From assembly GCA_964537715.1 (NCBI GenBank), contig CAZIAH010000004.1, positions 7,587 through 71,586 on the forward strand: a stretch of 64,000 nucleotides of DNA. The letters run 5' to 3'. Below, one piece after another: positions 1 through 64,000 of the stretch. The notes under the pieces are model-generated. The model was not told where the DNA came from, searched no databases, and saw only the letters and a list, made by a program, of their open reading frames with translations. The stretch is from an uncultured bacterium. GTDB taxonomy: Bacteria; Zhuqueibacterota; QNDG01; DSAB01. The number at the start of each line of letters is the position of its first letter. Within the stretch, counting starts at the first letter, position 1. The translations under genes were made by a program, and so were the position numbers.

Positions 1-98
1 ACTATTTTTTCGTAAGAAAATAAAGTGACCAATACATTCTTAGACTTTTCATTACAGAATTACTTTACATATAAAAACGATTTGCAGATTAAGTTTCA

Positions 99-719
99 AT
101 GATGCTACGGATACATAAATCCAATCTTTTCCAGCCAGATAGCAAAATCCGTTTTGATTATACATCAATAATCCGCTGGATCAAACGAAATTGTCCGTAC
201 TGGTTCCTCTACATATTACTCCTGAACGGCTGTGATGAATCTCTGCCTCCCTATCGGCAGCCCGAAAACCTGCTTGCTATCGACCGGATTGAAATTTCGC
301 AAGGTATATATTCCGTAGCGGGCGATTACCTAGTGAAATTCCATATTTACGGGAAGAATCTTTTTGATGAGACTTTCAGCGAACCGGTAAATATCCAGGG
401 CAACGTGCATATCTGGAATAAAAAACAACCAGACTTGACAGCCACACTTTCATTGGACAACACAAATTTCGGCCCCAATACGAATCTGTCAGGAAATGTG
501 CTCACAATCAGTCCCGGAGAAGAATTCGAACTGCGCGTGACATGGAATTCACACACAGACGACGGCGAAGACTTGGCTGATTTTTTCAATGGTTCTACTC
601 AAACCATCTCTGCCAAATCCGAGGACATGAGAGATTTTTATGTACAAGCCGAAGTCACCCTGTTTGAAGAACTCGGATTGATACAATCTGTACCGGTTTT
701 ATTTGTCTTTAACGGTTAA
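99..719 (+). CDS. hypothetical lipoprotein (possible lipobox LLNGC after a hydrophobic segment)
   Basis: ORF with an N-terminal hydrophobic stretch followed by Cys (YWFLYILLLNGC). No recognisable catalytic motifs. Lies directly upstream of the TonB-dependent receptor gene. Confidence 0.45.
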   Translation: MMLRIHKSNLFQPDSKIRFDYTSIIRWIKRNCPYWFLYILLLNGCDESLPPYRQPENLLAIDRIEISQGIYSVAGDYLVKFHIYGKNLFDETFSEPVNIQGNVHIWNKKQPDLTATLSLDNTNFGPNTNLSGNVLTISPGEEFELRVTWNSHTDDGEDLADFFNGSTQTISAKSEDMRDFYVQAEVTLFEELGLIQSVPVLFVFNG

Positions 720-721
720 TT

Positions 722-3283
722 ATGGCACTGCGAACCTACATTCAGAAATCCATCAAAAACCGATGGAAATTCTTCTTCAACCTCTTTTTAAGTCTGTGGA
801 TTTCCGGTTCGGCTGTCGGTGGCATTACCGGAAAACTGTACGGTACCGTTACCGATGAAAAAACCGGGGCTGCCCTGATCGGAGCCAACATTCTGATTTT
901 GGGAACGCGTCAGGGTACGGCTTCCAACACGGATGGATCGTATCAGATGCAGAACATCCGAGCGGGGATCTACAACGTGCAGGTCCGTATGATCGGATAC
1001 CAGACGGTCACGTTTAAAGACATCCGCGTCCATCCTGATCGGAAAACTCGTCTAAATATTTCCATGAAAGAAAGTCCGTTGGAAATGGAAGCAGTCGAGA
1101 TTACCGTGGAAAAGCCGCTCATTCAGACAGACATCACGGGAACGACCCACGACATTGAAGCGAGAGAACTGGTTCAGCTGCCCATCGATCAGTTTCAGGA
1201 CGCCATCGGCCTGCAGCCAGGAGCGACCTACGACGGCCACATCCGGGGCGGCAAGAAACGGGAAGTCTTTTATCTCATCGACGGCCTGCCGGCACAGGAC
1301 TGGATCAAAGGGGGCTCCGGCCTGAATTTGCCGAAAAGCGCCATCGAGCAGATCAGCATCCAGACCGGCGGAATGACTGCGGAATACGGAAACTCGCTTT
1401 CCGGCATCGTCAACGTGGTCACCTCGACAGGAGGCGATGCGCCCTCTATTATGATTCGTGCGGACAAAGACGATCTCTTTGGGGGAACCCAGGTCAGCCA
1501 CGCCAACGAAGTAGAAATCGCTCTGTCCGGACCGATCAAAAAGGAGAAGCTTTACTACTTCACGGCCCACGAGGGATTGTGGACACAGACCCGCTGGTGG
1601 CAGGACATGAATCGCTTCTTCACTTCTCCGTTTCGACAAGATGTCAACGGAATCGCAAAAGTTGACTGGCTTTTACCGGCCAAGCGTCTCAGCATGCAGT
1701 GCATCTATTCACACCAGCGATGGCACGATTATGAATTCACCTGGCGATTCAACCTAAACGGCCTCCCACCGAGGAAACAAGTTTCCATCCGTCCCGCCAT
1801 TATCTGGACGCACACCCTTTCGAAAAAAACCTACTACACGTTCATTCTCGGATACCATGACCTGATTTCAAAAATCGGCTCTGGCGATGTGGAGAGTTTT
1901 ACACCGGAACCCTATACTTACGATTTTTATCTCCAATACGTGATCTCCGGTAAACGCTCCTGGTGGACCGAAACGCATCAGCAGGTCGGGCTGCTTCAGG
2001 CGCACCTGACAAGCCAGATTCATCCCTATCATCTGCTCAAGATCGGTGCCCAGCTCAACCTGACACGTGTGCACTCTGTTCTGCGGAAGATGGAACCGCA
2101 GATGACCTACTTTGGGAAGCCACTTGTTCACGAGCCGCTTCTCAACTACAGTACGGAATTTGATTACACGCCGAGATCGGGAAGCGTTTACATTCAGGAC
2201 AAATTCGAAGCCGGGAACGACCGGTCCGTGGTTCAGATCGGACTGCGCTTTGATTTTCTCGATCCTCGGGCACAGAGACCGGCCGTCGAACTTATTCCGA
2301 CCGAACCGGGAGCGTACGAAGAGACGATCACAGAATGGGTTCCGGCCAAGATACAGACCCATCTTTCACCGCGGATCGGATTTTCAATGCCCCTGTCAGA
2401 CCGTTCGTTTTTCTTCGTCAATTATGGGCACTATTTCCAGTACCCGCTGTTCGAGTACCTCTATTCGGGCCTGGACAATGTGCAGCTGAGAAACGGCGTG
2501 AATGTGCTTCGGGGCAATCCGGACCTGCTCGCCGAACAGACAGAAGCCTGGGAAATCAGCATGCGGATTCAGCTCATCGAAAACCTCGTCGGATCGATCA
2601 CCTATTTCAGGAAAGAGACGATGAATCAGATCGACACGAAAACTTTTGTAAGCGCGAACAGCCGGATCGCAGGCGACTACGGTTTTGCCGAGTTTGTGAA
2701 CAGTCCGCTGGGCGAATCGCATGGATTCGAAATCGTTCTCAAACGGGACAAAGGAAATGTTCTTACCGGTGAAATTTCATACACCTACATGGAAGCCAAA
2801 GGACTCAGCGAGACCGAGAATCAGGGGATCAACTACGCGCAGTGGGGATTTCCCATCTCCACGCACATGTACTACCTAAGCTGGGATCAGCGCCATACTC
2901 TGAAATGCGATCTCGGATTCAAACTGCCTTACGGCTTTCACGGAGACATGGTGTTCCAGAAGACCAGCGGTCGGCCCTACACCTATTTCCCGTCCAAAGA
3001 CGGTTTCACCCCGGACCTACCCGAAGCCCATTTTTTGCCAAACAACCGGAGAATGAAAGGCCACACCTTTCTCAATATGAAAATCCAAAAGGATTTTCAG
3101 TTGAAAAAAGCCTTTGCCGGAGATCCGTCCCGGATCACGATCTACTTTGACGGCCGCAATCTGCTGAACAACAAAAATGTGATCTGGATGGACAGTTCCG
3201 GCCGAATCGGCGGAGAACTGGGCGACCCCGCCGCATACGAAATCGGCAGGCGGATGAATTTCGGAGTGCAGCTTACTTACTAA
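722..3283 (+). CDS. TonB-dependent receptor-like outer membrane protein with N-terminal carboxypeptidase-regulatory-like (CarbopepD_reg) domain
   Basis: 853 aa with signal peptide. The N-terminal 'GKLYGTVTDEKTGAALIGANILILGT...DGSYQMQNIRAGIYNVQVRMIGYQTVTF' segment is typical of CarbopepD_reg. A plug-like region 'FYLIDGLPAQDW' and a C-terminal beta-barrel ending in an aromatic residue are present. Confidence 0.8.
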   Translation: MALRTYIQKSIKNRWKFFFNLFLSLWISGSAVGGITGKLYGTVTDEKTGAALIGANILILGTRQGTASNTDGSYQMQNIRAGIYNVQVRMIGYQTVTFKDIRVHPDRKTRLNISMKESPLEMEAVEITVEKPLIQTDITGTTHDIEARELVQLPIDQFQDAIGLQPGATYDGHIRGGKKREVFYLIDGLPAQDWIKGGSGLNLPKSAIEQISIQTGGMTAEYGNSLSGIVNVVTSTGGDAPSIMIRADKDDLFGGTQVSHANEVEIALSGPIKKEKLYYFTAHEGLWTQTRWWQDMNRFFTSPFRQDVNGIAKVDWLLPAKRLSMQCIYSHQRWHDYEFTWRFNLNGLPPRKQVSIRPAIIWTHTLSKKTYYTFILGYHDLISKIGSGDVESFTPEPYTYDFYLQYVISGKRSWWTETHQQVGLLQAHLTSQIHPYHLLKIGAQLNLTRVHSVLRKMEPQMTYFGKPLVHEPLLNYSTEFDYTPRSGSVYIQDKFEAGNDRSVVQIGLRFDFLDPRAQRPAVELIPTEPGAYEETITEWVPAKIQTHLSPRIGFSMPLSDRSFFFVNYGHYFQYPLFEYLYSGLDNVQLRNGVNVLRGNPDLLAEQTEAWEISMRIQLIENLVGSITYFRKETMNQIDTKTFVSANSRIAGDYGFAEFVNSPLGESHGFEIVLKRDKGNVLTGEISYTYMEAKGLSETENQGINYAQWGFPISTHMYYLSWDQRHTLKCDLGFKLPYGFHGDMVFQKTSGRPYTYFPSKDGFTPDLPEAHFLPNNRRMKGHTFLNMKIQKDFQLKKAFAGDPSRITIYFDGRNLLNNKNVIWMDSSGRIGGELGDPAAYEIGRRMNFGVQLTY

Positions 3284-3458
3284 ATTCGAAAAATATTTTC
3301 GAATTTTCCTTGATTTCCTAAAATATTTCCATTATTTTTAAACAACCATTGTACAAACACACTTCCTCTTGAACCGGTAATGAATTTAAGGTTATTACCA
3401 TCCTGATAAGCAATTCGATCTGAAATAAAATGTATAATTCCTGTATATATGAATTATC

Positions 3459-3523
3459 ACATTCCTAATATTATGAACTTTTCCTGTATTATGTATATTT
3501 ATTCCTAATATTAGGAATAAAAA
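3459..3523. promoter_or_regulatory. AT-rich putative operator region: 22-bp perfect palindrome TTATTCCTAATATTAGGAATAA plus repeated half-site ATTCCTAATATTA and repeated TTCCTGTAT(A/T)ATG
   Basis: Read directly in the sequence. The palindrome sits at about 3498-3523, roughly 60 bp upstream of the ORF starting at 3583. A half-site copy sits at 3461-3473. Confidence 0.35.
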
Positions 3524-3582
3524 TTGAAGGGGAATTTAACAGTATAACACCATATTAATATATAGATAAAGGGAGAATTTGC

Positions 3583-4290
3583 ATGTTAGATAATAAGAAT
3601 AAAAAGAATCCAGATAATTTTATTACAAAAGAACAATTTAAATGCCTAGAAACAAGATTTGAAGATTATAAAAAGTATTCAAATTGGGTAGGTGGCAGTA
3701 TATCATTGATAATAGCAGCGTTTTTAATCCTTTTTGGCTTAAATTTAAGTTCAGAGAAGGAAAGTATAAAGAAATTAAAAGGTGATTTAGTAAATGAAAT
3801 TCATGAAAGCCTTGGAAAAGGCGAAAAAAAACCTGTGTTAATATTATGTGATAAATGGGGAAATAATATCGCGGATGGAATTCTTGACTGTTATTTAGAT
3901 AGTACAAAAATAATAAAAGATCAAATTACCTTAAATATTTTTGTTATTGTTAAAAATATTGGGAGTGCTCATTCAGGAGAAATATGGATAAAATTTTATG
4001 CTAATGAACCTATAGCTTTGGGTACTATGGCTGAAGAGGAACCGTCATTTAAATGGTACACTGAGTTGAAACCTAAAGATCATTCATTAGGGGTTTTACC
4101 AGGCGGAGGATATGTTGCACATCATGGAGTTGCTATTGGAATTCGGAAAGATAGGAAAACAAAAATTAAAGAAAAATTATATCCTTTTATGATAAGATTA
4201 TATTATGGAAGTAGCCAAGTTGATGAATTTAATTTTAAAATAAAAGTTAGTTACAATAAGATGTCATCGGATGACTCGACAAGTTCGTAG
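3583..4290 (+). CDS. hypothetical membrane-anchored protein (single TM), AT-rich/Lys-Asn-Ile-rich
   Basis: 235-aa ORF with one hydrophobic helix (VGGSISLIIAAFLILFGL). The codon composition is strongly AT-biased relative to its neighbours. No recognisable motif. Confidence 0.45.
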   Translation: MLDNKNKKNPDNFITKEQFKCLETRFEDYKKYSNWVGGSISLIIAAFLILFGLNLSSEKESIKKLKGDLVNEIHESLGKGEKKPVLILCDKWGNNIADGILDCYLDSTKIIKDQITLNIFVIVKNIGSAHSGEIWIKFYANEPIALGTMAEEEPSFKWYTELKPKDHSLGVLPGGGYVAHHGVAIGIRKDRKTKIKEKLYPFMIRLYYGSSQVDEFNFKIKVSYNKMSSDDSTSS

Positions 4291-4295
4291 ACAAG

Positions 4296-4452
4296 GTGGT
4301 GCGACGATCCACCGATTATTGATGAGTGTCAAGTACAGGCTTCTTACCCACCACACATTGATGGATCACAGACGTATACTTTTAACTTTCCAATGAATCG
4401 GTCGGACTTTGGAGTTCGTAGGGTGGCTCGTAGACCCACCGATTATCGAAAG
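4296..4452. repeat. REP-like hairpin repeats (GGTGG-N9-CCACC followed by GATTATYGA) at 4296-4327 and 4411-4452, enclosing copy 1 of an ~80-100 bp direct repeat (4313-4412)
   Basis: Sequence 'ggtggtgcgacgatccaccgattattgatgag' (4296) is related to 'ggtggctcgtagacccaccgattatcgaaagg' (4421) and to 'ggtgggttgtagaaccactgattttcgatgg' (5023). Sequence 'gtacaggcttcttacccaccacacattgatggatcacagacg...aactttccaatgaatcggtcggactttgg' recurs at 6545-6642. Confidence 0.7.
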
Positions 4453-4519
4453 GCGCGTGAATTCACAAAACATTTTACATCATAAAATTAAGTGTAACCC
4501 TAAAAGAGAGAGGGATATT

Positions 4520-4996
4520 ATGAAAAACTTTAATATTTTTGTTTTAGGAACAGTCCTCTTAATCATCAGTAGTTGCACTCAGAAAATTGATATCGAGGCC
4601 GAAAAAGCCAAAGTCAATAAGGTACTTGATCAAGTTATCCAAGTGATGGAAACAGAAGATATGGATTTACTTTCCGATCTCTTTGCACATGATCCCAACA
4701 TGGTATGTATCGGCACCGATGCAGGCGAGTGGATTACTGGTTGGGAAGCACTGAAAACAGTCATGCAAGAACAGTTCGCTGCCACAGAAAATTCCAAACT
4801 TGCAGTTAAAGATCGAATCATAAAAGTTCACGATTCGGGAAAGGTGGCTTGGTTTGCAGAGATTATTGATTGGAATATGATATCTGAAGGTAAAAAAATA
4901 AAAATGGAAGGACTAAGAGGGACTGGTGTATTAGTGAAACAAAATGCCAACTGGGTTGTCATCCAATTACACTATTCCTTGCCTGCAGGAGGATAA
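4520..4996 (+). CDS. NTF2/SnoaL-like (DUF4440-like) lipoprotein
   Basis: Internal ATG at 4520 with upstream RBS 'agagaggga'. The listed ORF begins at a TTG at 4409 that lies inside the repeat element. Lipoprotein signal MKNFNIFVLGTVLLIISSC. The ~130-aa body has a pattern typical of SnoaL/NTF2-fold proteins (W..ITGWEAL...WVVIQLHYS). Confidence 0.65.
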   Translation: MKNFNIFVLGTVLLIISSCTQKIDIEAEKAKVNKVLDQVIQVMETEDMDLLSDLFAHDPNMVCIGTDAGEWITGWEALKTVMQEQFAATENSKLAVKDRIIKVHDSGKVAWFAEIIDWNMISEGKKIKMEGLRGTGVLVKQNANWVVIQLHYSLPAGG

Positions 4997-5009
4997 AAAC
5001 TTTGTTCGT

Positions 5010-5053
5010 ACGGTGGGTTGTAGAACCACTGATTTTCGATGGGCATCATAGTG
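5010..5053. repeat. third copy of the REP-like hairpin element (ctttgttcgtacggtgggttgtagaaccactgattttcgatgg)
   Basis: Near-identical to 4405-4452. Located just downstream of the stop of the preceding gene. Confidence 0.65.
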
Positions 5054-5278
5054 CGGGCTTCGATCATCGTTAGGCCCTGCGAGCAGAAAATGATTTGAAA
5101 ATCAGAAAAACGTTTCTAATTTTAAATCTTTTAAGAAGGTGATGTCCTATGATTGTTAAAAACGATTGACCAAATATAGAGGAATAGAAAAGAGCGGTCA
5201 TTTTATTCAATACTCAAACAAAGAGTTGAACGATGATTTGACCAATTTTACAAGAACAACAAAAAAAGGAGCATAACG

Positions 5279-6457
5279 ATGTATAAGAAATCTTTTGTTC
5301 TGTTAACAGCATATGTTATGGCCTTTTTATTTACACATCAACATATGTATTCTCAAACAATTGTGGCCAGCGGAGAATGGGGTCAACATAGTTATTATAT
5401 AGTTTCATATTACATGCAAACCTGGGAGGTTTCAAAAGCCAATACAAAAATATTAATAGGACCGGATGCATATCTGGCTACCTTAACAAGTCAGGAGGAG
5501 CATGATTTTGTCGCAAATCTTTTGGAAGGAGTGACTGGTCCAGACTTATATGCAGAATATTGGCTTGGCGGTTATCAACAAGATCCGAATGCCCCTCTTG
5601 ATGAGACATGGGCATGGATAACCGGTGAAAATTGGAACTATATAAACTGGGCGGATACCGAACCCAATGATTATTACGGACCATTCTCGGAAGCCAATCT
5701 CGGAATAGCAAACTGGTATGACGGTTGGAGGTGGAACGATCAAGGACAATTACATGACAATCTTAGAGGCTATGTCGCAGAAGAAGGAGCAATACAAGTC
5801 CAGATCGACATCAAACCTTGTAGCGACCTGAATATAATAAATTGCAGGAATAGAAATGGAGTCATCCCGGTAGCAATCTTGAGCACCGATGATTTCGACG
5901 CCACAATAGTGGATCACACAACAGTAATTTTTGAAGGCGCCAGCGAAACACATATCAATAAAAGAACCGGCCTCCCTCGCCGACATGAAAAAGACGTGGA
6001 TCATGATGGAGATACCGATCTGGTTTTCCATTTTCGTCGTTGTGAAACGGATTTGACCTGCGAATCTGAAGTAGGTGTTCTTACTGGCAGCACATTTGAC
6101 GGCTATTTAATTTACGGTGAAGACGATGTGCGTATGGTAAAAAGGAAGAGACATTCATTTTATGCGAGTGATATTGCCAAAGATTATATTTTGTCTGATA
6201 ATTTTCCCAATCCATTTAACCTGGAAACAAAAATACAATTCTATATTCCAAAATCGAGTCATGTTGCTGTAAGAATATACAACTCCCTGGGAGAAGAAGT
6301 TCGAATATTAACGGATAAACAATTCGAAACTGGTTATCATAGCGTCATATGGAATGGTAAAAATAATGCAGGCAATACGGTTCCCAGCGGATTATATCTC
6401 ATTCATTTTCGATCAGAGAATTATTTCCAAATGAAGAAGATGATGCTTTTAAAATAA
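5279..6457 (+). CDS. secreted C-type-lectin-like domain protein with T9SS (Por) C-terminal sorting domain
   Basis: Signal peptide. CTLD-like block 'YLATLTSQEEHDFVANLL...YWLGGYQQDP...WAWITGENWNYINWADTEPND...WYDGWRWNDQGQ' with EPN and WND motifs. C-terminal 'NFPNPFNLETKIQFYIPKSSHVAVRIYNSLGEEVRIL...GYHSVIWNGKNNAGNTVPSGLYLIHF' is a typical T9SS CTD. Confidence 0.75.
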   Translation: MYKKSFVLLTAYVMAFLFTHQHMYSQTIVASGEWGQHSYYIVSYYMQTWEVSKANTKILIGPDAYLATLTSQEEHDFVANLLEGVTGPDLYAEYWLGGYQQDPNAPLDETWAWITGENWNYINWADTEPNDYYGPFSEANLGIANWYDGWRWNDQGQLHDNLRGYVAEEGAIQVQIDIKPCSDLNIINCRNRNGVIPVAILSTDDFDATIVDHTTVIFEGASETHINKRTGLPRRHEKDVDHDGDTDLVFHFRRCETDLTCESEVGVLTGSTFDGYLIYGEDDVRMVKRKRHSFYASDIAKDYILSDNFPNPFNLETKIQFYIPKSSHVAVRIYNSLGEEVRILTDKQFETGYHSVIWNGKNNAGNTVPSGLYLIHFRSENYFQMKKMMLLK

Positions 6458-6476
6458 ATCAAAAGCGCTGGTCATT

Positions 6477-6506
6477 CTGCGCCCAGGATATACTTCCTGG
6501 GCGCAG
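6477..6506 (+). terminator. strong hairpin (11-bp perfect stem CTGCGCCCAGG/CCTGGGCGCAG, 8-nt loop) immediately after the lectin gene; no U-tract
   Basis: Read directly. Could be a Rho-dependent or non-canonical terminator, or a protein-binding hairpin. Confidence 0.4.
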
Positions 6507-6544
6507 AACACATGGAATATCTATCCCGAAAATCTTCGATCATC

Positions 6545-6642
6545 TTGCTGATGAATATCATAGTGTAGGCTTACTGCCACCACACATTGATAAATCATAG
6601 ACGCATTCTTTTTAACTTTCCAATGAATCGGTCGGATTTTCG
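6545..6642. repeat. copy 2 of the ~80-100 bp direct repeat that also occurs at 4313-4412
   Basis: '...tgatgaatatcatagtgtaggcttactgccaccacacattgataaatcatagacgcattctttttaactttccaatgaatcggtcggattttcg' is about 85% identical to copy 1. Confidence 0.75.
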
Positions 6643-6667
6643 AATCTCTCAACACAACAAGTAAAAA

Positions 6668-7306
6668 TCAAATCCGATACAAATATTGCTTCTGAATCAG
6701 CGTGCTTTTTTCTCCCAGACAAGTCCAACCGGCATTGTTTAACATCTTTTTCCAGCGTTCAGGATCAATCGGATAGATGCGCTCTCCCAAAAGATTTCTC
6801 AATTTGTTCAAAAACGAAGGCTGTGAAATCGTGATGAGAACATGCCCTTGATTTTTTAAGATCCGCTGGACTTCATTCACAAAATTTTCTTTATCACGGA
6901 GATACTCGGTGATTCCGATGGCGGAGACCATGGAGGTGCAGTTCTTCCGAAAAGGGAGATGATGGGTAGAACCGACAACGCCCAACAATCCATGCCGATT
7001 TTTGACCGCATTTTTTGACATATTCGGCGAGTGATCCAGTCCGATAATCGAAACAGAATCGGGGAAAATGTCCAATGTGGATCCGGCACCGGTTCCCAGA
7101 TCAATCACCAATTGATATGGCGATGGAATGGCGCGAAGAAGAGATCGGAGATTTGCGATTTCACTATCAAGTAGACGGCGAAAAAGAGGCAACCGGCGAA
7201 ACCGAAAATAGACTGCGGCTTTGACATTCCATAGTTTCATCACGATTGTATTCCAGAAGAATCGCAGACGAAGAACAACTCCGTCTCTAACTGATTTGGT
7301 TTTCAA
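6668..7306 (-). CDS. class I SAM-dependent methyltransferase (Methyltransf_11-like)
   Basis: Motif I 'VIDLGTGAGSTLD' and downstream 'VISQPSF'-type segment. The true start is probably the internal Met near 7240 (MKLWNV...). Confidence 0.7.
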   Translation of the reverse strand: MKTKSVRDGVVLRLRFFWNTIVMKLWNVKAAVYFRFRRLPLFRRLLDSEIANLRSLLRAIPSPYQLVIDLGTGAGSTLDIFPDSVSIIGLDHSPNMSKNAVKNRHGLLGVVGSTHHLPFRKNCTSMVSAIGITEYLRDKENFVNEVQRILKNQGHVLITISQPSFLNKLRNLLGERIYPIDPERWKKMLNNAGWTCLGEKSTLIQKQYLYRI

Positions 7307-7337
7307 TCAACGAACGGATCATCGAATCCCCGTACCC

Positions 7338-8261
7338 TCAGGAGGGGGAACACAAAACTTCGATCTGGTCGTGGTGCAGCGTCAGTTCCAGATGCTTGCC
7401 TTCGACGCAGAGCGTCTCTCCGTCCGCGTGGGCCGGCAGTATACCTTTCAGCGCAGTGACAGTGAGACGGGAAGCCTGTTCCATCTGAATGCATTTCTTG
7501 CCGACCTGCGTTCCTTTCATAAAATGAAAAATCAGGGATAACACCCGAAGATGTCCCGCCTCTCCGGCAATACAAAGATCGAACAATCCATCGTTCGGCA
7601 GAGAAGTCGGAGCCATATAAAAACCACCGCCCATTCGCCGACCGTTCATTACAGAGAGCATTAAAGAGGGCTGGATGAGTTTATGATTGTTGAATTCAAT
7701 CTCAACGGTTGGCGCTTTGTAATAGAGAAAGAGCACTTTGAATGCTGCAACCGCATAGCCGAGAAATCCGCTCAGATATTTCATCTTGGCCGCTTCAAAA
7801 CCGACAACGGCGTCAAAACCGATTCCGATCCCATTTCCGAAATACCGGCCTTCCTGCCCATCCACGGATACGTGGCCCACATCGATTTTCTTTTTAAAAC
7901 CTTCGGCCAGCACTTTGCATCCCGCCTCCAGGCCGTGAGGAATATTCGCTCCATAACCAAAATCGTTTCCTCGCCCGACGCAGATCACACCCATGACCGG
8001 GCAATGATCGTGCATTTTTTTGGCCTCCATCAAACCGTTCAGTACTTCATTGGCGGTTCCGTCTCCACCCATGGCGACGACCACATCCACCTTTTCTTTG
8101 GCGGCCAGTTTTGTCAATTCGGACGCATGCCACGGCCTTTCCGTGTAAATCAGATCATATGCAAGTTGATATTCTTCCAAAAGTTTTTTAACGTCAGGCA
8201 CAGCTTTGGCGGCATGTCCCTTCCCTGCCATCGGATTGACAATGATGCGAAACTTTGGCAT
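7338..8261 (-). CDS. YegS/BmrU/DgkA-family lipid kinase (DAGK catalytic domain)
   Basis: N-terminus 'FRIIVNPMAGKGHA', 'VVAMGGDGTANEVLNGL' (GGDGT motif), and a C-terminal beta-sandwich segment. Confidence 0.8.
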   Translation of the reverse strand: MPKFRIIVNPMAGKGHAAKAVPDVKKLLEEYQLAYDLIYTERPWHASELTKLAAKEKVDVVVAMGGDGTANEVLNGLMEAKKMHDHCPVMGVICVGRGNDFGYGANIPHGLEAGCKVLAEGFKKKIDVGHVSVDGQEGRYFGNGIGIGFDAVVGFEAAKMKYLSGFLGYAVAAFKVLFLYYKAPTVEIEFNNHKLIQPSLMLSVMNGRRMGGGFYMAPTSLPNDGLFDLCIAGEAGHLRVLSLIFHFMKGTQVGKKCIQMEQASRLTVTALKGILPAHADGETLCVEGKHLELTLHHDQIEVLCSPS

Positions 8262-8410
8262 GCTCTCTCTCCCGTTCTTTTGTTCATGAACAAACGACCA
8301 CCCGTAAAGCGGATATCTTTTAATTCATCCCGAATGGTCGGGATGGACTAAAAGTAGGCACGTCTGTGCCTACCAGTTTCTGATCGAGTCCCGATTTATC
8401 GGGATGAAGA

Positions 8411-9250
8411 TCAATCGATAGAATTTGATATTCCGGCAATCACTTCTTTCATCCAGATTGAGAACTGTTGCTCTCCTTTTGTGGCAACTTCCTTGACCTC
8501 GTGATGGCTCAGCCGTTTTGAAGAAAGCCCCGTTGCCATATTGGTGATCAAAGAAACACCAAGAATCCGCATACCCATTTGAACGCCTGCGATCACTTCG
8601 GGAACCGTGGACATACAGACGGCATCGCCCCCCATCCGGCGGATCATCCGGATCTCGGCGGCCGTCTCGTAACTCGGTCCGGAAGTCACAGCAAGAATTC
8701 CTTTTTTTAAGCGAATGCCTGACTTTTTGGCTGCGCTTTCGCCGATTCGAATCAGGAACGGATCGTACGGCGCGCTCATGTCCGGAAAGCGCTCGCCGTA
8801 TGAGGGATCGTGCGTTCCTATCAGCGGATTGGTTCCCATCAGATTGATGTGATCGGTGATCAGCATGAGGTCTCCGGGAGAAAATTTCGTATTCAATGCG
8901 CCGGCCGCATTGGTGAGAACAAGCACCCGGATGCCCAGTCTGGAGAGAACGCGGATCGAAAAAATCACCTGATGAATGGGATACCCTTCGTAATAGTGGA
9001 CCCTGCCCTGAAGAATCAGGAACGGGACGTTGCCGATGCGGCCGCACACCAGACGGCCCCGATGCCCTTCGACCGTCGATGCAGGCCAGAAAGGAATCGA
9101 TGCGGTTTCAATTGAAAATGAGATTTCCATTTGATCCGCAAACGCTCCCAATCCCGATCCCAGTGTGAGACCAATTTCGGGAAGAGGTTTGGGAATGTGG
9201 GCTGAAATAAAATCGACGGCTTGCTGAATTTGATCGATTTCTTTGATCAT
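8411..9250 (-). CDS. purine nucleoside phosphorylase / MTA phosphorylase family (PNP_UDP_1, trimeric PNP-I type)
   Basis: 'EIGLTLGSGLG...', 'VEGHRGRLVCGRIGNVPFLILQGRVHYYEGY', 'VLVLTNAAGALN', 'AVTSGPSYETAAEIRMIRRMGGDAVCMSTVPEV'. Start taken at the internal ATG at 9250 (MIKEIDQ). The listed ORF extends to 9325. Confidence 0.85.
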   Translation of the reverse strand: MIKEIDQIQQAVDFISAHIPKPLPEIGLTLGSGLGAFADQMEISFSIETASIPFWPASTVEGHRGRLVCGRIGNVPFLILQGRVHYYEGYPIHQVIFSIRVLSRLGIRVLVLTNAAGALNTKFSPGDLMLITDHINLMGTNPLIGTHDPSYGERFPDMSAPYDPFLIRIGESAAKKSGIRLKKGILAVTSGPSYETAAEIRMIRRMGGDAVCMSTVPEVIAGVQMGMRILGVSLITNMATGLSSKRLSHHEVKEVATKGEQQFSIWMKEVIAGISNSID

Positions 9251-9377
9251 AAAGTGATTCAATGTAAATATTTCAAAAAGGAAATACAAGAAGTTTCTGA
9301 ATAAAGACTTAACCGGTTTTTCCATTTGACATTTTGTGACTATTCATGTACCTTAAAAAACCAAAAGGAAAATAAGA

Positions 9378-10226
9378 ATGGAAATCTTTTATTCTCCAAA
9401 GTGTCTTGAATACGAACATCCGAACCATCCCGAATCTCCAGACAGAATTGGAAGAACGGCCGATTATCTGACAAAAAAAGGATTCACGTTCATCGAACCC
9501 CGAACTGCCCTGAAAGAAGACATTCTGAGAGTGCATTCAAAAACAATGTTTGACGGCGTAAAAGCAGGCACCCAATCCGATTACGATACACCGGCAATTC
9601 CCGGGATATTTGATGATGCGATGTTGTCGGCCGGTTCGGCGATTCAGGCGGCTGAAGCGGCTGTCAAAAACGAACCGGCATTCTCCCTGATGCGGCCACC
9701 CGGACACCACGCCACAAGAAACAGAGTCATGGGATTCTGCTATTTTAACAACATCGCAATCGCTTCGGCAAAAGTTCTGGATCGATTCCCGAAGAACAAA
9801 ATCGCAATTCTGGATATCGATTGTCATCACGGAAACGGAACCGAGGATATTTTTTTGAATCATTCGTCGATCATCTACGCTTCTCTGCATCAGAGTCCAC
9901 TTTATCCCGGAACCGGGCTTCAATCCCGCGGCAACTGCTACAACTTTCCTCTTTTCCCCGGGACCGAAGAAACCGGGTATCTGGAGACACTTCAAAACGC
10001 ATGTGAAATTATCCGGCAATTTTCACCGGCGCTGATCGGGGTCTCCGCCGGTTTCGATACCTGCCGGAACGATCCGCTCACGCAATTGAATCTGGATATA
10101 GAGAGCTATCAAAAAATCGGCGAGATGATTTCCGGACTAAAAATTCCTACATTTATCGTCATCGAAGGCGGATACAGTTCGGATCTGCCCGAATGTATTT
10201 TTTCATTTTTAGTGGGATTCGAATAA
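9378..10226 (+). CDS. histone deacetylase-family protein (AcuC/AphA-like deacetylase)
   Basis: 'RPPGHHA', 'GFCYFNN', 'ILDIDCHHGNGTEDIF', 'YSVD.. GGY' motifs of the arginase/deacetylase fold. Confidence 0.8.
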   Translation: MEIFYSPKCLEYEHPNHPESPDRIGRTADYLTKKGFTFIEPRTALKEDILRVHSKTMFDGVKAGTQSDYDTPAIPGIFDDAMLSAGSAIQAAEAAVKNEPAFSLMRPPGHHATRNRVMGFCYFNNIAIASAKVLDRFPKNKIAILDIDCHHGNGTEDIFLNHSSIIYASLHQSPLYPGTGLQSRGNCYNFPLFPGTEETGYLETLQNACEIIRQFSPALIGVSAGFDTCRNDPLTQLNLDIESYQKIGEMISGLKIPTFIVIEGGYSSDLPECIFSFLVGFE

Positions 10227-10307
10227 AAAGTGCCGTTAAATTAGCAAATAATTTATTATATTATTAAAGAAACAAAATGAACCCGAATCCGATAAAACAA
10301 CGTAAAT

Positions 10308-10958
10308 ATGTTTAAACTGCTCAAGGAAGATATTCAAACCGTATTCATCAAAGACCCGGCTGCACGCTCGACACTCGAAGTGCTGCTTTGTTATCCGGGA
10401 CTCCACGCCCTCTGGGTACACCGCATTGCACATGGATTATGGAGACGGAAATTCTATCTGCTTGCCAGAATCCTCTCACAGATCAGCCGATGGATGACGG
10501 CAATTGAAATCCATCCGGGAGCCAAAATCGGCAGGAAATTTTTTATGGACCACGGCGCGGGTATCGTGATCGGCGAGACAGCGGAAATTTATGACAACGT
10601 GTTGATGTATCAGGGAGTCGTGCTCGGTGGAACCTCTCTCGAAAAGAAAAAACGCCACCCGACCATCGGGAACGATGTGATCATTGGTGCCGGAGCCATT
10701 CTGCTTGGCCCGATCATCATCGGGGACGGAGGAAAGATCGGAGCGGGATCGGTTGTGGTTAAAGATGTACCGCCCGAAAAGACCGTGGTCGGCGTCCCCG
10801 CGCGAATCGCCGGAGAGCATGCCCATCTGTTAGTCGATCTGGAACACGGCCAGCTGCCCGATCCGATATTGAACACGTTGCAGCATCTTCTCGACGAACA
10901 GAAAAAACTGAAAGATAAAATCACGCATCTCGAAAAACAGTTCGATCAAAAAAAATAA
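10308..10958 (+). CDS. cysE: serine O-acetyltransferase
   Basis: N-terminal SATase helical domain (DPAARS...[17 protein letters not shown]) and hexapeptide-repeat left-handed beta-helix ([38 protein letters not shown]). Confidence 0.85.
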
Positions 10959-10991
10959 ACGGATTTTTGTCTCTTCGAAAAAGGGTGCAAA

Positions 10992-11798
10992 ATGGGATCC
11001 AAAGAAAAAATGACCATTCCGAAACTTCAATCGATGAAGAAGGAAGGATCAAAAATCACCTGCCTCACCGCTTACGACTATTTGACCGCATCCATTCTGG
11101 ACAGCGCCGGTATTGATCTCATTCTGGTCGGCGATTCCTGTTCCATGGTTTTCACCGGCCATCCAACCACATTGCCCATTACATTGGAACAGATGATCTA
11201 CCACACACAGGCGGTCAGCCGCGGGGTAGACAGGGCCGTCTTGATTTCGGACATGCCCTTTCTCTCTTTTCAGACCGGTCCAGAAGAGGCCGTTAAAAAC
11301 GCCGGCCGGTTTTTGAAAGAAGGAGAGGCACACGGCGTTAAAGTGGAAGGCGGTGAGGCCATTGCAGAAACGATCCACCGACTGGTGCAGATGGGAATTC
11401 CGGTCATGGGTCATCTCGGTCTCACACCACAATCGGTCCGGCTTTTCGGGGGATACAGTGTTCGCGGCATGGAAAAAACGGAAGCGGACACGCTTCGAAA
11501 AGATGCGAAAATCTTAGAAGAAGCGGGTGTGTTTTCAATCGTTCTGGAAAAAATCCCCGCCAGACTGGCCAGACAAATCACAGAAAGCGTTTCTGTGCCT
11601 ACCATCGGTATCGGTGCGGGAGTGCACTGTGACGGCCAGATTCTGGTGACGCCTGACATGTTGGGCTTGTTCGAAGCCTTTAAACCGAAATTTGTCAGGC
11701 AGTACGAACGAATCGCGAAAAGAATTCGAAAAGCCGTCGGAAAATATATCGAAGATGTGAAAAATGGTGGATATCCTGCCGAGGAGGAAAGCTACTGA
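10992..11798 (+). CDS. panB: 3-methyl-2-oxobutanoate hydroxymethyltransferase
   Basis: 'ITCLTAYDYLTASILDSAGIDLILVGDS' and 'VKVEGG' motifs are typical of PanB. The length is right for this family. Confidence 0.9.
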   Translation: MGSKEKMTIPKLQSMKKEGSKITCLTAYDYLTASILDSAGIDLILVGDSCSMVFTGHPTTLPITLEQMIYHTQAVSRGVDRAVLISDMPFLSFQTGPEEAVKNAGRFLKEGEAHGVKVEGGEAIAETIHRLVQMGIPVMGHLGLTPQSVRLFGGYSVRGMEKTEADTLRKDAKILEEAGVFSIVLEKIPARLARQITESVSVPTIGIGAGVHCDGQILVTPDMLGLFEAFKPKFVRQYERIAKRIRKAVGKYIEDVKNGGYPAEEESY

Positions 11799-12271
11799 TG
11801 GAATCTTCTTTTCTTTTTCTGTTTGTCGGAGTTTTTATTTTCATCGCAAAATCACTGGTTGGCAACCGAAGCGGAATGGTTCAATTTCTTTCATTTCTGA
11901 CCATCGGTTTCATTACGGGAACCATCATCGGAATCATGGAAAGCCAGGCCCTGATTCCAGGCCTGTCCCTGCCCTGGCTGAGCGGCTCCATTATCGGAAT
12001 CCTGTCCGCAATTCTGATCTACTATGCGGAAAAACTTGATCTTTTTCATCGCCCCGGCATACAGTATATCTCGACGACCCTTCTGTCATTGATACTTGCC
12101 TCGGCCTGTTACGGCCTGCTTGCCCTCTATCTTTTCCGGCTCCAGCCCGAAAAGAGTTTCCCGTTTGCCAGGGGAATCGTTTTTCTCATTTTCTTGCTAT
12201 ATGCATTCATCATTGTGTTTGGATATACTTTCCCAAAACGCTGGTTTATCAAACGCGAAGACAAAATCTGA
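11798..12271 (+). CDS. hypothetical integral membrane protein (4-5 TM)
   Basis: Hydrophobic throughout. The start overlaps the panB stop (TGATG). Confidence 0.45.
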   Translation: MESSFLFLFVGVFIFIAKSLVGNRSGMVQFLSFLTIGFITGTIIGIMESQALIPGLSLPWLSGSIIGILSAILIYYAEKLDLFHRPGIQYISTTLLSLILASACYGLLALYLFRLQPEKSFPFARGIVFLIFLLYAFIIVFGYTFPKRWFIKREDKI

Positions 12272-12319
12272 CATTTATAAAAAGGAGTTTATTCTTTCAC
12301 ATTTTTTGCGTAATGCTTC

Positions 12320-14275
12320 TTAATCTAACACTTCCCGAAGTGTTCTTAATAATCCCCCCAAATCATAGGGCTTTTGCAGAAATTCAAACCCCCGTTTTTT
12401 AATCAGCGGCCACTGAGATTTTTTATCCGTATACCCGCTGGCCAAAAGAATCTTAATCTGTGGTTTTTCCGAAAGTATTTGATCCACCAGTTCGATTCCG
12501 TTCCCATCGGGCAAAACAACATCGCTGAACAGCAATTCAAAATCGCCCTTTTTCGACGAAAAAATCTGCTTTGCCTCTTCAACGTTCGCAGCGGTTAATA
12601 TTTTATATCCATTCTTGGCCAAAGCTTTTCGGGTAAACGATCGTACCATTTCTTCATCTTCCACAACTAAAATTCGCTCCCCTTTTCCCTTCGGAAATCT
12701 TTTCCCGGCCGTTTCGAGATCGGACTGTTTTTCTTTGTCAAAAACAGCCGGTAGATAAATTTTAAAAATCGAACCCTCTCCCGGTTCGCTGTACACATGA
12801 ATCCATCCATTGTGCTGTTTGATAATCCCGTATATGACAGACAATCCCAGTCCCGTTCCTTTGCCGACACCTTTTGTTGTAAAAAAGGGTTCAAAAATAT
12901 GTCGGATAGTCTCCGCATTCATGCCGATACCGGTATCGGAAATGGAAAAGCAGACAAATTCACCCGCTTTGGCTTCAGGAATCATCTGGGCCGACAGTTT
13001 ATCCAAAACGATATTCTCTGTCTTCAGTGTTAATTTACCACCTTCCGACATCGCGTCTCTTGCATTCACAACCAGATTCATAATTACCTGTTCCATGGAT
13101 CCCCGGTCGGCATTGACATTCCACAAATCCGGTTCAAAATCGATGCTGATACCTATATCCTCTCCGATCAATCTGTGAAAGATTTTCAACAGATTTTCGA
13201 TGTGAAGATTGAGATCGATCAAATCATATTTCAGGGGCTGTTTGCGGCCGAACAGAAGCAGCTGTCGGGTCAGATCCGCGGCTCTCCCTGAAGCGCTCTG
13301 GATTTCCTGAAGATCACGATATACCACATGGGATTTGTCGATCTCAAGCATGGCCACATCGGCACATCCCTGTATGGCCGTCAGCAGATTATTGAAATCG
13401 TGGGCAATTCCTCCGGCAAGAATGCCGATAGCCTCCATTTTTTGCGCCTGAAGAAGTTCAGACTGGGCTTTTTCTTTCTCTCTTTCTGCCCGCTTTCTCT
13501 CGGCGATCTGCTTTTGCAATTTTTGAGTGCGTTCCCGCACCCTCTTCTCAAGTTCCTCCTGATCTTTGATCAAAGCTTGATCTCTTGCCTGTATTTCAGA
13601 AAGCATTTCATTGAATCCATCAATCAGCAAACCCAGTTCATCATTGCTTTCTTTCCTGGCTCGCAGAGAATAATCCTTTTCTGTGGATACCTTTTTTGCT
13701 ATCCCGACCAGATTCAAGATCGGTTCCGAAATAATATGCTGGAGAGCCGACGTGGCCAGATAGATAAAAAGAAGTGAGAGCAGTAATACGACAAAAACAA
13801 TGCCGGCATACTGTTTCAAGCGTGCGTTCATTTCCAAAAGATCGTACTGAAGAATGACCTTACCGATATTCTCGTCTTCCAACATAATCGGATGGAGGAC
13901 ATATAAAAACTCATTTTGGAAATAAGCTTGATACGTATTCATTTGTTCGGGCAACTTGTACTCACTTTTTTGACGAATGTAGCTGGCAAACAGGATATTG
14001 TTTGGTTTAAAAATGAATGCGGCCACGATATGTTCTTTATATTTCAAAGCAGAGAGGATTTCTTCGGCAGCCAGCGGATCATCAAAAGCCAGAGCAGCTG
14101 TACTGTTGTTTCCAATAATTTCCGCCAGAATGGTCAGTTCGTTGATCATCGTATGACGGGACATTTTCACTTCATACCAGATAAACGAGGCCGAGGCCAG
14201 GAGCAGGGCAATGATACTGATCAACATGATGATCAACGTCAATTTATATTTGATCGATCTATCCCTGAATCTCAT
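12320..14275 (-). CDS. hybrid sensor histidine kinase (2TM periplasmic sensor-HAMP-coiled coil-HisKA-HATPase-REC)
   Basis: H-box 'IAHDFNNLLTAIQG', G-boxes 'DTGIGM' and 'GTGLGLSV', C-terminal receiver 'ILVVEDEEMVR...LFSDVVLPDGNGIEL...KPYDL'. The start overlaps the stop of the upstream YfiR-like gene. Confidence 0.85.
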   Translation of the reverse strand: MRFRDRSIKYKLTLIIMLISIIALLLASASFIWYEVKMSRHTMINELTILAEIIGNNSTAALAFDDPLAAEEILSALKYKEHIVAAFIFKPNNILFASYIRQKSEYKLPEQMNTYQAYFQNEFLYVLHPIMLEDENIGKVILQYDLLEMNARLKQYAGIVFVVLLLSLLFIYLATSALQHIISEPILNLVGIAKKVSTEKDYSLRARKESNDELGLLIDGFNEMLSEIQARDQALIKDQEELEKRVRERTQKLQKQIAERKRAEREKEKAQSELLQAQKMEAIGILAGGIAHDFNNLLTAIQGCADVAMLEIDKSHVVYRDLQEIQSASGRAADLTRQLLLFGRKQPLKYDLIDLNLHIENLLKIFHRLIGEDIGISIDFEPDLWNVNADRGSMEQVIMNLVVNARDAMSEGGKLTLKTENIVLDKLSAQMIPEAKAGEFVCFSISDTGIGMNAETIRHIFEPFFTTKGVGKGTGLGLSVIYGIIKQHNGWIHVYSEPGEGSIFKIYLPAVFDKEKQSDLETAGKRFPKGKGERILVVEDEEMVRSFTRKALAKNGYKILTAANVEEAKQIFSSKKGDFELLFSDVVLPDGNGIELVDQILSEKPQIKILLASGYTDKKSQWPLIKKRGFEFLQKPYDLGGLLRTLREVLD

Positions 14276-14874
14276 CGCGAACCGCCTCCCACAATCTTTG
14301 CCAGATTTAACAGTTTTGAACTCAATTTCAGCCCGGCGGCCTGTGCTGCATCGACATTGATTTCAAAATGAATCTTATTCGCTTTTCTGATAAAATTGAT
14401 GATTCCACCTTCCCGACTAAAATTTTCCGTATCTCCGACGGTCAGTATACTCGCATGCCGCAGTTTACTGAAAATCATAGCGAGATTTTTTGTTTCAGAA
14501 TCACTGATAAAAAGAATTTGACAGTTATTTATATTATCGAGCCGATCATACCGTTCAATTTCGATTTGCCTGCCGTGTATGTACTTGCCCCGGACTGTAT
14601 TGTCCAAATCGTCTCTGAAAGGATCCTGGCCCAAAATGCCGATGACGATCTGTTTTGAACTGTCCGCAAACACTTTATCAGGCCACTGAACGAATTTGGC
14701 AAATTGATATAGAAATGCGGCCTTGATCTGATATTCGGTGGGCTTGAAAACAGGCATCTCCTGGGCCGAAACCGAATGCACAAACAGGACAGCGATAAAA
14801 AGTAATAAGTGACCTTTTTTTGTCATTGAACCTTTTTTGATTAGCGACTGGATACTCAAAATTTCGTCAACCAA
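14272..14874 (-). CDS. YfiR-like periplasmic protein (DUF4154)
   Basis: Signal peptide plus 'YQIKAAFLYQFAKFVQWP' and 'IVIGILG', the characteristic N-terminal pattern of YfiR/DUF4154. Translationally coupled to the downstream HK. Confidence 0.7.
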   Translation of the reverse strand: MVDEILSIQSLIKKGSMTKKGHLLLFIAVLFVHSVSAQEMPVFKPTEYQIKAAFLYQFAKFVQWPDKVFADSSKQIVIGILGQDPFRDDLDNTVRGKYIHGRQIEIERYDRLDNINNCQILFISDSETKNLAMIFSKLRHASILTVGDTENFSREGGIINFIRKANKIHFEINVDAAQAAGLKLSSKLLNLAKIVGGGSR

Positions 14875-14886
14875 ACCGATTTTAGA

Positions 14887-16827
14887 CTAGAATTCCCATT
14901 TTACCGAACCGTAAATTCCTCTTTGAACTTCAGTCGTAACGAAAGGAATGGAAAGTGTCGAAAACTCTGGATGATGATCATCCGGTAAATTCTGTCCGAC
15001 AATTGAAACCTCCACTCCGGGGAAAAGGCGACACGTCAAACAAATATCTATATTGAAATAATCATCTATGTACATTCTGCTCGTCGATAACTGATCCACA
15101 TACTTTGCCCATACATTCAAATCGAATTGATAGGGCAAATTGATAAAAGCCATAAAGGAAACTTGATGCTCGGGACTTTCTCCTTCAATATCATCATAAT
15201 ACTGGTATTGACTGCCTTCTTTCAGACTGGCATTGATTTTCAGATAAGTATAGGCCGCTCGTAATCGCAGTTTTCTATACGGACTCCAATCAAAAGAACA
15301 TTCGGCCCCATAGGTCTTTGCCCCCCGGTTGTTGGCCGCTTTAAAGGGTTCGAACGATTGCAGTTTATCATACAAATTATAGAAAATAGCAATATCAAAA
15401 TAAAAATTGGCCAGCGGATAATGATGAGATCCCAATTCGAATGCCGTGAGTTCTTCGGAATCAAACGCCCTGTCCCCTTCGATAAAGATCGTCCACATAT
15501 CATGATCGGCGCGGGAAGGTGAGCGAATCGCACGGGAAACGGCTCCCCACAATGCATTCCGATCGTTCGGCTTCCAGATCATCCGCATGTTTGGCTGAAC
15601 TTCAAAACCTGTAAAATCATTATGCTCAAATTTTGATCCGATGATCAACTTTAAAAATTCATCGCGGATTTTCCATTCTTCCTGTACAAACGCACTGTAC
15701 AGATCGTATTGGCGATTCGGAGGATCAAACATGACAATTGCAGAGTTCTCCATTTTATCCTTTGTCAGCCGATATTCAAGACCCCATACAACGCTGTGTC
15801 TTGGATGAATCTGAAACCGGTGTTGAAAATCGACATCAAACGTATGGTATCCGCCGCCGATAAAATTTTTCTCGATTCGTTCCACCCGATCATAATAAAA
15901 CTGTAGTGCAAAATCGGACTGCTCGGAATAAATATGTTTCCAGCTTCCCAGTATATTGCCGCCGTAAAATTTAGTATAGTAGGGATCAAACGTGGTCACG
16001 ACAATCTTTGTACCTGCTTTCCCATTATAAATATCTCCCTGCAGCTTGAAGAAATTGGACTCCGATTGATCCCAATCCATTCGAAAACCGCCTCTCAATG
16101 CATCCCAGTCATCAAAAGCTTCTTTCCCCGATGCATCGACATAGCTGTCCCGTTTGAAATATTTACCATACATGCGATAATACACATGTTTCCCGATTTG
16201 TCCGCCATAACGGAAATGGGCAAACTGCTTTTCATCGGTTCCGATACCTGTGACCAACAGTCCGCCCTGGGTCTCACGGACATTTTTTGAAATTACATTA
16301 ATAATACCGTTTACGGCATTCGCTCCCCACAAAGTGGCTCCGGGACCGCGAATAACTTCGATATGATCCAAATCCTCCAAAAACATGTCCTGTGCTTCCC
16401 AAAACACACCCGAAAACAGGGGAGAGTATACACTCCTGCCGTCTATCAAAACCAGCAGTTTGTTGGCAAAAAGACTGTTAAATCCCCGGGAACTGATTGC
16501 CCATTTGTTCGCATCCAGTTTGCCGACCTGAAATCCAGGAACCATGCGCAGCGCTTCTGCAATCGTGGTCACACCTGAATGTTCAATCTCATCACAAGTG
16601 ATTACGGAAATGGCCGCGGCCACATCGGAAACTTTTTCGGTCTTTCTGGAAGCCAGACTGACTTCGATATTCATCAATTCCTCGAGACTCAACTCCGTCA
16701 AATCGACAGATTCAACCTGAGCGATCCCGGTTGTAACAACCATAAACAACAAGAAAAAAAAGCATTTTTGCTTGATTATCTCCATCTGCTTTCTCCATTT
16801 AAAATTCCGCCTCTCCGCCTGAATCAT
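14887..16827 (-). CDS. TonB-dependent receptor (plug + 22-strand barrel)
   Basis: Signal peptide, plug-like region with 'DEIEHSGVTTIAEALRMVPGF' and 'LIDGRSVYSP', C-terminal aromatic terminus 'GSVKWEF'. Confidence 0.8.
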   Translation of the reverse strand: MIQAERRNFKWRKQMEIIKQKCFFFLLFMVVTTGIAQVESVDLTELSLEELMNIEVSLASRKTEKVSDVAAAISVITCDEIEHSGVTTIAEALRMVPGFQVGKLDANKWAISSRGFNSLFANKLLVLIDGRSVYSPLFSGVFWEAQDMFLEDLDHIEVIRGPGATLWGANAVNGIINVISKNVRETQGGLLVTGIGTDEKQFAHFRYGGQIGKHVYYRMYGKYFKRDSYVDASGKEAFDDWDALRGGFRMDWDQSESNFFKLQGDIYNGKAGTKIVVTTFDPYYTKFYGGNILGSWKHIYSEQSDFALQFYYDRVERIEKNFIGGGYHTFDVDFQHRFQIHPRHSVVWGLEYRLTKDKMENSAIVMFDPPNRQYDLYSAFVQEEWKIRDEFLKLIIGSKFEHNDFTGFEVQPNMRMIWKPNDRNALWGAVSRAIRSPSRADHDMWTIFIEGDRAFDSEELTAFELGSHHYPLANFYFDIAIFYNLYDKLQSFEPFKAANNRGAKTYGAECSFDWSPYRKLRLRAAYTYLKINASLKEGSQYQYYDDIEGESPEHQVSFMAFINLPYQFDLNVWAKYVDQLSTSRMYIDDYFNIDICLTCRLFPGVEVSIVGQNLPDDHHPEFSTLSIPFVTTEVQRGIYGSVKWEF

Positions 16828-17000
16828 GCACTAAAAACATCTTAAAACATGTTCTCAAGCAGCGCAAATAACATGCCAATGGTCTAATTGTTTATGATAT
16901 ATTAAATTCTTGTTAAACCAAACGCTTAGAAAAGAAGTTTTTATAAAAGGACAACTATTATCTGGAACATTTTTTCAAAATGAAATGCGATAGAAGGATA

Positions 17001-17040
17001 ATATTTTAGACAATTAATCCCGATCCATCGGGACAAACCC
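17001..17040 (-). terminator. candidate intrinsic terminator downstream of the second hybrid HK (hairpins CCCGGAAAGCCGGG and CCCGATGGATCGGG on the minus strand)
   Basis: Read directly. The first hairpin is followed by TTTGT. Confidence 0.35.
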
Positions 17041-17058
17041 GGCTTTCCGGGAGGAAGG

Positions 17059-19023
17059 TTAATCGCTGCGTTTTTTCTGACTCAAATCAATTGCTGTCCG
17101 TACCGAACGTAATAAATCGGTCAAAGTGTATGGTTTCTGCAGGAAATAAAAACCCTTGTCTCGTATCAACGGCCACTGTGATTTGTGATCCGTATAACCG
17201 CTCGTTAAAAGAATTTGGACATTGGAATGGATTTTCAGCATTTCTTCCACCAGTTCGATACCGCTTTTATCGGACAAAACCACGTCGCTGAAAACGAGTC
17301 TAAAATTTCCTTTTTCCTTTTTAAAAATTTCAAGTGCTTCTTTTGCATTCCTGGCAGGAATCACGGAATAGCCGCACTTGTCCAGTGCTTTTAAAGCGGA
17401 CTCGCGAACTTTTTCCTCATCCTCCACAAGAAGAATCCTCTCTTTATTTCCTGTCAAACCCTGAAGAGAAATCTTGCCGTCCACTTCTTTCTCAGGTTTT
17501 CCGGCCGAAGCGGGAAGGTAGACACTAAACTCGGATCCTTCGCCCAGTGTACTGTTCATTGAAATCCAGCCTTCGTGCTCTTTGACAATACCGTAGACAA
17601 CGGACAGTCCCAATCCGGTTCCCTCTCCGGGACCTTTGGTCGTAAAGAAAGGTTCAAAAATACGTTCGAATATTTTTTTATCGATGCCGATACCGGTATC
17701 CCGAATGGAAAGACAAACAAAATCGCCAGGACGGGATTCCGGCAGTTGTTTATTCGTATCCCGGGTTAAAGTTTTGTTTTCAGTTTTTATGACCAATTTC
17801 CCACCATCAGGCATGGCGTCCCTGGAATTGAGAGCCAGATTCATGATGACCTGCTCGATATTCCCGGCGTCGGCTTTGACCGACCAGAGTTCTGGATCGA
17901 GATCCGTGCGAATCTCGATATTTTCACCGATCAACCGCTGAAACATTTTCAGAAGATTTTCAATCGAATCGTTCAGGCTGAACGAAGTAAATTCCATGGG
18001 ATGCTTCCGGCTGAAAAGCAGCAACTGCCGGATCAATCCGGAGGCCCGCATGGCCGCGAGTCGGATCTCCTTCAAATCCTTGTGCAAAACATTGTCTTCT
18101 TCGAGTCGCATCATGGCGACATCCGAACTCACCTGAATGGCTGTCATCAAATTATTGAAATCATGGGCCACACCTCCGGCCAGTGTGCCGATCGCCTCCA
18201 TTTTCTGGGCCTGAAACAGCTGTGCCCGAATCTTTTCCTTTTCTTTTTCCGCATTTTTTCTTTCAGTGACATCATGCACGTTGCACTGAATCAGTTTGCG
18301 GTTATCCATATTATAGCTGTTGCATGTAAGTTCGATATCGATTTCCTTGCCGTCTTTCCTTTTCAGCACCAGGTGATCATGATGGATATAGGCTTCTTCT
18401 TCGGACTCGTCGAACAAATCATCGAGCAAGGATGGATCATTGAGCACTCCAATATCGACAAGTGTTTTGCACAAAACCTGGTTTCGTTTTACTCCTAACA
18501 ACTCCAGCATAAAGGGATTGACATCTCGAATTTCTCCTGTTTCCGTATCCAGGAGCAGAATACCTTCCTTGGCCGATTCGAACAGCCGCCGGTACCTCGC
18601 TTCGGAAGCCAACAATGCCTCCTCGGCACATTTTTTCTCTTTCATGGCCTGCGATTTTTCAACAGCGCTTCTCACTGCGGGACCCAGATGGCCCAGGCGG
18701 TCTTTCAAAACATAATCGACTGCGCCCGCTTTCATACATTCGACGGCGGTCTCTTCATTGATCGCTCCCGTAACGATGATCAATGGAGTCTCTGGAGACG
18801 CTTTCTTGACCAGTTCAAGTGCGCTCATCCCGTCAAATTTGGGCAGGGAGTAATCGGCAAGAACGAGATCCGGTTTTAAAGTTTCGATAGCTGTTATGAA
18901 ATCTTCACGGTTGGCCACTCTTTTCGAAACGAATTTGAACTTGGCATCCATCAACTCGTTTTCCATTAAGAGTGCATCGGATTTCATATCTTCCAATATC
19001 AGGATGCGAAGTTTGTCATCCAT
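17059..19023 (-). CDS. hybrid sensor histidine kinase with N- and C-terminal receiver domains (REC-PAS-HisKA-HATPase-REC)
   Basis: N-terminal REC 'ILILEDMKSDALL...LVLADYSLPKFDGMS', PAS-like middle, H-box 'VAHDFNNLMTAIQ', 'GTGLGLSVVYG', C-terminal REC. The HisKA-to-REC portion is clearly paralogous to the HK at 12320-14275. Confidence 0.85.
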   Translation of the reverse strand: MDDKLRILILEDMKSDALLMENELMDAKFKFVSKRVANREDFITAIETLKPDLVLADYSLPKFDGMSALELVKKASPETPLIIVTGAINEETAVECMKAGAVDYVLKDRLGHLGPAVRSAVEKSQAMKEKKCAEEALLASEARYRRLFESAKEGILLLDTETGEIRDVNPFMLELLGVKRNQVLCKTLVDIGVLNDPSLLDDLFDESEEEAYIHHDHLVLKRKDGKEIDIELTCNSYNMDNRKLIQCNVHDVTERKNAEKEKEKIRAQLFQAQKMEAIGTLAGGVAHDFNNLMTAIQVSSDVAMMRLEEDNVLHKDLKEIRLAAMRASGLIRQLLLFSRKHPMEFTSFSLNDSIENLLKMFQRLIGENIEIRTDLDPELWSVKADAGNIEQVIMNLALNSRDAMPDGGKLVIKTENKTLTRDTNKQLPESRPGDFVCLSIRDTGIGIDKKIFERIFEPFFTTKGPGEGTGLGLSVVYGIVKEHEGWISMNSTLGEGSEFSVYLPASAGKPEKEVDGKISLQGLTGNKERILLVEDEEKVRESALKALDKCGYSVIPARNAKEALEIFKKEKGNFRLVFSDVVLSDKSGIELVEEMLKIHSNVQILLTSGYTDHKSQWPLIRDKGFYFLQKPYTLTDLLRSVRTAIDLSQKKRSD

Positions 19024-19186
19024 AAATCATGTCCATTTTATGATTCAGCGAAAGCAAACCCAGAATTTTTGATTATTTTAAAAATATCGAAAAAATGCGG
19101 TGAATACAAGTATTTTATTTGACCACTCGATTCCGGATGAGGAAATTATCGTCAGTGATCCGGACCCATTTTTTAGCAGAAATCCG

Positions 19187-19834
19187 TTACTGTAAAAAAT
19201 TCATCAACAAATAAACACCCTCTCTGCCAACCAGGAAGTATAAAAGAGTCATAACGATTGGCCAGATCAACCAGCGAAAAAATCCAAGAAACAGAAGCCC
19301 GAAAATAATAAGCATGCCGTATCTTTCAATTTTGAGATAATTTTGTGCCCATTCGTCTGGCAGCAGTCCAACAAGGATTCGTGATCCGTCGAGCGGTGGA
19401 ATAGGAACGAGATTGAAACAGGCCAGAACCAGGTTGATAAGAACAGCCAGAACAAGAAATTGATGAAGGACATTGGGCCCTCCTGAAATACCAAAAGACA
19501 ATCGGAAAATAACGGCCGCAACAATGGACAAAAGCAAATTGCTAACAGGTCCCGATGCCCCCACAATGGCAAAATCTTTTTTTGCGTCTTTGAACCGCCA
19601 CGGATTGATCGGAACCGGTTTGGCATATGCAAACAAAACTGGAGCATGCGTGACAATCAAAAACAGCGGAAGAAGAATGCTCCCGAACGGGTCGATATGG
19701 GGAAGGGGATTCAGTGTCAATCTTCCCTGTTCCTTTGCTGTGGTATCCCCCCGCCAGAGTGCTGCCCGGCCGTGGGCATATTCATGAAAAACAATCGAAA
19801 ATATCAGCACGACGATTTGCGGTATCCAACGCAT
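19187..19834 (-). CDS. site-2 protease family (peptidase M50) membrane metalloprotease
   Basis: HExxH 'FHEYAHGRAA', several TM helices, and a second conserved 'LNL...NLVP..PLDGS' motif. Confidence 0.75.
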   Translation of the reverse strand: MRWIPQIVVLIFSIVFHEYAHGRAALWRGDTTAKEQGRLTLNPLPHIDPFGSILLPLFLIVTHAPVLFAYAKPVPINPWRFKDAKKDFAIVGASGPVSNLLLSIVAAVIFRLSFGISGGPNVLHQFLVLAVLINLVLACFNLVPIPPLDGSRILVGLLPDEWAQNYLKIERYGMLIIFGLLFLGFFRWLIWPIVMTLLYFLVGREGVYLLMNFLQ

Positions 19835-19931
19835 TGTTTCTACCCCCTTTTACAAATAGTAATCATAAGTATCCTGTTAAAATCATTCAGTTATTTAAGA
19901 ACCCGTACGTTTTTCAAATAATTCACAGAAA

Positions 19932-20125
19932 AAAGTGCTCTTTTCGCGGCATTCTCATCCCGCTCTAATAATTATAAACTATTATTGAAAAGGCGGGATC
20001 GTTGGCCGCATGTTCTTTGTCTTCAATACCTTAAAATTTCAATCACTTGATCCCGCAAAAGCGGGGCGCTATCCCGATTTCAAATATTATATTATTGATT
20101 GATTCGGGATGGCAACTCAAAATAA
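19932..20125. repeat. ~190-bp structured intergenic repeat, copy A (second copy at 24523-24715)
   Basis: Contains the hairpins ATCCCGC...GCGGGAT, CCCGC-AAAA-GCGGG and ATCCCGA...TCGGGAT. About 80-85% identical to copy B, in the same orientation. Confidence 0.75.
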
Positions 20126-20226
20126 GAATGAACAATGAATATGTATACTGTTAAAACCTTGCAAATTTAATTATTCTAATATCTGGTATTAATGAATTAA
20201 AAATAAACTGATAAAAAATTGATCCA

Positions 20227-21240
20227 TCAATTCGTATTTTTCTTTTCCATCTTTTTCTGCTCTCTCAGCCGGGCGGCTTCGCCTGACTTTCTCCGGTTCT
20301 GGATAAACCACTTGCTGATCTTGCTTCTTTCGATCCCCAGAACGACATCCTGCAACCCGATAAAAAGGTCATCGTCATTGATCAGATAGCCGAGCGTTCC
20401 CTTACCCGTATCTATTTTGGCAGTGATATTGGCCAATGAATGTATCGTCGAGCGGAGATCGTTTGTCAACGCTTCGCCGTATTCCTTATCGTTGATCAAT
20501 TTCCCAAGCGTCCCCTCGTTACTGTTCAGCCGTTCTGCAACCTCCTTCAGATCCGCGCTGGCCGTTTTCAGATCCAAGAGGGTCTGCTTGAAATTCACCG
20601 AATCAGAAAGAAGCGCGCCAAGTGTTCCTTTCCCCTCGTCAATTGCACTGAGCATACCGGACAATTTCTGGGTGGAAAGAGAAAGATTGTGAAATGATTC
20701 CCGTATTTCCAGTGGTTTGTTTAACAGAATCCCAAGTGCGCCGTCTCCCCGATCGAGCTTTAAAAGTACCTTCCGGAGGTCTTCCAGAACGAGCGAAGTG
20801 TTGCCGACAATGGCATCATACCCCTTTGTCGGAGCCGCCTGAATAAAACCGCCCTCTTTAATGAGAGGTTTGTCTACGCTGCCCATGGTTAATTCGACCA
20901 CTTTTCCGTAAACGAGACTTGCTGATGCGACGCGCGCTTTCGAATCCTCGCGAATTCGGCCGGCAATCTCCTTGGAAACCGTAATTTCAACCAGAATATT
21001 TTTCTGATCGAGATCCTTGGGGAACCCGATCTTCTCCACATTTCCGACCTCGACACCCGTGAGAAGAACGGGATCTCCCTCATAAAGTCCGGCAGTCGAT
21101 GTGAAAAGAATTTTATAGTGGACTTTTCCCCTAAAGAAAGTGTTCTTGCCTCCGATAAAAAAAACAGCCCCGATCATGATGGATAACCCGATGACGATCA
21201 CTCCGCCGACCCGAATTTCCTTGCTCAATTTTCTGCTCAT
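20227..21240 (-). CDS. mlaD: MlaD/MCE-domain protein
   Basis: N-terminal TM anchor then MCE domain (KILFTSTAGLYEGDPVLLTGVEVGNVEKIGF), followed by a long helical C-terminal region. Last gene of the mlaE-F-D operon. Confidence 0.8.
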   Translation of the reverse strand: MSRKLSKEIRVGGVIVIGLSIMIGAVFFIGGKNTFFRGKVHYKILFTSTAGLYEGDPVLLTGVEVGNVEKIGFPKDLDQKNILVEITVSKEIAGRIREDSKARVASASLVYGKVVELTMGSVDKPLIKEGGFIQAAPTKGYDAIVGNTSLVLEDLRKVLLKLDRGDGALGILLNKPLEIRESFHNLSLSTQKLSGMLSAIDEGKGTLGALLSDSVNFKQTLLDLKTASADLKEVAERLNSNEGTLGKLINDKEYGEALTNDLRSTIHSLANITAKIDTGKGTLGYLINDDDLFIGLQDVVLGIERSKISKWFIQNRRKSGEAARLREQKKMEKKNTN

Positions 21241-21252
21241 AATGGATTGGCC

Positions 21253-21981
21253 TCAACTCTTTAAAAATTCCTGAACAATATGATCCTCACACGTTTCGAT
21301 TTCTTCCGGTGTTCCCACGAATTTGATTTTCCCCCGATAAAGAAACGCAATCCGGTCCGCCACCGCCATCGCGCTTTGTACGTTGTGGGTTACGATAATG
21401 GAAGTAATTCCAAGCTGTTCGTGAATGCTCCGCATCAGCTTGGTCACCCAGCGTGTGGTAATGGGATCCAGACCCGTGGTCGGCTCATCGTACAGAAGCG
21501 CTTTGGGTTCGAGAATAATGGCTCTGGCCAGGGCCACACGCTTTCGCATGCCGCCGCTGAGATTCGAGGGCATCATCCAATCCGTGCCTTCGAGACCGAC
21601 CAGTCTCAATTTTTCTTTGACTTTGACTTCTATATCACTCTGGGACAGCTGCGTGTGCTCCTGCAGAGGAAATGCCACATTATCAAAAACTGACATCGAA
21701 TCGAACAGGGCGCTGCTCTGAAACAGGAACCCGACACTTTTTCTGATCGGCATCAATTGATTTTCTTCATAGTTCGTGATATCTTTCCCTTCGACAAAAA
21801 TCCGCCCTTTGTCAGGATGGAGCAGTCCCACGATATGTTTCAGAACGACTGTTTTCCCGGTACCGCTTCCTCCCAGAACGATCAGAACTTCGCCTCTTCG
21901 AATGAAAAGAGTCAGCCCTCTTAGAACTTCCTTCCCTTCGAAATTTTTGTACACTTCATCGAAAAATGCGAACGGCGCCAT
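21253..21981 (-). CDS. mlaF: ABC transporter ATP-binding protein MlaF
   Basis: Walker A 'GGSGTGKT', signature 'LSGGMRKRVALARA', Walker B 'LLYDEPTTGLD'. Confidence 0.85.
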   Translation of the reverse strand: MAPFAFFDEVYKNFEGKEVLRGLTLFIRRGEVLIVLGGSGTGKTVVLKHIVGLLHPDKGRIFVEGKDITNYEENQLMPIRKSVGFLFQSSALFDSMSVFDNVAFPLQEHTQLSQSDIEVKVKEKLRLVGLEGTDWMMPSNLSGGMRKRVALARAIILEPKALLYDEPTTGLDPITTRWVTKLMRSIHEQLGITSIIVTHNVQSAMAVADRIAFLYRGKIKFVGTPEEIETCEDHIVQEFLKS

Positions 21982-21990
21982 GCGTCTCCT

Positions 21991-22767
21991 TTAAAAGATA
22001 ATCAGGAGTTTGGTCAGAAAATAATCGGAAATCATGATACAGACCGAACTCGTCACCACGGAATTGGTGGTTGCCTTGCCGACGCCCTCCGCACCTCCTG
22101 CCACTTTCAATCCGTTATAACAGCCGATCAGTGAAATAAAGAACCCGAAGAAAACGGATTTAAAAATCCCTCCGAAAAAATCGGACAGACTCACGGCCCG
22201 CTCGACCTGGGAAACATAAGTCGCAAAGGTCATCTTGATATCGACGAGGCTGATCACCAGTCCGCCGAAAATGCCGACAAAATCCGCGACGGCAGTCAAA
22301 AGAGGAAGCATGAGAAGCGTAGCAAAGATCCGGGGAAAGACGAGTTTTTTCGCCGGACTGGCTCCCATCAACCGAATGGCATCGACCTGTTCGGTTACTT
22401 TCATCGATCCGATCACGGATGTGATGCCCGCGCTAACCCTGCCTCCGACAAGCAAAGCCGTCAAAAGTGGACCAAACTCCCGCGTGATGGCGACGGCCAC
22501 GCCGATTCCCACCATGACCCGTCCCGCAAAATTGGCTTCCGAATAGGCCACTTGTACCGCAAGGACCATACCGACAAAAAAAGAAGAAATCAGAACGATA
22601 GGAAGAGAATGGAATCCGATCTCATCCATTTGTGTCAGAAGCGATTTGATTTCGTAGGGCCGGCGGAATCCGAAACGGAGTGTATCCACCCAGAGATAGG
22701 CCATCTCGCCTACATTCCGCGCACTTCGGACAATATGATCTTTGATCCCTTTCAGCCAGGAAAACAT
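21991..22767 (-). CDS. mlaE: ABC transporter permease MlaE
   Basis: 5-TM permease with the MlaE-typical 'GPLLTALLVGGRVSAGITSVIGSMKVTEQVDAIR' segment. Confidence 0.85.
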   Translation of the reverse strand: MFSWLKGIKDHIVRSARNVGEMAYLWVDTLRFGFRRPYEIKSLLTQMDEIGFHSLPIVLISSFFVGMVLAVQVAYSEANFAGRVMVGIGVAVAITREFGPLLTALLVGGRVSAGITSVIGSMKVTEQVDAIRLMGASPAKKLVFPRIFATLLMLPLLTAVADFVGIFGGLVISLVDIKMTFATYVSQVERAVSLSDFFGGIFKSVFFGFFISLIGCYNGLKVAGGAEGVGKATTNSVVTSSVCIMISDYFLTKLLIIF

Positions 22768-22785
22768 GGACTCACTTCCGCTTTT

Positions 22786-24438
22786 TTATTTAAACCGGAT
22801 TATTCCGGGATCATACCCTTCCGCCGCTTCAAATCCGAGCAGATGCAGACAGGTGGTCGCGATATTACTCAGACCCAAATTTCCGGATTCAGCGAGCCGG
22901 TATTCGTTTTGAAACTGCGGATCGTAAATAATAAAGGGAACCGGATTCAGTGTGTGCGCAGTCCTTGCTTTGGGTTGTCCGTTTTCATGGAGCTTCGGCT
23001 GACCGGACTTGTCCAGTTCGAACATTTCGTCCGAATTGCCGTGGTCGGCCGTAATGAGTGCGATTCCGTTCAGCTCCTTGATTTTCGGAAGCAGCCGCTT
23101 CAGCGCGAGGTCGACCGATTCCACGCCGATGACCGCGGAGTGAAACACGCCTGTGTGCCCGACCATGTCTCCGTTGGCATAATTCACGCGTCCAAACCGG
23201 TGCTTTCCCGAACCAAGTTCCTTCAACAGCCGGTCCGTGATTTCGGCGCTCTTCATCCAGGGCCGCTGTTCGAAGGGCACGCGGTCCGAGGGAATTTCGA
23301 TGTAAGTCTCAAGTGTTTCGTTGAACTTACCGCTCCAGTTCCCGTTGAAAAAATAGGTCACATGGCCGAATTTCTGCGTTTCGCTGATGGCCAGTTGTGT
23401 TACGCCGGTATTGGACAAAAGCTCGCCCACCGTCCGGTCGATGGCCGGCGGTTCTACGAGATATTGTTTGGGAATGTGCAGATCCCCGTCATATTCCATC
23501 ATGCCGGCATATTCCACCTTTGGAACCGGGCCGCGGTCGAATTTATCGAAATCGGCCTCTTCGAATGCCCGGCTGATCTCGATGGCCCGGTCGCCTCGGA
23601 AATTGAAAAAGATCACCGAATCGCCGTCGGTAATCGGACCGACCGGCTTCCCGTCCTTTTCAACCGTGAATGGAGGCAGGAACTGATCCGTGACAGCGGG
23701 ATCCCGTTTCCGGAATGTTTCGATGGCCTTTTCAGCAGAAGGAAACTTTTCCGAAATTCCGAGTACGTGGGCTTCCCAGCCCCGCTTCACGATTTCCCAG
23801 TCCGCCTGGTACCGATCCATGGTCACGACCATCCGGCCGCCGCCGCTGGCAATCGCGTAATCGTATCCCAATGCATTGATTTCGGACAAGAATTTTTCAA
23901 AGGGAACGACATAGTCGAGCGCGGAGGTCTCTCCGACATCCCTGCCGTCGAGAAGAATGTGAATTCTGACTTTTTTGACACCCTCTTCTTTCGCACGTAA
24001 AATCATGGCTTTCAACTGATCGATGTGGCTGTGCACATTGCCGTCTGAAAAGAGCCCGATAAAATGAAGTGTGGACTGTTTCGTCCGACACTGTTCGATC
24101 AATTTCTTCCAGGTTTCTCCGGTCCACAAACGGCCGGTCTGGATGGCCTCGTTAACCAATCTGGCGCCCTGGGCAAAAACACGTCCCGCGCCGATGGCAT
24201 TGTGGCCGACTTCAGAATTGCCCATATCGCTATCCGAAGGCAGTCCGACCGCCGTGCCGTGCGCCTTGAGCTGTGTGTAGAGACAATTTCCCATCAGCCA
24301 GTCCAAAGTCGGTGTGTGCGCGGCCTTGACCGCATTGCCGATCGGACTGGGGTTTAATCCGACACCGTCCATGATGACAAGCAAAAGCGGACCAGGTCGT
24401 CCGGAAAAAGATTTGAATTTTTTAAGTTTCTCCATCAA
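22786..24438 (-). CDS. gpmI: 2,3-bisphosphoglycerate-independent phosphoglycerate mutase
   Basis: 'PGPLLLVIMDGVGL', 'HFIGLFSDGNVHSH', 'ALITADHGN' motifs of the iPGM family. 550 aa. Confidence 0.9.
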   Translation of the reverse strand: MMEKLKKFKSFSGRPGPLLLVIMDGVGLNPSPIGNAVKAAHTPTLDWLMGNCLYTQLKAHGTAVGLPSDSDMGNSEVGHNAIGAGRVFAQGARLVNEAIQTGRLWTGETWKKLIEQCRTKQSTLHFIGLFSDGNVHSHIDQLKAMILRAKEEGVKKVRIHILLDGRDVGETSALDYVVPFEKFLSEINALGYDYAIASGGGRMVVTMDRYQADWEIVKRGWEAHVLGISEKFPSAEKAIETFRKRDPAVTDQFLPPFTVEKDGKPVGPITDGDSVIFFNFRGDRAIEISRAFEEADFDKFDRGPVPKVEYAGMMEYDGDLHIPKQYLVEPPAIDRTVGELLSNTGVTQLAISETQKFGHVTYFFNGNWSGKFNETLETYIEIPSDRVPFEQRPWMKSAEITDRLLKELGSGKHRFGRVNYANGDMVGHTGVFHSAVIGVESVDLALKRLLPKIKELNGIALITADHGNSDEMFELDKSGQPKLHENGQPKARTAHTLNPVPFIIYDPQFQNEYRLAESGNLGLSNIATTCLHLLGFEAAEGYDPGIIRFK

Positions 24439-24522
24439 TACCCCTGAATCATGAGTGTCCAGTTAAATCAATCATTTATTACTTTGTAAACATTTTATGC
24501 TATACTCAAATGAAATTCTGTT

Positions 24523-24715
24523 TTTTTCGCGGCATTCGAATCCCGCCTCAATAATGATAAAATATAATTGAAATAGCAGGATTGTCAGCCGCATGTTTTT
24601 TGTCTTCAATAATCTAAATATTTCAATAACTTGATCCCGCGAAAGCGGGGCGCCATCCCGAGCCAATCGATAATATAGTATTTAGAATCGGGATGGCAAG
24701 TCAATTCTAAAATCG
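24523..24715. repeat. ~190-bp structured intergenic repeat, copy B
   Basis: See copy A. Lies between the gpmI start and the trmO-like stop. Confidence 0.75.
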
Positions 24716-24803
24716 CAAAGCAAACTTTCTATTCATACTTTACTGCTTATTAAATGTTTAAACTTTTTTCCTTTTCTTAATTGTATACTAATATTCCTGA
24801 ATA

Positions 24804-25298
24804 TTAAGTATCAGAAAACCGATCATCCGATACCGTGTGTTGGCCGATTCGATTCAGTTTGTCCCCCATCCAGCCGGTTTTCGCATCGGGATGGGCATCC
24901 ACATCCGGGAAATAGGGTTTGATATCGAGCAAAGGCGTTCCATCGATCATATCCACACCCGCGATGTGGAGAATATTTTTTTCTCGTTTGATCAGACGCA
25001 CCACGGTCATTCCAATGGGATTGGGCCGTCTTGGACCCCGAATCGTAAATATTCCGTGGATCTGATCGTCCAAGAACGGACGCGCAGTCAGATCATATCC
25101 GTTCGATTTGTGAAAACAGTACAACAAAATCAAATGAGAAAATCCCTCGATGTCTTTCAATCCTTCCGCATACTCCAGATCGATCTCGACGGTTCCATGA
25201 TTCTCCGGAAACAGAGCGCCCTGAATCGGCATTCCCTGTCTCTCCTGAAACGGAGTACGGATCGTTCCAATGGGGCAAAATTCAATTTGATTGGTCAT
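24804..25298 (-). CDS. trmO: tRNA (N6-threonylcarbamoyladenosine(37)-N6)-methyltransferase TrmO (YaeB/TsaA family)
   Basis: 'IGTIRTPF', 'LEGFSHLILLYCFH', 'RRPNPIGMTVVRL', 'GVDMIDGTPLLDIKPY'. Start taken at the internal ATG at 25298. Confidence 0.8.
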   Translation of the reverse strand: MTNQIEFCPIGTIRTPFQERQGMPIQGALFPENHGTVEIDLEYAEGLKDIEGFSHLILLYCFHKSNGYDLTARPFLDDQIHGIFTIRGPRRPNPIGMTVVRLIKREKNILHIAGVDMIDGTPLLDIKPYFPDVDAHPDAKTGWMGDKLNRIGQHTVSDDRFSDT

Positions 25299-25308
25299 GG
25301 TTAAAATC

Positions 25309-25575
25309 CTAATTGCTTCCCGATTGTGGAAGCTCATGAATGATGACTTCCTGCTCGCCGCGTTCCGAGGTCAGGCAGTAAACTTTTCCGTTTTTGCAGA
25401 CCCAGTAGGAAATCGGGAAAGCCCACTCCGAAGCTGACATTTTCTGAATACAGGCTCCTGGCCTGATGAGGAATTTGACCTTTCTCACCATCTCGATGCC
25501 CGATCCGATAAAGAGCCGAATCCAGGTCGCGAGGAATAGGGAAATGGATTTTTTACTGATTTGATTGACTGTCAT
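25309..25575 (-). CDS. hypothetical small protein
   Basis: ORF only. No motif recognised. Confidence 0.3.
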   Translation of the reverse strand: MTVNQISKKSISLFLATWIRLFIGSGIEMVRKVKFLIRPGACIQKMSASEWAFPISYWVCKNGKVYCLTSERGEQEVIIHELPQSGSN

Positions 25576-25582
25576 GATAATC

Positions 25583-26659
25583 TCAGATCTCAATTAACTG
25601 ATATTCAGATTGACCCAACCCAATTGATTCTCCGTGCCGGATTTGAATCCGCGCGTCCAATTTGGGATAACTCATGTCCGTGAGCATCAGGTTTTTACGA
25701 TTGTTTTTCCGAATAAGATCCAGGCTGGCCGCATCGATGGCCACCGGATCTTTGCTCGCCAAGATACCGATGTCCGGCATGAGCGGTCTTTGATTCGTAT
25801 CAAAACAATCGCAGTCTTTGGTGATCGAAGTCAGAAAATTGAAACACCCAAATTTCTCCGGTTTTTGCGAGACGACACCGAGGGCATGTTCGGCAATCCG
25901 CTTCTGTAGTTCCGTTGAATTCACATTCCAGTCGTGCTTGACCGCATCGAAACGGCAAACCGCAATACACTCACCGCAGCCGATACATTTTTGATCGTCA
26001 ATCACAGCCGTTTTATTGTCCATGGAAATAGCGTCCGCAGGACACCACCGGATGCAGACGCCACAGCCCGTACAATATTGTTCGGAAATATTCGGATTCA
26101 TGCCGGCATGCTGCCTGAGTTTTCCCTTGCGGCTGGCAAATCCCATTCCCAGATTCTTGATGGTTCCGCCGAGTCCTGTGCTCAGATGTCCCGTCACATG
26201 GGTCATGGCAACAATCGCATTGGATTCCAGCGCGATTTTCGCCAGCGAGACCTGATTAAAAAGTTTCCCATGAATGGATACCTCACCTTCCCCGCTTCCC
26301 AAAAGCCCGTCGGCAATCACAACCGGTGCACCCGTATTCTCAATCGTAAAGCCATGCGCCTGCGCCAGATGCAGATGCGTCACCGCATCGTTTCGCTCGC
26401 TCCGGTAAAGCACATTGGTATCCGTGAGAAACGGCTTTCCCTTGTTCTTTTTGATGGCCTCGACCACCGGCCGCACGAACCCCGGAGCAATGTGTGTCGT
26501 ATTCCCCTTTTCTCCGAAATGGATCTTGATCGCCACCAGATCGTTTTCGCCCACACAATCCCCGATCCCGGCGCTTTCGAAAAGGGATTTGATTTTACTG
26601 ACAACGACCTGAGAGCTGTCTTTGTTTTTTACCCTCACAAAATAAACATCCGAACCCAA
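25583..26659 (-). CDS. DUF362-family iron-sulfur protein with 2x[4Fe-4S] ferredoxin insert
   Basis: N-terminus typical of DUF362 (VYFVRVKN...VAIKIHFGEKGNTTHI...RPVVEAIKK) and 'CTGCGVCIRWCPADAI...CIGCGECIAVC' cysteine motifs. Confidence 0.7.
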   Translation of the reverse strand: MGSDVYFVRVKNKDSSQVVVSKIKSLFESAGIGDCVGENDLVAIKIHFGEKGNTTHIAPGFVRPVVEAIKKNKGKPFLTDTNVLYRSERNDAVTHLHLAQAHGFTIENTGAPVVIADGLLGSGEGEVSIHGKLFNQVSLAKIALESNAIVAMTHVTGHLSTGLGGTIKNLGMGFASRKGKLRQHAGMNPNISEQYCTGCGVCIRWCPADAISMDNKTAVIDDQKCIGCGECIAVCRFDAVKHDWNVNSTELQKRIAEHALGVVSQKPEKFGCFNFLTSITKDCDCFDTNQRPLMPDIGILASKDPVAIDAASLDLIRKNNRKNLMLTDMSYPKLDARIQIRHGESIGLGQSEYQLIEI

Positions 26660-26722
26660 ACAACCTCCGGAGAAATTGGATGACTCATTCCCATAAAACT
26701 GCTTATTTTTTCAGCTATTAAT

Positions 26723-26804
26723 GTATTAATAAATCGGCACAAATGCAACATCCGCCGAACTGTGGATGATGAAATTTTATGGTAGGAGAATAAAATAGAT
26801 TATG
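26723..26804. repeat. intergenic modular repeat, Y-module copy 1 (tattaataaatcggcacaaatgcaacatccgccgaactgtggatgatgaaattttatgg...)
   Basis: About 88% identical to 28709-28784. Contains the hairpin CATCC-N10-GGATG. Confidence 0.75.
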
Positions 26805-26838
26805 GTCATTCCAAGGTTCTACTCTGGAACGGACTATA
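26803..26838. repeat. 35-bp direct repeat W1 (tcattccaaggttctactctggaacggactata), partner at 27887-27924
   Basis: 33 of 35 positions identical between the copies. The two copies bracket the Fib_succ_major gene. Confidence 0.75.
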
Positions 26839-26856
26839 TTTTTATATGCCCGCGTT

Positions 26857-27849
26857 TTAATCACGAACAAGACGGACAGAAAAGCCAAAATATTTTGTGT
26901 AATAGTTACGACCCAATGTTGCACTTTCGGAAGATAATACTCTATACCAAGCTTCTTCATTCAGGTACTCAGTAGATGACCAGAAATTGGTACAGCTTCC
27001 TAAAAAGCTAAAGTACATAAAATAGCGACCTCCGCCAGGAAGTGCTGTGAATCCGCTTTCGTTTGTAGCCCCAAAGTTTGGCTGTTGCCAATGAATAAAT
27101 CCTGCTTCCTTTAATTTACCTCCTTCTTTAAACCCTCGTGATCCTATATAATCTAATTCTGTCGGACTTATACCCAAATATATTTCTAACTCTTTCCATT
27201 CATCATCATTTGGAACATGCCAGCCTTCAGGTGTTAATCCTCGTGAATCATCCACTGTATACCAGTTATACAAAAAACCGTAAGTGTCAGCATTGCTCTC
27301 TTCATTATTAAAAGCACAATAAGCACCGGTTGTTAGTCCAGACCATAAAGTGCTATCTATTACATTAGGTATTGGGTCACCATTTCGGTAATGTGTCACT
27401 TTGAGATTTTCGGCTGTCCACCATTGCTCACCGATTTTGATCGTTTTATATATATTGCCGTCTATGTCACTTACCGATCCTGTTTCAAATGATTTAATTT
27501 GAAAAGACCAAATTTCAGACCAAATACTCCAATTCCCCTGATTGTCTCCTGCACGTACACGCCAGTAATACACTCCGAGATTTAATGTACCTGTGGTACA
27601 TTCAGTACTTTGTACCAGTATAACACTAAATTCTGGATTGATAAAATCGTTTGAATCATCCACAACTACTTCATACTTATTAGCATCTTCAACATCAATC
27701 CAACGTAGCGTCGGCGTAATTATAGCTGTTACTTCCTCATTTGTCGGACGGTCCAATGTTGGTCGTTCTAGATTATTTTCAGGTTCTGTACTTTTTTTAA
27801 CACAACTGATAGAAATAGTCAGAAGAAGAAATATGTACCACTTTTTCAT
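26857..27849 (-). CDS. Fibrobacter succinogenes major paralogous domain (Fib_succ_major/TIGR02145-like) lipoprotein
   Basis: Lipoprotein signal MKKWYIFLLLTISISC, followed by 'GEQWWTAENLKVTHYRNGDPIP...WSGLTTGAYCAFNN...YGFLYNWY...PEGWHVPNDDEWKELE...GFTALPGGGRY...FWSS'. All of these are signature elements of that paralogous family. Confidence 0.8.
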   Translation of the reverse strand: MKKWYIFLLLTISISCVKKSTEPENNLERPTLDRPTNEEVTAIITPTLRWIDVEDANKYEVVVDDSNDFINPEFSVILVQSTECTTGTLNLGVYYWRVRAGDNQGNWSIWSEIWSFQIKSFETGSVSDIDGNIYKTIKIGEQWWTAENLKVTHYRNGDPIPNVIDSTLWSGLTTGAYCAFNNEESNADTYGFLYNWYTVDDSRGLTPEGWHVPNDDEWKELEIYLGISPTELDYIGSRGFKEGGKLKEAGFIHWQQPNFGATNESGFTALPGGGRYFMYFSFLGSCTNFWSSTEYLNEEAWYRVLSSESATLGRNYYTKYFGFSVRLVRD

Positions 27850-27886
27850 CGTAATTCCCTCCTATTACCTTATCAATGTTATCCTT

Positions 27887-27924
27887 GATCATTCCAAGGT
27901 TTTACCCTGGAACGGACTATAACG
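27887..27924. repeat. 35-bp direct repeat W2
   Basis: See W1. Confidence 0.75.
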
Positions 27925-28065
27925 GAGGATTGAACCTTCTTTTCGATCCCACAAAGGTCAGATCGAAATCTTTGCGTCCCGGTGAAGAACCACAAGACGG
28001 TCTGAGAGTATTCTAATAAAAGAAAAAACATGGAAGGCGTATTCATTACCAAACCAAGATTAAGA

Positions 28066-28620
28066 TTACCCCGATTTTGGCAGGCCTACCCATCTTGGGG
28101 TTTTGGCCATGTATCTTCGATAGGCATCGCCAAATTTTGTGGTGGTCGCACGTTCTTCGATAACCACTGAGAAGCGTGATATGACAGTCAGAATCAGTGA
28201 AAGCAGCAGGAAAAGCCATGAAGCCGAAGCAATGCCGGCCCCGACCATTGGCAACAATGTGCCCAAAACCAACGGATGCCTTGAGTAACGATACATCCCT
28301 GTAGTAAACGGCTCGCCAGGTTTTGTGGCGGCAATACTGAAGAGAGCAACAAAAGAGATGATCAATCCTATTAAATAAACAACAAGCCCGATAAAGAACC
28401 ACACCGTTCCCAGTCTAAGTGGCAGAAAAACAGAGTATATGATCATGGTAAAAAATACGATCATCATGAAAGTACTGATTTTCTTGACTTCCCTGACAGG
28501 TGTTATTCTTTTGCCAACATCCCTGGGCATTCGTCCTGACAGCATCATTAACAGGAACAGCAAAACGGTTAAAATCCAGGCATTCCATACCCCAATCTTA
28601 AAAATCGGCATGAGTGACAT
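28066..28620 (-). CDS. isoprenylcysteine carboxyl methyltransferase (ICMT)/PEMT-family membrane methyltransferase
   Basis: Multi-TM protein. The 'PGEPFTTGMYRYSRHPLVLG' segment matches the ICMT/PEMT 'G.Y...RHP.Y' motif. Has the C-terminal 'EE..L...FG..Y..Y' segment. Confidence 0.75.
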   Translation of the reverse strand: MSLMPIFKIGVWNAWILTVLLFLLMMLSGRMPRDVGKRITPVREVKKISTFMMIVFFTMIIYSVFLPLRLGTVWFFIGLVVYLIGLIISFVALFSIAATKPGEPFTTGMYRYSRHPLVLGTLLPMVGAGIASASWLFLLLSLILTVISRFSVVIEERATTTKFGDAYRRYMAKTPRWVGLPKSG

Positions 28621-28640
28621 AATGATTCACCTTCTTTTGA

Positions 28641-28784
28641 GCTGCCGGAGGTGTTTCTCACCTTCGGCTATTATTCGACAAGGAAAAAACTCCCCGCCAC
28701 GCAGGAATATATTAATAAATTGGCACAAAAGCAACATCCGCCGAACAGTGGATGAGGAAATTTTATGGCAGGAACAATATGATG
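28641..28784. repeat. intergenic modular repeat, Z-module + Y-module (copy 2 of each)
   Basis: Z part (gtgtttctcaccttcggctattattcgacaaggaaaaaactccccgccacgcaggaata) matches 35452-35530. Y part matches 26723-26804. Confidence 0.75.
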
Positions 28785-28825
28785 GATAAAGTTTTATTCT
28801 TGGGTTTCATGATGTTCAACTCTAC

Positions 28826-31800
28826 CTACTGACTATATTCCATAACATGATTAAAATACTCTATAAACTCAACCTCATTCAATTTATAGTTAAATATTTT
28901 TGCAATCAGATTTTTATAGTCATTATAATTACTTTCTGGTAATAAGACTTTAAGATTATCTAAGTATTCTTCTATTTTGATTTTGAATTCATTCACCAAT
29001 TCAGATAACCATTCTTTATCAATTTCATTTCCAGAACTTAGCCACCTTCGACATTCAATCAATTTCCATAATTCTAAAAATAATTTCATTAAATTAGTAG
29101 TAAGAATATTCGGTTTCATCTCTTTTAATTCCACTCCTTCTAGTGTTTCTAACATTTCTGCAGTTAATTCAATTGGAAGTGGTTGTTCTTCATCATCAAT
29201 TTTAATATTTTCTCCATCTATGATTTTTTTCATCTTTACTAGAAGTGCGTTGTTAATCCTTATTGCTCTCTCACATTTTTTATCATCTTCAACGAAAACA
29301 ATAATGATGAAATTGACATTTATTTCCGATAAATCAACTAAGCTATATATAATTTTAGGAAATTCATCAGCTAAACGAGAAAATTCAACTCCCGATATTC
29401 CAATTACTATCTTCTTTAATATTCCTTCCTCAATTATTTTTTTTGGCATTAATGTTTTAAAGGATGTTTCTTTTTCAAATTTTTTTAGAACAATATATAT
29501 TTTATCAAGCCGTTTAGAGAGTAATTCTTGCCACCATTTTTCAACTACTGTTTTTGCATTAGTAGTAGCAATTGCACTTTCTTGATTATTTATATAATAT
29601 GAAATAGTTTTAAAAGCACGGTCATACCAAATTACTTCTTCATTTTCCATTTCGTCAGGATGAAAATATTTAAAAGTACTCTCAGAAATAAATCTGAATG
29701 CCTGCTGCATTTTATACAGGTTATTCTTAGTATTTAATAAATTTATTATTGCCAGATTTTGATCTTTATTATTTTGGGGTATTATTACATTACTAATTTG
29801 ATGAACAAAATTCCGTAGTGAATCAGCCCATTCATTTATTTTACCACAATTCTTCGCAAATTTCGTTTCCTCTACTTGCACATCATTCGAATTTGGTAAA
29901 TCTTTACATGTTATGAGAGCTTTCGATAAAACTAAAATGTTCTCATTTATAAATTTGCTAATAGATTTTATTCTGCTATGATTTTTTTCTATTAGAGCTT
30001 CAAAAAGTCTATTACAATCTTTTATAAATTCAAGGGATTTCTTTCTTATATAGATCCACTGTTTCTGCCAATCATAAACTGATGATGATTCATACCTTGA
30101 CATTAAAACTTTAACCCAGATGCTATTTATCTGAGCGTGGAATAGTGGATCTATGTTTTGTTGTGGCATTCGCTTAATTGAAGTATTAAGAACATTTGAA
30201 AATAATTCTTTGCCAGGAAAAGGAGGGATTATAGCTTCAGTACAATATAATTTATAAAATGGTAAAAAAGCATAAATAGCGAATATTCTATTTACACTTT
30301 CATCATTTGCTTTTTCAATATTCTCATATAATAAATAGTTGATTTTGATATTATTATGATCTTCTTCAATATTCAGTGTATTGGTTTTACGTTTTAGCCA
30401 ACTAATAATTTCATCTTTATGTTTTTTCACTATCTTATAATACTCTTTTGGTTGATTGGAATGATATGCATATGCCAGTTTGCATGAATCTTTAATTTCT
30501 GAAAATTTTAAAGAATTTAGAATAATTCTTCTGGATATCTTATTAATTAAGGGGCAATGTAATTGAAATTTATCAAACCATTGGATTAAATGCCCCAAAC
30601 CTTCGCACTCAATATTAATTTCTTTCTTTTCTAACTGTGTCTGTAATGATCTTAAAAAAATAAAAATATCATAATCTTTTGGGTTATAACTTTGTATCTC
30701 ATTTAATTTCTGCAAAAGATATTTTGGATTCTGACTTTCAGGTACAATCCCAACTAACTTCTTTATAGTATTTAATTTTATCCAAGGACAGCTGTCAGAG
30801 GCGACTAATAACAGACCTCCATGTTCAAATACATCATCATATATTTCTCTATTACTTTCCCAATGTTTTATAACAGTACAAGAAAAAATACCTTCAATTG
30901 ATTTTACAAGTTCAAAATAAGATTTCTGAGCAAGAAAAATAGCAATATTCTCGTAAAAATACGTTTTCCCTGTATCTGTAATTAGTAATGGTGCTTTAAA
31001 ACAAAAATCATAAATATATTCTTTTTCAATCAATGGTAGCAAATTGATCAAAGAGTTTGCTACTGGAATATTTGAATGAAGAAGATCAGACAAATGAGAC
31101 GAGCGTACCGGGTGTAATCCTTCCACATAGACTTTATCCAATTTAATATAATATTCATTTTCCAAACTCTTTATAACTTCATTTCTATCAGAAATAACCC
31201 CAATATTTTTTTGAATGGTTTCAATTAAATTTTGACTAGATAATTTAATATTACATATATCCGCGAGGGTAACCATTCTTAAAATTTCAATTTTTGCCGC
31301 CCCATCTTCTTCCTCATTAAGATTTTTAATTTGTTTTGTGAGTCTTTCTTTGAGCATTTCGCCAAAGGTTAAAAGATAAATGAACTCAATTAATAATCCT
31401 TTCTCTTTTACTTTTTCCCAAGCAGATTGCCAATTATCAATCGATCTATGCAATTTCCTATTTTGCCTAAATTGGGTAAAAATGTCCTGAGCTTCCTTAC
31501 ATGACATATGGATATTTAGGCAACCTAAGCTAAGCCGAGATGCATCTCCACCATATCTGTACCAATCTTCTTCTCTAGAAGTAATCATAAACTTCACGGG
31601 TAGATTATAACATCTTTCGGCTAATATTGACCATTTAGAAACTGCTTGTGTTAAACCATCTACGACAATTATAGGACTTTCGCCTATATTTATTTTAGCA
31701 ACTATAAATGAAATAATAGCCCCAAGCTTATCTTCATCAGAACACCAATTCAATTCATATAAACTATATCCTGTTTCTAACAATTTTTTACCTACTTGCC

Positions 31801-32815
31801 AAACCAAAGTTGATTTACCTTGTCCACTTGAGGATTTTATAACAGTAATATCAAAATCTTTAAAATAATTTTCTATTTTTTCTTCCCAATTTATACGTTT
31901 TACTGGTAAACCTTTTGCGATATGAATTGGTCGTGCTGATTTCCCCTCGTAATAATCTTTTACATCTATAGTTACATCTTTATTGAATGATACTCTAGAA
32001 ATCCATTTATTTTGAATTGCAGGATTTATCACACCTTTTGCAATATCTTCCCGGACAGTCTCAATAACTGAATTTAAATCATCGAATCTAATCGTTTCAC
32101 GATCTCTTGACCATTTAAATATTGAATAAAATAATGCTCTTAAATATTGATGTTCATTTTCTACATTTAGCTGTAAATTTTCTATAAGATGTTTAATACA
32201 TTTATTCTCAATATCAGGTTCTGAGAGTTTCTCAAATTTTATAGCTGACAAAAATTTTTCTAAATCAAAATCATTCCAATTCCAAATTCTTGCTTTATCA
32301 GAAACTTTGAAATCTTCAATTTTTCTATGCCAATATTTTAAACTTTTTTCAGATATATCATATGTAGAAAGATCATGTAAATAGCCATCGGTAATATCCA
32401 TATTATGAACAAAGCGGAACTTTACATTGGTAATTTGTAAATAAACTTCAAGGAAATTTTGAAGAATCCCTTTACTCCAGAAAGTAAAAGAATCTAATTT
32501 ATTTTCTGAATATTTGACTTGTATAAACTCATATTCCTTAGAAGCATTTAGATGAATTTTGATTAAATCTATGTCTTCAATTCCTTCTAGACGAATTTTT
32601 CTTTCTTTTTTTGTAACATCCAGAAAATCTAGAGTTTTCCACATTGCATAGTTTAATTGAAATCCAATTCCTTTTAAATTTACAGATCCTCCAGTTCTCC
32701 TTTTTAGAAGCACTTCCACAGGATACAAATTTTGTTGATTATCATCCATATTCTTTTGAATATTTGAACTTGAAATCAACGATTTCTTTGATTCTTTTTT
32801 CTTTCTTTTCGACAT
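28826..32815 (-). CDS. large STAND-class P-loop NTPase (NB-ARC/NACHT-like) with N-terminal PD-(D/E)xK-like putative nuclease effector and ~900-aa alpha-helical C-terminal region; candidate antiphage defence protein (Avs/AVAST-like architecture)
   Basis: 1329 aa, very AT-rich (Lys/Asn/Ile/Glu-rich). Walker A 'SSSGQGKST', Walker B 'PIIVVDGL', 'VKFMITSRE' (hhhhTSR sensor motif), 'LSLGCLNIHMSCKEAQDIF' (RNBS-C-like L..L...EA..hF). N-terminal 'GIGFQLNYAMW...IRLEGIEDIDLI...EFIQVKYSE' resembles a D...(E/Q)xK restriction-endonuclease-like core. The C-terminus is long and helical with no catalytic motif. Confidence 0.6.
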   Translation of the reverse strand: MSKRKKKESKKSLISSSNIQKNMDDNQQNLYPVEVLLKRRTGGSVNLKGIGFQLNYAMWKTLDFLDVTKKERKIRLEGIEDIDLIKIHLNASKEYEFIQVKYSENKLDSFTFWSKGILQNFLEVYLQITNVKFRFVHNMDITDGYLHDLSTYDISEKSLKYWHRKIEDFKVSDKARIWNWNDFDLEKFLSAIKFEKLSEPDIENKCIKHLIENLQLNVENEHQYLRALFYSIFKWSRDRETIRFDDLNSVIETVREDIAKGVINPAIQNKWISRVSFNKDVTIDVKDYYEGKSARPIHIAKGLPVKRINWEEKIENYFKDFDITVIKSSSGQGKSTLVWQVGKKLLETGYSLYELNWCSDEDKLGAIISFIVAKINIGESPIIVVDGLTQAVSKWSILAERCYNLPVKFMITSREEDWYRYGGDASRLSLGCLNIHMSCKEAQDIFTQFRQNRKLHRSIDNWQSAWEKVKEKGLLIEFIYLLTFGEMLKERLTKQIKNLNEEEDGAAKIEILRMVTLADICNIKLSSQNLIETIQKNIGVISDRNEVIKSLENEYYIKLDKVYVEGLHPVRSSHLSDLLHSNIPVANSLINLLPLIEKEYIYDFCFKAPLLITDTGKTYFYENIAIFLAQKSYFELVKSIEGIFSCTVIKHWESNREIYDDVFEHGGLLLVASDSCPWIKLNTIKKLVGIVPESQNPKYLLQKLNEIQSYNPKDYDIFIFLRSLQTQLEKKEINIECEGLGHLIQWFDKFQLHCPLINKISRRIILNSLKFSEIKDSCKLAYAYHSNQPKEYYKIVKKHKDEIISWLKRKTNTLNIEEDHNNIKINYLLYENIEKANDESVNRIFAIYAFLPFYKLYCTEAIIPPFPGKELFSNVLNTSIKRMPQQNIDPLFHAQINSIWVKVLMSRYESSSVYDWQKQWIYIRKKSLEFIKDCNRLFEALIEKNHSRIKSISKFINENILVLSKALITCKDLPNSNDVQVEETKFAKNCGKINEWADSLRNFVHQISNVIIPQNNKDQNLAIINLLNTKNNLYKMQQAFRFISESTFKYFHPDEMENEEVIWYDRAFKTISYYINNQESAIATTNAKTVVEKWWQELLSKRLDKIYIVLKKFEKETSFKTLMPKKIIEEGILKKIVIGISGVEFSRLADEFPKIIYSLVDLSEINVNFIIIVFVEDDKKCERAIRINNALLVKMKKIIDGENIKIDDEEQPLPIELTAEMLETLEGVELKEMKPNILTTNLMKLFLELWKLIECRRWLSSGNEIDKEWLSELVNEFKIKIEEYLDNLKVLLPESNYNDYKNLIAKIFNYKLNEVEFIEYFNHVMEYSQ

Positions 32816-33017
32816 TATGAAAAATATCCGTCTCTTTCAGAAATAAAATTCCTAAAAGAAAGTAATTTGTTGGTATCAGAAAGGAGTAAGGACAACGGTG
32901 TAGCAGAAATATAAAGTAAAGATAAATCTAATTCAAGTGAAAAACTGTTGTTCGACTGCTTTGATTTCGTCAAAGTTCTGCCTTGGTGCGATCAAAATAC
33001 GATTCTTACCACTTACA

Positions 33018-33237
33018 AAATTATTTTTCACTCTTACAAAACGATTTTTCCCTCTTGCAGAATGATTTTTACCCCATGACGAACGATTTTACCCTGATGA
33101 AAAATGATTTTACCCCCATGAAAAATGATTTCACCCTGATGATATATGATTTCACCCTGATGATATATGATTTCACCCCGATGAAAACTCATTTTACCCT
33201 GATGACGAATGATTTCTTTCCGACGCGGAACGATTGA
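33018..33237. repeat. tandem array of ~10 imperfect 21-bp direct repeats (consensus ~ RAATGATTTYACCCYGATGAW)
   Basis: Read directly. Units are contiguous with no spacers. Lies ~175-420 bp upstream of the start of the STAND NTPase gene and just downstream of the oxidoreductase gene. It artefactually creates an 84-aa repetitive ORF. Confidence 0.85.
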
Positions 33238-33283
33238 TAAGCGAAATAATGGGCCAAAATCCTGAATCCGGGCGTTTCTGCGC

Positions 33284-34786
33284 TCATAGTATGGAAGTCA
33301 AAAAAGGCTGACCGCTCTGTTTGCACAGCAACTGGATAAGCTGCCGGCCGGAAAGTGCCGCCATCACCGTACCGGAAAACGGAACGGTCCACTGACCGAC
33401 CATATAGAAATCTGACAGCCCCGGCAAGCTCCGCAGCGAGGTTTGCTTCATCATATTCTCAGGCGTGACATACCAGCCATCCGGCGAACCCTGCCAGTTT
33501 CCGGTGTAGCGAACATAGGTCGCGGGCGTCGGCACATCCACTACCTCGATTTGAGACGCAAAGCCGGGCCAGCGCTTGTCCAGTTCGGCAATGGTGAAAT
33601 CGGCGATGCGCTTTTTTTCTTCCTCATATCTGTTGCGGTCTTTCGCCAATTCTTCCCAGTAATCGTAGCGGGTCGGATACCACACCTCGACCGCGGATTT
33701 GCCCGGAGGGGCCATGTTCGGATCAAAACAGTGATGAATCACAGACAACCACGGGTGTTCCTCGCCGGCGATGGTAATCGGATCTTTCAATCGGAAAATG
33801 GTGCTGTGCGGTTCTTGCGACAGATCTTTGTTGACGCCTATTGCCACATGAACGAGCGGCTTCACCGGAATCCAATTGTCGTACATGGTGCGTATTTCAT
33901 CGTTGAGGTAACGTCCGCCGAGAATGTCAAAGATCACCGTATGACCGTCGCCCGCCCAGACAACGGTATCGGCCCGATGTTCGGTTCCGTCTTCCAAACG
34001 GATACCGACAGCCTGGTCGTTTTCGATGATTACATCCTTGACCCGGCTTTTGTAACGAATCTCGCCGCCTAATTTCTGATAATAATCGGCCATGCGGAAA
34101 ATCACTTTTTGTGATCCGCCGAGAGGCACGCCGGCTTCAAGCACAGCCGACTTTGCGAACCCGGACAGAGCAACCATGGGGAATTGCAGCATGGGCCAGC
34201 CCGGCGAGTCGATGACGAACCTAACGGCTTCGCGCAAAAAAGGATCTTGAAAGCGCTGGGCGAATTCCTGGATCGTCTGCTTCCCATACTTGCGGAACGT
34301 GCCCAAAAGCGGCAATATCGCACCCATCATTTTCAGCTTGTCGAAAAGACTGGCCATCTCCGCTGGTTTGAGCGACATCCCGCCCATCATGTTCCTGCCT
34401 GTGAACAGGCGGACGAACTCTTTTGTAAGTTTGGCATCGGACGGAGACAGAGCGAGCATCTGCTCTTCCAAACGGCGGGGATCGGTACAAATGTGCAGGA
34501 TCTTTTCGCCGCTCTCGACCCGCGTACCTTCTGTATGATAGTAAAACTGTTGATCCTTCAGAACACCGAGTTCCTGCCACATGGTTTGCAACGGCCCGCG
34601 TTTTGAACCCATAAGCATATGCATGCTGATATCGAAGGTGTATCCCTTTCGCTTCCAGGCGGTGCACAGACCACCCGGGATGCTGTGCATTTCAAAGAGA
34701 GTTGTGTTGTAACCATTCATGCGGGCATAGCAACCGGTTGAAAGTCCCGCGATGCCGCCACCGACAATGATCATACTTTTTCCCAT
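33284..34786 (-). CDS. FAD-dependent oxidoreductase, phytoene desaturase (CrtI)/amine-oxidase family
   Basis: N-terminal dinucleotide-binding 'MIIVGGGIAGLSTGCYARMNGYNTTLFEMHSIPGG' (GxGxxG ... E). 500 aa with family-typical C-terminal FAD-binding 'YMVGQWTVPFSGTVMAALSGRQ'. Confidence 0.8.
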   Translation of the reverse strand: MGKSMIIVGGGIAGLSTGCYARMNGYNTTLFEMHSIPGGLCTAWKRKGYTFDISMHMLMGSKRGPLQTMWQELGVLKDQQFYYHTEGTRVESGEKILHICTDPRRLEEQMLALSPSDAKLTKEFVRLFTGRNMMGGMSLKPAEMASLFDKLKMMGAILPLLGTFRKYGKQTIQEFAQRFQDPFLREAVRFVIDSPGWPMLQFPMVALSGFAKSAVLEAGVPLGGSQKVIFRMADYYQKLGGEIRYKSRVKDVIIENDQAVGIRLEDGTEHRADTVVWAGDGHTVIFDILGGRYLNDEIRTMYDNWIPVKPLVHVAIGVNKDLSQEPHSTIFRLKDPITIAGEEHPWLSVIHHCFDPNMAPPGKSAVEVWYPTRYDYWEELAKDRNRYEEEKKRIADFTIAELDKRWPGFASQIEVVDVPTPATYVRYTGNWQGSPDGWYVTPENMMKQTSLRSLPGLSDFYMVGQWTVPFSGTVMAALSGRQLIQLLCKQSGQPFLTSIL

Positions 34787-34864
34787 ATTCTCTTTCCTTT
34801 TCCTGATAATTTATATGCGACGGAGAAACTTTATTCTACGTTCAACCCAACCCGCTACCCGCTA

Positions 34865-35131
34865 CTACACGTAATGAGTCCACATACGAATCACTTTAAT
34901 CGTTTTCTTTTCTTGAATGATTTGATAGATAATACGGTGCTGTATATTAATTCGGCGTGAATATGCACCTGTGAGATCACCGACAAGTTTCTCGTAGGGA
35001 GGAGGTGCTTGATAAGGATCTTCCTTTAATAATTCCAGGATTGCAAGTGGTTTTTCCCTTAATCCTGAATTGCTTAACTTTTTTGCGTCCTTTTGTGCCT
35101 GTTTTGTATATACGATTTTCCATTTCACCAA
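34865..35131 (-). CDS. yoeB: type II toxin YoeB/Txe (RelE superfamily)
   Basis: 88 aa. 'YSRRINIQHRIIYQI...IKVIRMWTHY' matches the YoeB C-terminal catalytic region. Overlaps the upstream antitoxin gene. Confidence 0.8.
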   Translation of the reverse strand: MVKWKIVYTKQAQKDAKKLSNSGLREKPLAILELLKEDPYQAPPPYEKLVGDLTGAYSRRINIQHRIIYQIIQEKKTIKVIRMWTHYV

Positions 35132-35382
35132 TCAAGCTCCTCGGAACATTCTTCAATGGGCGTTTTAAGACCCTCTTGAATGGATTCACGCATACCGGGA
35201 ATAGAGAGAAGAAAAAGCGTCTCCTGGATTGCAGACCAATCCTCTTCTGAAACTAAAACCACATTCGACCTTTTACCGGTAATTTGAATGGGTTCATGAC
35301 TTGTTGAAGCTTCGTCTATGAGTTTATATAATTGTGATCGAGCATTGGTTACAGTTATCGTTTTCATTGTTTTGCCTTTCAT
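35125..35382 (-). CDS. yefM: type II antitoxin YefM/Phd family
   Basis: 85 aa. 'ITVTNARSQLYKLIDEA...EPIQITGKRSNVVLVSEEDWSAIQETLFLLS' is the classic Phd/YefM fold sequence. Confidence 0.8.
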   Translation of the reverse strand: MKGKTMKTITVTNARSQLYKLIDEASTSHEPIQITGKRSNVVLVSEEDWSAIQETLFLLSIPGMRESIQEGLKTPIEECSEELDW

Positions 35383-35451
35383 ACATGAAACGTACGGAAT
35401 AAGGTACGTAACGATTATGCAAATGTCAATATCATTTAAGAATATTTTTTA

Positions 35452-35530
35452 AGCTGGTGGTGTTCCTCACCTTCAGCTATTATTCGGCGAGGAGAAGAAC
35501 TCCTCACCGAGCAGGAATACGTAATAAACA
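35452..35530. repeat. intergenic modular repeat, Z-module copy 3
   Basis: 'ggtggtgttcctcaccttcagctattattcggcgaggagaagaactcctcaccgagcaggaatacgtaataaa' matches 28641-28715. Lies 70 bp upstream of the yefM start. Confidence 0.75.
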
Positions 35531-35682
35531 AAAGCCTGCCGGATTGAATCCAGCAGGCTTGGCTTGAAATTAAGATGAAATTTAGGATCTATTTTAAAAG
35601 AGGAGTTAATCCGATTAGTCTTCGATCACTCGAATATTTCCCACATCTCCCAGTACCCGACCCACTCTGGAAAGAGTGGGAA

Positions 35683-36885
35683 TTACTTCAATCTGTTTAA
35701 CATCTCTACCGCGTTTTGATTATCCGGATTCAGTTCAAGCGATTTTTTATAATTCTGAATGGCCAATTCCCTGTCACCGTTGATCATGTAGGCCTCACCC
35801 AGACTGTCATACGTATTCGCAGATTCAGGATAAACCAGCACATTCAATTTGAACAATTCAATGGCTTCCTTGGTTTGACCGGATTGTAAATATTGATACC
35901 CCAGGTTATTCATGCGTGTTTCGCTGAAAGGCAGCCACGTTGGTTCACTCTTCCGTTTTTCATTAAATAATTTGACTGCTTCTGCAGCACCTTTATTATT
36001 TAATACCTGGAAAAACTCTGTACTATTCAGAAAAAGGATAACCTGTTCATTGAATGCATCCGGTTGTTCAAAAGGGACCAAATGCCCTGCATTGTTAATG
36101 ATCACTTTTTGCGCATTTGGAATCCCTGATTCAATCGCACCCGCATGGACAAAAACATCAGGAATATCAAATTCACCGACGACTATCAATGCAGGAACTT
36201 GAATTTCACTTAATGCGTCAAGAGCAGTGGGTTCGGGGCGCACCTCCAACTGGTTTTTTGCAAAATCGATATTCTGAGGAAATTTCTGCATCAGTGTCCA
36301 GAGTTTTTCTTTGATTTCTTTATTCTGAGGCGCAATTTCATAGGGATCTTCTTTGACAAAATATTCGAGGAGTTTATCAGGATTCGCATAGTCTGTTGCA
36401 GACAGACGTCCTCCCCTTGTTAAAAAATGATCCGAGTAGCTGAATCCTCCAACCACAGCGCCGACCAATATGATCTTCGATACTTTCTCGGGATATGCCA
36501 GTGTAAAATCAATGACAAGCCCACCACCTGCAGACATGCCGATTAGAATGGCTTTATCAATTTTAAGAAAGTTGAAAACCTGGTTTAGATCCTCAATATT
36601 GGAATAGGGGCTCTCAGGCTGCGGTGAACGTCCGTAACCCCGGCGGTCGTAACGGACAACGCGATATTTTTCAGAAAAAGTTGAAAATTGGTTGTCCCAA
36701 ATCGCTCCGTGTACCAAACCATCATGAATCAATACAATGGTCTCATCCCCCTGACCGGTTATTTCATAATAGAGTTTGCCGTCATCCACTTTGATATAAC
36801 CGGAATCGACAGCATCCCTTTGACCGGCGCTGATATGGATCATCAGCAATACGGACATGAAAATACCGAAGTATAATTTTTTCAT
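35683..36885 (-). CDS. secreted alpha/beta-hydrolase fused to C-terminal TPR repeats
   Basis: Signal peptide. 'IVLIHDGL', nucleophile elbow 'GMSAGG', 'NAGHLVPFEQP' (catalytic His). C-terminal TPR-like 'NTYDSLGEAYMINGDRELAIQNYKKSLELNPDNQNA'. Confidence 0.75.
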   Translation of the reverse strand: MKKLYFGIFMSVLLMIHISAGQRDAVDSGYIKVDDGKLYYEITGQGDETIVLIHDGLVHGAIWDNQFSTFSEKYRVVRYDRRGYGRSPQPESPYSNIEDLNQVFNFLKIDKAILIGMSAGGGLVIDFTLAYPEKVSKIILVGAVVGGFSYSDHFLTRGGRLSATDYANPDKLLEYFVKEDPYEIAPQNKEIKEKLWTLMQKFPQNIDFAKNQLEVRPEPTALDALSEIQVPALIVVGEFDIPDVFVHAGAIESGIPNAQKVIINNAGHLVPFEQPDAFNEQVILFLNSTEFFQVLNNKGAAEAVKLFNEKRKSEPTWLPFSETRMNNLGYQYLQSGQTKEAIELFKLNVLVYPESANTYDSLGEAYMINGDRELAIQNYKKSLELNPDNQNAVEMLNRLK

Positions 36886-36956
36886 TTGAAACCTCTTCTG
36901 ATCTGGCTGGTTTGCAATATGATCGGAAATGAATTTTGAGATTAAGATGATTGCGA

Positions 36957-37595
36957 TTATTCTTCGATCACCAGAACATGTTTCATATCTCCCATAACCC
37001 GGCCCCCACCGGAGAGATGCAGTTCGACATAATCATCATCCTTGTCCGCAATCACATCCCCTTTGACGACCGAATCGTCCCTGATTTCGATCCTCAGGGG
37101 CTTTTGCCGTTCGGAGGAATTTCTGTCCCGTTTGACAATCACATCTCCATAAACGATGGTACTGTCCAAAAGTGATATGGGACCGTTATAGGTCTCGACA
37201 TCCCTTTTCACGCGGGTCTTTTGCAGTTCAATCGGTCCATTGACCGTGGCGATCTCTTTTCTTACTTTCACACCGGAACCGCACGAGATGGAACCATTCA
37301 CGGCAAGCAGACTTCCCCTCACATACACATCCTCCGCCACACGGATGGAACCGTTCACGCTCTGCACCCCCTCAGTCTTTGAATGTTTACCCACCTCGAT
37401 CACCCCGTTCACGGTTCTGCAGGTACCGTGAACTTCACAATGCGATCCGACGAAGATATTCCCGTTGACAGTCATCACATCACCGTATATCTTTTCGCCG
37501 TCATCGATGTAAAGCGTTCTGTTGATGCTCATCTTACAATTCAAAAAAAAGAGAAAAAGAACAGACACAAACGCAATAATCCGAACGGGCTTCAT
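36957..37595 (-). CDS. DUF4097-like beta-helical repeat protein (putative adhesin/YvlB-like), secreted
   Basis: Signal peptide and iterated 'TVNGNI / SVNGSI / AVNGSI / TVNGPI / TYNGPI' beta-strand repeats. Confidence 0.55.
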   Translation of the reverse strand: MKPVRIIAFVSVLFLFFLNCKMSINRTLYIDDGEKIYGDVMTVNGNIFVGSHCEVHGTCRTVNGVIEVGKHSKTEGVQSVNGSIRVAEDVYVRGSLLAVNGSISCGSGVKVRKEIATVNGPIELQKTRVKRDVETYNGPISLLDSTIVYGDVIVKRDRNSSERQKPLRIEIRDDSVVKGDVIADKDDDYVELHLSGGGRVMGDMKHVLVIEE

Positions 37596-37636
37596 TTTTT
37601 ACCCCCTTTAACAAGAGAATAAATTATTCGATTCGG

Positions 37637-38032
37637 TTACCGGCAGTATTGATCGATCGTGCGCAGCAAATGATCGATTTCATCCGGTGTGATCTTCTGG
37701 TCGGCCATGACCACAAAAAACTGTCTGCCAATGAGACCCATTTCGTACTGCGTGATCCGGTTCTCTGAAAAAGCTTTTGCAAATTGCTGGGCACTCCTCG
37801 CAATATCATCTTGCCGCTGCCCGATGTAATCTTTGGGCATGGACTGTGTAGTTTTTTGAATGGTCTGCCGAACCCCATAGTCGGCTACTTTTACGAGAAT
37901 CTGCTGCGGATGTTTCATCGCATATCCGGCAATGCCGGCAAGAATCAGCAGTGTCAAAAGTATTCCCAATAAAAAACCGATGACAAACATCCCGCCGCGC
38001 GAAGCCCCTTTCTTCTCCCTTTGTCCGTCCAC
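37637..38032 (-). CDS. hypothetical single-TM membrane protein
   Basis: ORF with one TM helix (MFVIGFLLGILLTLLILAGIAGYA). No motif recognised. Confidence 0.4.
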   Translation of the reverse strand: MDGQREKKGASRGGMFVIGFLLGILLTLLILAGIAGYAMKHPQQILVKVADYGVRQTIQKTTQSMPKDYIGQRQDDIARSAQQFAKAFSENRITQYEMGLIGRQFFVVMADQKITPDEIDHLLRTIDQYCR

Positions 38033-38059
38033 GTAATTCCTCCTTTTAGTATCATTTCC

Positions 38060-38150
38060 TCAAACTCAAAACTCGTAACCCGTAACTCTAAACTCTAAAC
38101 TTCAAACTCCAAACTTGAAACTAGAAACTCATAACTCACAACTCGAAACT
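38060..38150. repeat. heptanucleotide microsatellite, ~13 tandem units of NAAACTC (caaactc aaaactc gtaaccc gtaactc taaactc taaactt caaactc caaactt gaaacta gaaactc ataactc acaactc gaaactt)
   Basis: Read directly. Lies between the stop of the radical SAM gene and the start of the upstream membrane-protein gene. Confidence 0.8.
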
Positions 38151-39169
38151 TATTTTCCCGTCCACACCCCGTCGATTTCAGTTCCGCATTCCGGACATTT
38201 CCCCTTGGTAAGTCGATTCTCGATAATTTGATAACCGCGACGGTGGATCAACTTTGTTTTGCAGTGATAACAGAACGTGCTTTCCCCCTCATCACCGGGA
38301 AGGTTGCCGGGATAGACATACCGCAGTCCGGCCTTGGTCCCGATGTCCCTGGCCTTCTGGATGGATTCGACCGAAGTTGGAGGCCGATCCATCATCCGGT
38401 AGGTTGGATAAAACCGGCTGATGTGCCAGGGTATAGCCGGATCGACATCGTGGATAAACCGGGCGATCTGTTTCAGTTCTTCTTCGGAATCGTTCAGGCC
38501 GGGGATGAGAAGCGTGGTCACTTCAATCCAGATGCCAAGTTCTTTCATTCGTCGGATGGTATCGAGCACCGGCTGAAGACGCGCCCCGCAGACCGATTTG
38601 TAAATCGTATCCTGAAATGCTTTCAGATCGACATTGGCTCCGTCCAAAAACGGCGAGATTTCTTCGAGAGATTCTTTCGAAAGATAACCGTTCGTAACAA
38701 AAACGTTCTTGATCTTTGCGCGATGGGCGAGTTTGGCCGTGTCATATGCATAATCCCAGAAAACGGCCGGCTCCGTATAAGTATAGGCAATAACAGAACA
38801 ATCTTGGCGGATCGTGGCCTGAACCAGATTTTCAGGGGAAACATTCTCTCCCTGAATCTGACCCGAATTTTTCGGCATCTGTGAAATATCGGCATTCTGG
38901 CAGTTGAGACAGTGCATGTTGCATCCAGCAGTCGCCACGGACAGTGCCGGCGCTCCGGGAAGAAAATGGAAGAGTGGTTTTTTTTCGATCGGATCGACAT
39001 GAAGAGCGACGGCCTTTCCGTAAACGAGTGTGACTAATTTCCCCTCTCGATTTTCCCGCACGCCGCATACCCCGCGTTTTCCCACCGCGATGACACACCG
39101 GTGGGCACAAGTCACACACTGTACTTTTTGATCTTCCATTTTCTTGTAAAGTTTTGCTTCTTTCATCAT
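38150..39169 (-). CDS. AmmeMemoRadiSam-system radical SAM enzyme (AmrS; PFL-activase-like)
   Basis: N-terminus 'VQCVTCAHRCVIAVGKRGVCGVREN' (extra Cys cluster) and radical SAM 'CNMHCLNCQN' (CxxxCxxC). C-terminal zinc ribbon 'CYHC...CPEC'. Note that my hand translation of the last ~10 codons is frame-inconsistent by 1 nt, probably my own counting error. Confidence 0.75.
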   Translation of the reverse strand: MMKEAKLYKKMEDQKVQCVTCAHRCVIAVGKRGVCGVRENREGKLVTLVYGKAVALHVDPIEKKPLFHFLPGAPALSVATAGCNMHCLNCQNADISQMPKNSGQIQGENVSPENLVQATIRQDCSVIAYTYTEPAVFWDYAYDTAKLAHRAKIKNVFVTNGYLSKESLEEISPFLDGANVDLKAFQDTIYKSVCGARLQPVLDTIRRMKELGIWIEVTTLLIPGLNDSEEELKQIARFIHDVDPAIPWHISRFYPTYRMMDRPPTSVESIQKARDIGTKAGLRYVYPGNLPGDEGESTFCYHCKTKLIHRRGYQIIENRLTKGKCPECGTEIDGVWTGK

Positions 39170-39179
39170 CCATCCCCTG

Positions 39180-41159
39180 TTACCAGATCAAACCTGCGAC
39201 TACCCGTGTCAGCAGTCCCAGGATCAGAGCGAGTAAAAAGGTATACAGCAAAATGGCCCACGTGGCCTTTCCCCTCACCTGTTTGTAAAGCACCCCCGCA
39301 GTCGCCACACAGGGAACATAAAACACCACGAAAATCGTAAACACGAGAATCTGTCCGTGGGTCATCACAGACAGCACATCTCGTGTACCGAGGGCCTGAA
39401 AAAGCATCAGCATCGAAAGTTCTTTTCGAAGTAAACCGAAAATCAACGTGGTACCCACTTGGATGGGAAGACCGAGAATCGATGTGATTGGAGAAATCAT
39501 CCGGTTCAGGAATCCGGTGAGGTGAAAATAATCGCTCAACGTGAGCACCGCGCTGCCGATGATCAACAACGGCCAGGCAATAGCGATAAATTCTTTGATC
39601 CTCAGCCATGTTTTGGTAAGAATGACTTTCAACTGCGGCAAATGATACACCGGGATTTCCATCATCATGCCCGGAGTGGATTCGGGCAGCAGTTTCGAAA
39701 CGAATCCGCCGGAAAGTGCAATCACGATCAGATTCAAAAGATAGATGGAAAAAGCGGCCGTACCGCCCAGATAATATCCGACCAGACCAAAAATGATCGT
39801 CATTCTGGCGGCACAGGGCACCATGGTGGATACCAGGGAAGCGATAAACCGATCCCGCGGAGATTCCAGAATCCGCGTAGCCATTATTGCCGGCACATTG
39901 CAGCCGTATCCCAAAACCGCCGGGATCACCGCCGTGCCGTGAAGACCGATCCGATGCATGAAACCGTCCATAAGAAAAGCCACTCTGGGAAGATAACCAA
40001 TATCTTCTAGAAAGGAAAGTCCGAAAAGAAACGGGAAGAGATAAGGCAGCACAATGGCAATGCCGCCGCCGATGCCATCCAGTATGCTTTTCAGAAGAAC
40101 GGTGTGAAGCGCGACCGGATCCATCCGATTGATCAATGCAGCGCTCAAGGGATTAAAGAAGGAATTCAACGGTTTTTCGATACAGGCCCCGACTTTGAAA
40201 ACCAGAGTAAAAAAACCAAAAAGAACGGCGACGAGAAACACATATCCCCATACATTGTGCATCAGGACCGTATCCAGACGATCTTTCCAGTGGTGTTCGG
40301 GTTTCTTGAACCTCGCCACCTTCTCGAAAATGGACATGGAAAGCGCATGCCGCTCCGCATTGATCACCTCATCCGAGGATCGTCCGTGCGTTTTGGACAG
40401 TTCTTTTCGGAAGGATTTGATTTCTCCAATCAATTCCGGCTGGCTGTTTTGAATCTGATTTTCAAAAAAACGGTCATTCTCCAGAAGCTTGGTCGCGAGC
40501 AGATGTCTTGAATACGGGATCGAATGATGAAGCGAGTGCTTGAGAAACCGGGAAAGTCGTCCAATCACCAGTTCCACATCGCGGTTTCCTCGAATATGAC
40601 GTCCCATTTTTTTGGAATTGGCGATCCTGATGGTTTCCCCAAAAAGCTCTTTCACGCCGATGCCGTGAGAGGCAACCGTTTTGAAAACGGGAATTCCCAT
40701 CTGATCCGTCAGTGCTTCCGTATCGATTTCAATTCCTTTGCGTTCGGCTTCATCCATCATATTCAGACAGAGCACCATGGGAATGTTCAGGTCCATCAAC
40801 TGGAGAGTCAATTCTAAGCTGCGACTCAAAAGCGAACTATCGATCACATTGATGATGACGTCAATGTGTCGTGTGAGAAGATAGCGCTGGGTTTCCTGCG
40901 CGGCCTGATCCATCGACGTGAGGGAATAGGTGCCCGGAAGATCAATCACATTGTAAACCCGATTGAAGATCCGTACATGGCTTTTCGTATAGGTCACAGA
41001 AGCGCCGGGGAAATTGGCCGTCACGGAACGGTATCCGGCCACGTCGTTAAAGAGCGTGCTCTTCCCGCAATTGGGTTGTCCGACAAGAGCAATCTGCAAA
41101 TGCCTTGGATGGTGATGTCCGAAATGATGATGTTTTTTGTGAAAGTGTGAATGCATCAT
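39180..41159 (-). CDS. feoB: ferrous iron transport protein B with His-rich N-terminal leader
   Basis: G-domain 'IALVGQPNCGKSTLFN', 'DLPG', 'NMMD', followed by a gate/permease domain with many TM helices. Start taken at MMHSHFHKKHHHFGHHHPRH (41159). The listed ORF extends a further 54 codons upstream through an Arg/Ser-rich segment of lower plausibility. Confidence 0.9.
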   Translation of the reverse strand: MMHSHFHKKHHHFGHHHPRHLQIALVGQPNCGKSTLFNDVAGYRSVTANFPGASVTYTKSHVRIFNRVYNVIDLPGTYSLTSMDQAAQETQRYLLTRHIDVIINVIDSSLLSRSLELTLQLMDLNIPMVLCLNMMDEAERKGIEIDTEALTDQMGIPVFKTVASHGIGVKELFGETIRIANSKKMGRHIRGNRDVELVIGRLSRFLKHSLHHSIPYSRHLLATKLLENDRFFENQIQNSQPELIGEIKSFRKELSKTHGRSSDEVINAERHALSMSIFEKVARFKKPEHHWKDRLDTVLMHNVWGYVFLVAVLFGFFTLVFKVGACIEKPLNSFFNPLSAALINRMDPVALHTVLLKSILDGIGGGIAIVLPYLFPFLFGLSFLEDIGYLPRVAFLMDGFMHRIGLHGTAVIPAVLGYGCNVPAIMATRILESPRDRFIASLVSTMVPCAARMTIIFGLVGYYLGGTAAFSIYLLNLIVIALSGGFVSKLLPESTPGMMMEIPVYHLPQLKVILTKTWLRIKEFIAIAWPLLIIGSAVLTLSDYFHLTGFLNRMISPITSILGLPIQVGTTLIFGLLRKELSMLMLFQALGTRDVLSVMTHGQILVFTIFVVFYVPCVATAGVLYKQVRGKATWAILLYTFLLALILGLLTRVVAGLIW

Positions 41160-41392
41160 ATTTCCTGAACGATCACTTTTCTTGTCATCCCGCGTCCGAG
41201 AGCGACATCGGCACCGTGCACCCGAATAAGAATGGGCCCTCCCATGATGGCGCTCCGTTTCACCAGAATGGTATCCCCCGAATGAATTCCCATTTGATTG
41301 AGCCGCTGCCGTATACCCCATCCCCCCAATATCCTGACGACTTTTACTTCCTGATTTTCTCGTATCCGATCCAATGTCAGTTGATGTCCCAT
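41156..41392 (-). CDS. feoA: FeoA family protein
   Basis: 78 aa with SH3-like FeoA pattern 'VKVVRILGG...RLNQMGIHSGDTILV...GPILIRV'. Overlaps the feoB start. Confidence 0.8.
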   Translation of the reverse strand: MGHQLTLDRIRENQEVKVVRILGGWGIRQRLNQMGIHSGDTILVKRSAIMGGPILIRVHGADVALGRGMTRKVIVQEI

Positions 41393-41418
41393 GAAACTCC
41401 TTTGACTACCCAGGATGA

Positions 41419-41805
41419 TTAATCGCTATCCTCTATTTTTTCGAGAAATTGAATCAATTTGTTCAGCGTTTCTTCGCTGATGTTATGCTCGATCCGGCAA
41501 GCATCCTTCTCGGCAATATCAGACGCAAGCCCCAGAACTTCCAAGAGAAACCGCTTGATCACGCGATGCCGTTTGTAGACGGCTTTGGCAATCAATGCAC
41601 CCTCTTTTGTCAATTCCACCAAATCATAGCGCGAATGGGAGACCAGGCCCTGATTCTCCAGATTTTTGATTGCGCTCGAAACACTGGGCATGGTTATTTT
41701 CATCTCGGCGGCAATATCCTTGACGCGGACGATCCGTTTTTCCTGTCCCAAGAGATGGATCGTTTCGAGGTAATCTTCCATATTCGAAGAAATGTGAACG
41801 CTCAT
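41419..41805 (-). CDS. DtxR/MntR-family metal-dependent transcriptional repressor
   Basis: 'EDYLETIHLL...VRVKDIAAEMKITMPSVSSAIKNLENQGLV' wHTH and the metal-binding helix 'AKAVYKRHRVIKRFL'. There is no SH3 C-terminal domain (MntR/TroR-like size). Confidence 0.8.
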   Translation of the reverse strand: MSVHISSNMEDYLETIHLLGQEKRIVRVKDIAAEMKITMPSVSSAIKNLENQGLVSHSRYDLVELTKEGALIAKAVYKRHRVIKRFLLEVLGLASDIAEKDACRIEHNISEETLNKLIQFLEKIEDSD

Positions 41806-41828
41806 TTCTTATCCATTTCTTTGACATA

Positions 41829-41851
41829 ACTAACAAAGTTAGACATGTCTA
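41829..41851. promoter_or_regulatory. candidate metalloregulator operator: CTAAC-AAA-GTTAG overlapping a 14-bp perfect palindrome TTAGACATGTCTAA, 24-46 bp upstream of the DtxR-family gene
   Basis: Read directly. DtxR-type boxes are AT-rich palindromes containing TTAG/CTAA. Confidence 0.4.
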
Positions 41852-41880
41852 ATTTAAATTAAATTTATAGAAAAATCAAG

Positions 41881-41912
41881 AAAAAAATCCCGGTTTACCT
41901 CTGAGACCGGGA
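41881..41912 (-). terminator. intrinsic terminator (minus strand) CCCGGTCTCAGAGGTAAACCGGG + ATTTTTTT, downstream of the NCS2 permease
   Basis: Read directly on the reverse complement. Confidence 0.5.
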
Positions 41913-42091
41913 CAAAAATCGATCATCAAACTTTGACAAATTTTTGAAAATCTGAGAATAATCTGTCATCCTGAATTTATTTCAGGATCTGTTTAGCGAA
42001 GAAAATCTGAACCAATACTGAACCAAGTCCAGCACAGGGTTCAGAATAACAATGACTGTTGAAATTTGCAAAGTTTTGTCAAACAATGAAT

Positions 42092-43423
42092 TCAAATCTT
42101 GACGAACAAATATCGCAAAATAAAAATCAGAGCCACCAGATAGTTCAACCAGTTCAGCTCTTTTCCTCTTCCTGCGCATAACTTGATCACAGGATAGGCA
42201 ATAAATCCCATGGCCAGTCCGTCGTGGATATTATAACTCAATGGAATTCCCAGCATGATAAGAAAAGCGGGGATTGCTTCGGAATAATCTTCCCAATCGA
42301 TTTTTTTGATATTTCGCACCATCATCGACCCAACAATGACAAGCGCCGGTGCGGTAATGGGCATGTACTTTCCAACCATGCCGACAATCGGACTAAAGAA
42401 CAGGGCAAAGAGAAACAGACATCCAGTGACAACGCTTGTCAATCCGGTTCGACCGCCGTACTGCACGCCGACCACACTCTCGATAAATGATGTCACCGTC
42501 GAGGTCCCTGTGCAGGAGCCGACGACCGTGCCAACCGCATCGGAGATCAACGCCCGGTTTGCGCCGGGCAGTTGATTGTCCTGGATGATTCCCATCTGCT
42601 CACCCACGCCGATAATCGTACCCATCGTGTCGAACATATCCATAAAAAGAAAGACAACAATAAATGGGATACAGTACAGTTTTAAGGCACCGATCAAATC
42701 GAATTTGAAAAATGCATGTTCCTTTGGCAAACCGAAAAGCCCCATATACTGGACCTTGCCCGCAGCAAGCGCAATGAGCGTTGTTACCAAGATTCCCCAG
42801 ATAATGGCCCCGCGAACTTTTCTGACAAATAAAATCGCCGTGATAAAAAGTCCTGCAAAAAAAATCAATGTGTCCGCCTGAAGCAGATTCGCATTGAACT
42901 GTACCAGCGATCCCGGAGCAGCCAGAATCACCTTCCCGTTCTGAAATCCGATAAAGGCAATGAGAAAACCGATACCGACCGCAATCCCGTTTTTCAAACT
43001 CGGACTGACTGCATCGATAATGGCCTTTCTGAATTTCAACAAAGCGAGGATCAGAAAGAGAATGCCGGAAATCAATGTGATACCCAAAGTTACCTGCCAG
43101 CTGTTTACCACACCTATGGCTGTCAGAGACATGACAACGGTCACAAAGAAAAAATTCTCTCCCATGCCCGGCGCCTGGGCAATGGGCAAATTGGCATAGA
43201 ACCCCATCAGCACCGTTGCGATAAACGCGGCGAGACAGGTCGCCAGCATGGCTGCATCCAGAGGCAGACCCGTGGGATTGCCCGCAAAATCAGTGGATAA
43301 AACAGCCGGATTCAGGAAAATGATATAGGCCATGGTCAGAAACGTGGTCAGCCCTGCCATGATTTCGGTACGAATCGTGGTTCCTTTTTCTTCCAGATGG
43401 AATATTTTTTCAAACATTTGCAT
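42092..43423 (-). CDS. NCS2-family purine permease (AzgA/PbuG-like adenine/guanine/hypoxanthine permease)
   Basis: 'MQMFEKIFHLEEKGTTIRTEIMAGLTTFLTMAYIIFLNPAVL' is the hallmark N-terminus of the AzgA subfamily. About 13 TM helices. Confidence 0.85.
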   Translation of the reverse strand: MQMFEKIFHLEEKGTTIRTEIMAGLTTFLTMAYIIFLNPAVLSTDFAGNPTGLPLDAAMLATCLAAFIATVLMGFYANLPIAQAPGMGENFFFVTVVMSLTAIGVVNSWQVTLGITLISGILFLILALLKFRKAIIDAVSPSLKNGIAVGIGFLIAFIGFQNGKVILAAPGSLVQFNANLLQADTLIFFAGLFITAILFVRKVRGAIIWGILVTTLIALAAGKVQYMGLFGLPKEHAFFKFDLIGALKLYCIPFIVVFLFMDMFDTMGTIIGVGEQMGIIQDNQLPGANRALISDAVGTVVGSCTGTSTVTSFIESVVGVQYGGRTGLTSVVTGCLFLFALFFSPIVGMVGKYMPITAPALVIVGSMMVRNIKKIDWEDYSEAIPAFLIMLGIPLSYNIHDGLAMGFIAYPVIKLCAGRGKELNWLNYLVALIFILRYLFVKI

Positions 43424-43631
43424 CTCCTGCTTTTAATAAATCACATGAACCCTAACTGTTATGGAGAATATTGGATTGGACATAAACAAGGGCCGGTTCG
43501 ATCATATAAAAAATGAATAAATTTTTGATTTAAATCAAGGAAATTTTATTCTGAAAAAATCTGAATTGGATAATTGGGAACTTTATGATTATATTAATGG
43601 TACACTATTGATTTAATCTTGGGAGAAAGCC

Positions 43632-43853
43632 ATGAAAGAAAAAGTTGAAAAAGCACTCAATGAAATCCGCCCCTATCTGCAGGCGGATGGCGGAGATCTG
43701 GAACTGGTCGAGGTAACGGATGACGGTGTGGTCAAAGTGCGCCTGAAAGGAGCCTGCTGCGGGTGCCCCATGTCACAGATGACGCTGAGCCAGGGCGTGG
43801 GAAGAGAACTTATGAAAATGGTTCCGGAAGTAAAAAGAATCGAGGCGGTCTGA
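43632..43853 (+). CDS. NifU-like (Nfu) Fe-S cluster scaffold/carrier domain protein
   Basis: 73 aa with 'LQADGGDLELVEV..DGVVKVRLKGACCGCPMS' (CxxC). Confidence 0.8.
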   Translation: MKEKVEKALNEIRPYLQADGGDLELVEVTDDGVVKVRLKGACCGCPMSQMTLSQGVGRELMKMVPEVKRIEAV

Positions 43854-43870
43854 TTGTTGTATAAAATGTC

Positions 43871-44917
43871 ATGAAACATAGAATCACATTTTTTGATACA
43901 AAGCCATACGATCGCGAATTCTTTGAAACCGCCAATGAGAAATTCGGTTTTCAGATTAAATACTATCCAAGTCATTTGACGACGGATAACGTTGCATTGA
44001 CGCAGGGTTCGGATGCGATTTGTGTATTTGTCAATGACATACTCACGAGGGAAATTATCGATAGTCTCCATCGGAACCACATCCAATTAATCGCGCTCCG
44101 TTCCGCCGGGTACAACAACGTTGATTTGAAAGCAACATTCGGGAAAATCCATGTAGTGCGGGTTCCTGCCTATTCGCCGCAGGCAGTGGCAGAACATGCG
44201 GTCGCGCTGATGCTCTCGCTGAATCGCAAAACCCATCGGGCGTATTATCGTATCCGGGACAATAATTTTTCGATCAACGGTTTTATCGGTTTCGACATGC
44301 ACGGAAAAACCGTAGGTGTCATCGGCACCGGGAAAATCGGCAGGGCAATCATCGAAATTCTGAAAGGGTTTGGAATGAATGTCCTGGCCAATGATCCCTA
44401 TCCAGAGGAAAACTACGCAAAACAAAAACAGATCAAATATGTCAACCTGGATACGCTGTACAATGCATCGGATATCATTACCCTGCACTGTCCCTTAACC
44501 CCGAAAAATGTTCACATGATCAATGCCAAAACCATCTCCCGGATGAAAGACGGCGTAATGATTATCAACACGGGCCGGGGAAAGTTGATCAATACGGTGG
44601 ATTTGATCGAAGGTCTGAAGAGTAAAAAGATCGGCGCGGCCGGACTGGATGTTTATGAAGAAGAGGACGAATATTTTTTCGAGGATTTTTCTCACACAGC
44701 CATTGAGGACGATGTCCTCGCTAGATTGTTGACATTCCCGAATGTCCTGATCACATCCCATCAGGGATTTTTTACAAAAGAAGCGCTGACGAATATCGCC
44801 AACACGACACTCGAGAACATTCGGCTTTTCTTTGAGGAGAGAAAACTTCCCAATGAAATTTGTTACAAATGCGGCAATGATGAATGCAACCGAAAGAAAA
44901 ACGGGAAATGTTTTTAA
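43871..44917 (+). CDS. ldhA: D-lactate dehydrogenase / D-isomer-specific 2-hydroxyacid dehydrogenase with Cys-rich C-terminal tail
   Basis: 'GVIGTGKIGRAI' NAD-binding motif, and catalytic R/E/H positions in 'INTGRG' ... 'ITSHQGFFTKEA'. Extra tail 'CYKCGNDECNRKKNGKC'. Confidence 0.8.
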   Translation: MKHRITFFDTKPYDREFFETANEKFGFQIKYYPSHLTTDNVALTQGSDAICVFVNDILTREIIDSLHRNHIQLIALRSAGYNNVDLKATFGKIHVVRVPAYSPQAVAEHAVALMLSLNRKTHRAYYRIRDNNFSINGFIGFDMHGKTVGVIGTGKIGRAIIEILKGFGMNVLANDPYPEENYAKQKQIKYVNLDTLYNASDIITLHCPLTPKNVHMINAKTISRMKDGVMIINTGRGKLINTVDLIEGLKSKKIGAAGLDVYEEEDEYFFEDFSHTAIEDDVLARLLTFPNVLITSHQGFFTKEALTNIANTTLENIRLFFEERKLPNEICYKCGNDECNRKKNGKCF

Positions 44918-44972
44918 ATACAAAACTTTGGCAAATTTTCAAAATATTTAACGGATAAGCAATTGGAAGAAC

Positions 44973-45515
44973 TTACGTTAGTTTTTTCAATGTTTCTTCG
45001 AAGAGGGAACAGGCCTCTTTTCCCCACAAACAAAACACGACCTTTTCCAATTGGGTCTGACCTTTGATATATTCCAACACCGTAGTCAGCATGATTTTAG
45101 CGCATCGGTCCATCGGATAACCGAAAATGCCTGTGCTGATCGCCGGAAAAGCAATGGATTTCAGGTTGCGGTGTTCCGCGGTTTGAAGACTGTTGAGCGT
45201 TGCCTTTCTTAATTTTTCGTCCTCGTCTCCTTCTCCCATTCTCGGCCCGACAGCATGGATGACATATTTGGCGGGAAGATTACCGCCACTGGTAATCACG
45301 GCCGATCCTACAGTCACTTCCCCTCCCCATGCTTTCACCCAGACATCGCTCTCTTCCTGAATGGTATGCCCTCCTTTTCTTACAATAGCACCTGCTACTC
45401 CACCTCCATGTTTCAACAGGAAATTGGCCGCATTCACAATCGCATCCACGTTCATATCGGTAATATCCCCATCGATAATTTCAATATTTGTATTATGCAC
45501 TTTCGTCTTGAACAT
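44973..45515 (-). CDS. macro domain protein (O-acetyl-ADP-ribose deacetylase, YmdB-like)
   Basis: 'IEIIDGDITDMNVDAIVNAANFLLKHGGGVAGAI' and 'AFPAISTGIFGYP'. Confidence 0.8.
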   Translation of the reverse strand: MFKTKVHNTNIEIIDGDITDMNVDAIVNAANFLLKHGGGVAGAIVRKGGHTIQEESDVWVKAWGGEVTVGSAVITSGGNLPAKYVIHAVGPRMGEGDEDEKLRKATLNSLQTAEHRNLKSIAFPAISTGIFGYPMDRCAKIMLTTVLEYIKGQTQLEKVVFCLWGKEACSLFEETLKKLT

Positions 45516-46101
45516 CTTCCTCTCCCGTTTGTCGATTATCGATCCGTTTCTTCCAGAATTTGACTATTCCCTTTTCGGCGCCTATGACGATGAAAGCACA
45601 AAACACACCCACGATATATCCCCCTAGAACATCAGTTAGATAATGTACACCCACATAGATACGCGAATATCCGACCAGGACAGCAATCATCACAAATATC
45701 CACGTGTATCTTCTGTATTGATACGAAAACCAGGTTGCCGTCGATGCCATGTTCGCCGCGTGGGACGAAGGAAACGAAAAAGATGTCTTGGTTCCAATCA
45801 GATACCTGACTCCTTCGATGAGAAAATTTGGATGACAGGGACGGATGCGTTCGACCAGTGGCTTGATGACGGCACTGGACAGTTGATCGCTCAGTGTCAC
45901 GATAACCAGACCAAGCAGGACAGCGATTCGCCCTTTTTTTCCTCCAAAGATCAACAATCCGAGAATGATCAGTATAAACGGAATAGTAAAATTGTTCTTA
46001 TCAGTAATAAACGGCATGACCGCATCAAAGACTGGATTGGCCATACTCCGATTGATAAAGAGAAAAACAGCTTGGTCAATATTGTAAAGAAAATTCACCA
46101 A
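45493..46101 (-). CDS. PAP2-family phosphatase (membrane)
   Basis: 'KPLVERIRP', 'SFPSSHAANMAS', 'SRIYVGVHYLTDVLGG' are the three PAP2 motifs. Confidence 0.75.
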   Translation of the reverse strand: MVNFLYNIDQAVFLFINRSMANPVFDAVMPFITDKNNFTIPFILIILGLLIFGGKKGRIAVLLGLVIVTLSDQLSSAVIKPLVERIRPCHPNFLIEGVRYLIGTKTSFSFPSSHAANMASTATWFSYQYRRYTWIFVMIAVLVGYSRIYVGVHYLTDVLGGYIVGVFCAFIVIGAEKGIVKFWKKRIDNRQTGEEDVQDESA

Positions 46102-46119
46102 AATAAAAATTCGATTCGC

Positions 46120-47391
46120 TTAAACAAACACAATCCGTTTGTGACGCTTTTTCCCGGCCCGGAGCACGAGCACGCCGTCAATCAGATGATCGGCTGTCAC
46201 TTCGAGGAATTCATTAATGACTTTCTTTTCATTGATAGACGCTCCGCCTTGCTTGATCAACCGCTTGGCTTCGCTGTTGCTGGCGCAGAGGCCGCCTTCC
46301 ACAAAAAGTTTGGCTACCCAGATGCCATCTTCGAGCAATTGTTTCGGTAGCTCAACCGTTGGAAGCGCGCTGTCCTGATCTAGTTGGATCTCGGCCACTT
46401 CGGAGGAAGTGCGGATTTTTCCGTCGGGATCGCCCTGGCCGAACTGTTTGACGGCGGCGGTATAAGACTCCACGGCCCTATCTTTCCCGTGCGCGAGACG
46501 GGTGACTTCGAAAGCAAGGATTTCCTTGGCCCGGTTGATATTTTCTTTGGCCAGACGCTTGACTTCCTCCATCGGAAGGAATGTGAAAATGCCCAGATAG
46601 TTCTCTACGTCCCGATCGTCGATGTTCCGCCAGTACTGGTAAAATTCATAAGGGGACGTCTTCTTCCCGTCCAGCCAAATTGCATTCCCGGCGGATTTTC
46701 CAAATTTTTCACCGCCCGATGCCGTGATCAACGGAAAAGTCATGCCGTACACCTGTTTGCCAAGTTTTCGCCGGGTGAGATCGGAGCCGGCCACGATGTT
46801 TCCCCACTGATCCTGCCCGCCCATCTGGAGAATACAATCGTAATCGCGGGCCAGAACGTAAAAGTCGTATGCCTGAAGCAACATATAATTGAATTCGATA
46901 AAAGACAATCCGGTTTCGAGACGGAGCTTGACACTCTCGGCCGTGAGCATCCGGTTGATGCTGAAATGGACACCGACATCTCTCAAAAATTCGATATAAT
47001 TCAAAGGAAGCAGCCATTCGGCATTGTTCAGCATCAACGCCTTGTCTTCCTTAAAATCGATGTAATGGGAAAATTGTTTCTTGATTCCCTCTCCGAATGT
47101 ATGGATATCATCGACGGACAGCAACTGCCGCATCTCGGTTTTGCCGCTCGGATCACCGACCATAGTGGTTCCGCCGCCCAACAGAGCGATGGGCCGGTGC
47201 CCGCACCGCTGCATATGTGCCAATGCCATGATCGGAACGAGGCTGCCCACATGCAGTGAATCGGCCGTAGCATCAAATCCGATATAACAGGTAATCTTCT
47301 TGGATTTTAAAAGTTGCTCGATGGCTTTGTCGTCTGTTGTTTGATAGATAAATCCTCTTTCCTTCAGGATTTGAAAAACATTGTCTGTCAT
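46120..47391 (-). CDS. tyrS: tyrosine--tRNA ligase
   Basis: HIGH-like 'DATADSLHVGSL', 'KFGKS' (KMSKS-type), C-terminal S4 domain. Confidence 0.9.
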   Translation of the reverse strand: MTDNVFQILKERGFIYQTTDDKAIEQLLKSKKITCYIGFDATADSLHVGSLVPIMALAHMQRCGHRPIALLGGGTTMVGDPSGKTEMRQLLSVDDIHTFGEGIKKQFSHYIDFKEDKALMLNNAEWLLPLNYIEFLRDVGVHFSINRMLTAESVKLRLETGLSFIEFNYMLLQAYDFYVLARDYDCILQMGGQDQWGNIVAGSDLTRRKLGKQVYGMTFPLITASGGEKFGKSAGNAIWLDGKKTSPYEFYQYWRNIDDRDVENYLGIFTFLPMEEVKRLAKENINRAKEILAFEVTRLAHGKDRAVESYTAAVKQFGQGDPDGKIRTSSEVAEIQLDQDSALPTVELPKQLLEDGIWVAKLFVEGGLCASNSEAKRLIKQGGASINEKKVINEFLEVTADHLIDGVLVLRAGKKRHKRIVFV

Positions 47392-47400
47392 ACAAACTCC

Positions 47401-47862
47401 TTATCCGTGCTTTCCCCGAAATTCTCTTTCCATATCCCGGTTTGCATCCCGTTTGGCAATATCGGCCCGGCGGTCATACTGTTTTTTCCCTCTGGCCAGA
47501 GCAAGTTCTACCTTGGCTTTTCCGTCTTTGAAGTAGACTTTCAGAGGAACGAGCGTCAGCCCCTTTTCTTCAACTTTGCCAGTCAGTTTACGAATCTCTT
47601 TTTTATGAAGCAAGAGTTTTCTTGGCCGGACCGGATTGTGATTGGCATATCCGCCTTTTTCATAAGGACTGATGTGGAACTCGAACAGTGTAACCTCGCC
47701 ATTCTCGACACGGGCGTGGCTGTCTTTGAGATTCGCTTTGCCGACCCGGAGCGACTTGACCTCGGTTCCCTGAAGCACGATCCCCGCTTCCCAGGTTTCC
47801 AAAATCAAATAATCGTGCCTTGCCTTTCGGTTCTGTGTCACAATTTTAATAGACATAATCAC
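47401..47862 (-). CDS. smpB: SsrA-binding protein
   Basis: '[33 protein letters not shown]' is diagnostic of SmpB. Confidence 0.9.
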
Positions 47863-48013
47863 TTCTCAAAATACAATTCCCTCTCCCTTGAAGGTCGAAG
47901 ATGCGCCTCTGGCGTGAAAGGGCCAGGGTGAGGGTGTCAATCCCCCCTCCTCTTAATCTCCTCCCCAAGGGGAGGAGAAATAATATTCAATTTTCTGTCC
48001 GTTTTGATAAAAC

Positions 48014-48042
48014 TTGACATTTTGAGTTTTGATCATTAAATT
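48014..48042 (+). promoter_or_regulatory. sigma70-type promoter for tRNA-Leu: -35 TTGACA (48014-48019), 17-bp spacer, -10 TAAATT (48037-48042)
   Basis: Read directly. The mature tRNA 5' end lies ~10 nt downstream of the -10 element. Confidence 0.5.
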
Positions 48043-48052
48043 GGATTCCCGC

Positions 48053-48137
48053 GCCGAAGTGGTGAAACTGGTAGACGCGCACGGTTCAGGGCCGTGTCCC
48101 GTATATCGGGATGTGGGTTCGAGTCCCACCTTCGGCA
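48053..48137 (+). tRNA. tRNA-Leu (anticodon CAG), type II with long variable arm
   Basis: Acceptor stem GCCGAAG/CTTCGGC, anticodon stem CACGG/CCGTG with loop TTCAGGG, long variable arm, T-arm GTGGGTTCGAGTCCCAC. Discriminator A, no encoded CCA. Confidence 0.85.
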
Positions 48138-48143
48138 CTCAAG

Positions 48144-48180
48144 GCCATTCAATTATTTGAATGGCTATTTTTTATTTTTA
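48144..48180 (+). terminator. intrinsic terminator after tRNA-Leu (GCCATTCAA-TTAT-TTGAATGGC + T-tract)
   Basis: Read directly. Confidence 0.55.
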
Positions 48181-48283
48181 ATTCTCCCTTCTTGAAAAGC
48201 TTGTCCCGCACTTGATGCGGGAGAGATCCACGAGGAACGTCGGGAGCCTGTCCCGGCAATCTTTTAGCCGGGGTAGAGGGATG

Positions 48284-51043
48284 TCAGTGTGCTTCATACC
48301 AGTTCTGCCCGATCCCGATATCCACCTTGACTGGAACGGATAATTTCAGCGCTCCTTCCATCTCTTTACGGACCATTTCGGACAATTTTTCTGACTCGTC
48401 CGCATGCACTTCAAAAACCAATTCGTCGTGAATCTGCAAAATCATTTTCGCCCGCCATTTTCCGGATCGTAAATGTTCTGCGATCCGAATCATCGCGATT
48501 TTGATCATGTCCGCGGCCGTCCCCTGAATCGGCGTATTGATGGCCGTACGTTCCCCGAATTCGCGGATATTCTTATTGTCGCTCTTGAGTTCCGGCAGAT
48601 ACCGCCGCCGGTTCAGCAGCGTGGTTACGTACCCCTGTTGATGCGCCAACCCGATGATCTGTACGATAAATTCATTCACTTTGGGATAGCGGGCAAAATA
48701 GGCGCTGATAAAACTTTGTGCCTCTTCCAGAGAAATCCCGAGTCGCTGGGACAGGCCGAAAGGACCCATTCCGTACATGATCCCGAAATTAATCGTTTTG
48801 GCCTGTCGCCGATGCTCGTCGGTCACCTGTTCCTGAGAAATACCGAAAATTTCAGCGGCCGTTCTTCGATGCACGTCCTCACCATTCCGGAAAGAATCGA
48901 TTAGAGTTTGATCGCCCGAAATATGGGCCATGATTCTCAGCTCAATCTGGCTGTAATCCGCCGACAGAATCACCCAATCTTTTTCGCCCGGAATGAACGC
49001 GCGCCGGATTTCTCGGCCAAGATCGGTTCGGATCGGAATGTTCTGCAGATTAGGATCGCTCGTGGAAAGCCGCCCTATCGCAGCAACGGTTTGATTGAAT
49101 GAGGCGTGCACCCGTCCAGTTTTGGGATGAATAAGCTTCGGCAGCGCATCCACATACGTCGATTTCAGCTTCATGAGCTGACGGTAATCCAGCAGAATTT
49201 TGGGAAGCGGATGGATGACATATCTTTCCAAAGTAGCTACATCCGTGGCGTAGCCGGTTTTGGTCCGCTTGGGCCGTTTCACGCCGGCCAGCTCATGGAC
49301 TTTCAATTTTTCAAAAAGGATTTTGCCCAACTGCTGCGTGGAGTTGATATTGAACCGCTCTTTCGCAATCTCGTAGATTTCCTCCTGAAGCCGATCCAGC
49401 TGAGAAGCCATTTCATCGGACATTTCGGAAAGTAGTTTCTTGTCCAGGGCGACGCCATTCTCCTCCATTTCGATCAAAACGTGCATGAGCGGCATTTCAA
49501 CATCGCGAAAAAGCGGATCGAGTTTCGCCTCTTTCAATCTGGGCTCGAGGGCATTTCTCAACTGGAAAGTAACGTCCGCATCTTCACATCCATATTCGGC
49601 CACTTTTTCAAGATCGACCTCTGCCATGCTGATCTGGCTTTTACCCGTGCCGATCAGCGCCTTGGTCGGGATTTTCCGGATGTTGAGATACTCCAGCGCC
49701 AGCGCATCGATTCCGAACTGACGCGAGGTTGGATTCACAAGATAAGCGGCAATCATCGTATCGAAATCCACGCCTTCCAGACCAATGTCGTGGCGGCGGA
49801 ACACGAGCAGGTCATACTTGATGTTCTGGCCGCATTTCCGGACTTTTTGATTTTTGAGAACCGGTTCCAGTTTCTTAAATACAATCGACTGCACATTGCC
49901 TTCCTGATTTTCGAACAGATCGCCGGTCCGGTCCGCCTCGGGGAGCAGCATCGGCACATAGACCGCCTCCCCGGCTTTCCAGGAAAGACACAACCCGACG
50001 ATCTCGGCGGAAACGGGATCCAGAGAAGTGGTTTCGAGATCAATGGCAAACATGGAGACTTTGGAAAGCTGTTTAGCCAGTTGATCGATTTCAGAAATCT
50101 GACGAAGAATCCGGTAGTTCCGTTTCGGTCCCTTCCTTTCCCCGCCGGTCAGTTCCGGCAATTCCTGAAGAAACCGGCTGAACTCCAATTCCTGGAAAAG
50201 AGCGACAAGACGATCCTGATCCACGATTTTAAAAACGAGAGCATCAGGATTAAATTCAACCGGTGCGTCCGTATGAATGGTGACCAGCTCTTTCGAGAAA
50301 AGTGCCTGATCCCGGTGGGTTTCTAAATTTTCACGGACTTTCTGCCGTTCAATTTCCTGGGTATGTGCCAGCACTCCTTCCATCGATCCGAATTTTTGAA
50401 TCAACTCCTGAGCCGTTTTGGGACCGATACCGGGTACGCCAGGCACATTGTCTGAACTGTCTCCCATCAATCCCAAAAGATCAATCACTTTATCCGGAGC
50501 GACTCCCAATTTATCGGCGACACCTTCCGGGCCGAGAACCTCTCTTTCGCCGCCGCTTCTTTTTTGACTTGGAATGATCATCTTGATCCGGTCTGAAATC
50601 AGCTGCATAAAATCCTTGTCGCCCGTAACGAGACAGGTTTCCAACCCTTTCTTTTCGGCCTGTTTCGCCAGTGTGCCGATCACGTCGTCAGCTTCGTACC
50701 CTTCGATTTCGTAAATCGGAATATTGAATGCTTCGACGACCTTTCGGATGACAGGGAGTTGTTCGGCCATTTCATCCGGCATTTTCTGGCGCGTGGCCTT
50801 GTATTTTGGATAGACTTTGTGCCGGAACGTTGGAGCGGAGGTATCGAAAATGCAGGCGATGTGAGAAGGTTTCTCTTCTCTGAGAATCTGCATCAGGGTA
50901 TTGGTAAAACCGAAAACCCCACTCGTATTGATGCCCTTGGAGTTGATCAGCGGATTGCGGATAAAAGCAAAATAGGAACGGTAGGCCAGAGCGGTTCCAT
51001 CGATGAGAAACAGCCGCTCGGATGGAATCGGTGAAATTGTCAT
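48284..51043 (-). CDS. polA: DNA polymerase I
   Basis: 5'-3' exonuclease N-terminus (LFLIDGTALAYRSYFA), 3'-5' exonuclease domain, polymerase motifs A 'LSADYSQIELRI', B 'RRQAKTINFGIMYG', C 'LQIHDELVFE'. Confidence 0.95.
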   Translation of the reverse strand: MTISPIPSERLFLIDGTALAYRSYFAFIRNPLINSKGINTSGVFGFTNTLMQILREEKPSHIACIFDTSAPTFRHKVYPKYKATRQKMPDEMAEQLPVIRKVVEAFNIPIYEIEGYEADDVIGTLAKQAEKKGLETCLVTGDKDFMQLISDRIKMIIPSQKRSGGEREVLGPEGVADKLGVAPDKVIDLLGLMGDSSDNVPGVPGIGPKTAQELIQKFGSMEGVLAHTQEIERQKVRENLETHRDQALFSKELVTIHTDAPVEFNPDALVFKIVDQDRLVALFQELEFSRFLQELPELTGGERKGPKRNYRILRQISEIDQLAKQLSKVSMFAIDLETTSLDPVSAEIVGLCLSWKAGEAVYVPMLLPEADRTGDLFENQEGNVQSIVFKKLEPVLKNQKVRKCGQNIKYDLLVFRRHDIGLEGVDFDTMIAAYLVNPTSRQFGIDALALEYLNIRKIPTKALIGTGKSQISMAEVDLEKVAEYGCEDADVTFQLRNALEPRLKEAKLDPLFRDVEMPLMHVLIEMEENGVALDKKLLSEMSDEMASQLDRLQEEIYEIAKERFNINSTQQLGKILFEKLKVHELAGVKRPKRTKTGYATDVATLERYVIHPLPKILLDYRQLMKLKSTYVDALPKLIHPKTGRVHASFNQTVAAIGRLSTSDPNLQNIPIRTDLGREIRRAFIPGEKDWVILSADYSQIELRIMAHISGDQTLIDSFRNGEDVHRRTAAEIFGISQEQVTDEHRRQAKTINFGIMYGMGPFGLSQRLGISLEEAQSFISAYFARYPKVNEFIVQIIGLAHQQGYVTTLLNRRRYLPELKSDNKNIREFGERTAINTPIQGTAADMIKIAMIRIAEHLRSGKWRAKMILQIHDELVFEVHADESEKLSEMVRKEMEGALKLSVPVKVDIGIGQNWYEAH

Positions 51044-51069
51044 CGGATTTTCCTTTTCCCCTTCTCTCG

Positions 51070-52893
51070 TTAACTCGTCTGTCGGATAACAGGTACGATC
51101 AACCTGTCGCCGGGATGAAGGCGGTTTAAATCCTTTCCTGAATTATATTGCATCAACAGCCACAAAGGGACACCGTGATGGTGCTTGATCATGGTCCACA
51201 AGGTTTCCCCGCGCCGAACTGTATGAACTTTCGAGCTCTCTATAGAATATTTCTCAAAAAAAGCGCCCTGTATCTGCTGATGATAGGCCAGCCGTCTTTC
51301 CTCAAATACTTTGGGATCGACATCTTTAAAAACAAGTTCGATTTCTTCTCCGACACGGATTTTCTGCCTGTACCGCAGGCCGTTCAATTTACGTAGCATC
51401 CAGGTCGGAATTTCAAGCCATTCCGCGAAATGTCCGAGTGTCTCTTCCGGAAGAATCTGGATCTTGTTGTTGTCGGACACATGGAGATAATCAACTTTCA
51501 GAGGATAAGGCAGTTTTTGCCAGAGGGAACGCTCCATTTCAATCATCGTTTCGGAAACCTCACTCAAAGATGGATCCTGCTCCACCTGTGTATTGTCTTT
51601 CCTTGAAATGATCGGAGACATCCTGGCCAATGCGGTATAAGAATTCTCTTTAGTATCGGCTGCATCGACAACTTCTGTTCTTTCTGTTTCATTTTCCGGA
51701 TCAGACTGAACAGCCAATTGATTCTCTTCGAATTGACTCCGGATTTTTTCCATCGCCCCGAGCACAGAGGCTTTCTCGGGCAGCCGAAGCGCATATTCTT
51801 TGGGAATAGGCCGGGTTCCTCGCAAAATTGCACGATCGAGCGCCGGATTGAATTGCTGGACCTCTATTTCTTTCACGCGAAACACCCGGGCCGCCTCATC
51901 GATATTGAGCGAGAAAGGAATCTTCACGATCTGAAATTTTTCATTGGCATCGTAGACAATCTTTCCAAAATAGGCGGACGGATTTCTTGCAACCTGAACG
52001 GCTGCCAGAAATTCTGCGTAAAAATTTTTCGATGCAAATCCAAAAGACCGGCTTCGATAGTATTGATCAATCAGACTGAAGTCTTTGGAACCCGTTCTTC
52101 GAACCGCTCTTTTCATTCCTGCCAGACCGTGGTTGTATGCGGTGATGGCTAGCGGCCAATTCCCGAGTGCTAAAAAATTCTTCATCAAAAGTCGGGAAGC
52201 CGCATCGGTAGAAATATAAGGATCTTTTCTCTCGTCGCAAATAGGGTTGATATTCATAAATTGACGCCCGGTAGAACGGGTGAACTGCCACATGCCCGCG
52301 GCTCCGGATCTCGAACGGGCATGACAGTTGAAAGAAGACTCCACGTGAACCAGATAAACCAATTCCTCTGGCAGTCCCTTATCTCTAAAAACCGCCTTCA
52401 TCCGGTCAAGATAGCGTCCGGATCGCTCGACGCCTGCTTTGAATGTCTCTTTCATTCCCCCTTGAATACGGACAGATCCGGCGGCACGAATAAAAGTTCC
52501 GGGTTTGGGACCTCTACCGAACAGCCTGAAAATCCGGAGGGATTCACCATTCAATTCCTCTTCACGGTATTCCCGCACGGACAGCGCTTTCAACAGGGAG
52601 ACAATCCGATTTTTTTCTTTGCTGAGAATTTCTCTTTTTTCATCCCTTGAAAGAATCGCATGAGGAGAAATTTGATTAAAATCCACAACGGAATAGATCC
52701 GTTCGGGTTTGTCCGCATCGAAAAAAACGGCCTGTTCAACCGAATATTGTGTAAACACGTTGACCCAGAATTGAACACGTAATTGCATACCATCGGGAAC
52801 GGGAAATGGACCCACTCGTTTCGAACTCGCGGCTGACCATGCCAGTAAAAAAATGAAACCGACGACCAGAAATTTTTTTGTTATTTTTTTCAT
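51070..52893 (-). CDS. lytic transglycosylase (SLT domain, MltD-like) with C-terminal LysM domains
   Basis: 'VHVESSFNCHARSRSGAAGMWQF' (E-S...GLMQ SLT motif). Two LysM-like blocks near the C-terminus. Start taken at MKKITKKFLVVGF (52893). Confidence 0.8.
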   Translation of the reverse strand: MKKITKKFLVVGFIFLLAWSAASSKRVGPFPVPDGMQLRVQFWVNVFTQYSVEQAVFFDADKPERIYSVVDFNQISPHAILSRDEKREILSKEKNRIVSLLKALSVREYREEELNGESLRIFRLFGRGPKPGTFIRAAGSVRIQGGMKETFKAGVERSGRYLDRMKAVFRDKGLPEELVYLVHVESSFNCHARSRSGAAGMWQFTRSTGRQFMNINPICDERKDPYISTDAASRLLMKNFLALGNWPLAITAYNHGLAGMKRAVRRTGSKDFSLIDQYYRSRSFGFASKNFYAEFLAAVQVARNPSAYFGKIVYDANEKFQIVKIPFSLNIDEAARVFRVKEIEVQQFNPALDRAILRGTRPIPKEYALRLPEKASVLGAMEKIRSQFEENQLAVQSDPENETERTEVVDAADTKENSYTALARMSPIISRKDNTQVEQDPSLSEVSETMIEMERSLWQKLPYPLKVDYLHVSDNNKIQILPEETLGHFAEWLEIPTWMLRKLNGLRYRQKIRVGEEIELVFKDVDPKVFEERRLAYHQQIQGAFFEKYSIESSKVHTVRRGETLWTMIKHHHGVPLWLLMQYNSGKDLNRLHPGDRLIVPVIRQTS

Positions 52894-52900
52894 AACGATG

Positions 52901-54361
52901 TTAATGATTTTCAAGAACCGTCCGGACAAATCGGCGGCATTTGGCCAGCCCGAAAACACCCGCAATCCTCGGCAGCTCGGGGCCATGTACCTGACCGGTT
53001 AGAGCCACACGAATCGGCATCCAGAGCGATTTCCCTTTGATGCCCGTACTTGCTTGAATGGTTTTCATGACTTTGAGAAACAGTTCTCCGTTCCAGTCGT
53101 TCAGGGAATCTGTCTCTTCAAGAAACAATGTCAGTATTCGGACGGTTTCCTGATTTTGGAGAACTTCTCTGGCTTCCTGATTTTCCGGAACGGCTTTGTC
53201 CTGATAAAAGATCCGTCCATTTTCGGCAAATTGATTGATCCGTTCGACCTTGTCCTGCAGTGCGGAAATAACCGGCACAATCTCATCGGCGGAAGTAACC
53301 GGAAATCCGGCTTTTCGAAAATAGGGAAACGCCATCTGGCTGAGCTTTTCCGCTTCGGCCTGCCGAATGTAGATGCCGTTCATCCAATCGAGTTTTTCCG
53401 TATCGAACACGGCGGCAGATTTCGAAACCCGGCCAAAATCGAATTCACGGACGAGCCGTTCGAGGGAGAGAATTTCTTCTCCACTCTCGGAAGACCAGGA
53501 AAGCAGGGAAAGATAATTGACCAGTGCTTCCGGCAAATAACCCGCTTCCCGATACTGGACCACCGAAGTGGCTCCGTGGCGTTTTGAAAGGCGCGTGCGG
53601 TCTTCTCCCAGAATCATGGGAATGTGAGCGAAACACGGGGGCACCCAGTCCAGCGCATGGTAAAGAAATAGTTGCCTCGGCGTATTCGAAATATGATCAT
53701 CTCCGCGGACCACATGCGAGATTGCCATGTGATGGTCATCTACGACACAGGCAAAATTGTACATTGGCATGCCGTCCGGACGAACAATGATAAAATCGCC
53801 GATATGTTCACCCTGAAACATGACTTCTTCACGGACCAGATCGACGAAACGAACCTCCTTTTCTTCGACATGAAAACGGAAAGTTGGCCTTCTGCCTTCT
53901 GACTCGAATTTCTGTTTTTGATCTTTTGTCAGGTGAAAACAGTGCCCGTCATAAACTGCCGATTCCCCTTTTTCGAGTTTTTCCTTTTTTCGCGCTTCCA
54001 GTTCTTCGGGCGTGCAGTAGCAGGGATAAACCCGGCCCTCATTGAGAAGCTGCTGCAGCACTTGCCGGTAAAACTCCCGCCGCTCGGATTGGCGGTACGG
54101 ACCGAATGCGTCTTTCCGTTCCGGGCCTTCATCCCAGGAGAGTCCGAGCCATTCGAGATCGTCTAAAATGGATTTCTCCGAAGATTCGGTCGAGCGTTCC
54201 ACATCCGTATCCTCAATGCGCAATACAAAAATGCCTGAATTGTGTTTCGCAAAGAGCCAGTTCATGATGGCCGTTCTCGCATTGCCGATATGCAAAAGCC
54301 CGGTCGGACTGGGGGCGAACCGTGTCCGCACTTGTGATTTTCTTTCGTGCTTGCTATTCAC
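52901..54361 (-). CDS. gltX: glutamate--tRNA ligase
   Basis: 'RFAPSPTGLLHIGNARTA' (HIGH) and 'LSKRHG' (KMSKS). Confidence 0.9.
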   Translation of the reverse strand: MNSKHERKSQVRTRFAPSPTGLLHIGNARTAIMNWLFAKHNSGIFVLRIEDTDVERSTESSEKSILDDLEWLGLSWDEGPERKDAFGPYRQSERREFYRQVLQQLLNEGRVYPCYCTPEELEARKKEKLEKGESAVYDGHCFHLTKDQKQKFESEGRRPTFRFHVEEKEVRFVDLVREEVMFQGEHIGDFIIVRPDGMPMYNFACVVDDHHMAISHVVRGDDHISNTPRQLFLYHALDWVPPCFAHIPMILGEDRTRLSKRHGATSVVQYREAGYLPEALVNYLSLLSWSSESGEEILSLERLVREFDFGRVSKSAAVFDTEKLDWMNGIYIRQAEAEKLSQMAFPYFRKAGFPVTSADEIVPVISALQDKVERINQFAENGRIFYQDKAVPENQEAREVLQNQETVRILTLFLEETDSLNDWNGELFLKVMKTIQASTGIKGKSLWMPIRVALTGQVHGPELPRIAGVFGLAKCRRFVRTVLENH

Positions 54362-54953
54362 TGAACAACCGCGCTTTCAATAATTTTCTCCCCCAGAAAA
54401 AACAGAGGAGGATTAAAATCACAATAAAAACCGCCGTTTGATAATGACGAAGAATCATCGCCCAGTTTTCTCCGATCCAGACTCCCATGCCCATGATCAA
54501 ACCATTCCACAAAAAACAGCTCAGGAGAGAGAGAACGAATATCTTGGCCGGATTCATATCGGCAATTCCCGCACCCAGAGAAACCACACTTCTGAATCCC
54601 GACAGAAACCGGTTGAACGCGATAACCCAGTATCCGTACCGATCCATCATCCCCTCGATCTGGTTCAAATGCGTTTCCGAAAAAACCTTGCCGCTTTTCC
54701 TGAGAAAGAGTGTTCGTCCCCAGCGTTTCCCGATCCAAAAAAGCAGCATAAACCCGGCCACACTACCGGTCGTTGCGGCCAGATAAGCGGGGACGAAATA
54801 CAGTTGGCCGCGACCCACCAAAAAGGCACCCAACACCACAAAGGTATCTCCGGGCAGAGGCGGAAAAATATTTTCAATAAAAGCGCTGACCAGCAGAAAT
54901 ATATATCCCCACACCCCCTGAAGGGAATCGAAAAAGGCGGTTAGTGCCTGCAT
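54354..54953 (-). CDS. DedA/SNARE-associated family membrane protein
   Basis: 'AFIENIFPPLPGDTFVVLGAFLVGRG' is the DedA signature. Confidence 0.75.
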   Translation of the reverse strand: MQALTAFFDSLQGVWGYIFLLVSAFIENIFPPLPGDTFVVLGAFLVGRGQLYFVPAYLAATTGSVAGFMLLFWIGKRWGRTLFLRKSGKVFSETHLNQIEGMMDRYGYWVIAFNRFLSGFRSVVSLGAGIADMNPAKIFVLSLLSCFLWNGLIMGMGVWIGENWAMILRHYQTAVFIVILILLCFFWGRKLLKARLFSE

Positions 54954-55432
54954 TACGATCCCTTTTCATCGAGAAGAGCAACCGCATAAACGGCAATGGC
55001 ATTTCCCTGGCCTGTGGCATCGAATTTCTCATGGGTCGTCGCCTTGACCGACACCTGGTTCGGATCGAGACGAAGCGCCTGTGCAATCGTTCCGACCATT
55101 GATTTCTTGTATTGAGACAACTTCGGTGCTTCTGCAATGATGACTGTATCGATATTGACGATTTCGTAACCGGCTTCACCCACCATTTCCGCAACTTGGC
55201 ACAAAAGATCGAGACTCGAACAGCCTTTGTATTTTGGATCGGTATCTGGGAAATGCTCACCAATATCTCCCAAAGCCGCGGCTCCCAAAAGCGCGTCCGA
55301 AATTGCGTGACAGAGCACGTCGGCATCGGAGTGTCCGAGCAGTCCCTTTGCGAAAGGAAGAGTCACACCGCCCAAAATCAGGGACCGCCCAGGAAGGAGT
55401 GCGTGTATGTCGTATCCAAATCCGATGCGCAT
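54953..55432 (-). CDS. ispF: 2-C-methyl-D-erythritol 2,4-cyclodiphosphate synthase
   Basis: 'RIGFGYDIHAL', 'GHSDADVLCHAISDALLGA'. Confidence 0.9.
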   Translation of the reverse strand: MRIGFGYDIHALLPGRSLILGGVTLPFAKGLLGHSDADVLCHAISDALLGAAALGDIGEHFPDTDPKYKGCSSLDLLCQVAEMVGEAGYEIVNIDTVIIAEAPKLSQYKKSMVGTIAQALRLDPNQVSVKATTHEKFDATGQGNAIAVYAVALLDEKGS

Positions 55433-56142
55433 TAATACCCGCTTTCCACAAAGGCTTTCGCAATGATTAAATCAGCCGGAGAAGTGATCTTGATATTGGT
55501 CTCCTCTCCCCGGACGAGGCGGACGCGATATCCCGCTTTCTCCAACAGCGAGGCATCGTCCGTGGAATAAAAATGATTTTCGAAAGCTTGAACATAACCT
55601 GCCTTCAGCCATTCGGTTTTGAAAACCTGGGGGGTCTGAACTTCCCAGATATCGCTACGCAATACGGTCTCCTCTACCCATCCATCTTTTGCTTTTTTGA
55701 TCGTGTTTTTTTCCGGGACGGCCAGAATGGCCGCTCCACAATCCCGTCCGGCCTGAATCACTTCGTCTATTTTTTCGAGGGAGACGAAAGGACGAACACC
55801 GTCGTGAATCGCCACCCATTCTGCCTGCTCCGGAAGCACGTCGAGTGCACGCCGGATGGAATCCTGTCGTTCCACTCCGCCAGCGATCACATGGGCTGTC
55901 TTCTTGATTCCCCATTCTTTGAGAAAACCTTCTGCCAAATCGATCTTCTCTTTTTCGACAACGAGAACGATTTCACCCACCGCATGACATCGGTCGAATT
56001 TCTCGAGCGTGTAAACGAGGACGGGTTTGCCGGCAATCTTTAAATATTGTTTCGGGAATTCGCCGCCGATCCTTTTCCCGGTTCCGGCAGCGGCTATGAC
56101 AGCAACGACTTTTCGGGAATCCCTGTTCACCAGATCCCCCAA
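55432..56142 (-). CDS. ispD: 2-C-methyl-D-erythritol 4-phosphate cytidylyltransferase
   Basis: 'VIAAAGTGKRIG...PKQYL', 'VAIHDGVRPF'. Overlapping start/stop with ispF. Confidence 0.9.
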   Translation of the reverse strand: MGDLVNRDSRKVVAVIAAAGTGKRIGGEFPKQYLKIAGKPVLVYTLEKFDRCHAVGEIVLVVEKEKIDLAEGFLKEWGIKKTAHVIAGGVERQDSIRRALDVLPEQAEWVAIHDGVRPFVSLEKIDEVIQAGRDCGAAILAVPEKNTIKKAKDGWVEETVLRSDIWEVQTPQVFKTEWLKAGYVQAFENHFYSTDDASLLEKAGYRVRLVRGEETNIKITSPADLIIAKAFVESGY

Positions 56143-56143
56143 C

Positions 56144-57172
56144 TCAAAGAATCAGCATGGCATCCCCGTAAGAAAAGAAGCGATATTTCTCACGAATGGC
56201 TTTGCGGTACGCCTTAAAAATAAAATCTCTGCCGCCGAACGCACAAACCAGCATGAGAAGCGTTGAAGCAGGCATATGAAAATTGGTTAGAAGCATGTTT
56301 ACGACCTTAAAATGATAAGGCGCGTAAATGAATTTATCCGTCCATCCGCTGTCCGCTTTGATGTGTCCGTCCGTTGTAGCGACCGTTTCGAGAACGCGGA
56401 CTACCGTGGTTCCCGCCGCGATGATTCTTCCCCCTTTATCAATGATCTCATTGATCTTTTTGGCGGATTCCTCGGATACTTCGAAATACTCCGAGTCCAT
56501 TTTGTGACGCGTTAAATCTTCCACGATGATCGGCCGAAACGTGCCCAGTCCAACATGGAGAAGCACGGGAACGATATGAACGCCCATATCATTGATTTTT
56601 TTAATCGTTTTTTTATCAAAATGGAGACTCGCTGTCGGAGCGGCCACCGCGCCTCTCTGATTGGCAAACAGAGACTGGTACCGGTCCTTATCTACATTCT
56701 CGGTTTCTCTCTTGATGTAAGGAGGCAGCGGGATCTTCCCGATTTTATCGATGATTTCATTAAAATCTCCCTTGTATGTAAAACGAACCACCCGTCCTCC
56801 GGAGACCGTATTGTCCACCACCTCACAGATAATCACACCGCCGATGTTGAGCTTGTTTCCCACACGGACTTTCCTTGCCGGGCGCACCAGCACTTCCCAG
56901 AGGTCTTTCTCCAGTTCTCTTAAAAGAAAAATTTCTACCTCGGCATTGGTTTTGTCCTTAATACCTGTCAATCTTGCGGGGAAAACCCGCGTCTCATTCA
57001 CGACAAGACAATCTCCCTTTTTCAGAAATTTCAGTAGTTCACGAAACGAACGGTCTTCGATTTTCTGATCTTCGCGATAGAGCACCATCATTCGGGAATC
57101 GCCTCTCTTCCGGGTGGGATACTGTGCAATCAATTTTTCGGGTACAGAATACTTGAAATCGGAAAGTTTCAT
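56144..57172 (-). CDS. queA: S-adenosylmethionine:tRNA ribosyltransferase-isomerase
   Basis: 'KLSDFKYSVPEKLIAQYP', 'VAAPTASLHF', 'VGLGTFRP' are typical of QueA. Confidence 0.9.
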   Translation of the reverse strand: MKLSDFKYSVPEKLIAQYPTRKRGDSRMMVLYREDQKIEDRSFRELLKFLKKGDCLVVNETRVFPARLTGIKDKTNAEVEIFLLRELEKDLWEVLVRPARKVRVGNKLNIGGVIICEVVDNTVSGGRVVRFTYKGDFNEIIDKIGKIPLPPYIKRETENVDKDRYQSLFANQRGAVAAPTASLHFDKKTIKKINDMGVHIVPVLLHVGLGTFRPIIVEDLTRHKMDSEYFEVSEESAKKINEIIDKGGRIIAAGTTVVRVLETVATTDGHIKADSGWTDKFIYAPYHFKVVNMLLTNFHMPASTLLMLVCAFGGRDFIFKAYRKAIREKYRFFSYGDAMLIL

Positions 57173-57222
57173 TCTATCCTTCCTTTACAATTTACATGAT
57201 TCCTGAACAACATGATTTCAAC

Positions 57223-58245
57223 TTAAAACAGACTCTCCTGAACCGAGCCGGGAAACGAAACATTCAAAGTTTGATAGGCCAGTGAGGTAGCTTCCCGGCC
57301 TCTGGGGGTTCGCTTGAGAAATCCTTCCTTGATCAAATAGGGCTCATAAATCTCTTCGATCGTGCCGCTTTCCTCACCTGCTGCCACGGCAAGCGTATTG
57401 ATTCCGACAGGGCCTCCAGAGAACTTTTCGACGATGATGGAAAGAATTCGCTTGTCCATTTCATCCAATCCGTGATGATCGACATCGAGCCGTTCCAGCG
57501 CATTCACCGCCACCTCGTCAGTGATACGTCCGTCCCCTTCGACCTGGGCAAAATCCCGCACCCTTCTGAGAAGGCGGTTGGCCACCCTCGGCGTGCCTCT
57601 GGATCGTCTGGCAATTTCGGCAACTCCGGATTCTTCCACTTCAACCTGAAGCAGTTTGGCGGAGCGCAATAAAATCCTGGAAAGCTCTTCAGGCTGATAA
57701 TAGTCCAGCCGGCTCACCACACCGAACCGGCTCCGCAGCGGCGAAGTAAGCAGACCCGCCCGCGTAGTGGCCCCGACCAGCGTGAAGTGGGGAACATTGA
57801 GACTGACGCTGCGGGCATGGGGCCCGCGGTCTATGACAATGTCCAGCCGAAAGTTCTCCATGCCGGGATAAAGGTATTCCTCAACGACGGTGTTGAGTCG
57901 ATGAATCTCGTCAATGAAAAGCACATCCCTGGCCTGGAGATTGGTCAGAATGCCAGCCAGATCGCCCGCTCTTTCGAGAGCGGGACCGGTCGTCGTTTTA
58001 ATATCTGAGTCCAGCTCATTGGCCAAAATATGCGCCAATGTGGTTTTCCCCAGACCCGGCGGGCCGTAAAACAAAACATGATCCAGCGCTTCGCCGCGTT
58101 CTTTCGCGGCCTGAATAAACACCTTTAAATTCGAAACGATTTTCTTCTGTCCCACGAAATCTTCAAACGAACCGGGACGCAGCGTCTGGTCGAACGCCTT
58201 CTCATCTTCCAATGCTGCCGGATTTGTAATTCTCTCTTCGGTCAT
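57223..58245 (-). CDS. ruvB: Holliday junction branch migration helicase RuvB
   Basis: Walker A '[11 protein letters not shown]', 'FIDEIHRL', sensor and C-terminal wHTH. Confidence 0.95.
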
Positions 58246-58282
58246 TTGGTTATCAATATGAACGTCAATCGTTTGGGTTAAC

Positions 58283-58870
58283 CTATATCTCCCGCAAGGC
58301 CAGTCTCAGTGCCTTTTCAAGAGTCAATGCTTCGTTTCCCCGGATGATTTTCTGGACTGCCTTCTGGGCCTGCGGACGTTTGTATCCGAGTGAAATCAGT
58401 GCGAGCACTGTCTCTTCTCCAATCGATTCCGCATCGGATGAAATTCCCTTTTCTTCTCTGTCGCTCTCCTCGCCGATTTTTTCCCGAAGTTCCAAGATGA
58501 GTCTCTCGGCTGTCTTTTTCCCGACACCGGGGGCCGAAGTCAGTGTCACTAGATCCTGTTTCGTGATTGCCCTCCTGAAATCGGAAGCTGAAATTCCCGA
58601 AAGAATTCCCTGTGCCACCCTGGGTCCGATGCCGCTGACAGATATCAACAGCTGAAAAAGAGTTCTTTCCTCTTCTGTCGCAAACCCGAACAACTGGAGA
58701 ATATCCTCTCTGACATGCAAATGGGTCAGAACATCGATTTCTTCTCCAGGTTCGCCGAACAATTTATAACTTGAAAACGGGATGGATATTTTGAACCCGA
58801 CCCCGTGATTTTCGACAACGATATGGGTTGGCTTTTTAATGATTAGTTTGCCCCTGATCTGGTCTATCAT
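58283..58870 (-). CDS. ruvA: Holliday junction DNA helicase RuvA
   Basis: 'MIDQIRGKL', and the HhH pair '[16 protein letters not shown]...[15 protein letters not shown]'. Confidence 0.9.
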
Positions 58871-58891
58871 GAATTTCGGTGCAATCCCATT

Positions 58892-59374
58892 TTATGATGA
58901 ACAGTGTCTCAATCCGCAGCAAAGCGCAACGGCCATCGCATCAGCCGCATCTTCTGACAACCCGGTCGCATCCAGATGAAGTAGATTGGCCACCATCCAC
59001 TGAATCTGTTGTTTGGATGCATTCCCGTTTCCGCAAACAGCCTGTTTGACTTCCCGAGGGGCAAATTCGGTGACAGAAATTCCCAGATTGACAGCAGCCA
59101 AGAGAATAACGCCCCTGGCATGACCCAGTCGCAGTGTCGTTTTCGCATTTTGACTGACATACACTTCTTCAACTGCAACCACCTGAGGATTGGTTTGTTC
59201 TAAAAGAGTTGTGATTTCCTGATAAATTTGCTGTAACTGAATTTGGAAGGCGTATTTTTTATGAATCCGAATGACGCCGCAATCGACTGTTCTGGGTTTA
59301 TCATTCTCAAAGTCGATGAGACCATATCCGATCAAAGTTGTTCCAGGATCGATTCCAAGTATCAAGCTCCCCAC
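58892..59374 (-). CDS. ruvC: crossover junction endodeoxyribonuclease RuvC
   Basis: 'ILGIDPGTTLIGYG', and acidic catalytic residues in 'VEEVYV' and 'DAADA'. Confidence 0.9.
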   Translation of the reverse strand: MGSLILGIDPGTTLIGYGLIDFENDKPRTVDCGVIRIHKKYAFQIQLQQIYQEITTLLEQTNPQVVAVEEVYVSQNAKTTLRLGHARGVILLAAVNLGISVTEFAPREVKQAVCGNGNASKQQIQWMVANLLHLDATGLSEDAADAMAVALCCGLRHCSS

Positions 59375-59375
59375 A

Positions 59376-60116
59376 CTATTCCTTTAATTCTTTCTCATCG
59401 ATATCAAAATTTGAATAAACCTGCTGGACATCGTCCAACTCTTCCAGAGCCTCCAGCAATCTGACCACTTGCTCGGCATGTGATCCTTCGACTTTGACTG
59501 TTGTCTTTGGAATCATCGTAATTTCTTCGGAAACAATGGGAATATGGGCATCGCTTAATTTCTCTTTGACCTTGATAAAATCTTCCGGCAGGGTAACCAC
59601 TTCATAGACATCCTCTTCAAGCGTAATATCTGCCGCTCCGGCATCAATCACAAGATCCATGAGCTTTTCTTCTTCACAAGCCTGACGATTCACTGCGATC
59701 AGACCTTTCTTTTCAAAAATCCAGGAAACACAGCCTACTTCACCTAAATTTCCCTGATGCTTTGTCAACAAATGCCTGACTTCCGATGTCGTTCGATTTG
59801 TGTTGTCCGTTAAGGTATCGATCATCACGGCGACCCCTCCCGGTCCGTAGCCTTCATAGGTCTTCTCTTCATAAACCACACCGGGAAGTTCACCTGTCCC
59901 TTTTTTTATGGCTCGTTCAATATTGACTTGCGGCATGTTCGCAGCCTTGGCAGCCACCAAAGCGGTTCGCAACCGCGCATTGCTGTTTTCGTCTCCTCCT
60001 CCAAAACGCGCTGCTGCGGTAATCTCACGGATCAATTTTGTAAAAACCTTTCCTCTTTCGGTATCCGCTTTCTCTTTTTTCCGCTTGATTGTACTCCATT
60101 TTGAATGTCCTGACAC
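59376..60116 (-). CDS. yebC: YebC/PmpR-family transcriptional regulator
   Basis: 'MSGHSKWSTIKRKK...GK.FTKL.REI' is the invariant N-terminus. Confidence 0.9.
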   Translation of the reverse strand: MSGHSKWSTIKRKKEKADTERGKVFTKLIREITAAARFGGGDENSNARLRTALVAAKAANMPQVNIERAIKKGTGELPGVVYEEKTYEGYGPGGVAVMIDTLTDNTNRTTSEVRHLLTKHQGNLGEVGCVSWIFEKKGLIAVNRQACEEEKLMDLVIDAGAADITLEEDVYEVVTLPEDFIKVKEKLSDAHIPIVSEEITMIPKTTVKVEGSHAEQVVRLLEALEELDDVQQVYSNFDIDEKELKE

Positions 60117-60292
60117 ATTCCCTCCTCGTGCCTTAACTGCTTATAAATTTAAGCATTTTTTTCTTTTTTTCCAAATCGAAAATTTGCTCCTAATGAAATG
60201 AAAAAGCGATACGCCAATTTATAGCGTATCGCTATCATAATCCTAATTTTTTCAAAAAATTCTATACGAAATGAATCTGCTTCAGAATTTTA

Positions 60293-60817
60293 TCACAAAT
60301 TTGATGTGTCCTCTTTTAATTGATAAACTTTGGACGGTACAATCCAGGCATCCGGAAATCCATTCCTGAAAGCTTCCTTTTTCAGATCCTCAGCTTCTTT
60401 CCTGGTAGCACAATCTCCGATCCGAAGTTTATAATGCGGCGCCTCGAAAACTAGATAGACTCCGGTTTGAAATTTAAAAATCGCTTTTTTCTTTGCATCC
60501 CTGGCCTGGTTCTCATCGGTTGTAGCCAAAAGCTGCACGCGAAAACCCTGAATCATGCTTCCTTCATGAAGTGCCAGATCTTCTGAAGGCATCGGCTCGA
60601 CAGGTTTTTCTCCGTTTTCTTCTGTCGGAGATTTTTCCTGGGGACTGACCACAATATCTTCCTCTTCAAGGCTTAAAGGATCGAAATCTTCGACATATTC
60701 TTTTCCCTTGGAAGATTTTTTCCTCGATCCGGATTCAGATTTCCAGCCAAATTGCGAAGTCGAGCAGGAAACGATTAAAAAGAGTAAAAGAGCAACACAG
60801 CTTATTCTGTAATACAT
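60293..60817 (-). CDS. SPOR-domain lipoprotein (septal peptidoglycan binding)
   Basis: Lipoprotein signal 'LLLFLIVSC', an acidic linker, and a C-terminal 'GFRVQLLATTDENQARD...YKLRIGDCATRKEAEDL' SPOR-like RNP fold. Confidence 0.6.
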   Translation of the reverse strand: MYYRISCVALLLFLIVSCSTSQFGWKSESGSRKKSSKGKEYVEDFDPLSLEEEDIVVSPQEKSPTEENGEKPVEPMPSEDLALHEGSMIQGFRVQLLATTDENQARDAKKKAIFKFQTGVYLVFEAPHYKLRIGDCATRKEAEDLKKEAFRNGFPDAWIVPSKVYQLKEDTSNL

Positions 60818-61086
60818 AGCAAATTACCCACAATTAAAATGATTAAATAGAACATAAGAATATATAAAATAGAACATTCCAGTTCAAGTGGTTTTTTTGA
60901 TCCAAAAACCAAAATTACAGGTTTCGTAAATATGAGTTGACAATTTAAATTTTTGTATTATATTTATATATTAATTACAGGGATAAATTGAGTGATTTTC
61001 ATAAGGGAGGTGATAGTTCTATCCGACGTATAGATACAAGTAATTTACTTCCCAATTCATCCATATTAAAAACCAGGGAGGGGAAA

Positions 61087-62661
61087 ATGATCCGTAAATT
61101 GTCCATTTTAATTACTCTATTCATTTTCACACTCATCATCACGACAAATCTTTTTGCAAGCAATGGTACACAAATCGGAACAGTGGGTGCGAGATCGACG
61201 GCGATGGGAAGCTGTTTCCGGGGATTGGCCGATGACTGGAGCGCAGTCTATTACAATCCCGCCGGTCTGACCCAGCTTGAGGGATTGACTATTGGAGTGT
61301 CCAACGGTTTTATCATGCCGAGAGGAAATTACACTCCATTTACTTATCCAAACGATCTGACTATCCCAAGTTTGCCGTTCAATGGCATGTACTCATGGCA
61401 GGAAAGAGAGCTCAGCCCCAAAACATTTTTGGTTCCTTCTTTGTCCATCTTTTATAAATTTGCGGACAAGTATACTGTTGGAATAGGTGTCTATGCTCCA
61501 TTCGGTCTGGGCGCCGAATTCGACATATTCAAGGAACCATCCGGTTACAGAAACGGAACATACAATCCACTGGACAGTTTATTTCATCCGGCTGCAAAAG
61601 CGATATCCAAGGATAAGGAAACCTATAGTGATCATCAGGTCATCAATATCCAGCCCACTTTTGCAATGCAGGTCACCGAAAAACTTTCCGTGGGTTTGGG
61701 TGCAAGCTACATTTCAGGCAAAATGGCTATTGATCAGCTGAAGCTTCCGCTCAATCCTCTAATTTCTGTCTGGGCGGATCCCAACTACGCGGCACTCACA
61801 GGACCACTGGGAGCACTGAGCCAGGATCAAAGCCACCTCATTGTCGAGAACAATCTTGATGGTGATGGGACTGCGATCGGCGTGAATATCGGCGTTCATT
61901 ATAAATTTTCAGACAAATTTTCAGCCGGTCTTTCTGCCCGCTACTGCACCGATTTAAAACTGGAAGGCACCATGGTTCAAACCCAGGCCATGCCGGGAGA
62001 TTCGCTTAAATTTCAAACACTGAGTGCCATGATCCAAGGTGCTCAGCTCGACACTACTTCTGCACTGCGTCCGTTTATTCCTCTACTTCAACAGGCCCAG
62101 GCGCTCTTTTCCGGTCAAAATGTGACTGAAGAATACGATGTCAAAGCCGATCTACCGCTGCCGCTGACCGTTGGCGGAGGCGTCGCCTATAAGCCGAGCT
62201 CAAAACTCACATTGACTGCGGATGTTTCATTCACCAACTGGGCGAGTTGGGATGAAATTGTTGTCGAAAAAACCGCTACCGGTGAACAGGATACGATGAA
62301 AGAGGATTGGAAAAACACGATCGAATTCGGTTTCGGCGTCGAATACCTGGCTGTAGAAAGCGAATCGAGCAATCTGTATATCCGGGGTGGCTTCTACACA
62401 GTAGGAACTCCTTCTCCGGATGCAACCATGAATCCAACAATTCTCGATCCGAATCAACGTTATGTCATTACCGGTGGATTGGGATTGGATCTGGGCAAAG
62501 TCAATTTGGATCTGGCCGCAGAATATGTGCTGTTTCCTGAAAAGATCATCCATGACGACGCATATGTGTTCAACAAAACGCATTACTACGCCGAAAATTA
62601 TGCCGGAATCTATGATTTAAAATCGTGGGTTATTACACTGGGGGCCTCGATCGGGCTATAA
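61087..62661 (+). CDS. FadL/OmpP1/TodX-family outer-membrane hydrophobic-compound transport protein
   Basis: Signal peptide, then 'GARSTAMGSCFRGLADDWSAVYYNPAGL' (the family NPAGL motif). C-terminal beta-barrel ending in aromatic residues. Start taken at the internal ATG at 61087. Confidence 0.75.
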   Translation: MIRKLSILITLFIFTLIITTNLFASNGTQIGTVGARSTAMGSCFRGLADDWSAVYYNPAGLTQLEGLTIGVSNGFIMPRGNYTPFTYPNDLTIPSLPFNGMYSWQERELSPKTFLVPSLSIFYKFADKYTVGIGVYAPFGLGAEFDIFKEPSGYRNGTYNPLDSLFHPAAKAISKDKETYSDHQVINIQPTFAMQVTEKLSVGLGASYISGKMAIDQLKLPLNPLISVWADPNYAALTGPLGALSQDQSHLIVENNLDGDGTAIGVNIGVHYKFSDKFSAGLSARYCTDLKLEGTMVQTQAMPGDSLKFQTLSAMIQGAQLDTTSALRPFIPLLQQAQALFSGQNVTEEYDVKADLPLPLTVGGGVAYKPSSKLTLTADVSFTNWASWDEIVVEKTATGEQDTMKEDWKNTIEFGFGVEYLAVESESSNLYIRGGFYTVGTPSPDATMNPTILDPNQRYVITGGLGLDLGKVNLDLAAEYVLFPEKIIHDDAYVFNKTHYYAENYAGIYDLKSWVITLGASIGL

Positions 62662-62685
62662 AATCATACGGATTAGATACTGAAA

Positions 62686-62724
62686 CAAAAAGCCAGGACA
62701 GTTCAGTCCTGGCTTTTTTATTTT
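62686..62724. terminator. bidirectional intrinsic terminator between convergent genes (GCCAGGAC-AGTTCA-GTCCTGGC + TTTTTTATTTT; A-tract on the other side)
   Basis: Read directly. Confidence 0.6.
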
Positions 62725-62748
62725 CCTTGTAGTTTAAAAATTTTTTCT

Positions 62749-64000
62749 TCATCTCAGTAAAATCATTTTCCTCTCACTGACGAAACCGTTCACATCGATA
62801 CCGAATAAATATATTCCAGAAGCCACATATTTGCCGTTGTGATCTTTTCCATCCCAGACGATTTGATGATATCCGGCGTGCATCCATTCATTGATCAGTA
62901 TCCGAACGCACCTTCCGCATACATTATACACCGAAAGTCGAACTCTCCCCGGTTTGGGCAACTGATACCGAATCACCGTTTCAGGATTGAACGGATTGGG
63001 GAAATTCTGGGACAAACCATACGTTTTGGGTAACTGATTTTCATCCGATTCAACTCCTGTGGAAACCACATTGATTTGAAAATCCCGATCGCATCTCACA
63101 TTATCATCGAGCGGAGGTCTGGCATCTTTCGCGATCACACGCCACCAATAGGTTCCCAGGGCCGGTGTATTGAGAATAAGAGAAGTATCTCTCCTTGATT
63201 CAACAACCACAACGGGATTTGAAAATTGTTTGTTCGTACTCAAATAGAAATTATAGAAAATCGAATCGTTTGGATCGACATTTTTCGAAGATTCCCAGAC
63301 AAATTCAATCGACCAGTTTCCGACATAACAATCCATGCTGTCCGACGGAGCCAATAGTTCAAAGGAGCCCGGAGGATCATCCTGAGACAAAACAGTCACC
63401 TGGAATGTATCCGTATCGAACAATTCGTATGGATCCGTCACCTTCAGAATCACATTTTCAACTCCCCACCAGTTTGGAGCAAGAGTGAGTCTGTATTTTT
63501 CTGTAAGCGTATCCACGGCCCCCTGAATATGCGGCGCTCCCTCAAAACTGAAGTTGAGTAATTTCAAGGGATCGCTCGGATCATTCACATATTCGCTCAG
63601 CCATTCGAAAGAACGCTCAAATACCTCATCCTCCATGAGTATGATATCAGGCATGTTCTCCACGACAGGAGGACGCTGGGGCGTATAAAAATTCGCAGTC
63701 AGTTTCATGGGACCATTTACAACAACCTGAATGGCGGAATTCGTATTAATTATATCACCGCTCCATCCGATAAAGGTATAATTCGGATCAGACGAAGAGG
63801 CCGTCAACTGAACCTGGGTTCCCAAATCGTACCACGGACCCGGAGGCGTTTTTTGAACCTGAATAACCGGTATATAAGAAGGCGAATATCCGGCCTGAAG
63901 TGAAAATTGAGGCATCCACTGTACCTTTTCCTGAATCGGACCCTCAACATTGATTTGCAGTGTGCGGTCATTGCTGGTAACGGAACCCTCACCCGTACCC
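62749..64000 (-). CDS. secreted protein with T9SS C-terminal sorting domain (N-terminus beyond window; reading frame stays open to the window edge)
   Basis: C-terminal 'NFPNPFNPETVIRYQLPKPGRVRLSVYNVCGRCVRILINEWMHAGYHQIVWDGKDHNGKYVASGIYLF' is a T9SS CTD. Upstream are Ig/fibronectin-like beta-rich segments. Confidence 0.7.
   Translation of the reverse strand, partial: GTGEGSVTSNDRTLQINVEGPIQEKVQWMPQFSLQAGYSPSYIPVIQVQKTPPGPWYDLGTQVQLTASSSDPNYTFIGWSGDIINTNSAIQVVVNGPMKLTANFYTPQRPPVVENMPDIILMEDEVFERSFEWLSEYVNDPSDPLKLLNFSFEGAPHIQGAVDTLTEKYRLTLAPNWWGVENVILKVTDPYELFDTDTFQVTVLSQDDPPGSFELLAPSDSMDCYVGNWSIEFVWESSKNVDPNDSIFYNFYLSTNKQFSNPVVVVESRRDTSLILNTPALGTYWWRVIAKDARPPLDDNVRCDRDFQINVVSTGVESDENQLPKTYGLSQNFPNPFNPETVIRYQLPKPGRVRLSVYNVCGRCVRILINEWMHAGYHQIVWDGKDHNGKYVASGIYLFGIDVNGFVSERKMILLR

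Follow-up and report, generated by a model that had tools for sequence, protein, structure and literature searches.

What the two similar stretches of some 190 bp found 4.6 kb apart, in one operon and in one orientation, represent in this uncultured bacterium, and whether they are genes, parts of a messenger or passengers in the spacers that they occupy, is the question raised by this locus. The first-pass annotation described a pair that is about 80-85% identical over ~190 bp, and alignment of positions 19932-20125 with 24523-24715 of the window (the whole 64-kb stretch of DNA analysed) bears this out, with a mean column identity of 83%. The pair, here copies A and B, is the longest direct repeat that a repeat search finds in the window, and an nhmmer profile recovers both copies at E ~1e-58 to 1e-61, which excludes a chance likeness. 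Motif searches with 3 mismatches, nhmmer, and a covariance model run with its filters off agree on exactly 2 copies within the 64 kb. Their intergenic siting, one between mlaD and an M50 protease gene and the other between trmO and gpmI, is also as described, the annotated mlaD, M50 protease, TrmO and iPGM genes all lying on the minus strand. The extent needs revision: the ~190-bp repeat is real but forms just the middle of a larger, modular element, with clear homology between A and B over ~260 nt (19861-20121 versus 24447-24705) and fainter similarity across both spacers.

Orientation is stated below along the direction of the flanking genes, and all parts of both copies lie on the minus strand. 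By whole-spacer alignment copy A covers 19861..20186, with the mlaD stop (20227) on one side of it and the M50 start (19834) on the other. The end of its left module (20114..20186) is a “type 1” flank, CATTGTTCATTCTTATTTT, common to two metagenome loci considered below, L003 and L014. Hairpin H1 follows (20068..20113), in which GCCATCCCGA and TCGGGATAGC pair with one A.C mismatch around an AT-rich 26-nt loop that contains a sigma-70-like TTGCCA-18-TATAAT match. H2 (20052..20065; CCCGC-TTTT-GCGGG) belongs to a near-invariant core, and beyond it lie a conserved AU-rich linker, ATCAAGTGATTGAAATTTTAAGGTATTGAAGACAAAGAACAT (20010..20051), with the motif ATCAAnnnnTTG and two ATTGAA direct repeats, and the P1/P2 hairpin domain (19946..20009), with an outer GCGGC/GCCGC stem, an inner ATCCCGC/GCGGGAT stem and an AT-rich apical loop. 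The tail and right module (19861..19945) end with AATGATTTTAACAGGATACTTATGATT, 26 nt 5' of the M50 ATG. Copy B (24447..24799) occupies the spacer from the trmO stop (24804) to the gpmI start codon, an ATG at 24435. Its left module (24698..24799) ends in a “type 2” flank, TTTAGAATTGACT, common to a further locus, L009; its H1 (24652..24697) joins GCCATCCCGA and TCGGGATGGC in a perfect 10-bp stem with a 26-nt loop; and H2 plus the linker (24593..24649), together with the first P1 bases, make up a 67-nt core that matches L009 at 67/67 positions. The P1/P2 domain (24529..24592) carries one change in P2, read as G.U on the gene strand and as C.A on the plus strand, and the tail and right module (24447..24528; AGAATTTCATTTGAGTATAGC ... 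TTTAACTGGACACTCATGATT) adjoin the gpmI Shine-Dalgarno sequence and are common to L019, L003, L009 and L014.

The complementary segments from which hairpins had been predicted (ATCCCGC/GCGGGAT, CCCGC-NAAA-GCGGG and ATCCCGA/TCGGGAT) are all found in the repeat, with the outer GCGGC/GCCGC stem besides, and the window stems ATCCCGM/KCGGGAT close loops of 26-30 nt. Single sequences fold more stably than their shuffles on both strands (z -2.6 to -4.4). Differences between the copies, ascribed earlier to loops and linkers, do fall in loops (24/59 positions, 41%, and 5/11 in internal loops, or 29/70 combined) rather than in stems (2/54, 4%; Fisher p = 5e-7), but the long linker is conserved, not variable, with 6/43 differences. 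In the family alignment 95.6% of cells are paired, and the covariance analysis proposed earlier finds double changes at 16 pairs, where shuffles give 6.8 +/- 1.8 (0/500) and slid controls 1-4; the hairpins are maintained through compensatory substitutions in related copies. All double changes are Watson-Crick, and such changes are as compatible with DNA hairpins as with RNA from either strand. G.U and A.C pairs are split across the strands, with two A.C in P1 on the gene strand and G.U in P2, P1' and the long-range helix. What was called the signature of a structured RNA is partly supported: the compensation upholds it, but the changes suit DNA hairpins as well, no Rfam family matches and no conserved promoter/terminator pair brackets the unit. 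In Rfam scans of the window and loci, the gathering threshold returned tRNA matches only and relaxed thresholds chance-level matches only (E at least 0.5). A group II intron (ORF-less or class C) was considered and rejected, with no Intron_gpII or group-II-D1D4 match up to E 5; GUGYG, sought by inspection at the left end of the element, is absent.

Related copies occur at three unrelated metagenome loci, L003 (= L015), L009 (= L028) and L014, and one MAG, GCA_964617625.1, holds both L003 and L009. The copies sit at unrelated loci, their flanking genes differing in every case (CsgG-like/Mur ligase, TPR/AsnA, GT4/PLP enzyme). Metagenome copies, up to 650-800 nt in length, consist of swappable modules around the nearly invariant 67-nt core. 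Along the genes, the unit comprises a variable left module, H1 in one of two interchangeable types, H2, the conserved 43-nt AU-rich linker, a P1/P2 domain that is either short (~65 nt) or long (~190 nt), in some cases a ~260-nt block of more hairpins, and the right module (AATGATTTTAACTGGACACTTATGATT), whose end always lies 0-35 nt 5' of the downstream ribosome-binding site; no two copies combine left-flank type, H1 type and P1-domain length in the same way. The internal core is the best conserved part of the element, with 94-100% identity among B, L003, L009 and L014 as against 39-85% in the P2 loop. Orientation relative to both flanking genes is identical at 5/5 loci, a bias that is weak (two-sided p ~0.06) and to which copies A and B perhaps do not contribute independently; the family comparison as a whole covers ~5 independent copies. 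A search of viral contigs, plasmids and phages found nothing.

Copies have been gained, lost and remodelled among close relatives. At site A, the mlaD-M50 spacer measures 52 nt in L030-L033 (M50 94% identical) and 392 nt here; in relatives whose gpmI is 76-78% identical, the sequence at this site is unrelated. At site B, 12-15 nt separate trmO from gpmI in L020 (87% gpmI identity) and L021 (83%), compared with 368 nt here, and L019 (94% gpmI identity) holds a 140-nt reduced variant with the other H1 type. This presence and absence between corresponding genes in close relatives, the insertion polymorphism that the first-pass annotation associated with MITEs, indicates that the elements behave like small mobile repeats. 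That annotation's null, a chance or purely local segmental duplication without family or mobility, would suit two copies that share operon and orientation and lie just 4.6 kb from each other; it is refuted by the three homologues at unrelated loci, by the core of B being nearer to L009 (100%) than to A (88%) and by the empty sites, and we give it practically no credence.

The MITE proposal fares well as to behaviour, with its empty orthologous sites and unrelated loci, but not as to anatomy. Terminal inverted repeats, assessed by local alignment of each end with the reverse complement of the other against 500 shuffles, are not significant in 4/5 copies: the score was equalled in 290/500 shuffles for copy A, 113/500 for copy B, 227/500 for L003 and 17/500 (borderline) for L009, and the end match of L014 is merely the likeness of two internal palindromes. 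The junctions of A and B show no clear target-site duplication. Copy B is flanked by ATTCAGGAATATT and ATTCAGGGGTATT, and the same motif stands at the left end of A (CCAGATATT); because the 13-nt B-junction match ATTCAGGRRTATT is partly found on that left end, it may be merely the end of the element. The A junctions show no repeat against the L030 empty site, and no fixed target tetra- or pentanucleotide common to the A and B junctions was recognised. With no significant inverted repeat in 4/5 copies and no clear target-site duplication, this is not a classical MITE. The conservation maximum, moreover, is internal and not terminal, the opposite of what is expected of a transposase-dependent MITE, and is indicative of a function at the level of the host or of RNA. 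Like classical MITEs (Correia, RUP, ERIC, Nezha), the element is non-coding and AT-rich, with stable secondary structure and insertion polymorphism, and its short forms resemble internal deletions of the long ones; unlike them, it has yielded no clear instance of the defining features, terminal inverted repeats and target-site duplications. The IS200/IS605-derived PATEs share the apparent lack of both, an orientation uniform relative to leading strand and genes, and related palindromes near each end (here H1 GCCAC-T7..A7-GTGGC and GGTTCTTTTCTT..AAGAAAAGAACC, similar in L014 and alike in style in the long forms); the palindromes here, however, are ~90 nt and not ~10-20 nt from the ends, and the right-hand one is entirely missing from copies A and B. 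The annotated genes adjoining the copies include neither a transposase nor any other identified gene for mobilisation, and neither TnpA/TnpB nor a RAYT (Y1 transposase) was seen among them.

The best reading of the repeat is a new mosaic interspersed repeat of the BIME/NIME/BOX kind. We consider it an even call that copies A and B are short-form members of a lineage-specific, modular and hairpin-rich interspersed repeat family residing in co-directional spacers; the hosts are uncultured KSB1-type bacteria, and this family of spacer elements is without earlier description. The BIMEs of E. coli, including RIP (BIME-1), combine REP palindromes with other motifs in a mosaic, and in some of them an IHF site separates two REPs. 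The present elements resemble them in being mosaic, non-coding and extragenic between co-transcribed genes, with GC-rich palindromes amid AT-rich sequence and a conserved non-palindromic motif between hairpins that is IHF-like by the E. coli consensus. REP units, however, are ~35 nt long, have a conserved GTAG-type head, number hundreds of copies and are mobilised by RAYT transposases, whereas here the stems are others, the units measure 260-800 nt, the apparent copy number is low and the orientation is uniform. The pattern of RAYT-mobilised REP/BIME units was set aside, with 2 copies in 64 kb by the unfiltered covariance model and no inverted doublets. A role of BIMEs as attenuators within operons is mentioned in PMC3049150. 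The BOX elements of S. pneumoniae consist of boxA, a variable number of boxB and boxC, with terminal modules that resemble IS inverted repeats, and are <200-300 bp long, present in >100 copies and enriched between convergent genes (PMC3049150). Shared with BOX and with the Neisserial intergenic mosaic elements are an intergenic location, modules that are present, absent or swapped, strong base pairing if transcribed, presence or absence among related genomes, and a suspected influence on co-transcribed genes (PMC3049150); in contrast to BOX, no inverted termini are seen here, conservation is strongest in the interior and every copy is placed sense between co-directional genes.

On this reading the element would be non-autonomous: a function encoded elsewhere, or recombination between copies, would place it in operon spacers, where it would be carried within the operon mRNA; the repeat is probably transcribed together with the operon. 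Only the sense orientation may survive because the P1/P2 hairpin, when reversed, would have a U-tract (AUGUUUUUUGUCUUC) after it and would end transcription of the operon. This terminator was read by eye and went unflagged in the consensus scan, since its loop is above the limit of the scan. Any effect on the host would be exerted in cis, with the hairpins or the core altering the stability or processing of the mRNA or the binding of proteins, and the mechanism implies no trans-acting sRNA role.

An RNA function of the element itself could take two forms. It may be a cis-acting sense-strand element that came to serve as a leader or intercistronic regulator, in effect a portable cassette in the spacer that would give the downstream gene a promoter and/or 5'-UTR structure or control processing between cistrons, which we regard as unlikely. 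The common orientation with both flanking genes at 5/5 loci agrees with this, as do the halt of the right module 0-35 nt before the downstream ribosome-binding site, the mutually exclusive pairings (local CTGGCC/GGCCAG or long-range GGCCUUUUUGC/GCAAAAAGGCC), the long-range helix variants, which are G.U on the gene strand, and the gene-strand sigma-70-like matches inside H1 (11/12 in A, 10/12 in B), although the other H1 type is without promoter-like sites. The alignment folds at -114.8 kcal/mol on the gene strand and -100.8 on the other, a difference that G>C skew by itself can produce. The downstream genes, however, have no function in common (M50 protease, iPGM, Mur ligase, AsnA, PLP enzyme), and orthologous genes in close relatives do without the element, 12-52 nt from the upstream gene, so that no regulatory need is conserved. 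The copies might instead be a duplicated family of trans-acting small-RNA genes, with the 43-nt AU-rich linker as a seed between hairpins on either strand. This we think unlikely, and no small-RNA gene is demonstrated. Conserved stems with free loops, compensatory changes, the fold z-scores (-2.6 to -4.4) and an internal core conserved far above ends and loops (67/67 between B and L009) would all be expected of it, and paralogous copies with a conserved single-stranded stretch recall multicopy sRNA families (Qrr, LhrC, csRNAs). On the plus strand of copy B, a TATACT that resembles a -10 box and has TG upstream of it precedes P1 by ~20 nt; on the same strand, extended -10-like sites precede P1 in B (TGCTATACT) and L009 (TGTTATACT), a TTAAGA-16-AATAAT match ends at 19922, shortly before copy A, and the P1/P2 hairpin followed by UUUUUU would end an RNA of ~90 nt. 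Yet consensus scans show that promoter-like sites are not conserved between copies: none is kept across all, and the extended -10 is present in just 2/6. The terminator scan found none in A and B on either strand; the one gene-strand terminator-like site of the long forms is missing from A and B. The gene strand has no canonical terminator after the unit, and with the sole plus-strand terminator-like signal most of the conserved linker would not be part of the RNA. Unlike the known sRNA families, the element is not bracketed by a conserved promoter and Rho-independent terminator, matches no Rfam family at gathering or relaxed thresholds and varies three-fold in unit size; wobble evidence is divided between strands, the long forms would imply a transcript of at least 450 nt without a defined end, and filling whole operon spacers in a single orientation is unusual for free-standing sRNA genes.

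Selection might also act on the DNA. A protein-binding site between cruciform-prone palindromes, as in E. coli RIP/BIME-1 (REP, IHF site, REP), bound by an IHF/HU-like nucleoid protein or by a regulator recognising two TTATTGAA direct repeats, is in our judgement improbable. Compensation that is Watson-Crick only, with mismatches on both strands, is expected if neither RNA strand is selected, and the linker has two TTATTGAA-like repeats 16-17 bp apart. Every copy also has ATCAA-N4-TTG there, varying at the N positions (GTTA, GTGA, GTTG, GGTG) and fitting the E. coli IHF core consensus, WATCAANNNNTTR, except for the first W, a consensus that is perhaps not that of this phylum. The motif, however, was noticed post hoc against an E. 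coli consensus in a comparison of five sequences only, and no binding protein for it was identified among the annotated genes adjoining the copies. We hold it very improbable that the 650-800-nt long form is a new class of large structured non-coding RNA, self-propagating in sense orientation between genes. In that case it could be an RNA element of ribozyme-like or retro-mobile character, or else the RNA that works with a recombinase or nuclease as yet unseen; activity or recognition would centre on the invariant 67-nt core, and the copies in the window would have arisen from the long form by trimming.

Contigs end within the element in three independent assemblies (L001, L027, L029). Short TCCCGA-N4-TCGGGA hairpins occur 3 further times in the window, each without the doublet arrangement.

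Copy A (19932-20125), in the spacer between mlaD and the M50 protease gene, and copy B (24523-24715), in the spacer between trmO and gpmI, align with 83% identity and form the strongest direct repeat that a repeat search finds within the window, so that the first-pass annotation of a repeat of about 190 bp, 80-85% identical and present twice in the same orientation, is borne out, as is its placing of the copies in these two spacers among genes that are all annotated on the minus strand. Clear homology covers about 260 nt (19861-20121 in A, 24447-24705 in B), from just before hairpin H1 to an ...ACTYATGATT end adjoining the downstream ribosome-binding site, and a weaker likeness continues, in a whole-spacer alignment read in the gene direction, almost up to the upstream stop codon. 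All genes near both copies are on the minus (gene) strand and are transcribed in the order DUF362/ferredoxin, trmO (24804-25337), copy B, gpmI (22786-24435), mlaE, mlaF, mlaD (20227-21240), copy A, M50 protease gene (19187-19834) and hybrid histidine kinase. The gpmI start is taken as ATG 24435, as in the public-assembly protein record; a mechanical ORF list has it at TTG 24438, the preceding codon. Homologues of gpmI carry the names "candidate division KSB1" or merely "bacterium". The organism belongs to the KSB1 lineage, as an uncultured member, or stands near it. Motif searches with up to three mismatches found no third copy in the window, and two nhmmer profiles and a covariance model, the latter based on five members of the family and applied with filters off, found no further copies in the window or in some 250 kb of related loci; marginal covariance-model matches at 41810 and 18987 were examined and are not copies of the element.

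Genome and metagenome scans with short conserved patterns recovered true homologues of A and B in loci L003 (= L015), L009 (= L028) and L014, all long-form copies (the H2 pattern gave one true and five chance matches in genomes, the linker pattern four of each in metagenomes). These loci outside the window have 650-800 nt in common, assembled from modules: a left flank, of type CATTGTTCATTCTTATTTT in A, L003 and L014 or type TTTARAATTGAC in B and L009; H1, which is GCCATCCCGA..TCGGGATGGC in the window copies and GCCAC-T7-AG-A6-GTGGC in L003, L009, L014 and the related locus L019; H2 (CCCGC-TTTC-GCGGG); an AU-rich linker of 43 nt; a P1/P2 domain with closing stem GCGGC/GCCGC, of about 65 nt or, in L009 and L014, a nested hairpin of about 190 nt; an optional block of about 260 nt with three further hairpins (L003, L009, L014); and a right module, AGAATATCATTTGAGTATAA...AATGATTTTAACTGGACACTTATGATT. 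Every copy has a different combination of modules. Together with H2 and the linker, the first part of P1 makes a 67-nt core. Core identity is 94-100% within the group of B, L003, L009 and L014 and 84-88% between A and that group; in the P2 loop region identity is only 39-85%. The end of the M50-kinase spacer (19024-19060, minus strand), AAAATGGACATGATTTATG, resembles the right-module end TTAACTGGACACTTATGATT; hence this module may have arisen from, or come to imitate, an upstream signal native to the lineage.

Flanking genes are unrelated from locus to locus (CsgG-like/Mur ligase; TPR protein/AsnA; glycosyltransferase 4/PLP enzyme), and the L003 and L009 copies belong to one MAG, GCA_964617625.1. 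Contigs of three independent assemblies stop within the element (L001, 1-62; L027, 1-516; L029, 1-449), as expected of a sequence repeated within those genomes. At site B, the trmO-gpmI spacer measures only 12 nt in L020 (gpmI 87% identical) and 15 nt in L021 (83%), and L019 (94%) has a 140-nt variant composed of the other H1 type and the right module; the site B element has thus been remodelled after the split from L019. At site A, the mlaD-M50 spacer is 52 nt long in four contigs (M50 94% identical), with flanks recognisable on both sides, and is unrelated sequence in relatives whose gpmI is 76-78% identical. Each of the two window copies is thus an insertion specific to its lineage, and the presence/absence differences between close relatives by which MITE behaviour was to be recognised do occur. 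In the more distant relative L026 (gpmI 76%), positions 640-1325 at the trmO-gpmI junction hold a HEPN/nucleotidyltransferase gene pair, which makes this junction an insertion hot spot for differing cargo. The mlaD-M50 spacers of two relatives (L026, 5556-5917; L034, 1-128) have a different AT-rich sequence in common, TTTGTCATTT...GATATTTGAT, which may be another repeat family at site A. A pattern scan of viral contigs gave chance matches only, and plasmids and phages searched by blastn with the long form gave none.

Predicted folds are more stable than those of dinucleotide shuffles on both strands of A and B (z -2.6 to -4.4). Differences between A and B affect 2 of 54 stem positions, 24 of 59 in loops and 5 of 11 in internal loops (p = 5e-7); of the earlier statement that they concentrate in loops and linkers, the part on loops stands and that on linkers does not, the long linker being conserved (6 of 43 positions differ). 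In a three-sequence alignment of the long copies, 95.6% of cells hold standard pairs, and 16 pairs have changed on both sides, against 6.8 +/- 1.8 in column shuffles (none of 500 reaches 16) and 1-4 when the partner is slid by 1-3 columns, for a structure itself predicted from the same three sequences. Compensatory changes include ATCCCGA/TCGGGAT to ATTCCGC/GCGGAAT in L003, GTTC../..GAAC to GTAC../..GTAC in L014, CTGGCC/GGCCAG to CTGGCT/AGCCAG in L009 and, in the long P1 arm, G-C to A-U at two pairs, and the P2 of L009 has a paired insertion. Hairpin formation is under selection. The signature of a structured RNA seen in the first-pass annotation holds as regards hairpins kept by compensatory changes; such changes fit RNA or DNA, and either strand, alike. 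Short hairpins (A)TCCCGA-NNNN-TCGGGA(T), with the stem found in H1 of A and B, also occur at 8327-8344, 8389-8404 and 17018-17033 (the last 25 nt past the histidine-kinase stop codon), and in L009 (1326-1343), L014 (2436-2453) and L020 (55-72); these could act as terminators or constitute a small palindromic repeat of their own.

Evidence on the strand is divided. Single changes that would read as G.U on one strand read as A.C on its complement, and they point both ways: two P1 changes (L003, L014) favour the + strand, and P2 of B, H2 and P1' of L014 and a long-range GGCCUUUUUGC/GCAAAAAGGCC helix favour the gene strand; the alignment folds 14 kcal/mol better on the gene strand, which is also G-rich. 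At 5 of 5 independent loci the element is oriented alike with respect to its two co-directional neighbours. This is only suggestive of a bias (two-sided p ~0.06), and would be most simply explained by selection against reversed copies, which would confront the operon's RNA polymerase with a hairpin and U-tract. We lean slightly towards transcription in the sense direction, as part of the operon mRNA.

Most likely the element is an interspersed repeat, modular and non-autonomous, of the BIME/NIME/BOX type, the general properties of which are described elsewhere (PMC3049150); it would have been copied into operon spacers and would travel with the mRNA of the operon. The repeat is real and had not been described before; a literature search for repeats in KSB1 gave nothing relevant. 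The element is best classed as a variant among known kinds of bacterial repeat. Terminal inverted repeats were sought and none was significant, and no target duplication at the junctions was convincing. The core is invariant and internal and the ends vary, a pattern contrary to that of a transposase-dependent MITE and the main reason for retaining three functional readings. The element may be a trans-acting sRNA: on the + strand, P1/P2 followed by ATGTTTTTTGTCTTC looks like a terminator, and TGnTATACT lies upstream of P1 in B and L009; the other copies lack it, and most of the conserved linker would fall outside such an RNA. On the gene strand, the window copies have good sigma-70-like matches within H1 (in A, TTGCCA-18-TATAAT at 11/12), the other H1 type has none, and no promoter/terminator pair is conserved across copies. 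It may also be a cis-acting leader or intercistronic element, or a candidate protein-binding site, as ATCAA-N4-TTG occurs in the linker of every copy, with variation on the N positions; this motif resembles the core of the E. coli IHF site, a lead for this putative function. Core, ends and single orientation together are unlike ordinary MITEs and make the repeat a reasonable candidate for a function at the RNA level or in protein binding.

The Rfam comparison proposed with the first-pass annotation brought no family match for the element at curated or relaxed thresholds: the window and four loci gave tRNA only at the gathering threshold, and with relaxed settings the matches for A, B and the L009 long form were at chance level only (e.g., ceN51, rliD, RsaF). 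Group II intron features are absent, and a sigma-54 promoter, Bacteroidetes-type promoter, integron attC and dif-like site, sought by eye, did not fit. Comparison of the copies revealed no conserved ORF; a small protein from the core ATG (MRLT..., 127 aa in L003) was rejected, its frames being broken in A and wholly unlike between L009/L014 and the short forms, and so was a mini-uORF in the right module, which L014 and L019 do not conserve.

For the uncultured KSB1 lineage, this would be the first family of interspersed repeats on record, and it accounts for assembly breaks in certain spacers of these genomes. Tight operons such as trmO-gpmI-mlaEFD-M50 can evidently accept structured inserts of 350-400 nt unsplit. 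In practice the element is a strain-typing marker and calls for caution in sRNA and riboswitch screens of metagenomes.

The window also contains a second intergenic repeat, of 68 nt and 91% identical (26720-26787 and 28706-28773), lying upstream of two genes, DUF362/ferredoxin and PEMT-like. In contrast to A and B, relatives conserve it at the orthologous position (99% in L019, 80% in L020, 74% in L021); an inverted repeat, CATCCAC...GGCGGATG, lies within it, and it has the look of a common operator/promoter region. A low-GC stretch (28001-32000; 31% against about 45% elsewhere) has one 1329-aa ORF (28826-32815, minus strand), and a 41-nt inverted repeat, 73% complementary, lies at 40428-40468 and 41941-41981, with about 1.5 kb between its arms.

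Follow-up and report, generated by a model that had tools for sequence, protein, structure and literature searches.

The DNA analysed here, called the window throughout, is a 64 kb stretch from the genome of an uncultured KSB1/Calditrichota-like bacterium. Between 26.7 and 35.6 kb it carries a series of co-oriented cargo genes and a set of short intergenic modules, which we designate W, Y, Z and V. The features discussed below are the following:

25583–26659, minus strand: DUF362 gene with a 4Fe-4S domain (Pfam DUF362 and Fer4), the conserved right flank of the variable region
26714–26798, minus strand: Y1, the native promoter-like upstream region of DUF362, containing CCATAAAATTTC, the hairpin CATCC-N10-GGATG and the string TTGCAT-N17-TACATT
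26798–26840, minus strand: W1, an imperfect palindrome, TCCGTTCCAGAGTAGAACCTTGGAATGA (hairpin z-score −3.4), at the right edge of the variable region
26857–27849, minus strand: Fib_succ_major lipoprotein gene (Pfam), between W2 and W1
27882–27923, minus strand: W2, the other copy of the palindrome, which lies 37 nt before the Fib_succ start (hairpin z-score −3.5)
28066–28620, minus strand: PEMT/ICMT-like membrane methyltransferase gene (Pfam), with a GC content resembling that of core genes
28637–28710, minus strand: Z1, a two-hairpin module (~70 nt) that closely precedes the ribosome-binding site of the ICMT-like gene
28703–28782, minus strand: Y2, which duplicates the upstream region of DUF362 and is joined to Z1
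28826–32815, minus strand: STAND-like NTPase gene, 1329 aa (Pfam nSTAND_NTPase5), GC 0.28
32876–32943, minus strand: V, a promoter-like module (TTGAAT-N17-TATATT, site at 32936–32908) upstream of the STAND gene
32999–33216, no strand: array in which a 21-bp unit is repeated about 10 times, lying between V and the CrtI-like gene
33284–34786, minus strand: FAD amine-oxidase/CrtI-like oxidoreductase gene (Pfam), GC3 0.64, with a GC content resembling that of core genes
34865–35382, minus strand: yefM-yoeB toxin-antitoxin pair (Pfam YoeB and YefM)
35451–35521, minus strand: Z2, second two-hairpin copy (hairpin z-score −5.8), which directly follows the terminator of the hydrolase gene and precedes the yefM promoter
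35532–35560, minus strand: intrinsic terminator of canonical form that belongs to the hydrolase gene and anchors the variable region on the left
35612–35675, minus strand: 64-nt remnant of the 3' end of a 212-aa gene, a 77% copy of 36954–37017
35683–36885: alpha/beta-hydrolase-TPR gene, flanked by direct repeats of the 212-aa gene 3' end

Independent assemblies (L001, L015 and L017) reproduce this arrangement. Among the contigs from the source sample, L015 ends in the 21-bp array and L001 begins just beyond it. Pfam confirmed the gene content proposed by an earlier reading made without database searches (the sequence-only reading), namely DUF362 with Fer4, Fib_succ_major, the PEMT/ICMT-like and amine-oxidase/CrtI-like enzymes, YoeB and YefM; the nSTAND_NTPase5 match fell below the curated cut-off (E 2.3e-7, 31.2 bits against 34), and PADLOC gave no match for the STAND gene. 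The yefM-yoeB pair comes with a promoter-like string of its own and with an operator-like palindrome (ACGTAC..GTACGT) near 35390–35430. Several cargo genes are foreign in base composition, with GC3 values of 0.20 (STAND), 0.27 (Fib_succ), 0.34 (yefM/yoeB) and 0.42 (the hydrolase, whose homologues are 70–83% identical across several phyla). The core genes that flank the island lie at 0.52–0.63 (M50 0.45).

A syntenic core block begins with DUF362 and continues with a small ORF, TrmO, gpmI, MlaEFD and M50; it is retained in relatives at 91%, 83% and 63% identity. The upstream region of DUF362 limits the variable region on the right and the terminator of the hydrolase-TPR gene limits it on the left. 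Hydrolase gene and terminator both have orthologues in an 83% relative (L016), which served for the comparison of the left flank; the L008 lineage was compared on the right (DUF362) side. The remnant at 35612–35675 had been overlooked by the sequence-only reading, and its presence means that the hydrolase-TPR gene, too, sits between direct repeats.

What lies upstream of the core block differs from strain to strain. L008 and L003 share ~85% nucleotide identity with the window in this block, and their cargo upstream of DUF362 is entirely different: a cut 197-aa ORF, a 133-aa ORF, an FRG (PDC-S15) gene and a higBA-like pair (higB-like plus HTH-M78), with small lipoproteins among the cargo. The content differs again in L017 (~94% identity) and in L025. 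Relatives at 63% identity have a TPR gene 43–48 nt upstream of DUF362, and the island is absent. The comparison covers three or four lineages on short contigs. The different genes in relatives at 85–94%, the lack of the island in distant relatives and the foreign composition support the description of this region as an accessory island, which the sequence-only reading had put forward. It had also suggested aligning the boundaries with a close relative; L008 has the same modules around different cargo. Modules upstream of many core genes, with synteny kept in all relatives, had been named as the pattern that would speak against an island, and this pattern was not seen in the window or in the relatives' loci.

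The Y and Z repeats described earlier are real and far above chance. The two Y copies (26720–26787 and 28706–28773) share 91% identity over 68 nt, or 92% over 64 nt by BLAST (E 2.5e-20); the wider limits given in the list are those of the profile. The Z copies, delimited by profile search, share a core that is 93% identical over 28 nt (BLAST E 4.7e-6) and are about 80% identical over ~75 nt. Y2 and Z1 are indeed fused: they abut, with an overlap of a few bases at 28703–28710. The reported position of the modules, 20–70 bp upstream of minus-strand gene starts, also held, with 61 nt between Y1 and DUF362, ~17–21 nt between Z1 and the ICMT/PEMT-like gene and ~69 nt between Z2 and yefM. Both Y copies carry the hairpin CATCC-N10-GGATG and the promoter-like string that had been noted, the latter in the form TTGC(A/T)T-N17-TA(C/T)ATT; it is a weak match to the E. 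coli consensus (7–8/12).

Two further modules had escaped notice. W spans 36–42 nt with 92–94% identity between W1 and W2 (E 3e-9). These copies flank the Fib_succ gene, which W brackets likewise in L017, where a 99% identical copy of the gene lies in a matching context. W folds as an imperfect hairpin of 9–11 bp; three copies reach z-scores between −3.4 and −4.1, and two others are weak. V is recognisable only by comparison with L008 (82.5% over 63 nt, E 2.5e-12), where it precedes an unrelated FRG gene. Since BLAST homology with L008 begins at 26840, the 5' edge of W1, this copy marks the right edge of the variable region. The idea that the island is delimited by copies of the same repeats is not supported: there is no matched bracketing pair, as the right edge is W1 and the left edge is the hydrolase terminator with Z2, or lies further left.

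The order of the modules is more constant than the genes between them. In L008 and L003 they run W, V, Z, W, W, Y, which matches the order in the window (V..Z..W..W-Y-DUF362). The Y1 segment occupies the equivalent position in L008, L009, L017, L024, L025, L010 and L026, and except for its hairpin block this position is conserved down to the 83% lineage. Y1 is the resident upstream region of DUF362 and not an inserted element. L017 reads [W]-75 nt-Y + 16 nt of DUF362 leader-115 nt-Z-ICMT-W-Fib-W-Y-DUF362. This arrangement points to W-Y-leader as the duplicated unit, and the Y2-Z1 fusion of the window appears to have arisen by deletion from the W-Y-leader-(115 nt)-Z form kept in L017. L025 shows yet another junction, with Z followed directly by Y and DUF362, without W.

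Y behaves as a promoter-like segment re-used before unrelated genes (DUF362 and the ICMT-like gene), and V behaves in the same way before STAND and FRG. This is the part of the earlier proposal of a portable element that the data favour. The further suggestion that the element might be a 5' UTR fits Z1, which lies just upstream of the ICMT ribosome-binding site, but it does not fit Z2, which lies upstream of yefM's own promoter and operator, or the Z of L008, which lies between the stop codon of FRG and a copy of W.

The other part of that proposal, a MITE-like nature, is not supported. Searches with nhmmer profiles of the four modules found no copy outside the hotspot, neither in the remaining ~55 kb of the window nor in some 60 kb of DNA from relatives; because the lineages are few and the contigs short, confinement to the hotspot rests on about 100 kb of DNA. 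MITEs have dispersed copies at unrelated loci, and none were found in the window and the relatives' loci. The Y core occurs once in the sole related species-representative genome found among 185,579, and the Z and W cores gave only chance matches in viral contigs. No terminal inverted repeats or target-site duplications were apparent by eye at the module ends in the alignments. Together with the conserved position of Y1, these results make it highly improbable that the modules belong to the mobile repeats of the MITE, REP or BIME-like type, autonomous or not, which insert between genes and would carry promoters incidentally. The lineage does have intergenic repeats that insert: a ~200-nt R element (19901–20129 and 24490–24715) is missing from the TrmO-gpmI site in L008, L010, L013 and L017 and from the MlaD-M50 site in L008 and L013, and a REP-like 'ATCGCAACGACA' hairpin array lies in the DUF362 leader of L026, with a related copy between W and Y in L017. 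The mosaic combinations of modules (W-Y, Y-Z, Z-W and Z-Y) are also reminiscent of BIMEs. Overall, the sequence-only reading is supported in part: for the island, the junctions and the re-use of promoter-like segments, but not for a MITE-like nature or for repeats that delimit the island.

No dedicated machinery for moving genes was found nearby. Pfam detected no integrase, transposase or recombinase domain in the ~60 largest non-overlapping ORFs of the 64 kb. No IS200/IS605-type gene was found among them either, and no integrase, transposase or recombinase was called in L008, L017 or L016. A crude pattern scan for attC sites (57–141 nt, RYYYAAC ... GTTRRRY cores, paired L boxes) gave 0 candidates on both strands of the window and of the L008 and L017 islands. 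Neither mark of an integron, an adjacent IntI-type recombinase or attC sites, was detected in these scans. Rfam 15 at the gathering threshold returned only a tRNA-Leu for the window, and an E-value scan of 26.5–35.8 kb only a chance mir-84 match inside the STAND gene; W, Y, Z and V had no Rfam match.

We put at about even the chance that 26.7–35.6 kb is one strain's version of a hypervariable hotspot for accessory and defence genes and, jointly with this, that its content is exchanged by recombination via the modules. The repeats would then be local copies of the hotspot's own intergenic segments, not free-living mobile elements. Y, V, Z and W keep their order from strain to strain and so form a scaffold in which the intervening genes are swapped. 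DNA from related strains would enter and be exchanged through the short shared modules and the conserved flanking genes, and single-crossover (Campbell-type) or unequal events would leave diverged direct repeats around each inserted block. Such events could account for W-Fib-W, Y-[Z-ICMT-W-Fib-W]-Y, Z-[yefM..STAND-Y]-Z and gene-end-[hydrolase]-gene-end, and Y and V would in addition supply promoter-like signals to incoming genes. We deduce this exchange from the repeats and junctions. The modules coincide with the places where homology between strains starts or stops, so that "recombination scars", as the earlier reading put it, is a fair description. What is repeated differs in kind (a promoter-like region, hairpins, a gene 3' end), and this is easier to reconcile with a process driven by homology than with a site-specific one. 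Against this route stands the size of the modules: at 36–85 nt and only 80–92% identity they are a poor substrate for RecA-dependent exchange.

The likeness of the modules may instead be held by selection. On this view one regulon would use them as operators, promoters or RNA elements: W and the Y hairpin would bind a common regulator, Z would act as a translational or stability leader, and the coincidence with borders would be incidental. Y1, Y2 and Z2 are 97%, 94% and 91% identical to L008, compared with ~85% for core DNA, and the homology of both V and Y ends at about the predicted transcription start. Changes in helix 1 of Z preserve pairing through G-U on the sense strand, and an anti-SD-like CACCTC(C/G) arm in Z1, L017 and L025 has two possible pairing partners, a GAAGGTG upstream and the actual ICMT ribosome-binding site. 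Covariation in the Z helices is thin (one compensatory pair, several disruptive changes in outer helix 2). The fold of Y is not significant (z-scores −0.5 and −1.9) and the right arm of W is poorly conserved, unlike that of a dimeric operator. Selection also leaves unexplained the likeness of spacers and non-functional positions, the contiguous W-Y-leader duplication in L017 and the duplicated gene 3' end. We regard this explanation as unlikely; it is compatible with recombinational exchange and does not exclude it.

W calls for a separate argument. It can be read as an 11-6-11 imperfect palindrome, TCCGTTCCAGG-GTAGAA-CCNTGGAATGA, in which the left arm TCCGTTCCAGG is far better conserved than the right. 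With four copies in 4 kb of L008, this asymmetry looks more like that of a recognised site than like random homology. W might thus be the site of a dedicated integron- or Xer/pdif-like system, in which a recombinase encoded elsewhere moves W-bounded cassettes and Y, Z and V are passengers or promoters. W divides nearly all cargo units of L008, and in both the window and L017 it lies on either side of Fib_succ. Its copies are all direct repeats that follow the orientation of the genes, and the conserved left and variable right arms recall hybrid recombination sites. Contigs from four different samples (L009, L010, L017 and L024) begin in W or at its edge, three of them inside it. Unlike the canonical terminators of this organism, W has no U tract, and the recombinase-linked rAID-1 arrays of Bacteroidales, with their repetitive intergenic sequences, provide an FCB-group precedent (10.1101/471110). 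We nevertheless consider such a system decidedly unlikely, given that neither the 64 kb nor any related locus yielded a tyrosine or serine recombinase. W lacks attC-type R''/R' cores; it reads GTTCCAG...CTGGAAC, the reverse of the attC arrangement, and no attC is as short. W is missing from about 8 kb of the window's island (yefM to STAND) and from the Z-Y junction of L025, and the other insertions have unrelated repeats (Y, Z, a gene end) on their flanks, which would need several different sites. A more specific version, in which W is the core site of an undescribed, integron-resembling cassette exchange of the KSB1/FCB group with its own type of site and a distant recombinase, is very unlikely. 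If true, it would assemble genes for defence, toxin-antitoxin and surface proteins directly upstream of a fixed chromosomal promoter.

Among known systems, the BIME/REP and pneumococcal BOX families are dispersed genome-wide in tens to hundreds of copies. They share with this locus short extragenic modules, some of them palindromic, in varying orders (W-Y, Y-Z, Z-W and Z-Y). W is such a short palindrome. REP/BIME families are numerous and have an associated RAYT transposase; the ~55 kb outside the island gave 0 copies of W, and no IS200/IS605-type gene was found in the window. Here, every copy seen lies in one locus and Y is the resident upstream region of a core gene. In Acinetobacter plasmids, pdif (Xer) modules, often of toxin-antitoxin or resistance genes, are bounded by inverted ~28-bp dif-like 11-6-11 sites. 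The 11-6-11 layout of W and the discrete gene modules are similar, but the W copies are direct, no Xer genes lie nearby and W shows no resemblance by eye to the dif consensus.

Integrons, CALINs and rAID-1 arrays (10.1101/471110) have in common with the locus a single gene orientation and cargo rich in genes of the toxin-antitoxin or defence type; a short, structured direct repeat recurs here too, W lying between most units in L008. The locus differs from them in that no integrase or XerD-like recombinase is adjacent, that W (36–42 nt) is without R''/R' cores, that several cassettes have their own promoter-like modules and that some junctions are without W. In the best reading, the hotspot resembles a "minimal mobile element". 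In the elements of this kind in Neisseria, varying genes lie between fixed core genes, and their exchange is attributed to homologous recombination (Saunders & Snyder 2002, as summarised in PMC3787668). These elements, and defence-island hotspots in general, agree with the locus in that close relatives carry different, often defence-related or uncharacterised genes between fixed core genes, without dedicated mobility genes. The locus departs from these elements in two respects: homology also resides in short, order-conserved intergenic modules (W, Y, Z and V) that border gene slots, and insertions seem to have left diverged direct repeats of these modules.

The island of the window, which runs from the upstream region of the DUF362 gene at about 26.7 kb to the terminator of the hydrolase-TPR gene at about 35.6 kb, contains several families of short intergenic repeats. 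BLAST and profile searches recovered both copies of the Y module and both copies of the Z module reported in the sequence-only reading, and confirmed that the second Y and the first Z abut, which had been described as a fusion. That inventory holds for Y and Z but was incomplete: two further modules, W and V, and a duplicated gene end had been overlooked.

Repeats in and next to the island
26720-26787 (Y1) and 28706-28773 (Y2): Y module, 91% identical over 68 nt, BLAST E 2.5e-20
about 28637-28710 (Z1) and 35451-35521 (Z2): Z module, core 93% identical over 28 nt (E 4.7e-6), about 80% over ~75 nt
26798-26840 (W1) and 27882-27923 (W2): W module, one on each side of the Fib_succ gene, 92-94% identical, E 3e-9
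32876-32943: V module, detected solely through comparison with a relative
35612-35675: remnant of the 3' end of a 212-aa gene (last ~20 codons, 64 nt), downstream of the hydrolase-TPR gene; matches 36954-37017

The W sequence is an imperfect palindrome, TCCGTTCCAG(A/G)GTA(G/A)AACCTTGGAATGA. The duplicated end of the 212-aa gene means that the hydrolase gene likewise lies between direct repeats. Independent assemblies show the same joins, which rules out an assembly artefact as their source.

Every gene from 19 to 41 kb is encoded on the minus strand. Pfam bears out the gene content of the island and its flanks: DUF362+Fer4, Fib_succ_major, PEMT/ICMT-like, amine-oxidase/CrtI-like, YoeB, YefM and an alpha/beta-hydrolase with TPRs. 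The STAND assignment of the 1329-aa protein corresponds to an nSTAND_NTPase5 match below threshold. By GC3, several of the cargo genes look foreign.

GC3 of island and flanking genes
STAND: 0.20
Fib_succ: 0.27
yefM/yoeB: 0.34-0.35
hydrolase-TPR: 0.42
ICMT-like: 0.50
CrtI-like: 0.64
core genes flanking the island: 0.52-0.63 (M50 0.45)

Of the cargo, the ICMT-like and the CrtI-like gene look native. MAGs labelled Gemmatimonadota, Calditrichota, Ignavibacteriaceae, KSB1 and Marinimicrobia encode proteins 70-83% identical to the hydrolase-TPR protein, whose gene is thus itself prone to horizontal transfer. Given the duplicated gene end, the low GC3 of the hydrolase gene and its homologues across several phyla, the island may reach left to about 36950. 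Pfam scans of the window, which covered its ~60 largest non-overlapping ORFs, detected no integrase, transposase or site-specific recombinase; RuvABC were the only recombination proteins. A crude scan found no attC-like sites.

Those DUF362 homologues that have names belong to MAGs of candidate division KSB1 and of Calditrichota. Two contigs of Logan run SRR14802572 (L001 and L015) match the window itself, and an NCBI contig of 79.6 kb encodes an identical DUF362 protein. Contig L017 is ~94% identical to the window at the nucleotide level. Contig L008, identical to L003 and L012, encodes a DUF362 protein with 91% amino-acid identity in a core of ~85% nucleotide identity; L003 (CAZTZL010000044.1) is N-masked from 3018 onward, just after Y, and L008 provides the same sequence unmasked. 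L009, L024 and L025 fall into the same 90% protein cluster, and L010, L016 and L026 represent an 83% lineage. In relatives with 63% identity (L013, L021-L023) the block of DUF362, a small ORF, TrmO, gpmI, MlaEFD and M50 is syntenic; the island is absent from these contigs, and a TPR gene lies 43-48 nt upstream of DUF362 instead.

Comparison with L008 shows what is shared between two islands of this lineage. In gene orientation, L008 contains a 197-aa ORF (cut), W', a 133-aa ORF, W, V, an FRG protein, Z and W, followed by a pair made up of a higB-like and an HTH/Peptidase_M78 gene, then W, Y and DUF362. The FRG protein matches PADLOC PDC-S15, and the HTH-M78 protein matches PD-Lambda-2_B. None of these cargo genes is present in the window, and the modules are the only similarities between the two islands: Z2 is 91% identical to its L008 counterpart, Z1 80%, Y2 94%, V 82.5%, and W2 80-82% against two W copies. 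Unbroken homology begins at the 5' edge of W1 (26840) and continues through Y1 into the core. Both islands have the module order V..Z..W..W-Y-DUF362, with different cargo in each slot.

Cargo between shared modules
V to Z: STAND (plus Y2) in the window, FRG in L008
Z to W: ICMT-like gene in the window, nothing in L008
W to W: Fib_succ in the window, higBA-like pair in L008

The closer relative L017 retains ICMT, W, Fib_succ, W, Y and DUF362. Upstream of its ICMT-like gene we found the 3' half of W, 75 nt, Y with the first 16 nt of the DUF362 leader, 115 nt, and Z. This arrangement indicates that the duplicated unit was a contiguous W-Y-leader block, and that the abutting Y2 and Z1 of the window are a deletion derivative of a W-Y-leader...Z form. 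The deletion junction reads TTAATAYATT and adjoins the ATATATT before Z. Y2 and the upstream Y of L017 have the string TTGCTT in common and so represent one duplication. L025 has a different junction, with Y-DUF362 directly after Z and a second Z preceding an ICMT start. Ten Y copies differ from one another at 0-7 of 63 nt; these data are too few to name the lineage that donated Y2.

The modules differ in nature. Every relative has Y1 at the equivalent place in front of DUF362, which identifies Y as the resident upstream region of this gene. The 83% lineage retains the blocks CCATAAAATTTC, TGTTGCATTT and TTATTAATACATT, and its 22-nt hairpin block is replaced. A promoter-like string in Y, TTGCAT-N17-TACATT, scores 7-8/12; judged from sequence, a promoter is plausible but weak by E. 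coli standards. A role of Y as an RNA structure is rejected, as its fold is no better than that of shuffled sequence. Next to Y, L026 carries tandem REP-like units (GAGATTGC..hairpin..ATCGCAACGACA; 100-330) inserted between the putative promoter and the DUF362 start, and in L017 a single related unit (20-95) separates W from Y. This motif is absent from the window.

V contains TTGAAT-N17-TATATT, and homology with L008 stops just downstream of the -10-like hexamer TATATT. A 21-bp unit (GATTTCACCCTGATGAAAAAT on the plus strand) is repeated about 10 times in an array (32999-33216) between the CrtI-like gene and V, upstream of the STAND gene. The equivalent position in L008 holds no counterpart. 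From the source sample, L015 ends within this array and L001 starts just beyond.

Z forms two predicted hairpins (z-scores -2.5 and -5.8). Where only one side of helix 1 has changed, G-U on the gene-sense strand preserves the pairing. One change in helix 2, from C-G to U-A, is compensatory, and copies found later carry changes that disrupt the outer part of this helix. The position of Z is not that of a 5' UTR throughout: in the window, L017 and L025 it lies immediately before the ribosome-binding site of the ICMT-like gene, but it sits between the hydrolase terminator and yefM's own predicted promoter and operator as Z2, and follows the FRG stop codon before W in L008. One arm of hairpin 2 (window 28621-28665; L017 340-392; L025 355-402) resembles a Shine-Dalgarno sequence, GAAGGTG, and the other the 16S anti-SD, as CACCTCC or, in L017 and in one copy of L025, as CACCTCG. 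The actual ribosome-binding site of the ICMT-like gene follows 12-25 nt downstream and reads AAGAAGGTGA in L017 and the window and AAGAAAGTGA in L025. It could pair with the anti-SD-like arm as well, and a translational switch might result. Beside Z2, a TTGACA-N17-TACCTT string that belongs to yefM-yoeB itself overlaps the palindrome ACGTAC-N8-GTACGT (35390-35430, minus strand). This palindrome resembles the operators of YefM-YoeB systems, which contain GTAC.

W folds as an imperfect hairpin of 9-11 bp; three copies have z-scores of -3.4 to -4.1, and two fold weakly. It has no U tract; the hydrolase terminator of the same organism is canonical. The left arm, TCCGTTCCAGG, is far better conserved than the right arm. 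This asymmetry speaks for the main rival explanation, in which W is truly the site of a recombinase whose gene lies elsewhere, as do the regular spacing of W between L008 cassettes and the clustering of contig starts in the centre of W. The starts of four contigs, each from a different sample, fall within W or directly behind it: L024 begins at the TAGAAC in the centre of W, L017 at CCTGGAATG, L010 at CGGAAAGTG and L009 just after W. L026 and L027 begin inside Y, and L016 ends about 60 nt past the orthologous hydrolase terminator. Such breaks are expected of short-read assemblers where co-existing strains diverge, and as indirect evidence they fit with the modules as joints of variation. The modules would account for contig breaks that recur when metagenomes with this lineage are assembled.

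In a recurring layout, H-cargo-H, cargo lies between two copies of a direct repeat H that are 36-90 nt long and 77-92% identical. The part of H is taken by the W hairpin, by the promoter-like Y, by the structured element Z or by a gene end. This variety favours a homology-driven process over a single recognition site, and we regard W as a dedicated recombinase site as unlikely. The two readings are not mutually exclusive. We put the chance of homology-driven exchange through shared modules at about even. As candidate routes, circularised DNA of related strains could integrate by a single crossover (Campbell-type), crossing-over could be unequal, or homology-facilitated illegitimate recombination could take the conserved DUF362 side as its anchor. 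Divergence between donor and recipient would then become divergence between the two H copies. The modules bring promoter-like signals (Y and V) and sequence that forms hairpins (W and Z), which would favour insertions in which they are retained.

Modules spread evenly in front of numerous core genes would have spoken against the sequence-only reading, and this pattern was not seen; within the ~100 kb examined, the modules are confined to the hotspot. The nhmmer profiles of W, Y, Z and V returned known copies only, with none in the other ~55 kb of the window or in core DNA of the relatives. A scan of 185,579 species representatives with the Y core gave six matches. One lies in L003, which is N-masked on its DUF362 side and represents the sole related genome; the other five were chance hits inside unrelated coding DNA (three checked). 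A metagenome scan with the Z core returned the L008 contig and one chance match in high-GC coding DNA. This collection is incomplete and missed L017, which has a perfect match, so that rarity of Z cannot be strongly claimed. Viral contigs gave no match to the Z core; three matches to W all lack the right arm and are hence due to chance. Rfam scans gave no relevant match for any module. The reading of W, Y, Z and V as MITEs is weak, and we consider it very improbable.

A MITE reading suits another repeat of the window, R, a structured intergenic element of ~200-230 nt whose copies are 77-84% identical.

Other repeats of the window
19901-20129 and 24490-24715, minus strand: R, preceding the M50 peptidase gene in one copy and gpmI in the other
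4320-4422 and 6550-6650, plus strand: direct repeat of ~100 nt, core 86-94% identical, covering the start of a SnoaL-like gene

The several hairpins of R include ATCCCGA..TCGGGAT and CCCGC-N4-GCGGGATC; in the window, the latter occurs only inside both R copies. L008, L010, L013 and L017 have no R at the TrmO-gpmI site, and L008 and L013 also lack it at the MlaD-M50 site. R thus has the look of a recent insertion, such as a MITE or a small-RNA gene. The ~100-nt pair flanks a 2.2-kb segment with a SnoaL_3 gene and a Por_Secre_tail protein gene, a repeat-cargo-repeat layout (4320-6650) as in the island.

Accessory and defence hotspots are mostly described by their conserved flanks alone, and how genes are swapped inside them is usually obscure. 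Here, four types of intergenic segment, two promoter-like and two hairpin-forming, keep their order while the intervening genes change, and both strain-level break points and assembly breaks coincide with them. If homology-driven exchange is correct, small regulatory or structural modules would serve as recombination joints of a cassette-like hotspot that operates without an integrase, which would bear on how defence islands are built in uncultured FCB-group bacteria. There is a small chance that the locus hides a new cassette system, as it would if W were a true recombinase site.

The locus resembles BIME and BOX elements in modularity and differs from them in copy number and dispersal. It recalls integron and rAID-1 arrays (10.1101/471110) in part: its cargo is co-oriented and the structured repeat W recurs between most units of L008, but 8 kb of the window's island contain no W. 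It does not qualify as an integron, because it has no adjacent recombinase and no attC. With variable content between flanks that are conserved in close relatives, and without mobility genes, it corresponds to a minimal mobile element or integration hotspot as defined previously (PMC3787668).

Follow-up and report, generated by a model that had tools for sequence, protein, structure and literature searches.

An AT-rich gene of foreign composition encodes a probable Avs-type receptor-nuclease with a non-TPR sensor

Within the 64,000-nucleotide stretch of DNA analyzed here (the window), a KSB1-like chromosome segment, one giant open reading frame stands apart from its flanks, which raises the question of what its product does and where the gene came from. 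The original prediction read it as a foreign, AT-biased gene for an undescribed Avs-like protein and left undecided whether that protein belongs to a named Avs family. The frame proved to be intact rather than a degraded pseudogene: it is open across all 3,990 bases, the window protein keeps all 80+ columns that are invariant in family alignments, and homologues span 93 to 99% of its length. A Logan run yielded the identical sequence in an independent assembly. The NCBI annotation of the protein begins at M23 and gives 1307 aa (P0001); we prefer the 1329-aa start because the Logan call and the N termini of homologues fit it. The gene has 28.1% GC against 46.1% for the remaining window, with values of 27 to 32% along its length and ~45 to 55% in the flanks, so the foreign composition seen earlier holds. 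It is best explained as a foreign gene that arrived recently through horizontal transfer.

Table 1. Features of the gene and its surroundings, in window positions (aa, residues of the 1329-aa protein)
Feature	Position	Strand	Evidence or remark
Complete single gene, 1329 aa + stop, ATG start	28826..32815	-	ORF list and translation
Lys-rich disordered N-terminal tail, aa 1-31, with alternative start M23	32723..32815	-	pLDDT below 50 at aa 1-28
Cap4/DUF4297-type PD-(D/E)xK nuclease, aa ~32-262, predicted effector	32030..32722	-	profile and fold matches in family
Predicted active-site block E77-G-x-E80-D81-x-D83 ... Q99-x-K101	32513..32587	-	alignments
STAND nucleotide-binding domain, aa ~301-432, Pfam class nSTAND5	31520..31915	-	profile and fold
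Walker A S329-S-G-Q-G-K334-S-T336	31808..31831	-	alignments
Walker B P381-IIVV-D386-G387-L388	31652..31675	-	D386 and G387 invariant
hhhhTSR sensor-1 motif T412-S-R414-E-E-D417-W418	31562..31582	-	alignments
Helical domain of NOD module, aa ~433-522, with E441-A442 block	31250..31519	-	modeled helices 439-520
Winged-helix domain, aa ~523-600	31016..31249	-	model: helix-strand-strand-helix at 544-579
C-terminal sensor, aa ~601-1329 (~730 aa)	28829..31015	-	helical segments, long-helix bundle, two alpha/beta subdomains
Conserved alpha/beta module within sensor, aa 811-925	30041..30385	-	conservation and model
YoeB/YefM toxin-antitoxin pair	34865-35382	-	~2 kb from gene
21-bp tandem array, ~10 copies, locus-specific	32999-33216		directly upstream of gene
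Terminator-like hairpin with T-run	28691..28707	-	~120 bp past stop codon; consensus scan, weak

The tail at the N terminus is poorly conserved (family identity, 19 to 21%, with zero invariant columns) and is followed by the predicted effector. The Pfam profile Cap4_nuclease (PF14130) matched 16 of 36 family members (best E, 5e-11) and was not reached by the window protein alone at E<=1. PADLOC matches to family members were limited to Cap4-type effector models (LmuA, CBASS endonuclease effector, HamA, and DUF4297). In Foldseek, the domain matched the Cap4 structures 6vm5, 6wan, and 6vm6 and HerA-DUF4297 (9c1m), with E values from 1e-6 to 7e-6. Residues E77, G78, E80, D81, D83, Q99, and K101 are invariant in the 51-, 70-, and 36-sequence alignments, and the PD-(D/E)xK pattern predicts that this block is catalytic. 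The invariant columns, Cap4 profile matches in the family, and Cap4 folds together bear out the earlier comparison of a D...(Q)xK pattern here with PD-(D/E)xK or Cap4-like nucleases.

The next region, at aa ~300 to 600, is an NTPase of Pfam class nSTAND5. This model (PF25199) matched 36 of 36 family members and nSTAND3 (PF20720) matched 33; in the window protein, PF25199 aligned to aa 287 to 423 with 31.2 bits, short of the gathering score of 34. The motifs of the original prediction are all present on invariant or nearly invariant columns. Walker A is invariant in the 51- and 36-sequence alignments, with S335 at least 90% conserved in the 70-sequence alignment. At sensor-1 (FMITSRE), R414, D417, and W418 are invariant and T412 is invariant or at least 90% conserved. 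The RNBS-C-like block (L..L....EA..IF) corresponds to E441-A442 in the helical domain, which is the best-conserved segment of the protein (53% mean pairwise identity, 13 invariant columns). The columns of the winged-helix motif E-G566-L-H568-P-V-R571-S572-x-H574 are also invariant, and H568 may be the WHD histidine that contacts ADP in other STANDs, as His545 does in SeAvs7 (PMC13581612). The profile search gave nSTAND5 and nSTAND3 instead of a non-STAND housekeeping P-loop, and these were the only NTPase families matched; neither is NB-ARC or NACHT, so the NB-ARC label given earlier does not apply. A model of the N-terminal half (pLDDT 84) found its best Foldseek matches in EfAvs5, Avs4, SAMD9, Cap4, NLRP14, and HerA-DUF4297, and the top folds for the NTPase domain were EfAvs5 (9jap; E, 2.3e-10) and Avs4 (8dgf; E, 2.5e-9).

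The effector-STAND-sensor layout proposed earlier is thus supported, but the protein does not belong to a named Avs family in any test run (PADLOC, PDB sequence, and fold searches); the PADLOC AVAST and Dsr models matched neither it nor its family. Gao et al. reportedly described Avs3 (AVAST type 3) in 2022 as a Cap4-nuclease-STAND-TPR antiviral protein. Avs3 and Avs7 both have this architecture and are proven sensors of phage proteins that cleave dsDNA (Lee et al. 2026, PMC13581612). Like them, the window protein joins a Cap4/DUF4297-type nuclease, a STAND NTPase, and a large C-terminal sensor in one polypeptide, has intact Walker A, Walker B, and sensor-1 motifs, and constitutes a single-gene system. 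Their working principle, in which ligand-induced, ATP-dependent oligomerization activates a dsDNA nuclease, is likely common to all three. Unlike them, it has a sensor with no TPR solenoid, and PADLOC AVAST/Dsr and PDB sequence searches detected no relationship. Its sensor also lacks a structural match to solved Avs sensors, although the fold library may be older than the Avs7 entries 9N00, 9N01, and 9YIX. Taxonomically, the window family occurs in Bacteroidota, Bacillota, and archaea, whereas the Avs3 and Avs7 representatives studied so far are mostly from Proteobacteria.

Among solved structures, the NOD module comes closest in fold to Avs5 (SIR2-nSTAND3-sensor) and the SAMD9/Avs9 lineage (EfAvs5 as above, the AVAST5 filament 9nc9, and SAMD9 9zjw), and it is the Avs5 NTPase model, nSTAND3 (PMC12931631), that also matches most of the window family. 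However, their effector is SIR2 or AlbA_2 rather than a Cap4 nuclease, the best Pfam model for the window family is nSTAND5, SAMD9 and Avs5 structures do not match the window sensor, and PADLOC AVAST V gave no match. Cap4 (CBASS effector), LmuA (Lamassu), and HerA-DUF4297 have the nuclease family PF14130 in common with the window family, but control there lies with a SAVED/CARF domain, an SMC-like partner, or a separately encoded HerA ATPase, whereas the window nuclease shares one polypeptide with a STAND NTPase and a sensor and has no conserved partner gene. PF25199 itself is a domain model only, for a computationally defined clade of conflict-system NTPases, and is silent on sensor, trigger, and function; other nSTAND5 proteins (Acaryochloris, Sphingopyxis, Agrobacterium plasmids) match the window protein in its nuclease and/or NTPase region but not in its sensor.

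On this evidence, the protein is probably an antiviral receptor-nuclease of the Avs type (NLR-like) that works alone, its gene recently acquired horizontally. This central reading of the original prediction is supported by Pfam, PADLOC, the folds, and a patchy spread linked to mobile elements and defense genes; the defensive role itself is argued by analogy. Modeled on the solved Avs3, Avs4, and Avs7 systems, the nSTAND5 NTPase would be ADP-bound at rest, with the C-terminal sensor keeping the protein closed. Autoinhibition would be released when the sensor binds a ligand from the phage, most likely one of its conserved proteins, and ATP binding at K334/D386 would lead to oligomerization. The Cap4-type domains thus brought together would cut dsDNA indiscriminately via D81/D83 and Q99-x-K101, causing abortive infection. 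Several points count against this reading: the sub-threshold nSTAND5 score (31.2 versus 34), the Cap4_nuclease profile that the window protein does not reach, the lack of a full-length model in PADLOC, NCBIfam, or PHROGs, the lack of a defense island in the window and around many homologues, a promoter scan at chance level, an effector that is constant across the family where some Avs families swap theirs, and a non-TPR sensor with a conserved module.

The last of these points bears on the trigger. The sensor was modeled confidently, and a fold search found no global match to it among solved structures. It had been described as TPR-like and motif-free; instead, no TPR match to the window protein was found at E<=1 in Pfam, and the model shows long-helix bundles and two alpha/beta subdomains. 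In the module at aa 811 to 925, pairwise identity averages 45% and 11 columns are invariant (T811, Y827, S840, Y857, K881, N897, W900, Y908, W916, Q917, and R924), versus 25 to 31% and 0 to 3 in each other sensor segment. It is modeled as beta-hairpin/alpha/beta/alpha/beta/alpha (model residues 254 to 347). The sensor is confined to ~1300-aa proteins, in which it begins at residue ~575 to 630. Such a module would not be predicted by a fast-evolving protein-recognition surface. It may, on the same chassis, sense a small molecule, a nucleotide-derived signal, a nucleic acid structure, or a host factor, i.e., infection state rather than viral protein shape, which we regard as unlikely but the most serious alternative. 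Its invariants are mostly polar or aromatic (T, S, K, N, Q, R, Y, W), the sensor has neither TPR-type repeats nor a match to solved Avs sensors, and the constancy of effector and architecture across distant phyla and archaea would fit a universal ligand. However, many of the invariants are aromatic, so the module could just as well be conserved as a structural core or as a surface that holds the NOD module in an inhibited state, and sequence and fold searches detected no known ligand-binding fold in the sensor. Moreover, every Avs family with a known trigger senses phage proteins (PMC13581612).

The full-length family is rare, with ~250 clusters in 1.84 billion representatives and relatives in 176 of 185,579 species genomes (~0.1%), occurring patchily in Bacteroidota, Bacillota, Campylobacterota, and two archaea. 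Across 80 genome loci, no neighbor family recurs beyond mobile-element genes. Large serine recombinases flank 15 of these loci and tyrosine integrases 5, and ICE-type genes (DUF932, RadC, SSB) recur at six. Gabija adjoins three members, each from a different genus, Wadjet three Ferruginibacter/Chitinophagaceae members, and MmeI-type R-M three, one of them on a Hymenobacter plasmid; AbiV, AIPR, RES, and AlbA_2 genes also lie near members, and five IMG/VR viral contigs encode one. The recombinases, integrases, and ICE-type genes, together with members on a plasmid and predicted viral contigs, could mean that the host's defense against lytic phage is not its main role and that the protein chiefly serves its carrier elements, whether by competing with other elements, by keeping out rival plasmids, ICEs, or prophages, or by post-segregational addiction. 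We think this improbable: genuine defense systems are normally carried by mobile elements too, neither a recombinase nor an element gene borders the gene in the window or several of its homologues, and the idea overlaps mechanistically with an antiviral receptor-nuclease. The context in the window had been called defense-island-like, but the neighbors are housekeeping genes plus a single toxin-antitoxin pair. That pair and the upstream tandem array were both found as predicted, whereas the supposed flanking intergenic repeats are just short chance-level matches in AT-rich DNA. Many homologues are likewise surrounded by housekeeping genes.

The gene could also be a passenger that does not function or is silent, through xenogeneic silencing or plain lack of expression, with no working system at this locus. 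The 18-point GC gap is extreme, larger than at all 80 related loci; a promoter scan gave only chance-level matches and no convincing promoter for the gene; and the KSB1-like host phylum is missing from the best 80 genome loci with the family. We give this little credence, as an intact frame has persisted in AT-rich DNA, where stops arise easily, all family-invariant residues are kept, and the identical sequence was assembled independently. The hairpin past the stop codon comes from a terminator scan that returned 3 sites versus 1.7 expected.

Finally, it is very improbable that this is a non-immune STAND protein, such as a housekeeping ATPase or a regulator of signaling or transcription, with an N-terminal domain that does not work as a nuclease. 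In favor of this reading, defense and non-defense STAND clades are interspersed (PMC13581612) and Pfam evidence for the window protein is sub-threshold, but the protein showed no HTH or other output domain, the PD-(D/E)xK residues are invariant rather than lost in most members, Cap4-type effector models match the family, no conserved regulon lies beside the gene, and the patchy, horizontal-transfer-type distribution is incompatible with housekeeping.

The family resembles known Avs proteins in general kind but is itself rare and without an existing full-length model, none being present in PADLOC (2023), NCBIfam, or PHROGs. Its members are publicly annotated as "Novel STAND NTPase 5 domain-containing protein," "P-loop NTPase," or "dsDNA nuclease domain-containing protein."

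The window protein, the 1329-aa product of the AT-rich gene that opens the table below, belongs to a so far uncharacterised, Avs-like family of nuclease-STAND proteins. On the strength of profile matches of its homologues and of fold matches, we read its N-terminal two-fifths as a Cap4-type nuclease followed, in the same chain, by a STAND NOD module (NBD, helical domain, and winged-helix domain). The window protein itself gave no match to Cap4_nuclease (PF14130) at E ≤ 1; this model matched 16 of 36 homologues, with a best E value of 5e-11. PADLOC matches of the same 36 members were to Cap4-type effector models only (LmuA, 11/36; CBASS endonuclease effector, 6/36; DUF4297, 2/36; and also HamA) and never to AVAST or Dsr. 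The D...QxK pattern that had suggested a nuclease is present as E77-G-x-E80-D81-x-D83 and Q99-x-K101, with E77, E80, D81, D83, Q99, and K101 all invariant. By Foldseek, the predicted nuclease domain matched Cap4 (6vm5, 6wan, 6wam, and 6vm6) and HerA-DUF4297 (9c1m) at E values of 1e-6 to 2e-5, and we assign it to the PD-(D/E)xK fold as a predicted nuclease.

STAND NTPases are defined by a Walker A motif (GxxxxGK[ST]), a Walker B motif (hhhhD), and a sensor-1 arginine in hhhhTSR/TTR after strand 4. Each of these had been read from the sequence by eye and each was found: the Walker motifs as S329-SGQGK334ST and IIVVD386G(L), invariant in alignments of 36 to 70 full-length homologues, and the third as FMIT412SR414EEDW, with R414 invariant. 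The RNBS-C-like block is also present, with E441-A442 on invariant or nearly invariant columns. Among Pfam models, the window protein matched only nSTAND_NTPase5 (nSTAND5, PF25199; aa 287-423, E = 2.3e-7, 31.2 bits against a curated gathering score of 34), and NCBIfam and PADLOC 2023, searched with this protein alone, gave no match. nSTAND5 matched 36/36 homologues at E ≤ 0.01 (best, 1.4e-11), and nSTAND3 matched 33/36 more weakly (best, 6e-7). The NB-ARC label of the original prediction has to be dropped, as neither the window protein (E ≤ 1) nor the 36 members (E ≤ 0.01) matched NB-ARC (PF00931) or NACHT. In an AlphaFold2 (AF2) model of aa 1-640 (pLDDT 84), an alpha/beta nuclease domain leads into a P-loop NBD, after which come a helical domain, bundled at 439-520, and a winged-helix unit, in which residues 544-579 run helix/strand/strand/helix. 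Two histidines, H568 and H574, are invariant within an EGLHPVRSxH motif, and a winged-helix-domain histidine in this region would contact ADP. The solved structures that best matched the model were EfAvs5 (E = 2.3e-10) and Avs4 (E = 2.5e-9), with further matches to SAMD9, CBASS Cap4, NLRP14, the AVAST5 filament, and HerA-DUF4297. Judged by this predicted fold, the nearest characterised relative of the NOD module is the Avs5/SAMD9 lineage.

AF2 models, fold matches, and homologue profiles together bear out the predicted Avs-like effector-STAND-sensor layout under a broad definition of Avs, namely, one polypeptide that carries a defence-type effector, a STAND NTPase, and a sensor no shorter than 400 aa, which is how Lee et al. 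(PMC13581612) delimit defence-associated clades. Membership in a named family was considered and rejected, there being no full-length or sensor match in PADLOC, NCBIfam, PHROGs, or the PDB (phmmer and profile searches against solved chains). For Avs1-Avs4, the PADLOC AVAST models matched neither the window protein nor the 36 homologues, and Avs4 (8dgf) fits the N-terminal half only, the sensor model having no match at E < 0.1. Avs5 combines a SIR2 NADase effector with an NTPase of the Pfam nSTAND3 type (PMC12931631), whereas the window protein, although its NOD resembles Avs5/SAMD9, has a Cap4-type effector, gave no SIR2 match, and fits nSTAND5 best. With Avs3 and Avs7 it has in common a Cap4-STAND-sensor layout and, by analogy, probably a way of working. 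The TPR sensor of Avs7 is homologous to that of Dsr1, however, and the 36 members gave no match to Dsr1 or any other PADLOC sensor model, nor did the window protein match a TPR model in Pfam; Avs7 is possibly absent from the fold library that we compared. At the domain level there is precedent: Pfam already describes the NTPase as nSTAND5, and "dsDNA nuclease domain-containing protein" is how some relatives are annotated, entries from Paraflavitalea and Desulfonema limicola among them. The family may well be among the 589 STAND clades surveyed by Lee et al. in 2026, of which 198 were defence associated and which came with 684 sensor structural clusters (PMC13581612). The experimentally tested Avs7-24 representatives are all from Proteobacteria (PMC13581612), and no member of the family is among them.

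The C-terminal sensor (aa ~601-1329) had been described as a motif-free, TPR-like region, and neither half of that description stands. A confident model of aa 560-1329 (pLDDT 89.7, pTM 0.83) consists of two alpha/beta subdomains, six long helices that form a bundle, and further helical segments rather than of a TPR solenoid, and TPR is absent from the Pfam matches. The first alpha/beta subdomain (aa 811-925) has 11 invariant columns (T811, Y827, S840, Y857, K881, N897, W900, Y908, W916, Q917, and R924) and, at 45% mean pairwise identity, is an outlier in a sensor that is mostly at 25 to 31%; the corresponding values are 47 to 53% for the NOD module and 40% for the nuclease. Foldseek of the sensor model against the PDB gave a best match of E = 0.14, PDB profile and sequence searches returned P-loop noise only, and PHROGs gave no match to the sensor, which leaves it without a counterpart in solved structures or in the family models of Pfam, NCBIfam, PADLOC 2023, and PHROGs. 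Used on its own as the query against 1.84 billion cluster representatives, the sensor retrieved 250 proteins, 100 of them at E ≤ 1e-30. Since these are essentially all ~1300 aa long, with the match beginning at residue ~575-630, the sensor is private to the family and the architecture is constant; effector swapping was rejected on the same search, which gave one ~1300-aa architecture throughout. Matches of 900 to 1100 aa begin within the P-loop or shortly ahead of it, as truncated gene calls would. Two members, P0155 and P0157 (1451 and 1467 aa), differ from the others in having an additional C-terminal domain of ~150 aa.

The best-supported explanation, drawn by analogy, is a stand-alone Avs-type receptor-nuclease. 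The protein would rest as an ADP-bound, autoinhibited monomer; an infection-derived ligand would bind the C-terminal region, followed by nucleotide exchange and oligomerisation via the NOD, and the Cap4 domains would then come together as a working dsDNA nuclease, aborting infection. The same mechanism is established for Avs3, Avs4, and Avs7 (PMC13581612). The family displays the corresponding architecture, intact catalytic and NTPase residues, a single-gene organisation, and a matching ecology; all of the dynamic steps, and the trigger, we infer. One rival keeps the same chassis and has the conserved alpha/beta module read a non-protein trigger. On a related reading, the family would be a distinct Avs-like receptor class in which a non-TPR sensor, built on the deeply conserved aa 811-925 module, reads something else than the phage-protein triggers known to date. 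We consider this unlikely; small molecules, nucleic-acid features, and host factors shared by bacteria and archaea would be candidate triggers, and, if true, the reading would account for an architecture that stays constant from Bacteroidota, Bacillota, and Campylobacterota to methanogen-type archaea.

Single-protein STAND receptors (Avs) make up a very large share of prokaryotic immunity, each family reading a different phage feature, and Cap4-nuclease output is proven. The interest of the present family is moderate because proteins of its kind are well established and known to be hugely diverse. It is distinguished by a sensor that lacks precedent in structure and sequence, by an unusually conserved module within that sensor, and by a fixed architecture across bacteria and archaea. 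Its trigger, once found, would add another entry to the map of viral features that bacteria recognise, and the family might reveal a non-TPR way of sensing. Its hosts are for the most part Bacteroidota and Bacillota, along with some archaea, and phage-host biology has been studied far less in these groups than in enterobacteria.

The homologue search gave 363 matches, and the 120 listed among them are nearly all 1270 to 1370 aa long, with 93 to 99% query coverage and 34 to 51% identity. Of 185,579 species genomes, 176 have a relative; most of these are Bacteroidota, followed by Bacillota and Campylobacterota, and two are archaeal MAGs. Members also occur on five IMG/VR contigs and on a complete plasmid of Hymenobacter tibetensis, where the gene is a 1325-aa CDS (WP_243803491.1). 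When the 869 flanking ORFs of the 80 best genome loci bearing a member were clustered, no conserved partner gene emerged, and mobile-element genes alone recurred: large serine recombinases (15/80 loci), tyrosine integrases (5/80), and the ICE-type genes DUF932, RadC, and SSB. A function in competition that serves the mobile element itself is a second rival to defence of the host. A sizeable minority of the loci have recognisable defence systems at distances of up to ~4-5 kb, among them Gabija (beside members of three genera), Wadjet (in a group of three related MAGs), MmeI-type R-M (at three loci), and AbiV, AIPR, RES, and AlbA_2 genes; other members stand amid ordinary genes. Against a published null of 0.0153 per gene (PMC13581612), at least 6 of 80 loci with defence neighbours corresponds to a binomial tail of 1.5e-3, with 48 loci profile scanned and detection not equivalent to DefenseFinder, which is suggestive of enrichment beside known defence systems.

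MmeI/Eco57I-type R-M genes were found at the loci of three unrelated members, namely, a JGI metagenome contig (L003), a Campylobacterales MAG (L015), and the Hymenobacter plasmid (L094), and directly adjoin the STAND gene in two of the three; this may be a recurrent pairing. At a further locus (L095), an IS1-family transposase directly follows the relative, another ORF of 640 aa comes next, and a NACHT-domain gene adjoins. The insertion sequence may have split a family member here, or else a sister nSTAND5 protein.

Features in the window and at related loci
Feature	Position	Strand	Remarks
STAND gene	28826..32815	-	Lone insertion between PEMT-like membrane methyltransferase gene and amine-oxidase-family flavoprotein gene
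84-aa ORF	32983-33237	+	Lies across the tandem array; probably spurious
Tandem array	32999-33216		About ten 21-bp units, consensus GATTTCACCCTGATGAAAAAT, super-periods 42 and 63 bp; between flavoprotein and STAND genes
YoeB/ParE-type toxin	34865-35131	-	Intact type II pair with Phd/YefM
Phd/YefM antitoxin	35125-35382	-	Intact type II pair; overlaps toxin gene
FISUMP lipoprotein	26857-27849	-	Fibrobacter succinogenes major paralogous domain
TonB-dependent receptor and two hybrid histidine kinases	12320-19023	-	Receptor gene between the kinase genes
MmeI/Eco57I-type (type IIL/IIG) R-M gene	L003 2450-5959		Upstream of STAND gene
MmeI/Eco57I-type (type IIL/IIG) R-M gene	L015 173-2608		Upstream of STAND gene
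MmeI/Eco57I-type (type IIL/IIG) R-M gene	L094 1824-4721		Upstream of STAND gene
L095 relative	Acaryochloris marina plasmid pREB4, NC_009929.1 65547-70376		Matches nuclease and NTPase only, aa 33-601, 31% identity

In the window, the STAND gene is real, intact, and horizontally acquired. It has an ATG start and is, as predicted, a single uninterrupted ORF of foreign composition: GC is 27 to 32% over the gene versus ~45 to 55% on both sides (28.1% versus 46.1% for the rest of the window), a wider gap than at any of the 80 related loci. The proposed defence-island-like context was not recovered. The surrounding genes are housekeeping (iPGM, TrmO, FeoB, PolA, TonB-dependent receptors, and histidine kinases), and the only defence-flavoured neighbour is the YoeB/YefM toxin-antitoxin pair, itself confirmed. 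A housekeeping flavoprotein gene stands between this pair and the STAND gene, and GC falls locally to ~38% at the pair. An insertion-scar search found no direct or inverted repeats bracketing the AT-rich segment, the flanking intergenic repeats of the original prediction were likewise not found, and no tRNA, integrase, or transposase adjoins the STAND gene in the window. The predicted upstream tandem array does exist. It occurs once in the window, and where Logan independently assembled this sequence, the assembly breaks at or near it; since comparable upstream arrays occur at only 2/90 related loci, it was rejected as a family feature and as part of the defence system. A third rival holds that the STAND gene is a silent passenger in this host; a promoter scan of the AT-rich DNA was uninformative (27 sites versus 27.5 expected), and the reading frame and its catalytic residues are intact. 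That this is a non-immune STAND protein is very unlikely, its predicted effector being of the Cap4 type. Exact-protein look-ups with the STAND gene product and a neighbour, aimed at an empty site, returned only the same sample; no similar DNA was found in E. coli genomes, and a phage collection gave only a weak match, confined to the NTPase. We regard the STAND gene, which probably encodes a receptor-nuclease, as a clean example of recent single-gene defence acquisition by an apparently KSB1-like uncultured bacterium.

This view of the host comes from the FISUMP lipoprotein and from the iPGM gene, whose best named relatives are from candidate division KSB1 (68 to 73% identity); together, these sequence matches point to an uncultured KSB1-like bacterium. 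The lipoprotein gene sits in a lower-GC stretch (38 to 40%, 26500-28000). Elsewhere in the window, the two hybrid histidine kinases that flank a TonB-dependent receptor gene have the domain orders CHASE8-HAMP-HisKA-HATPase-REC and REC-PAS-HisKA-HATPase, and this group serves ordinary signalling and uptake, unrelated to the STAND gene.
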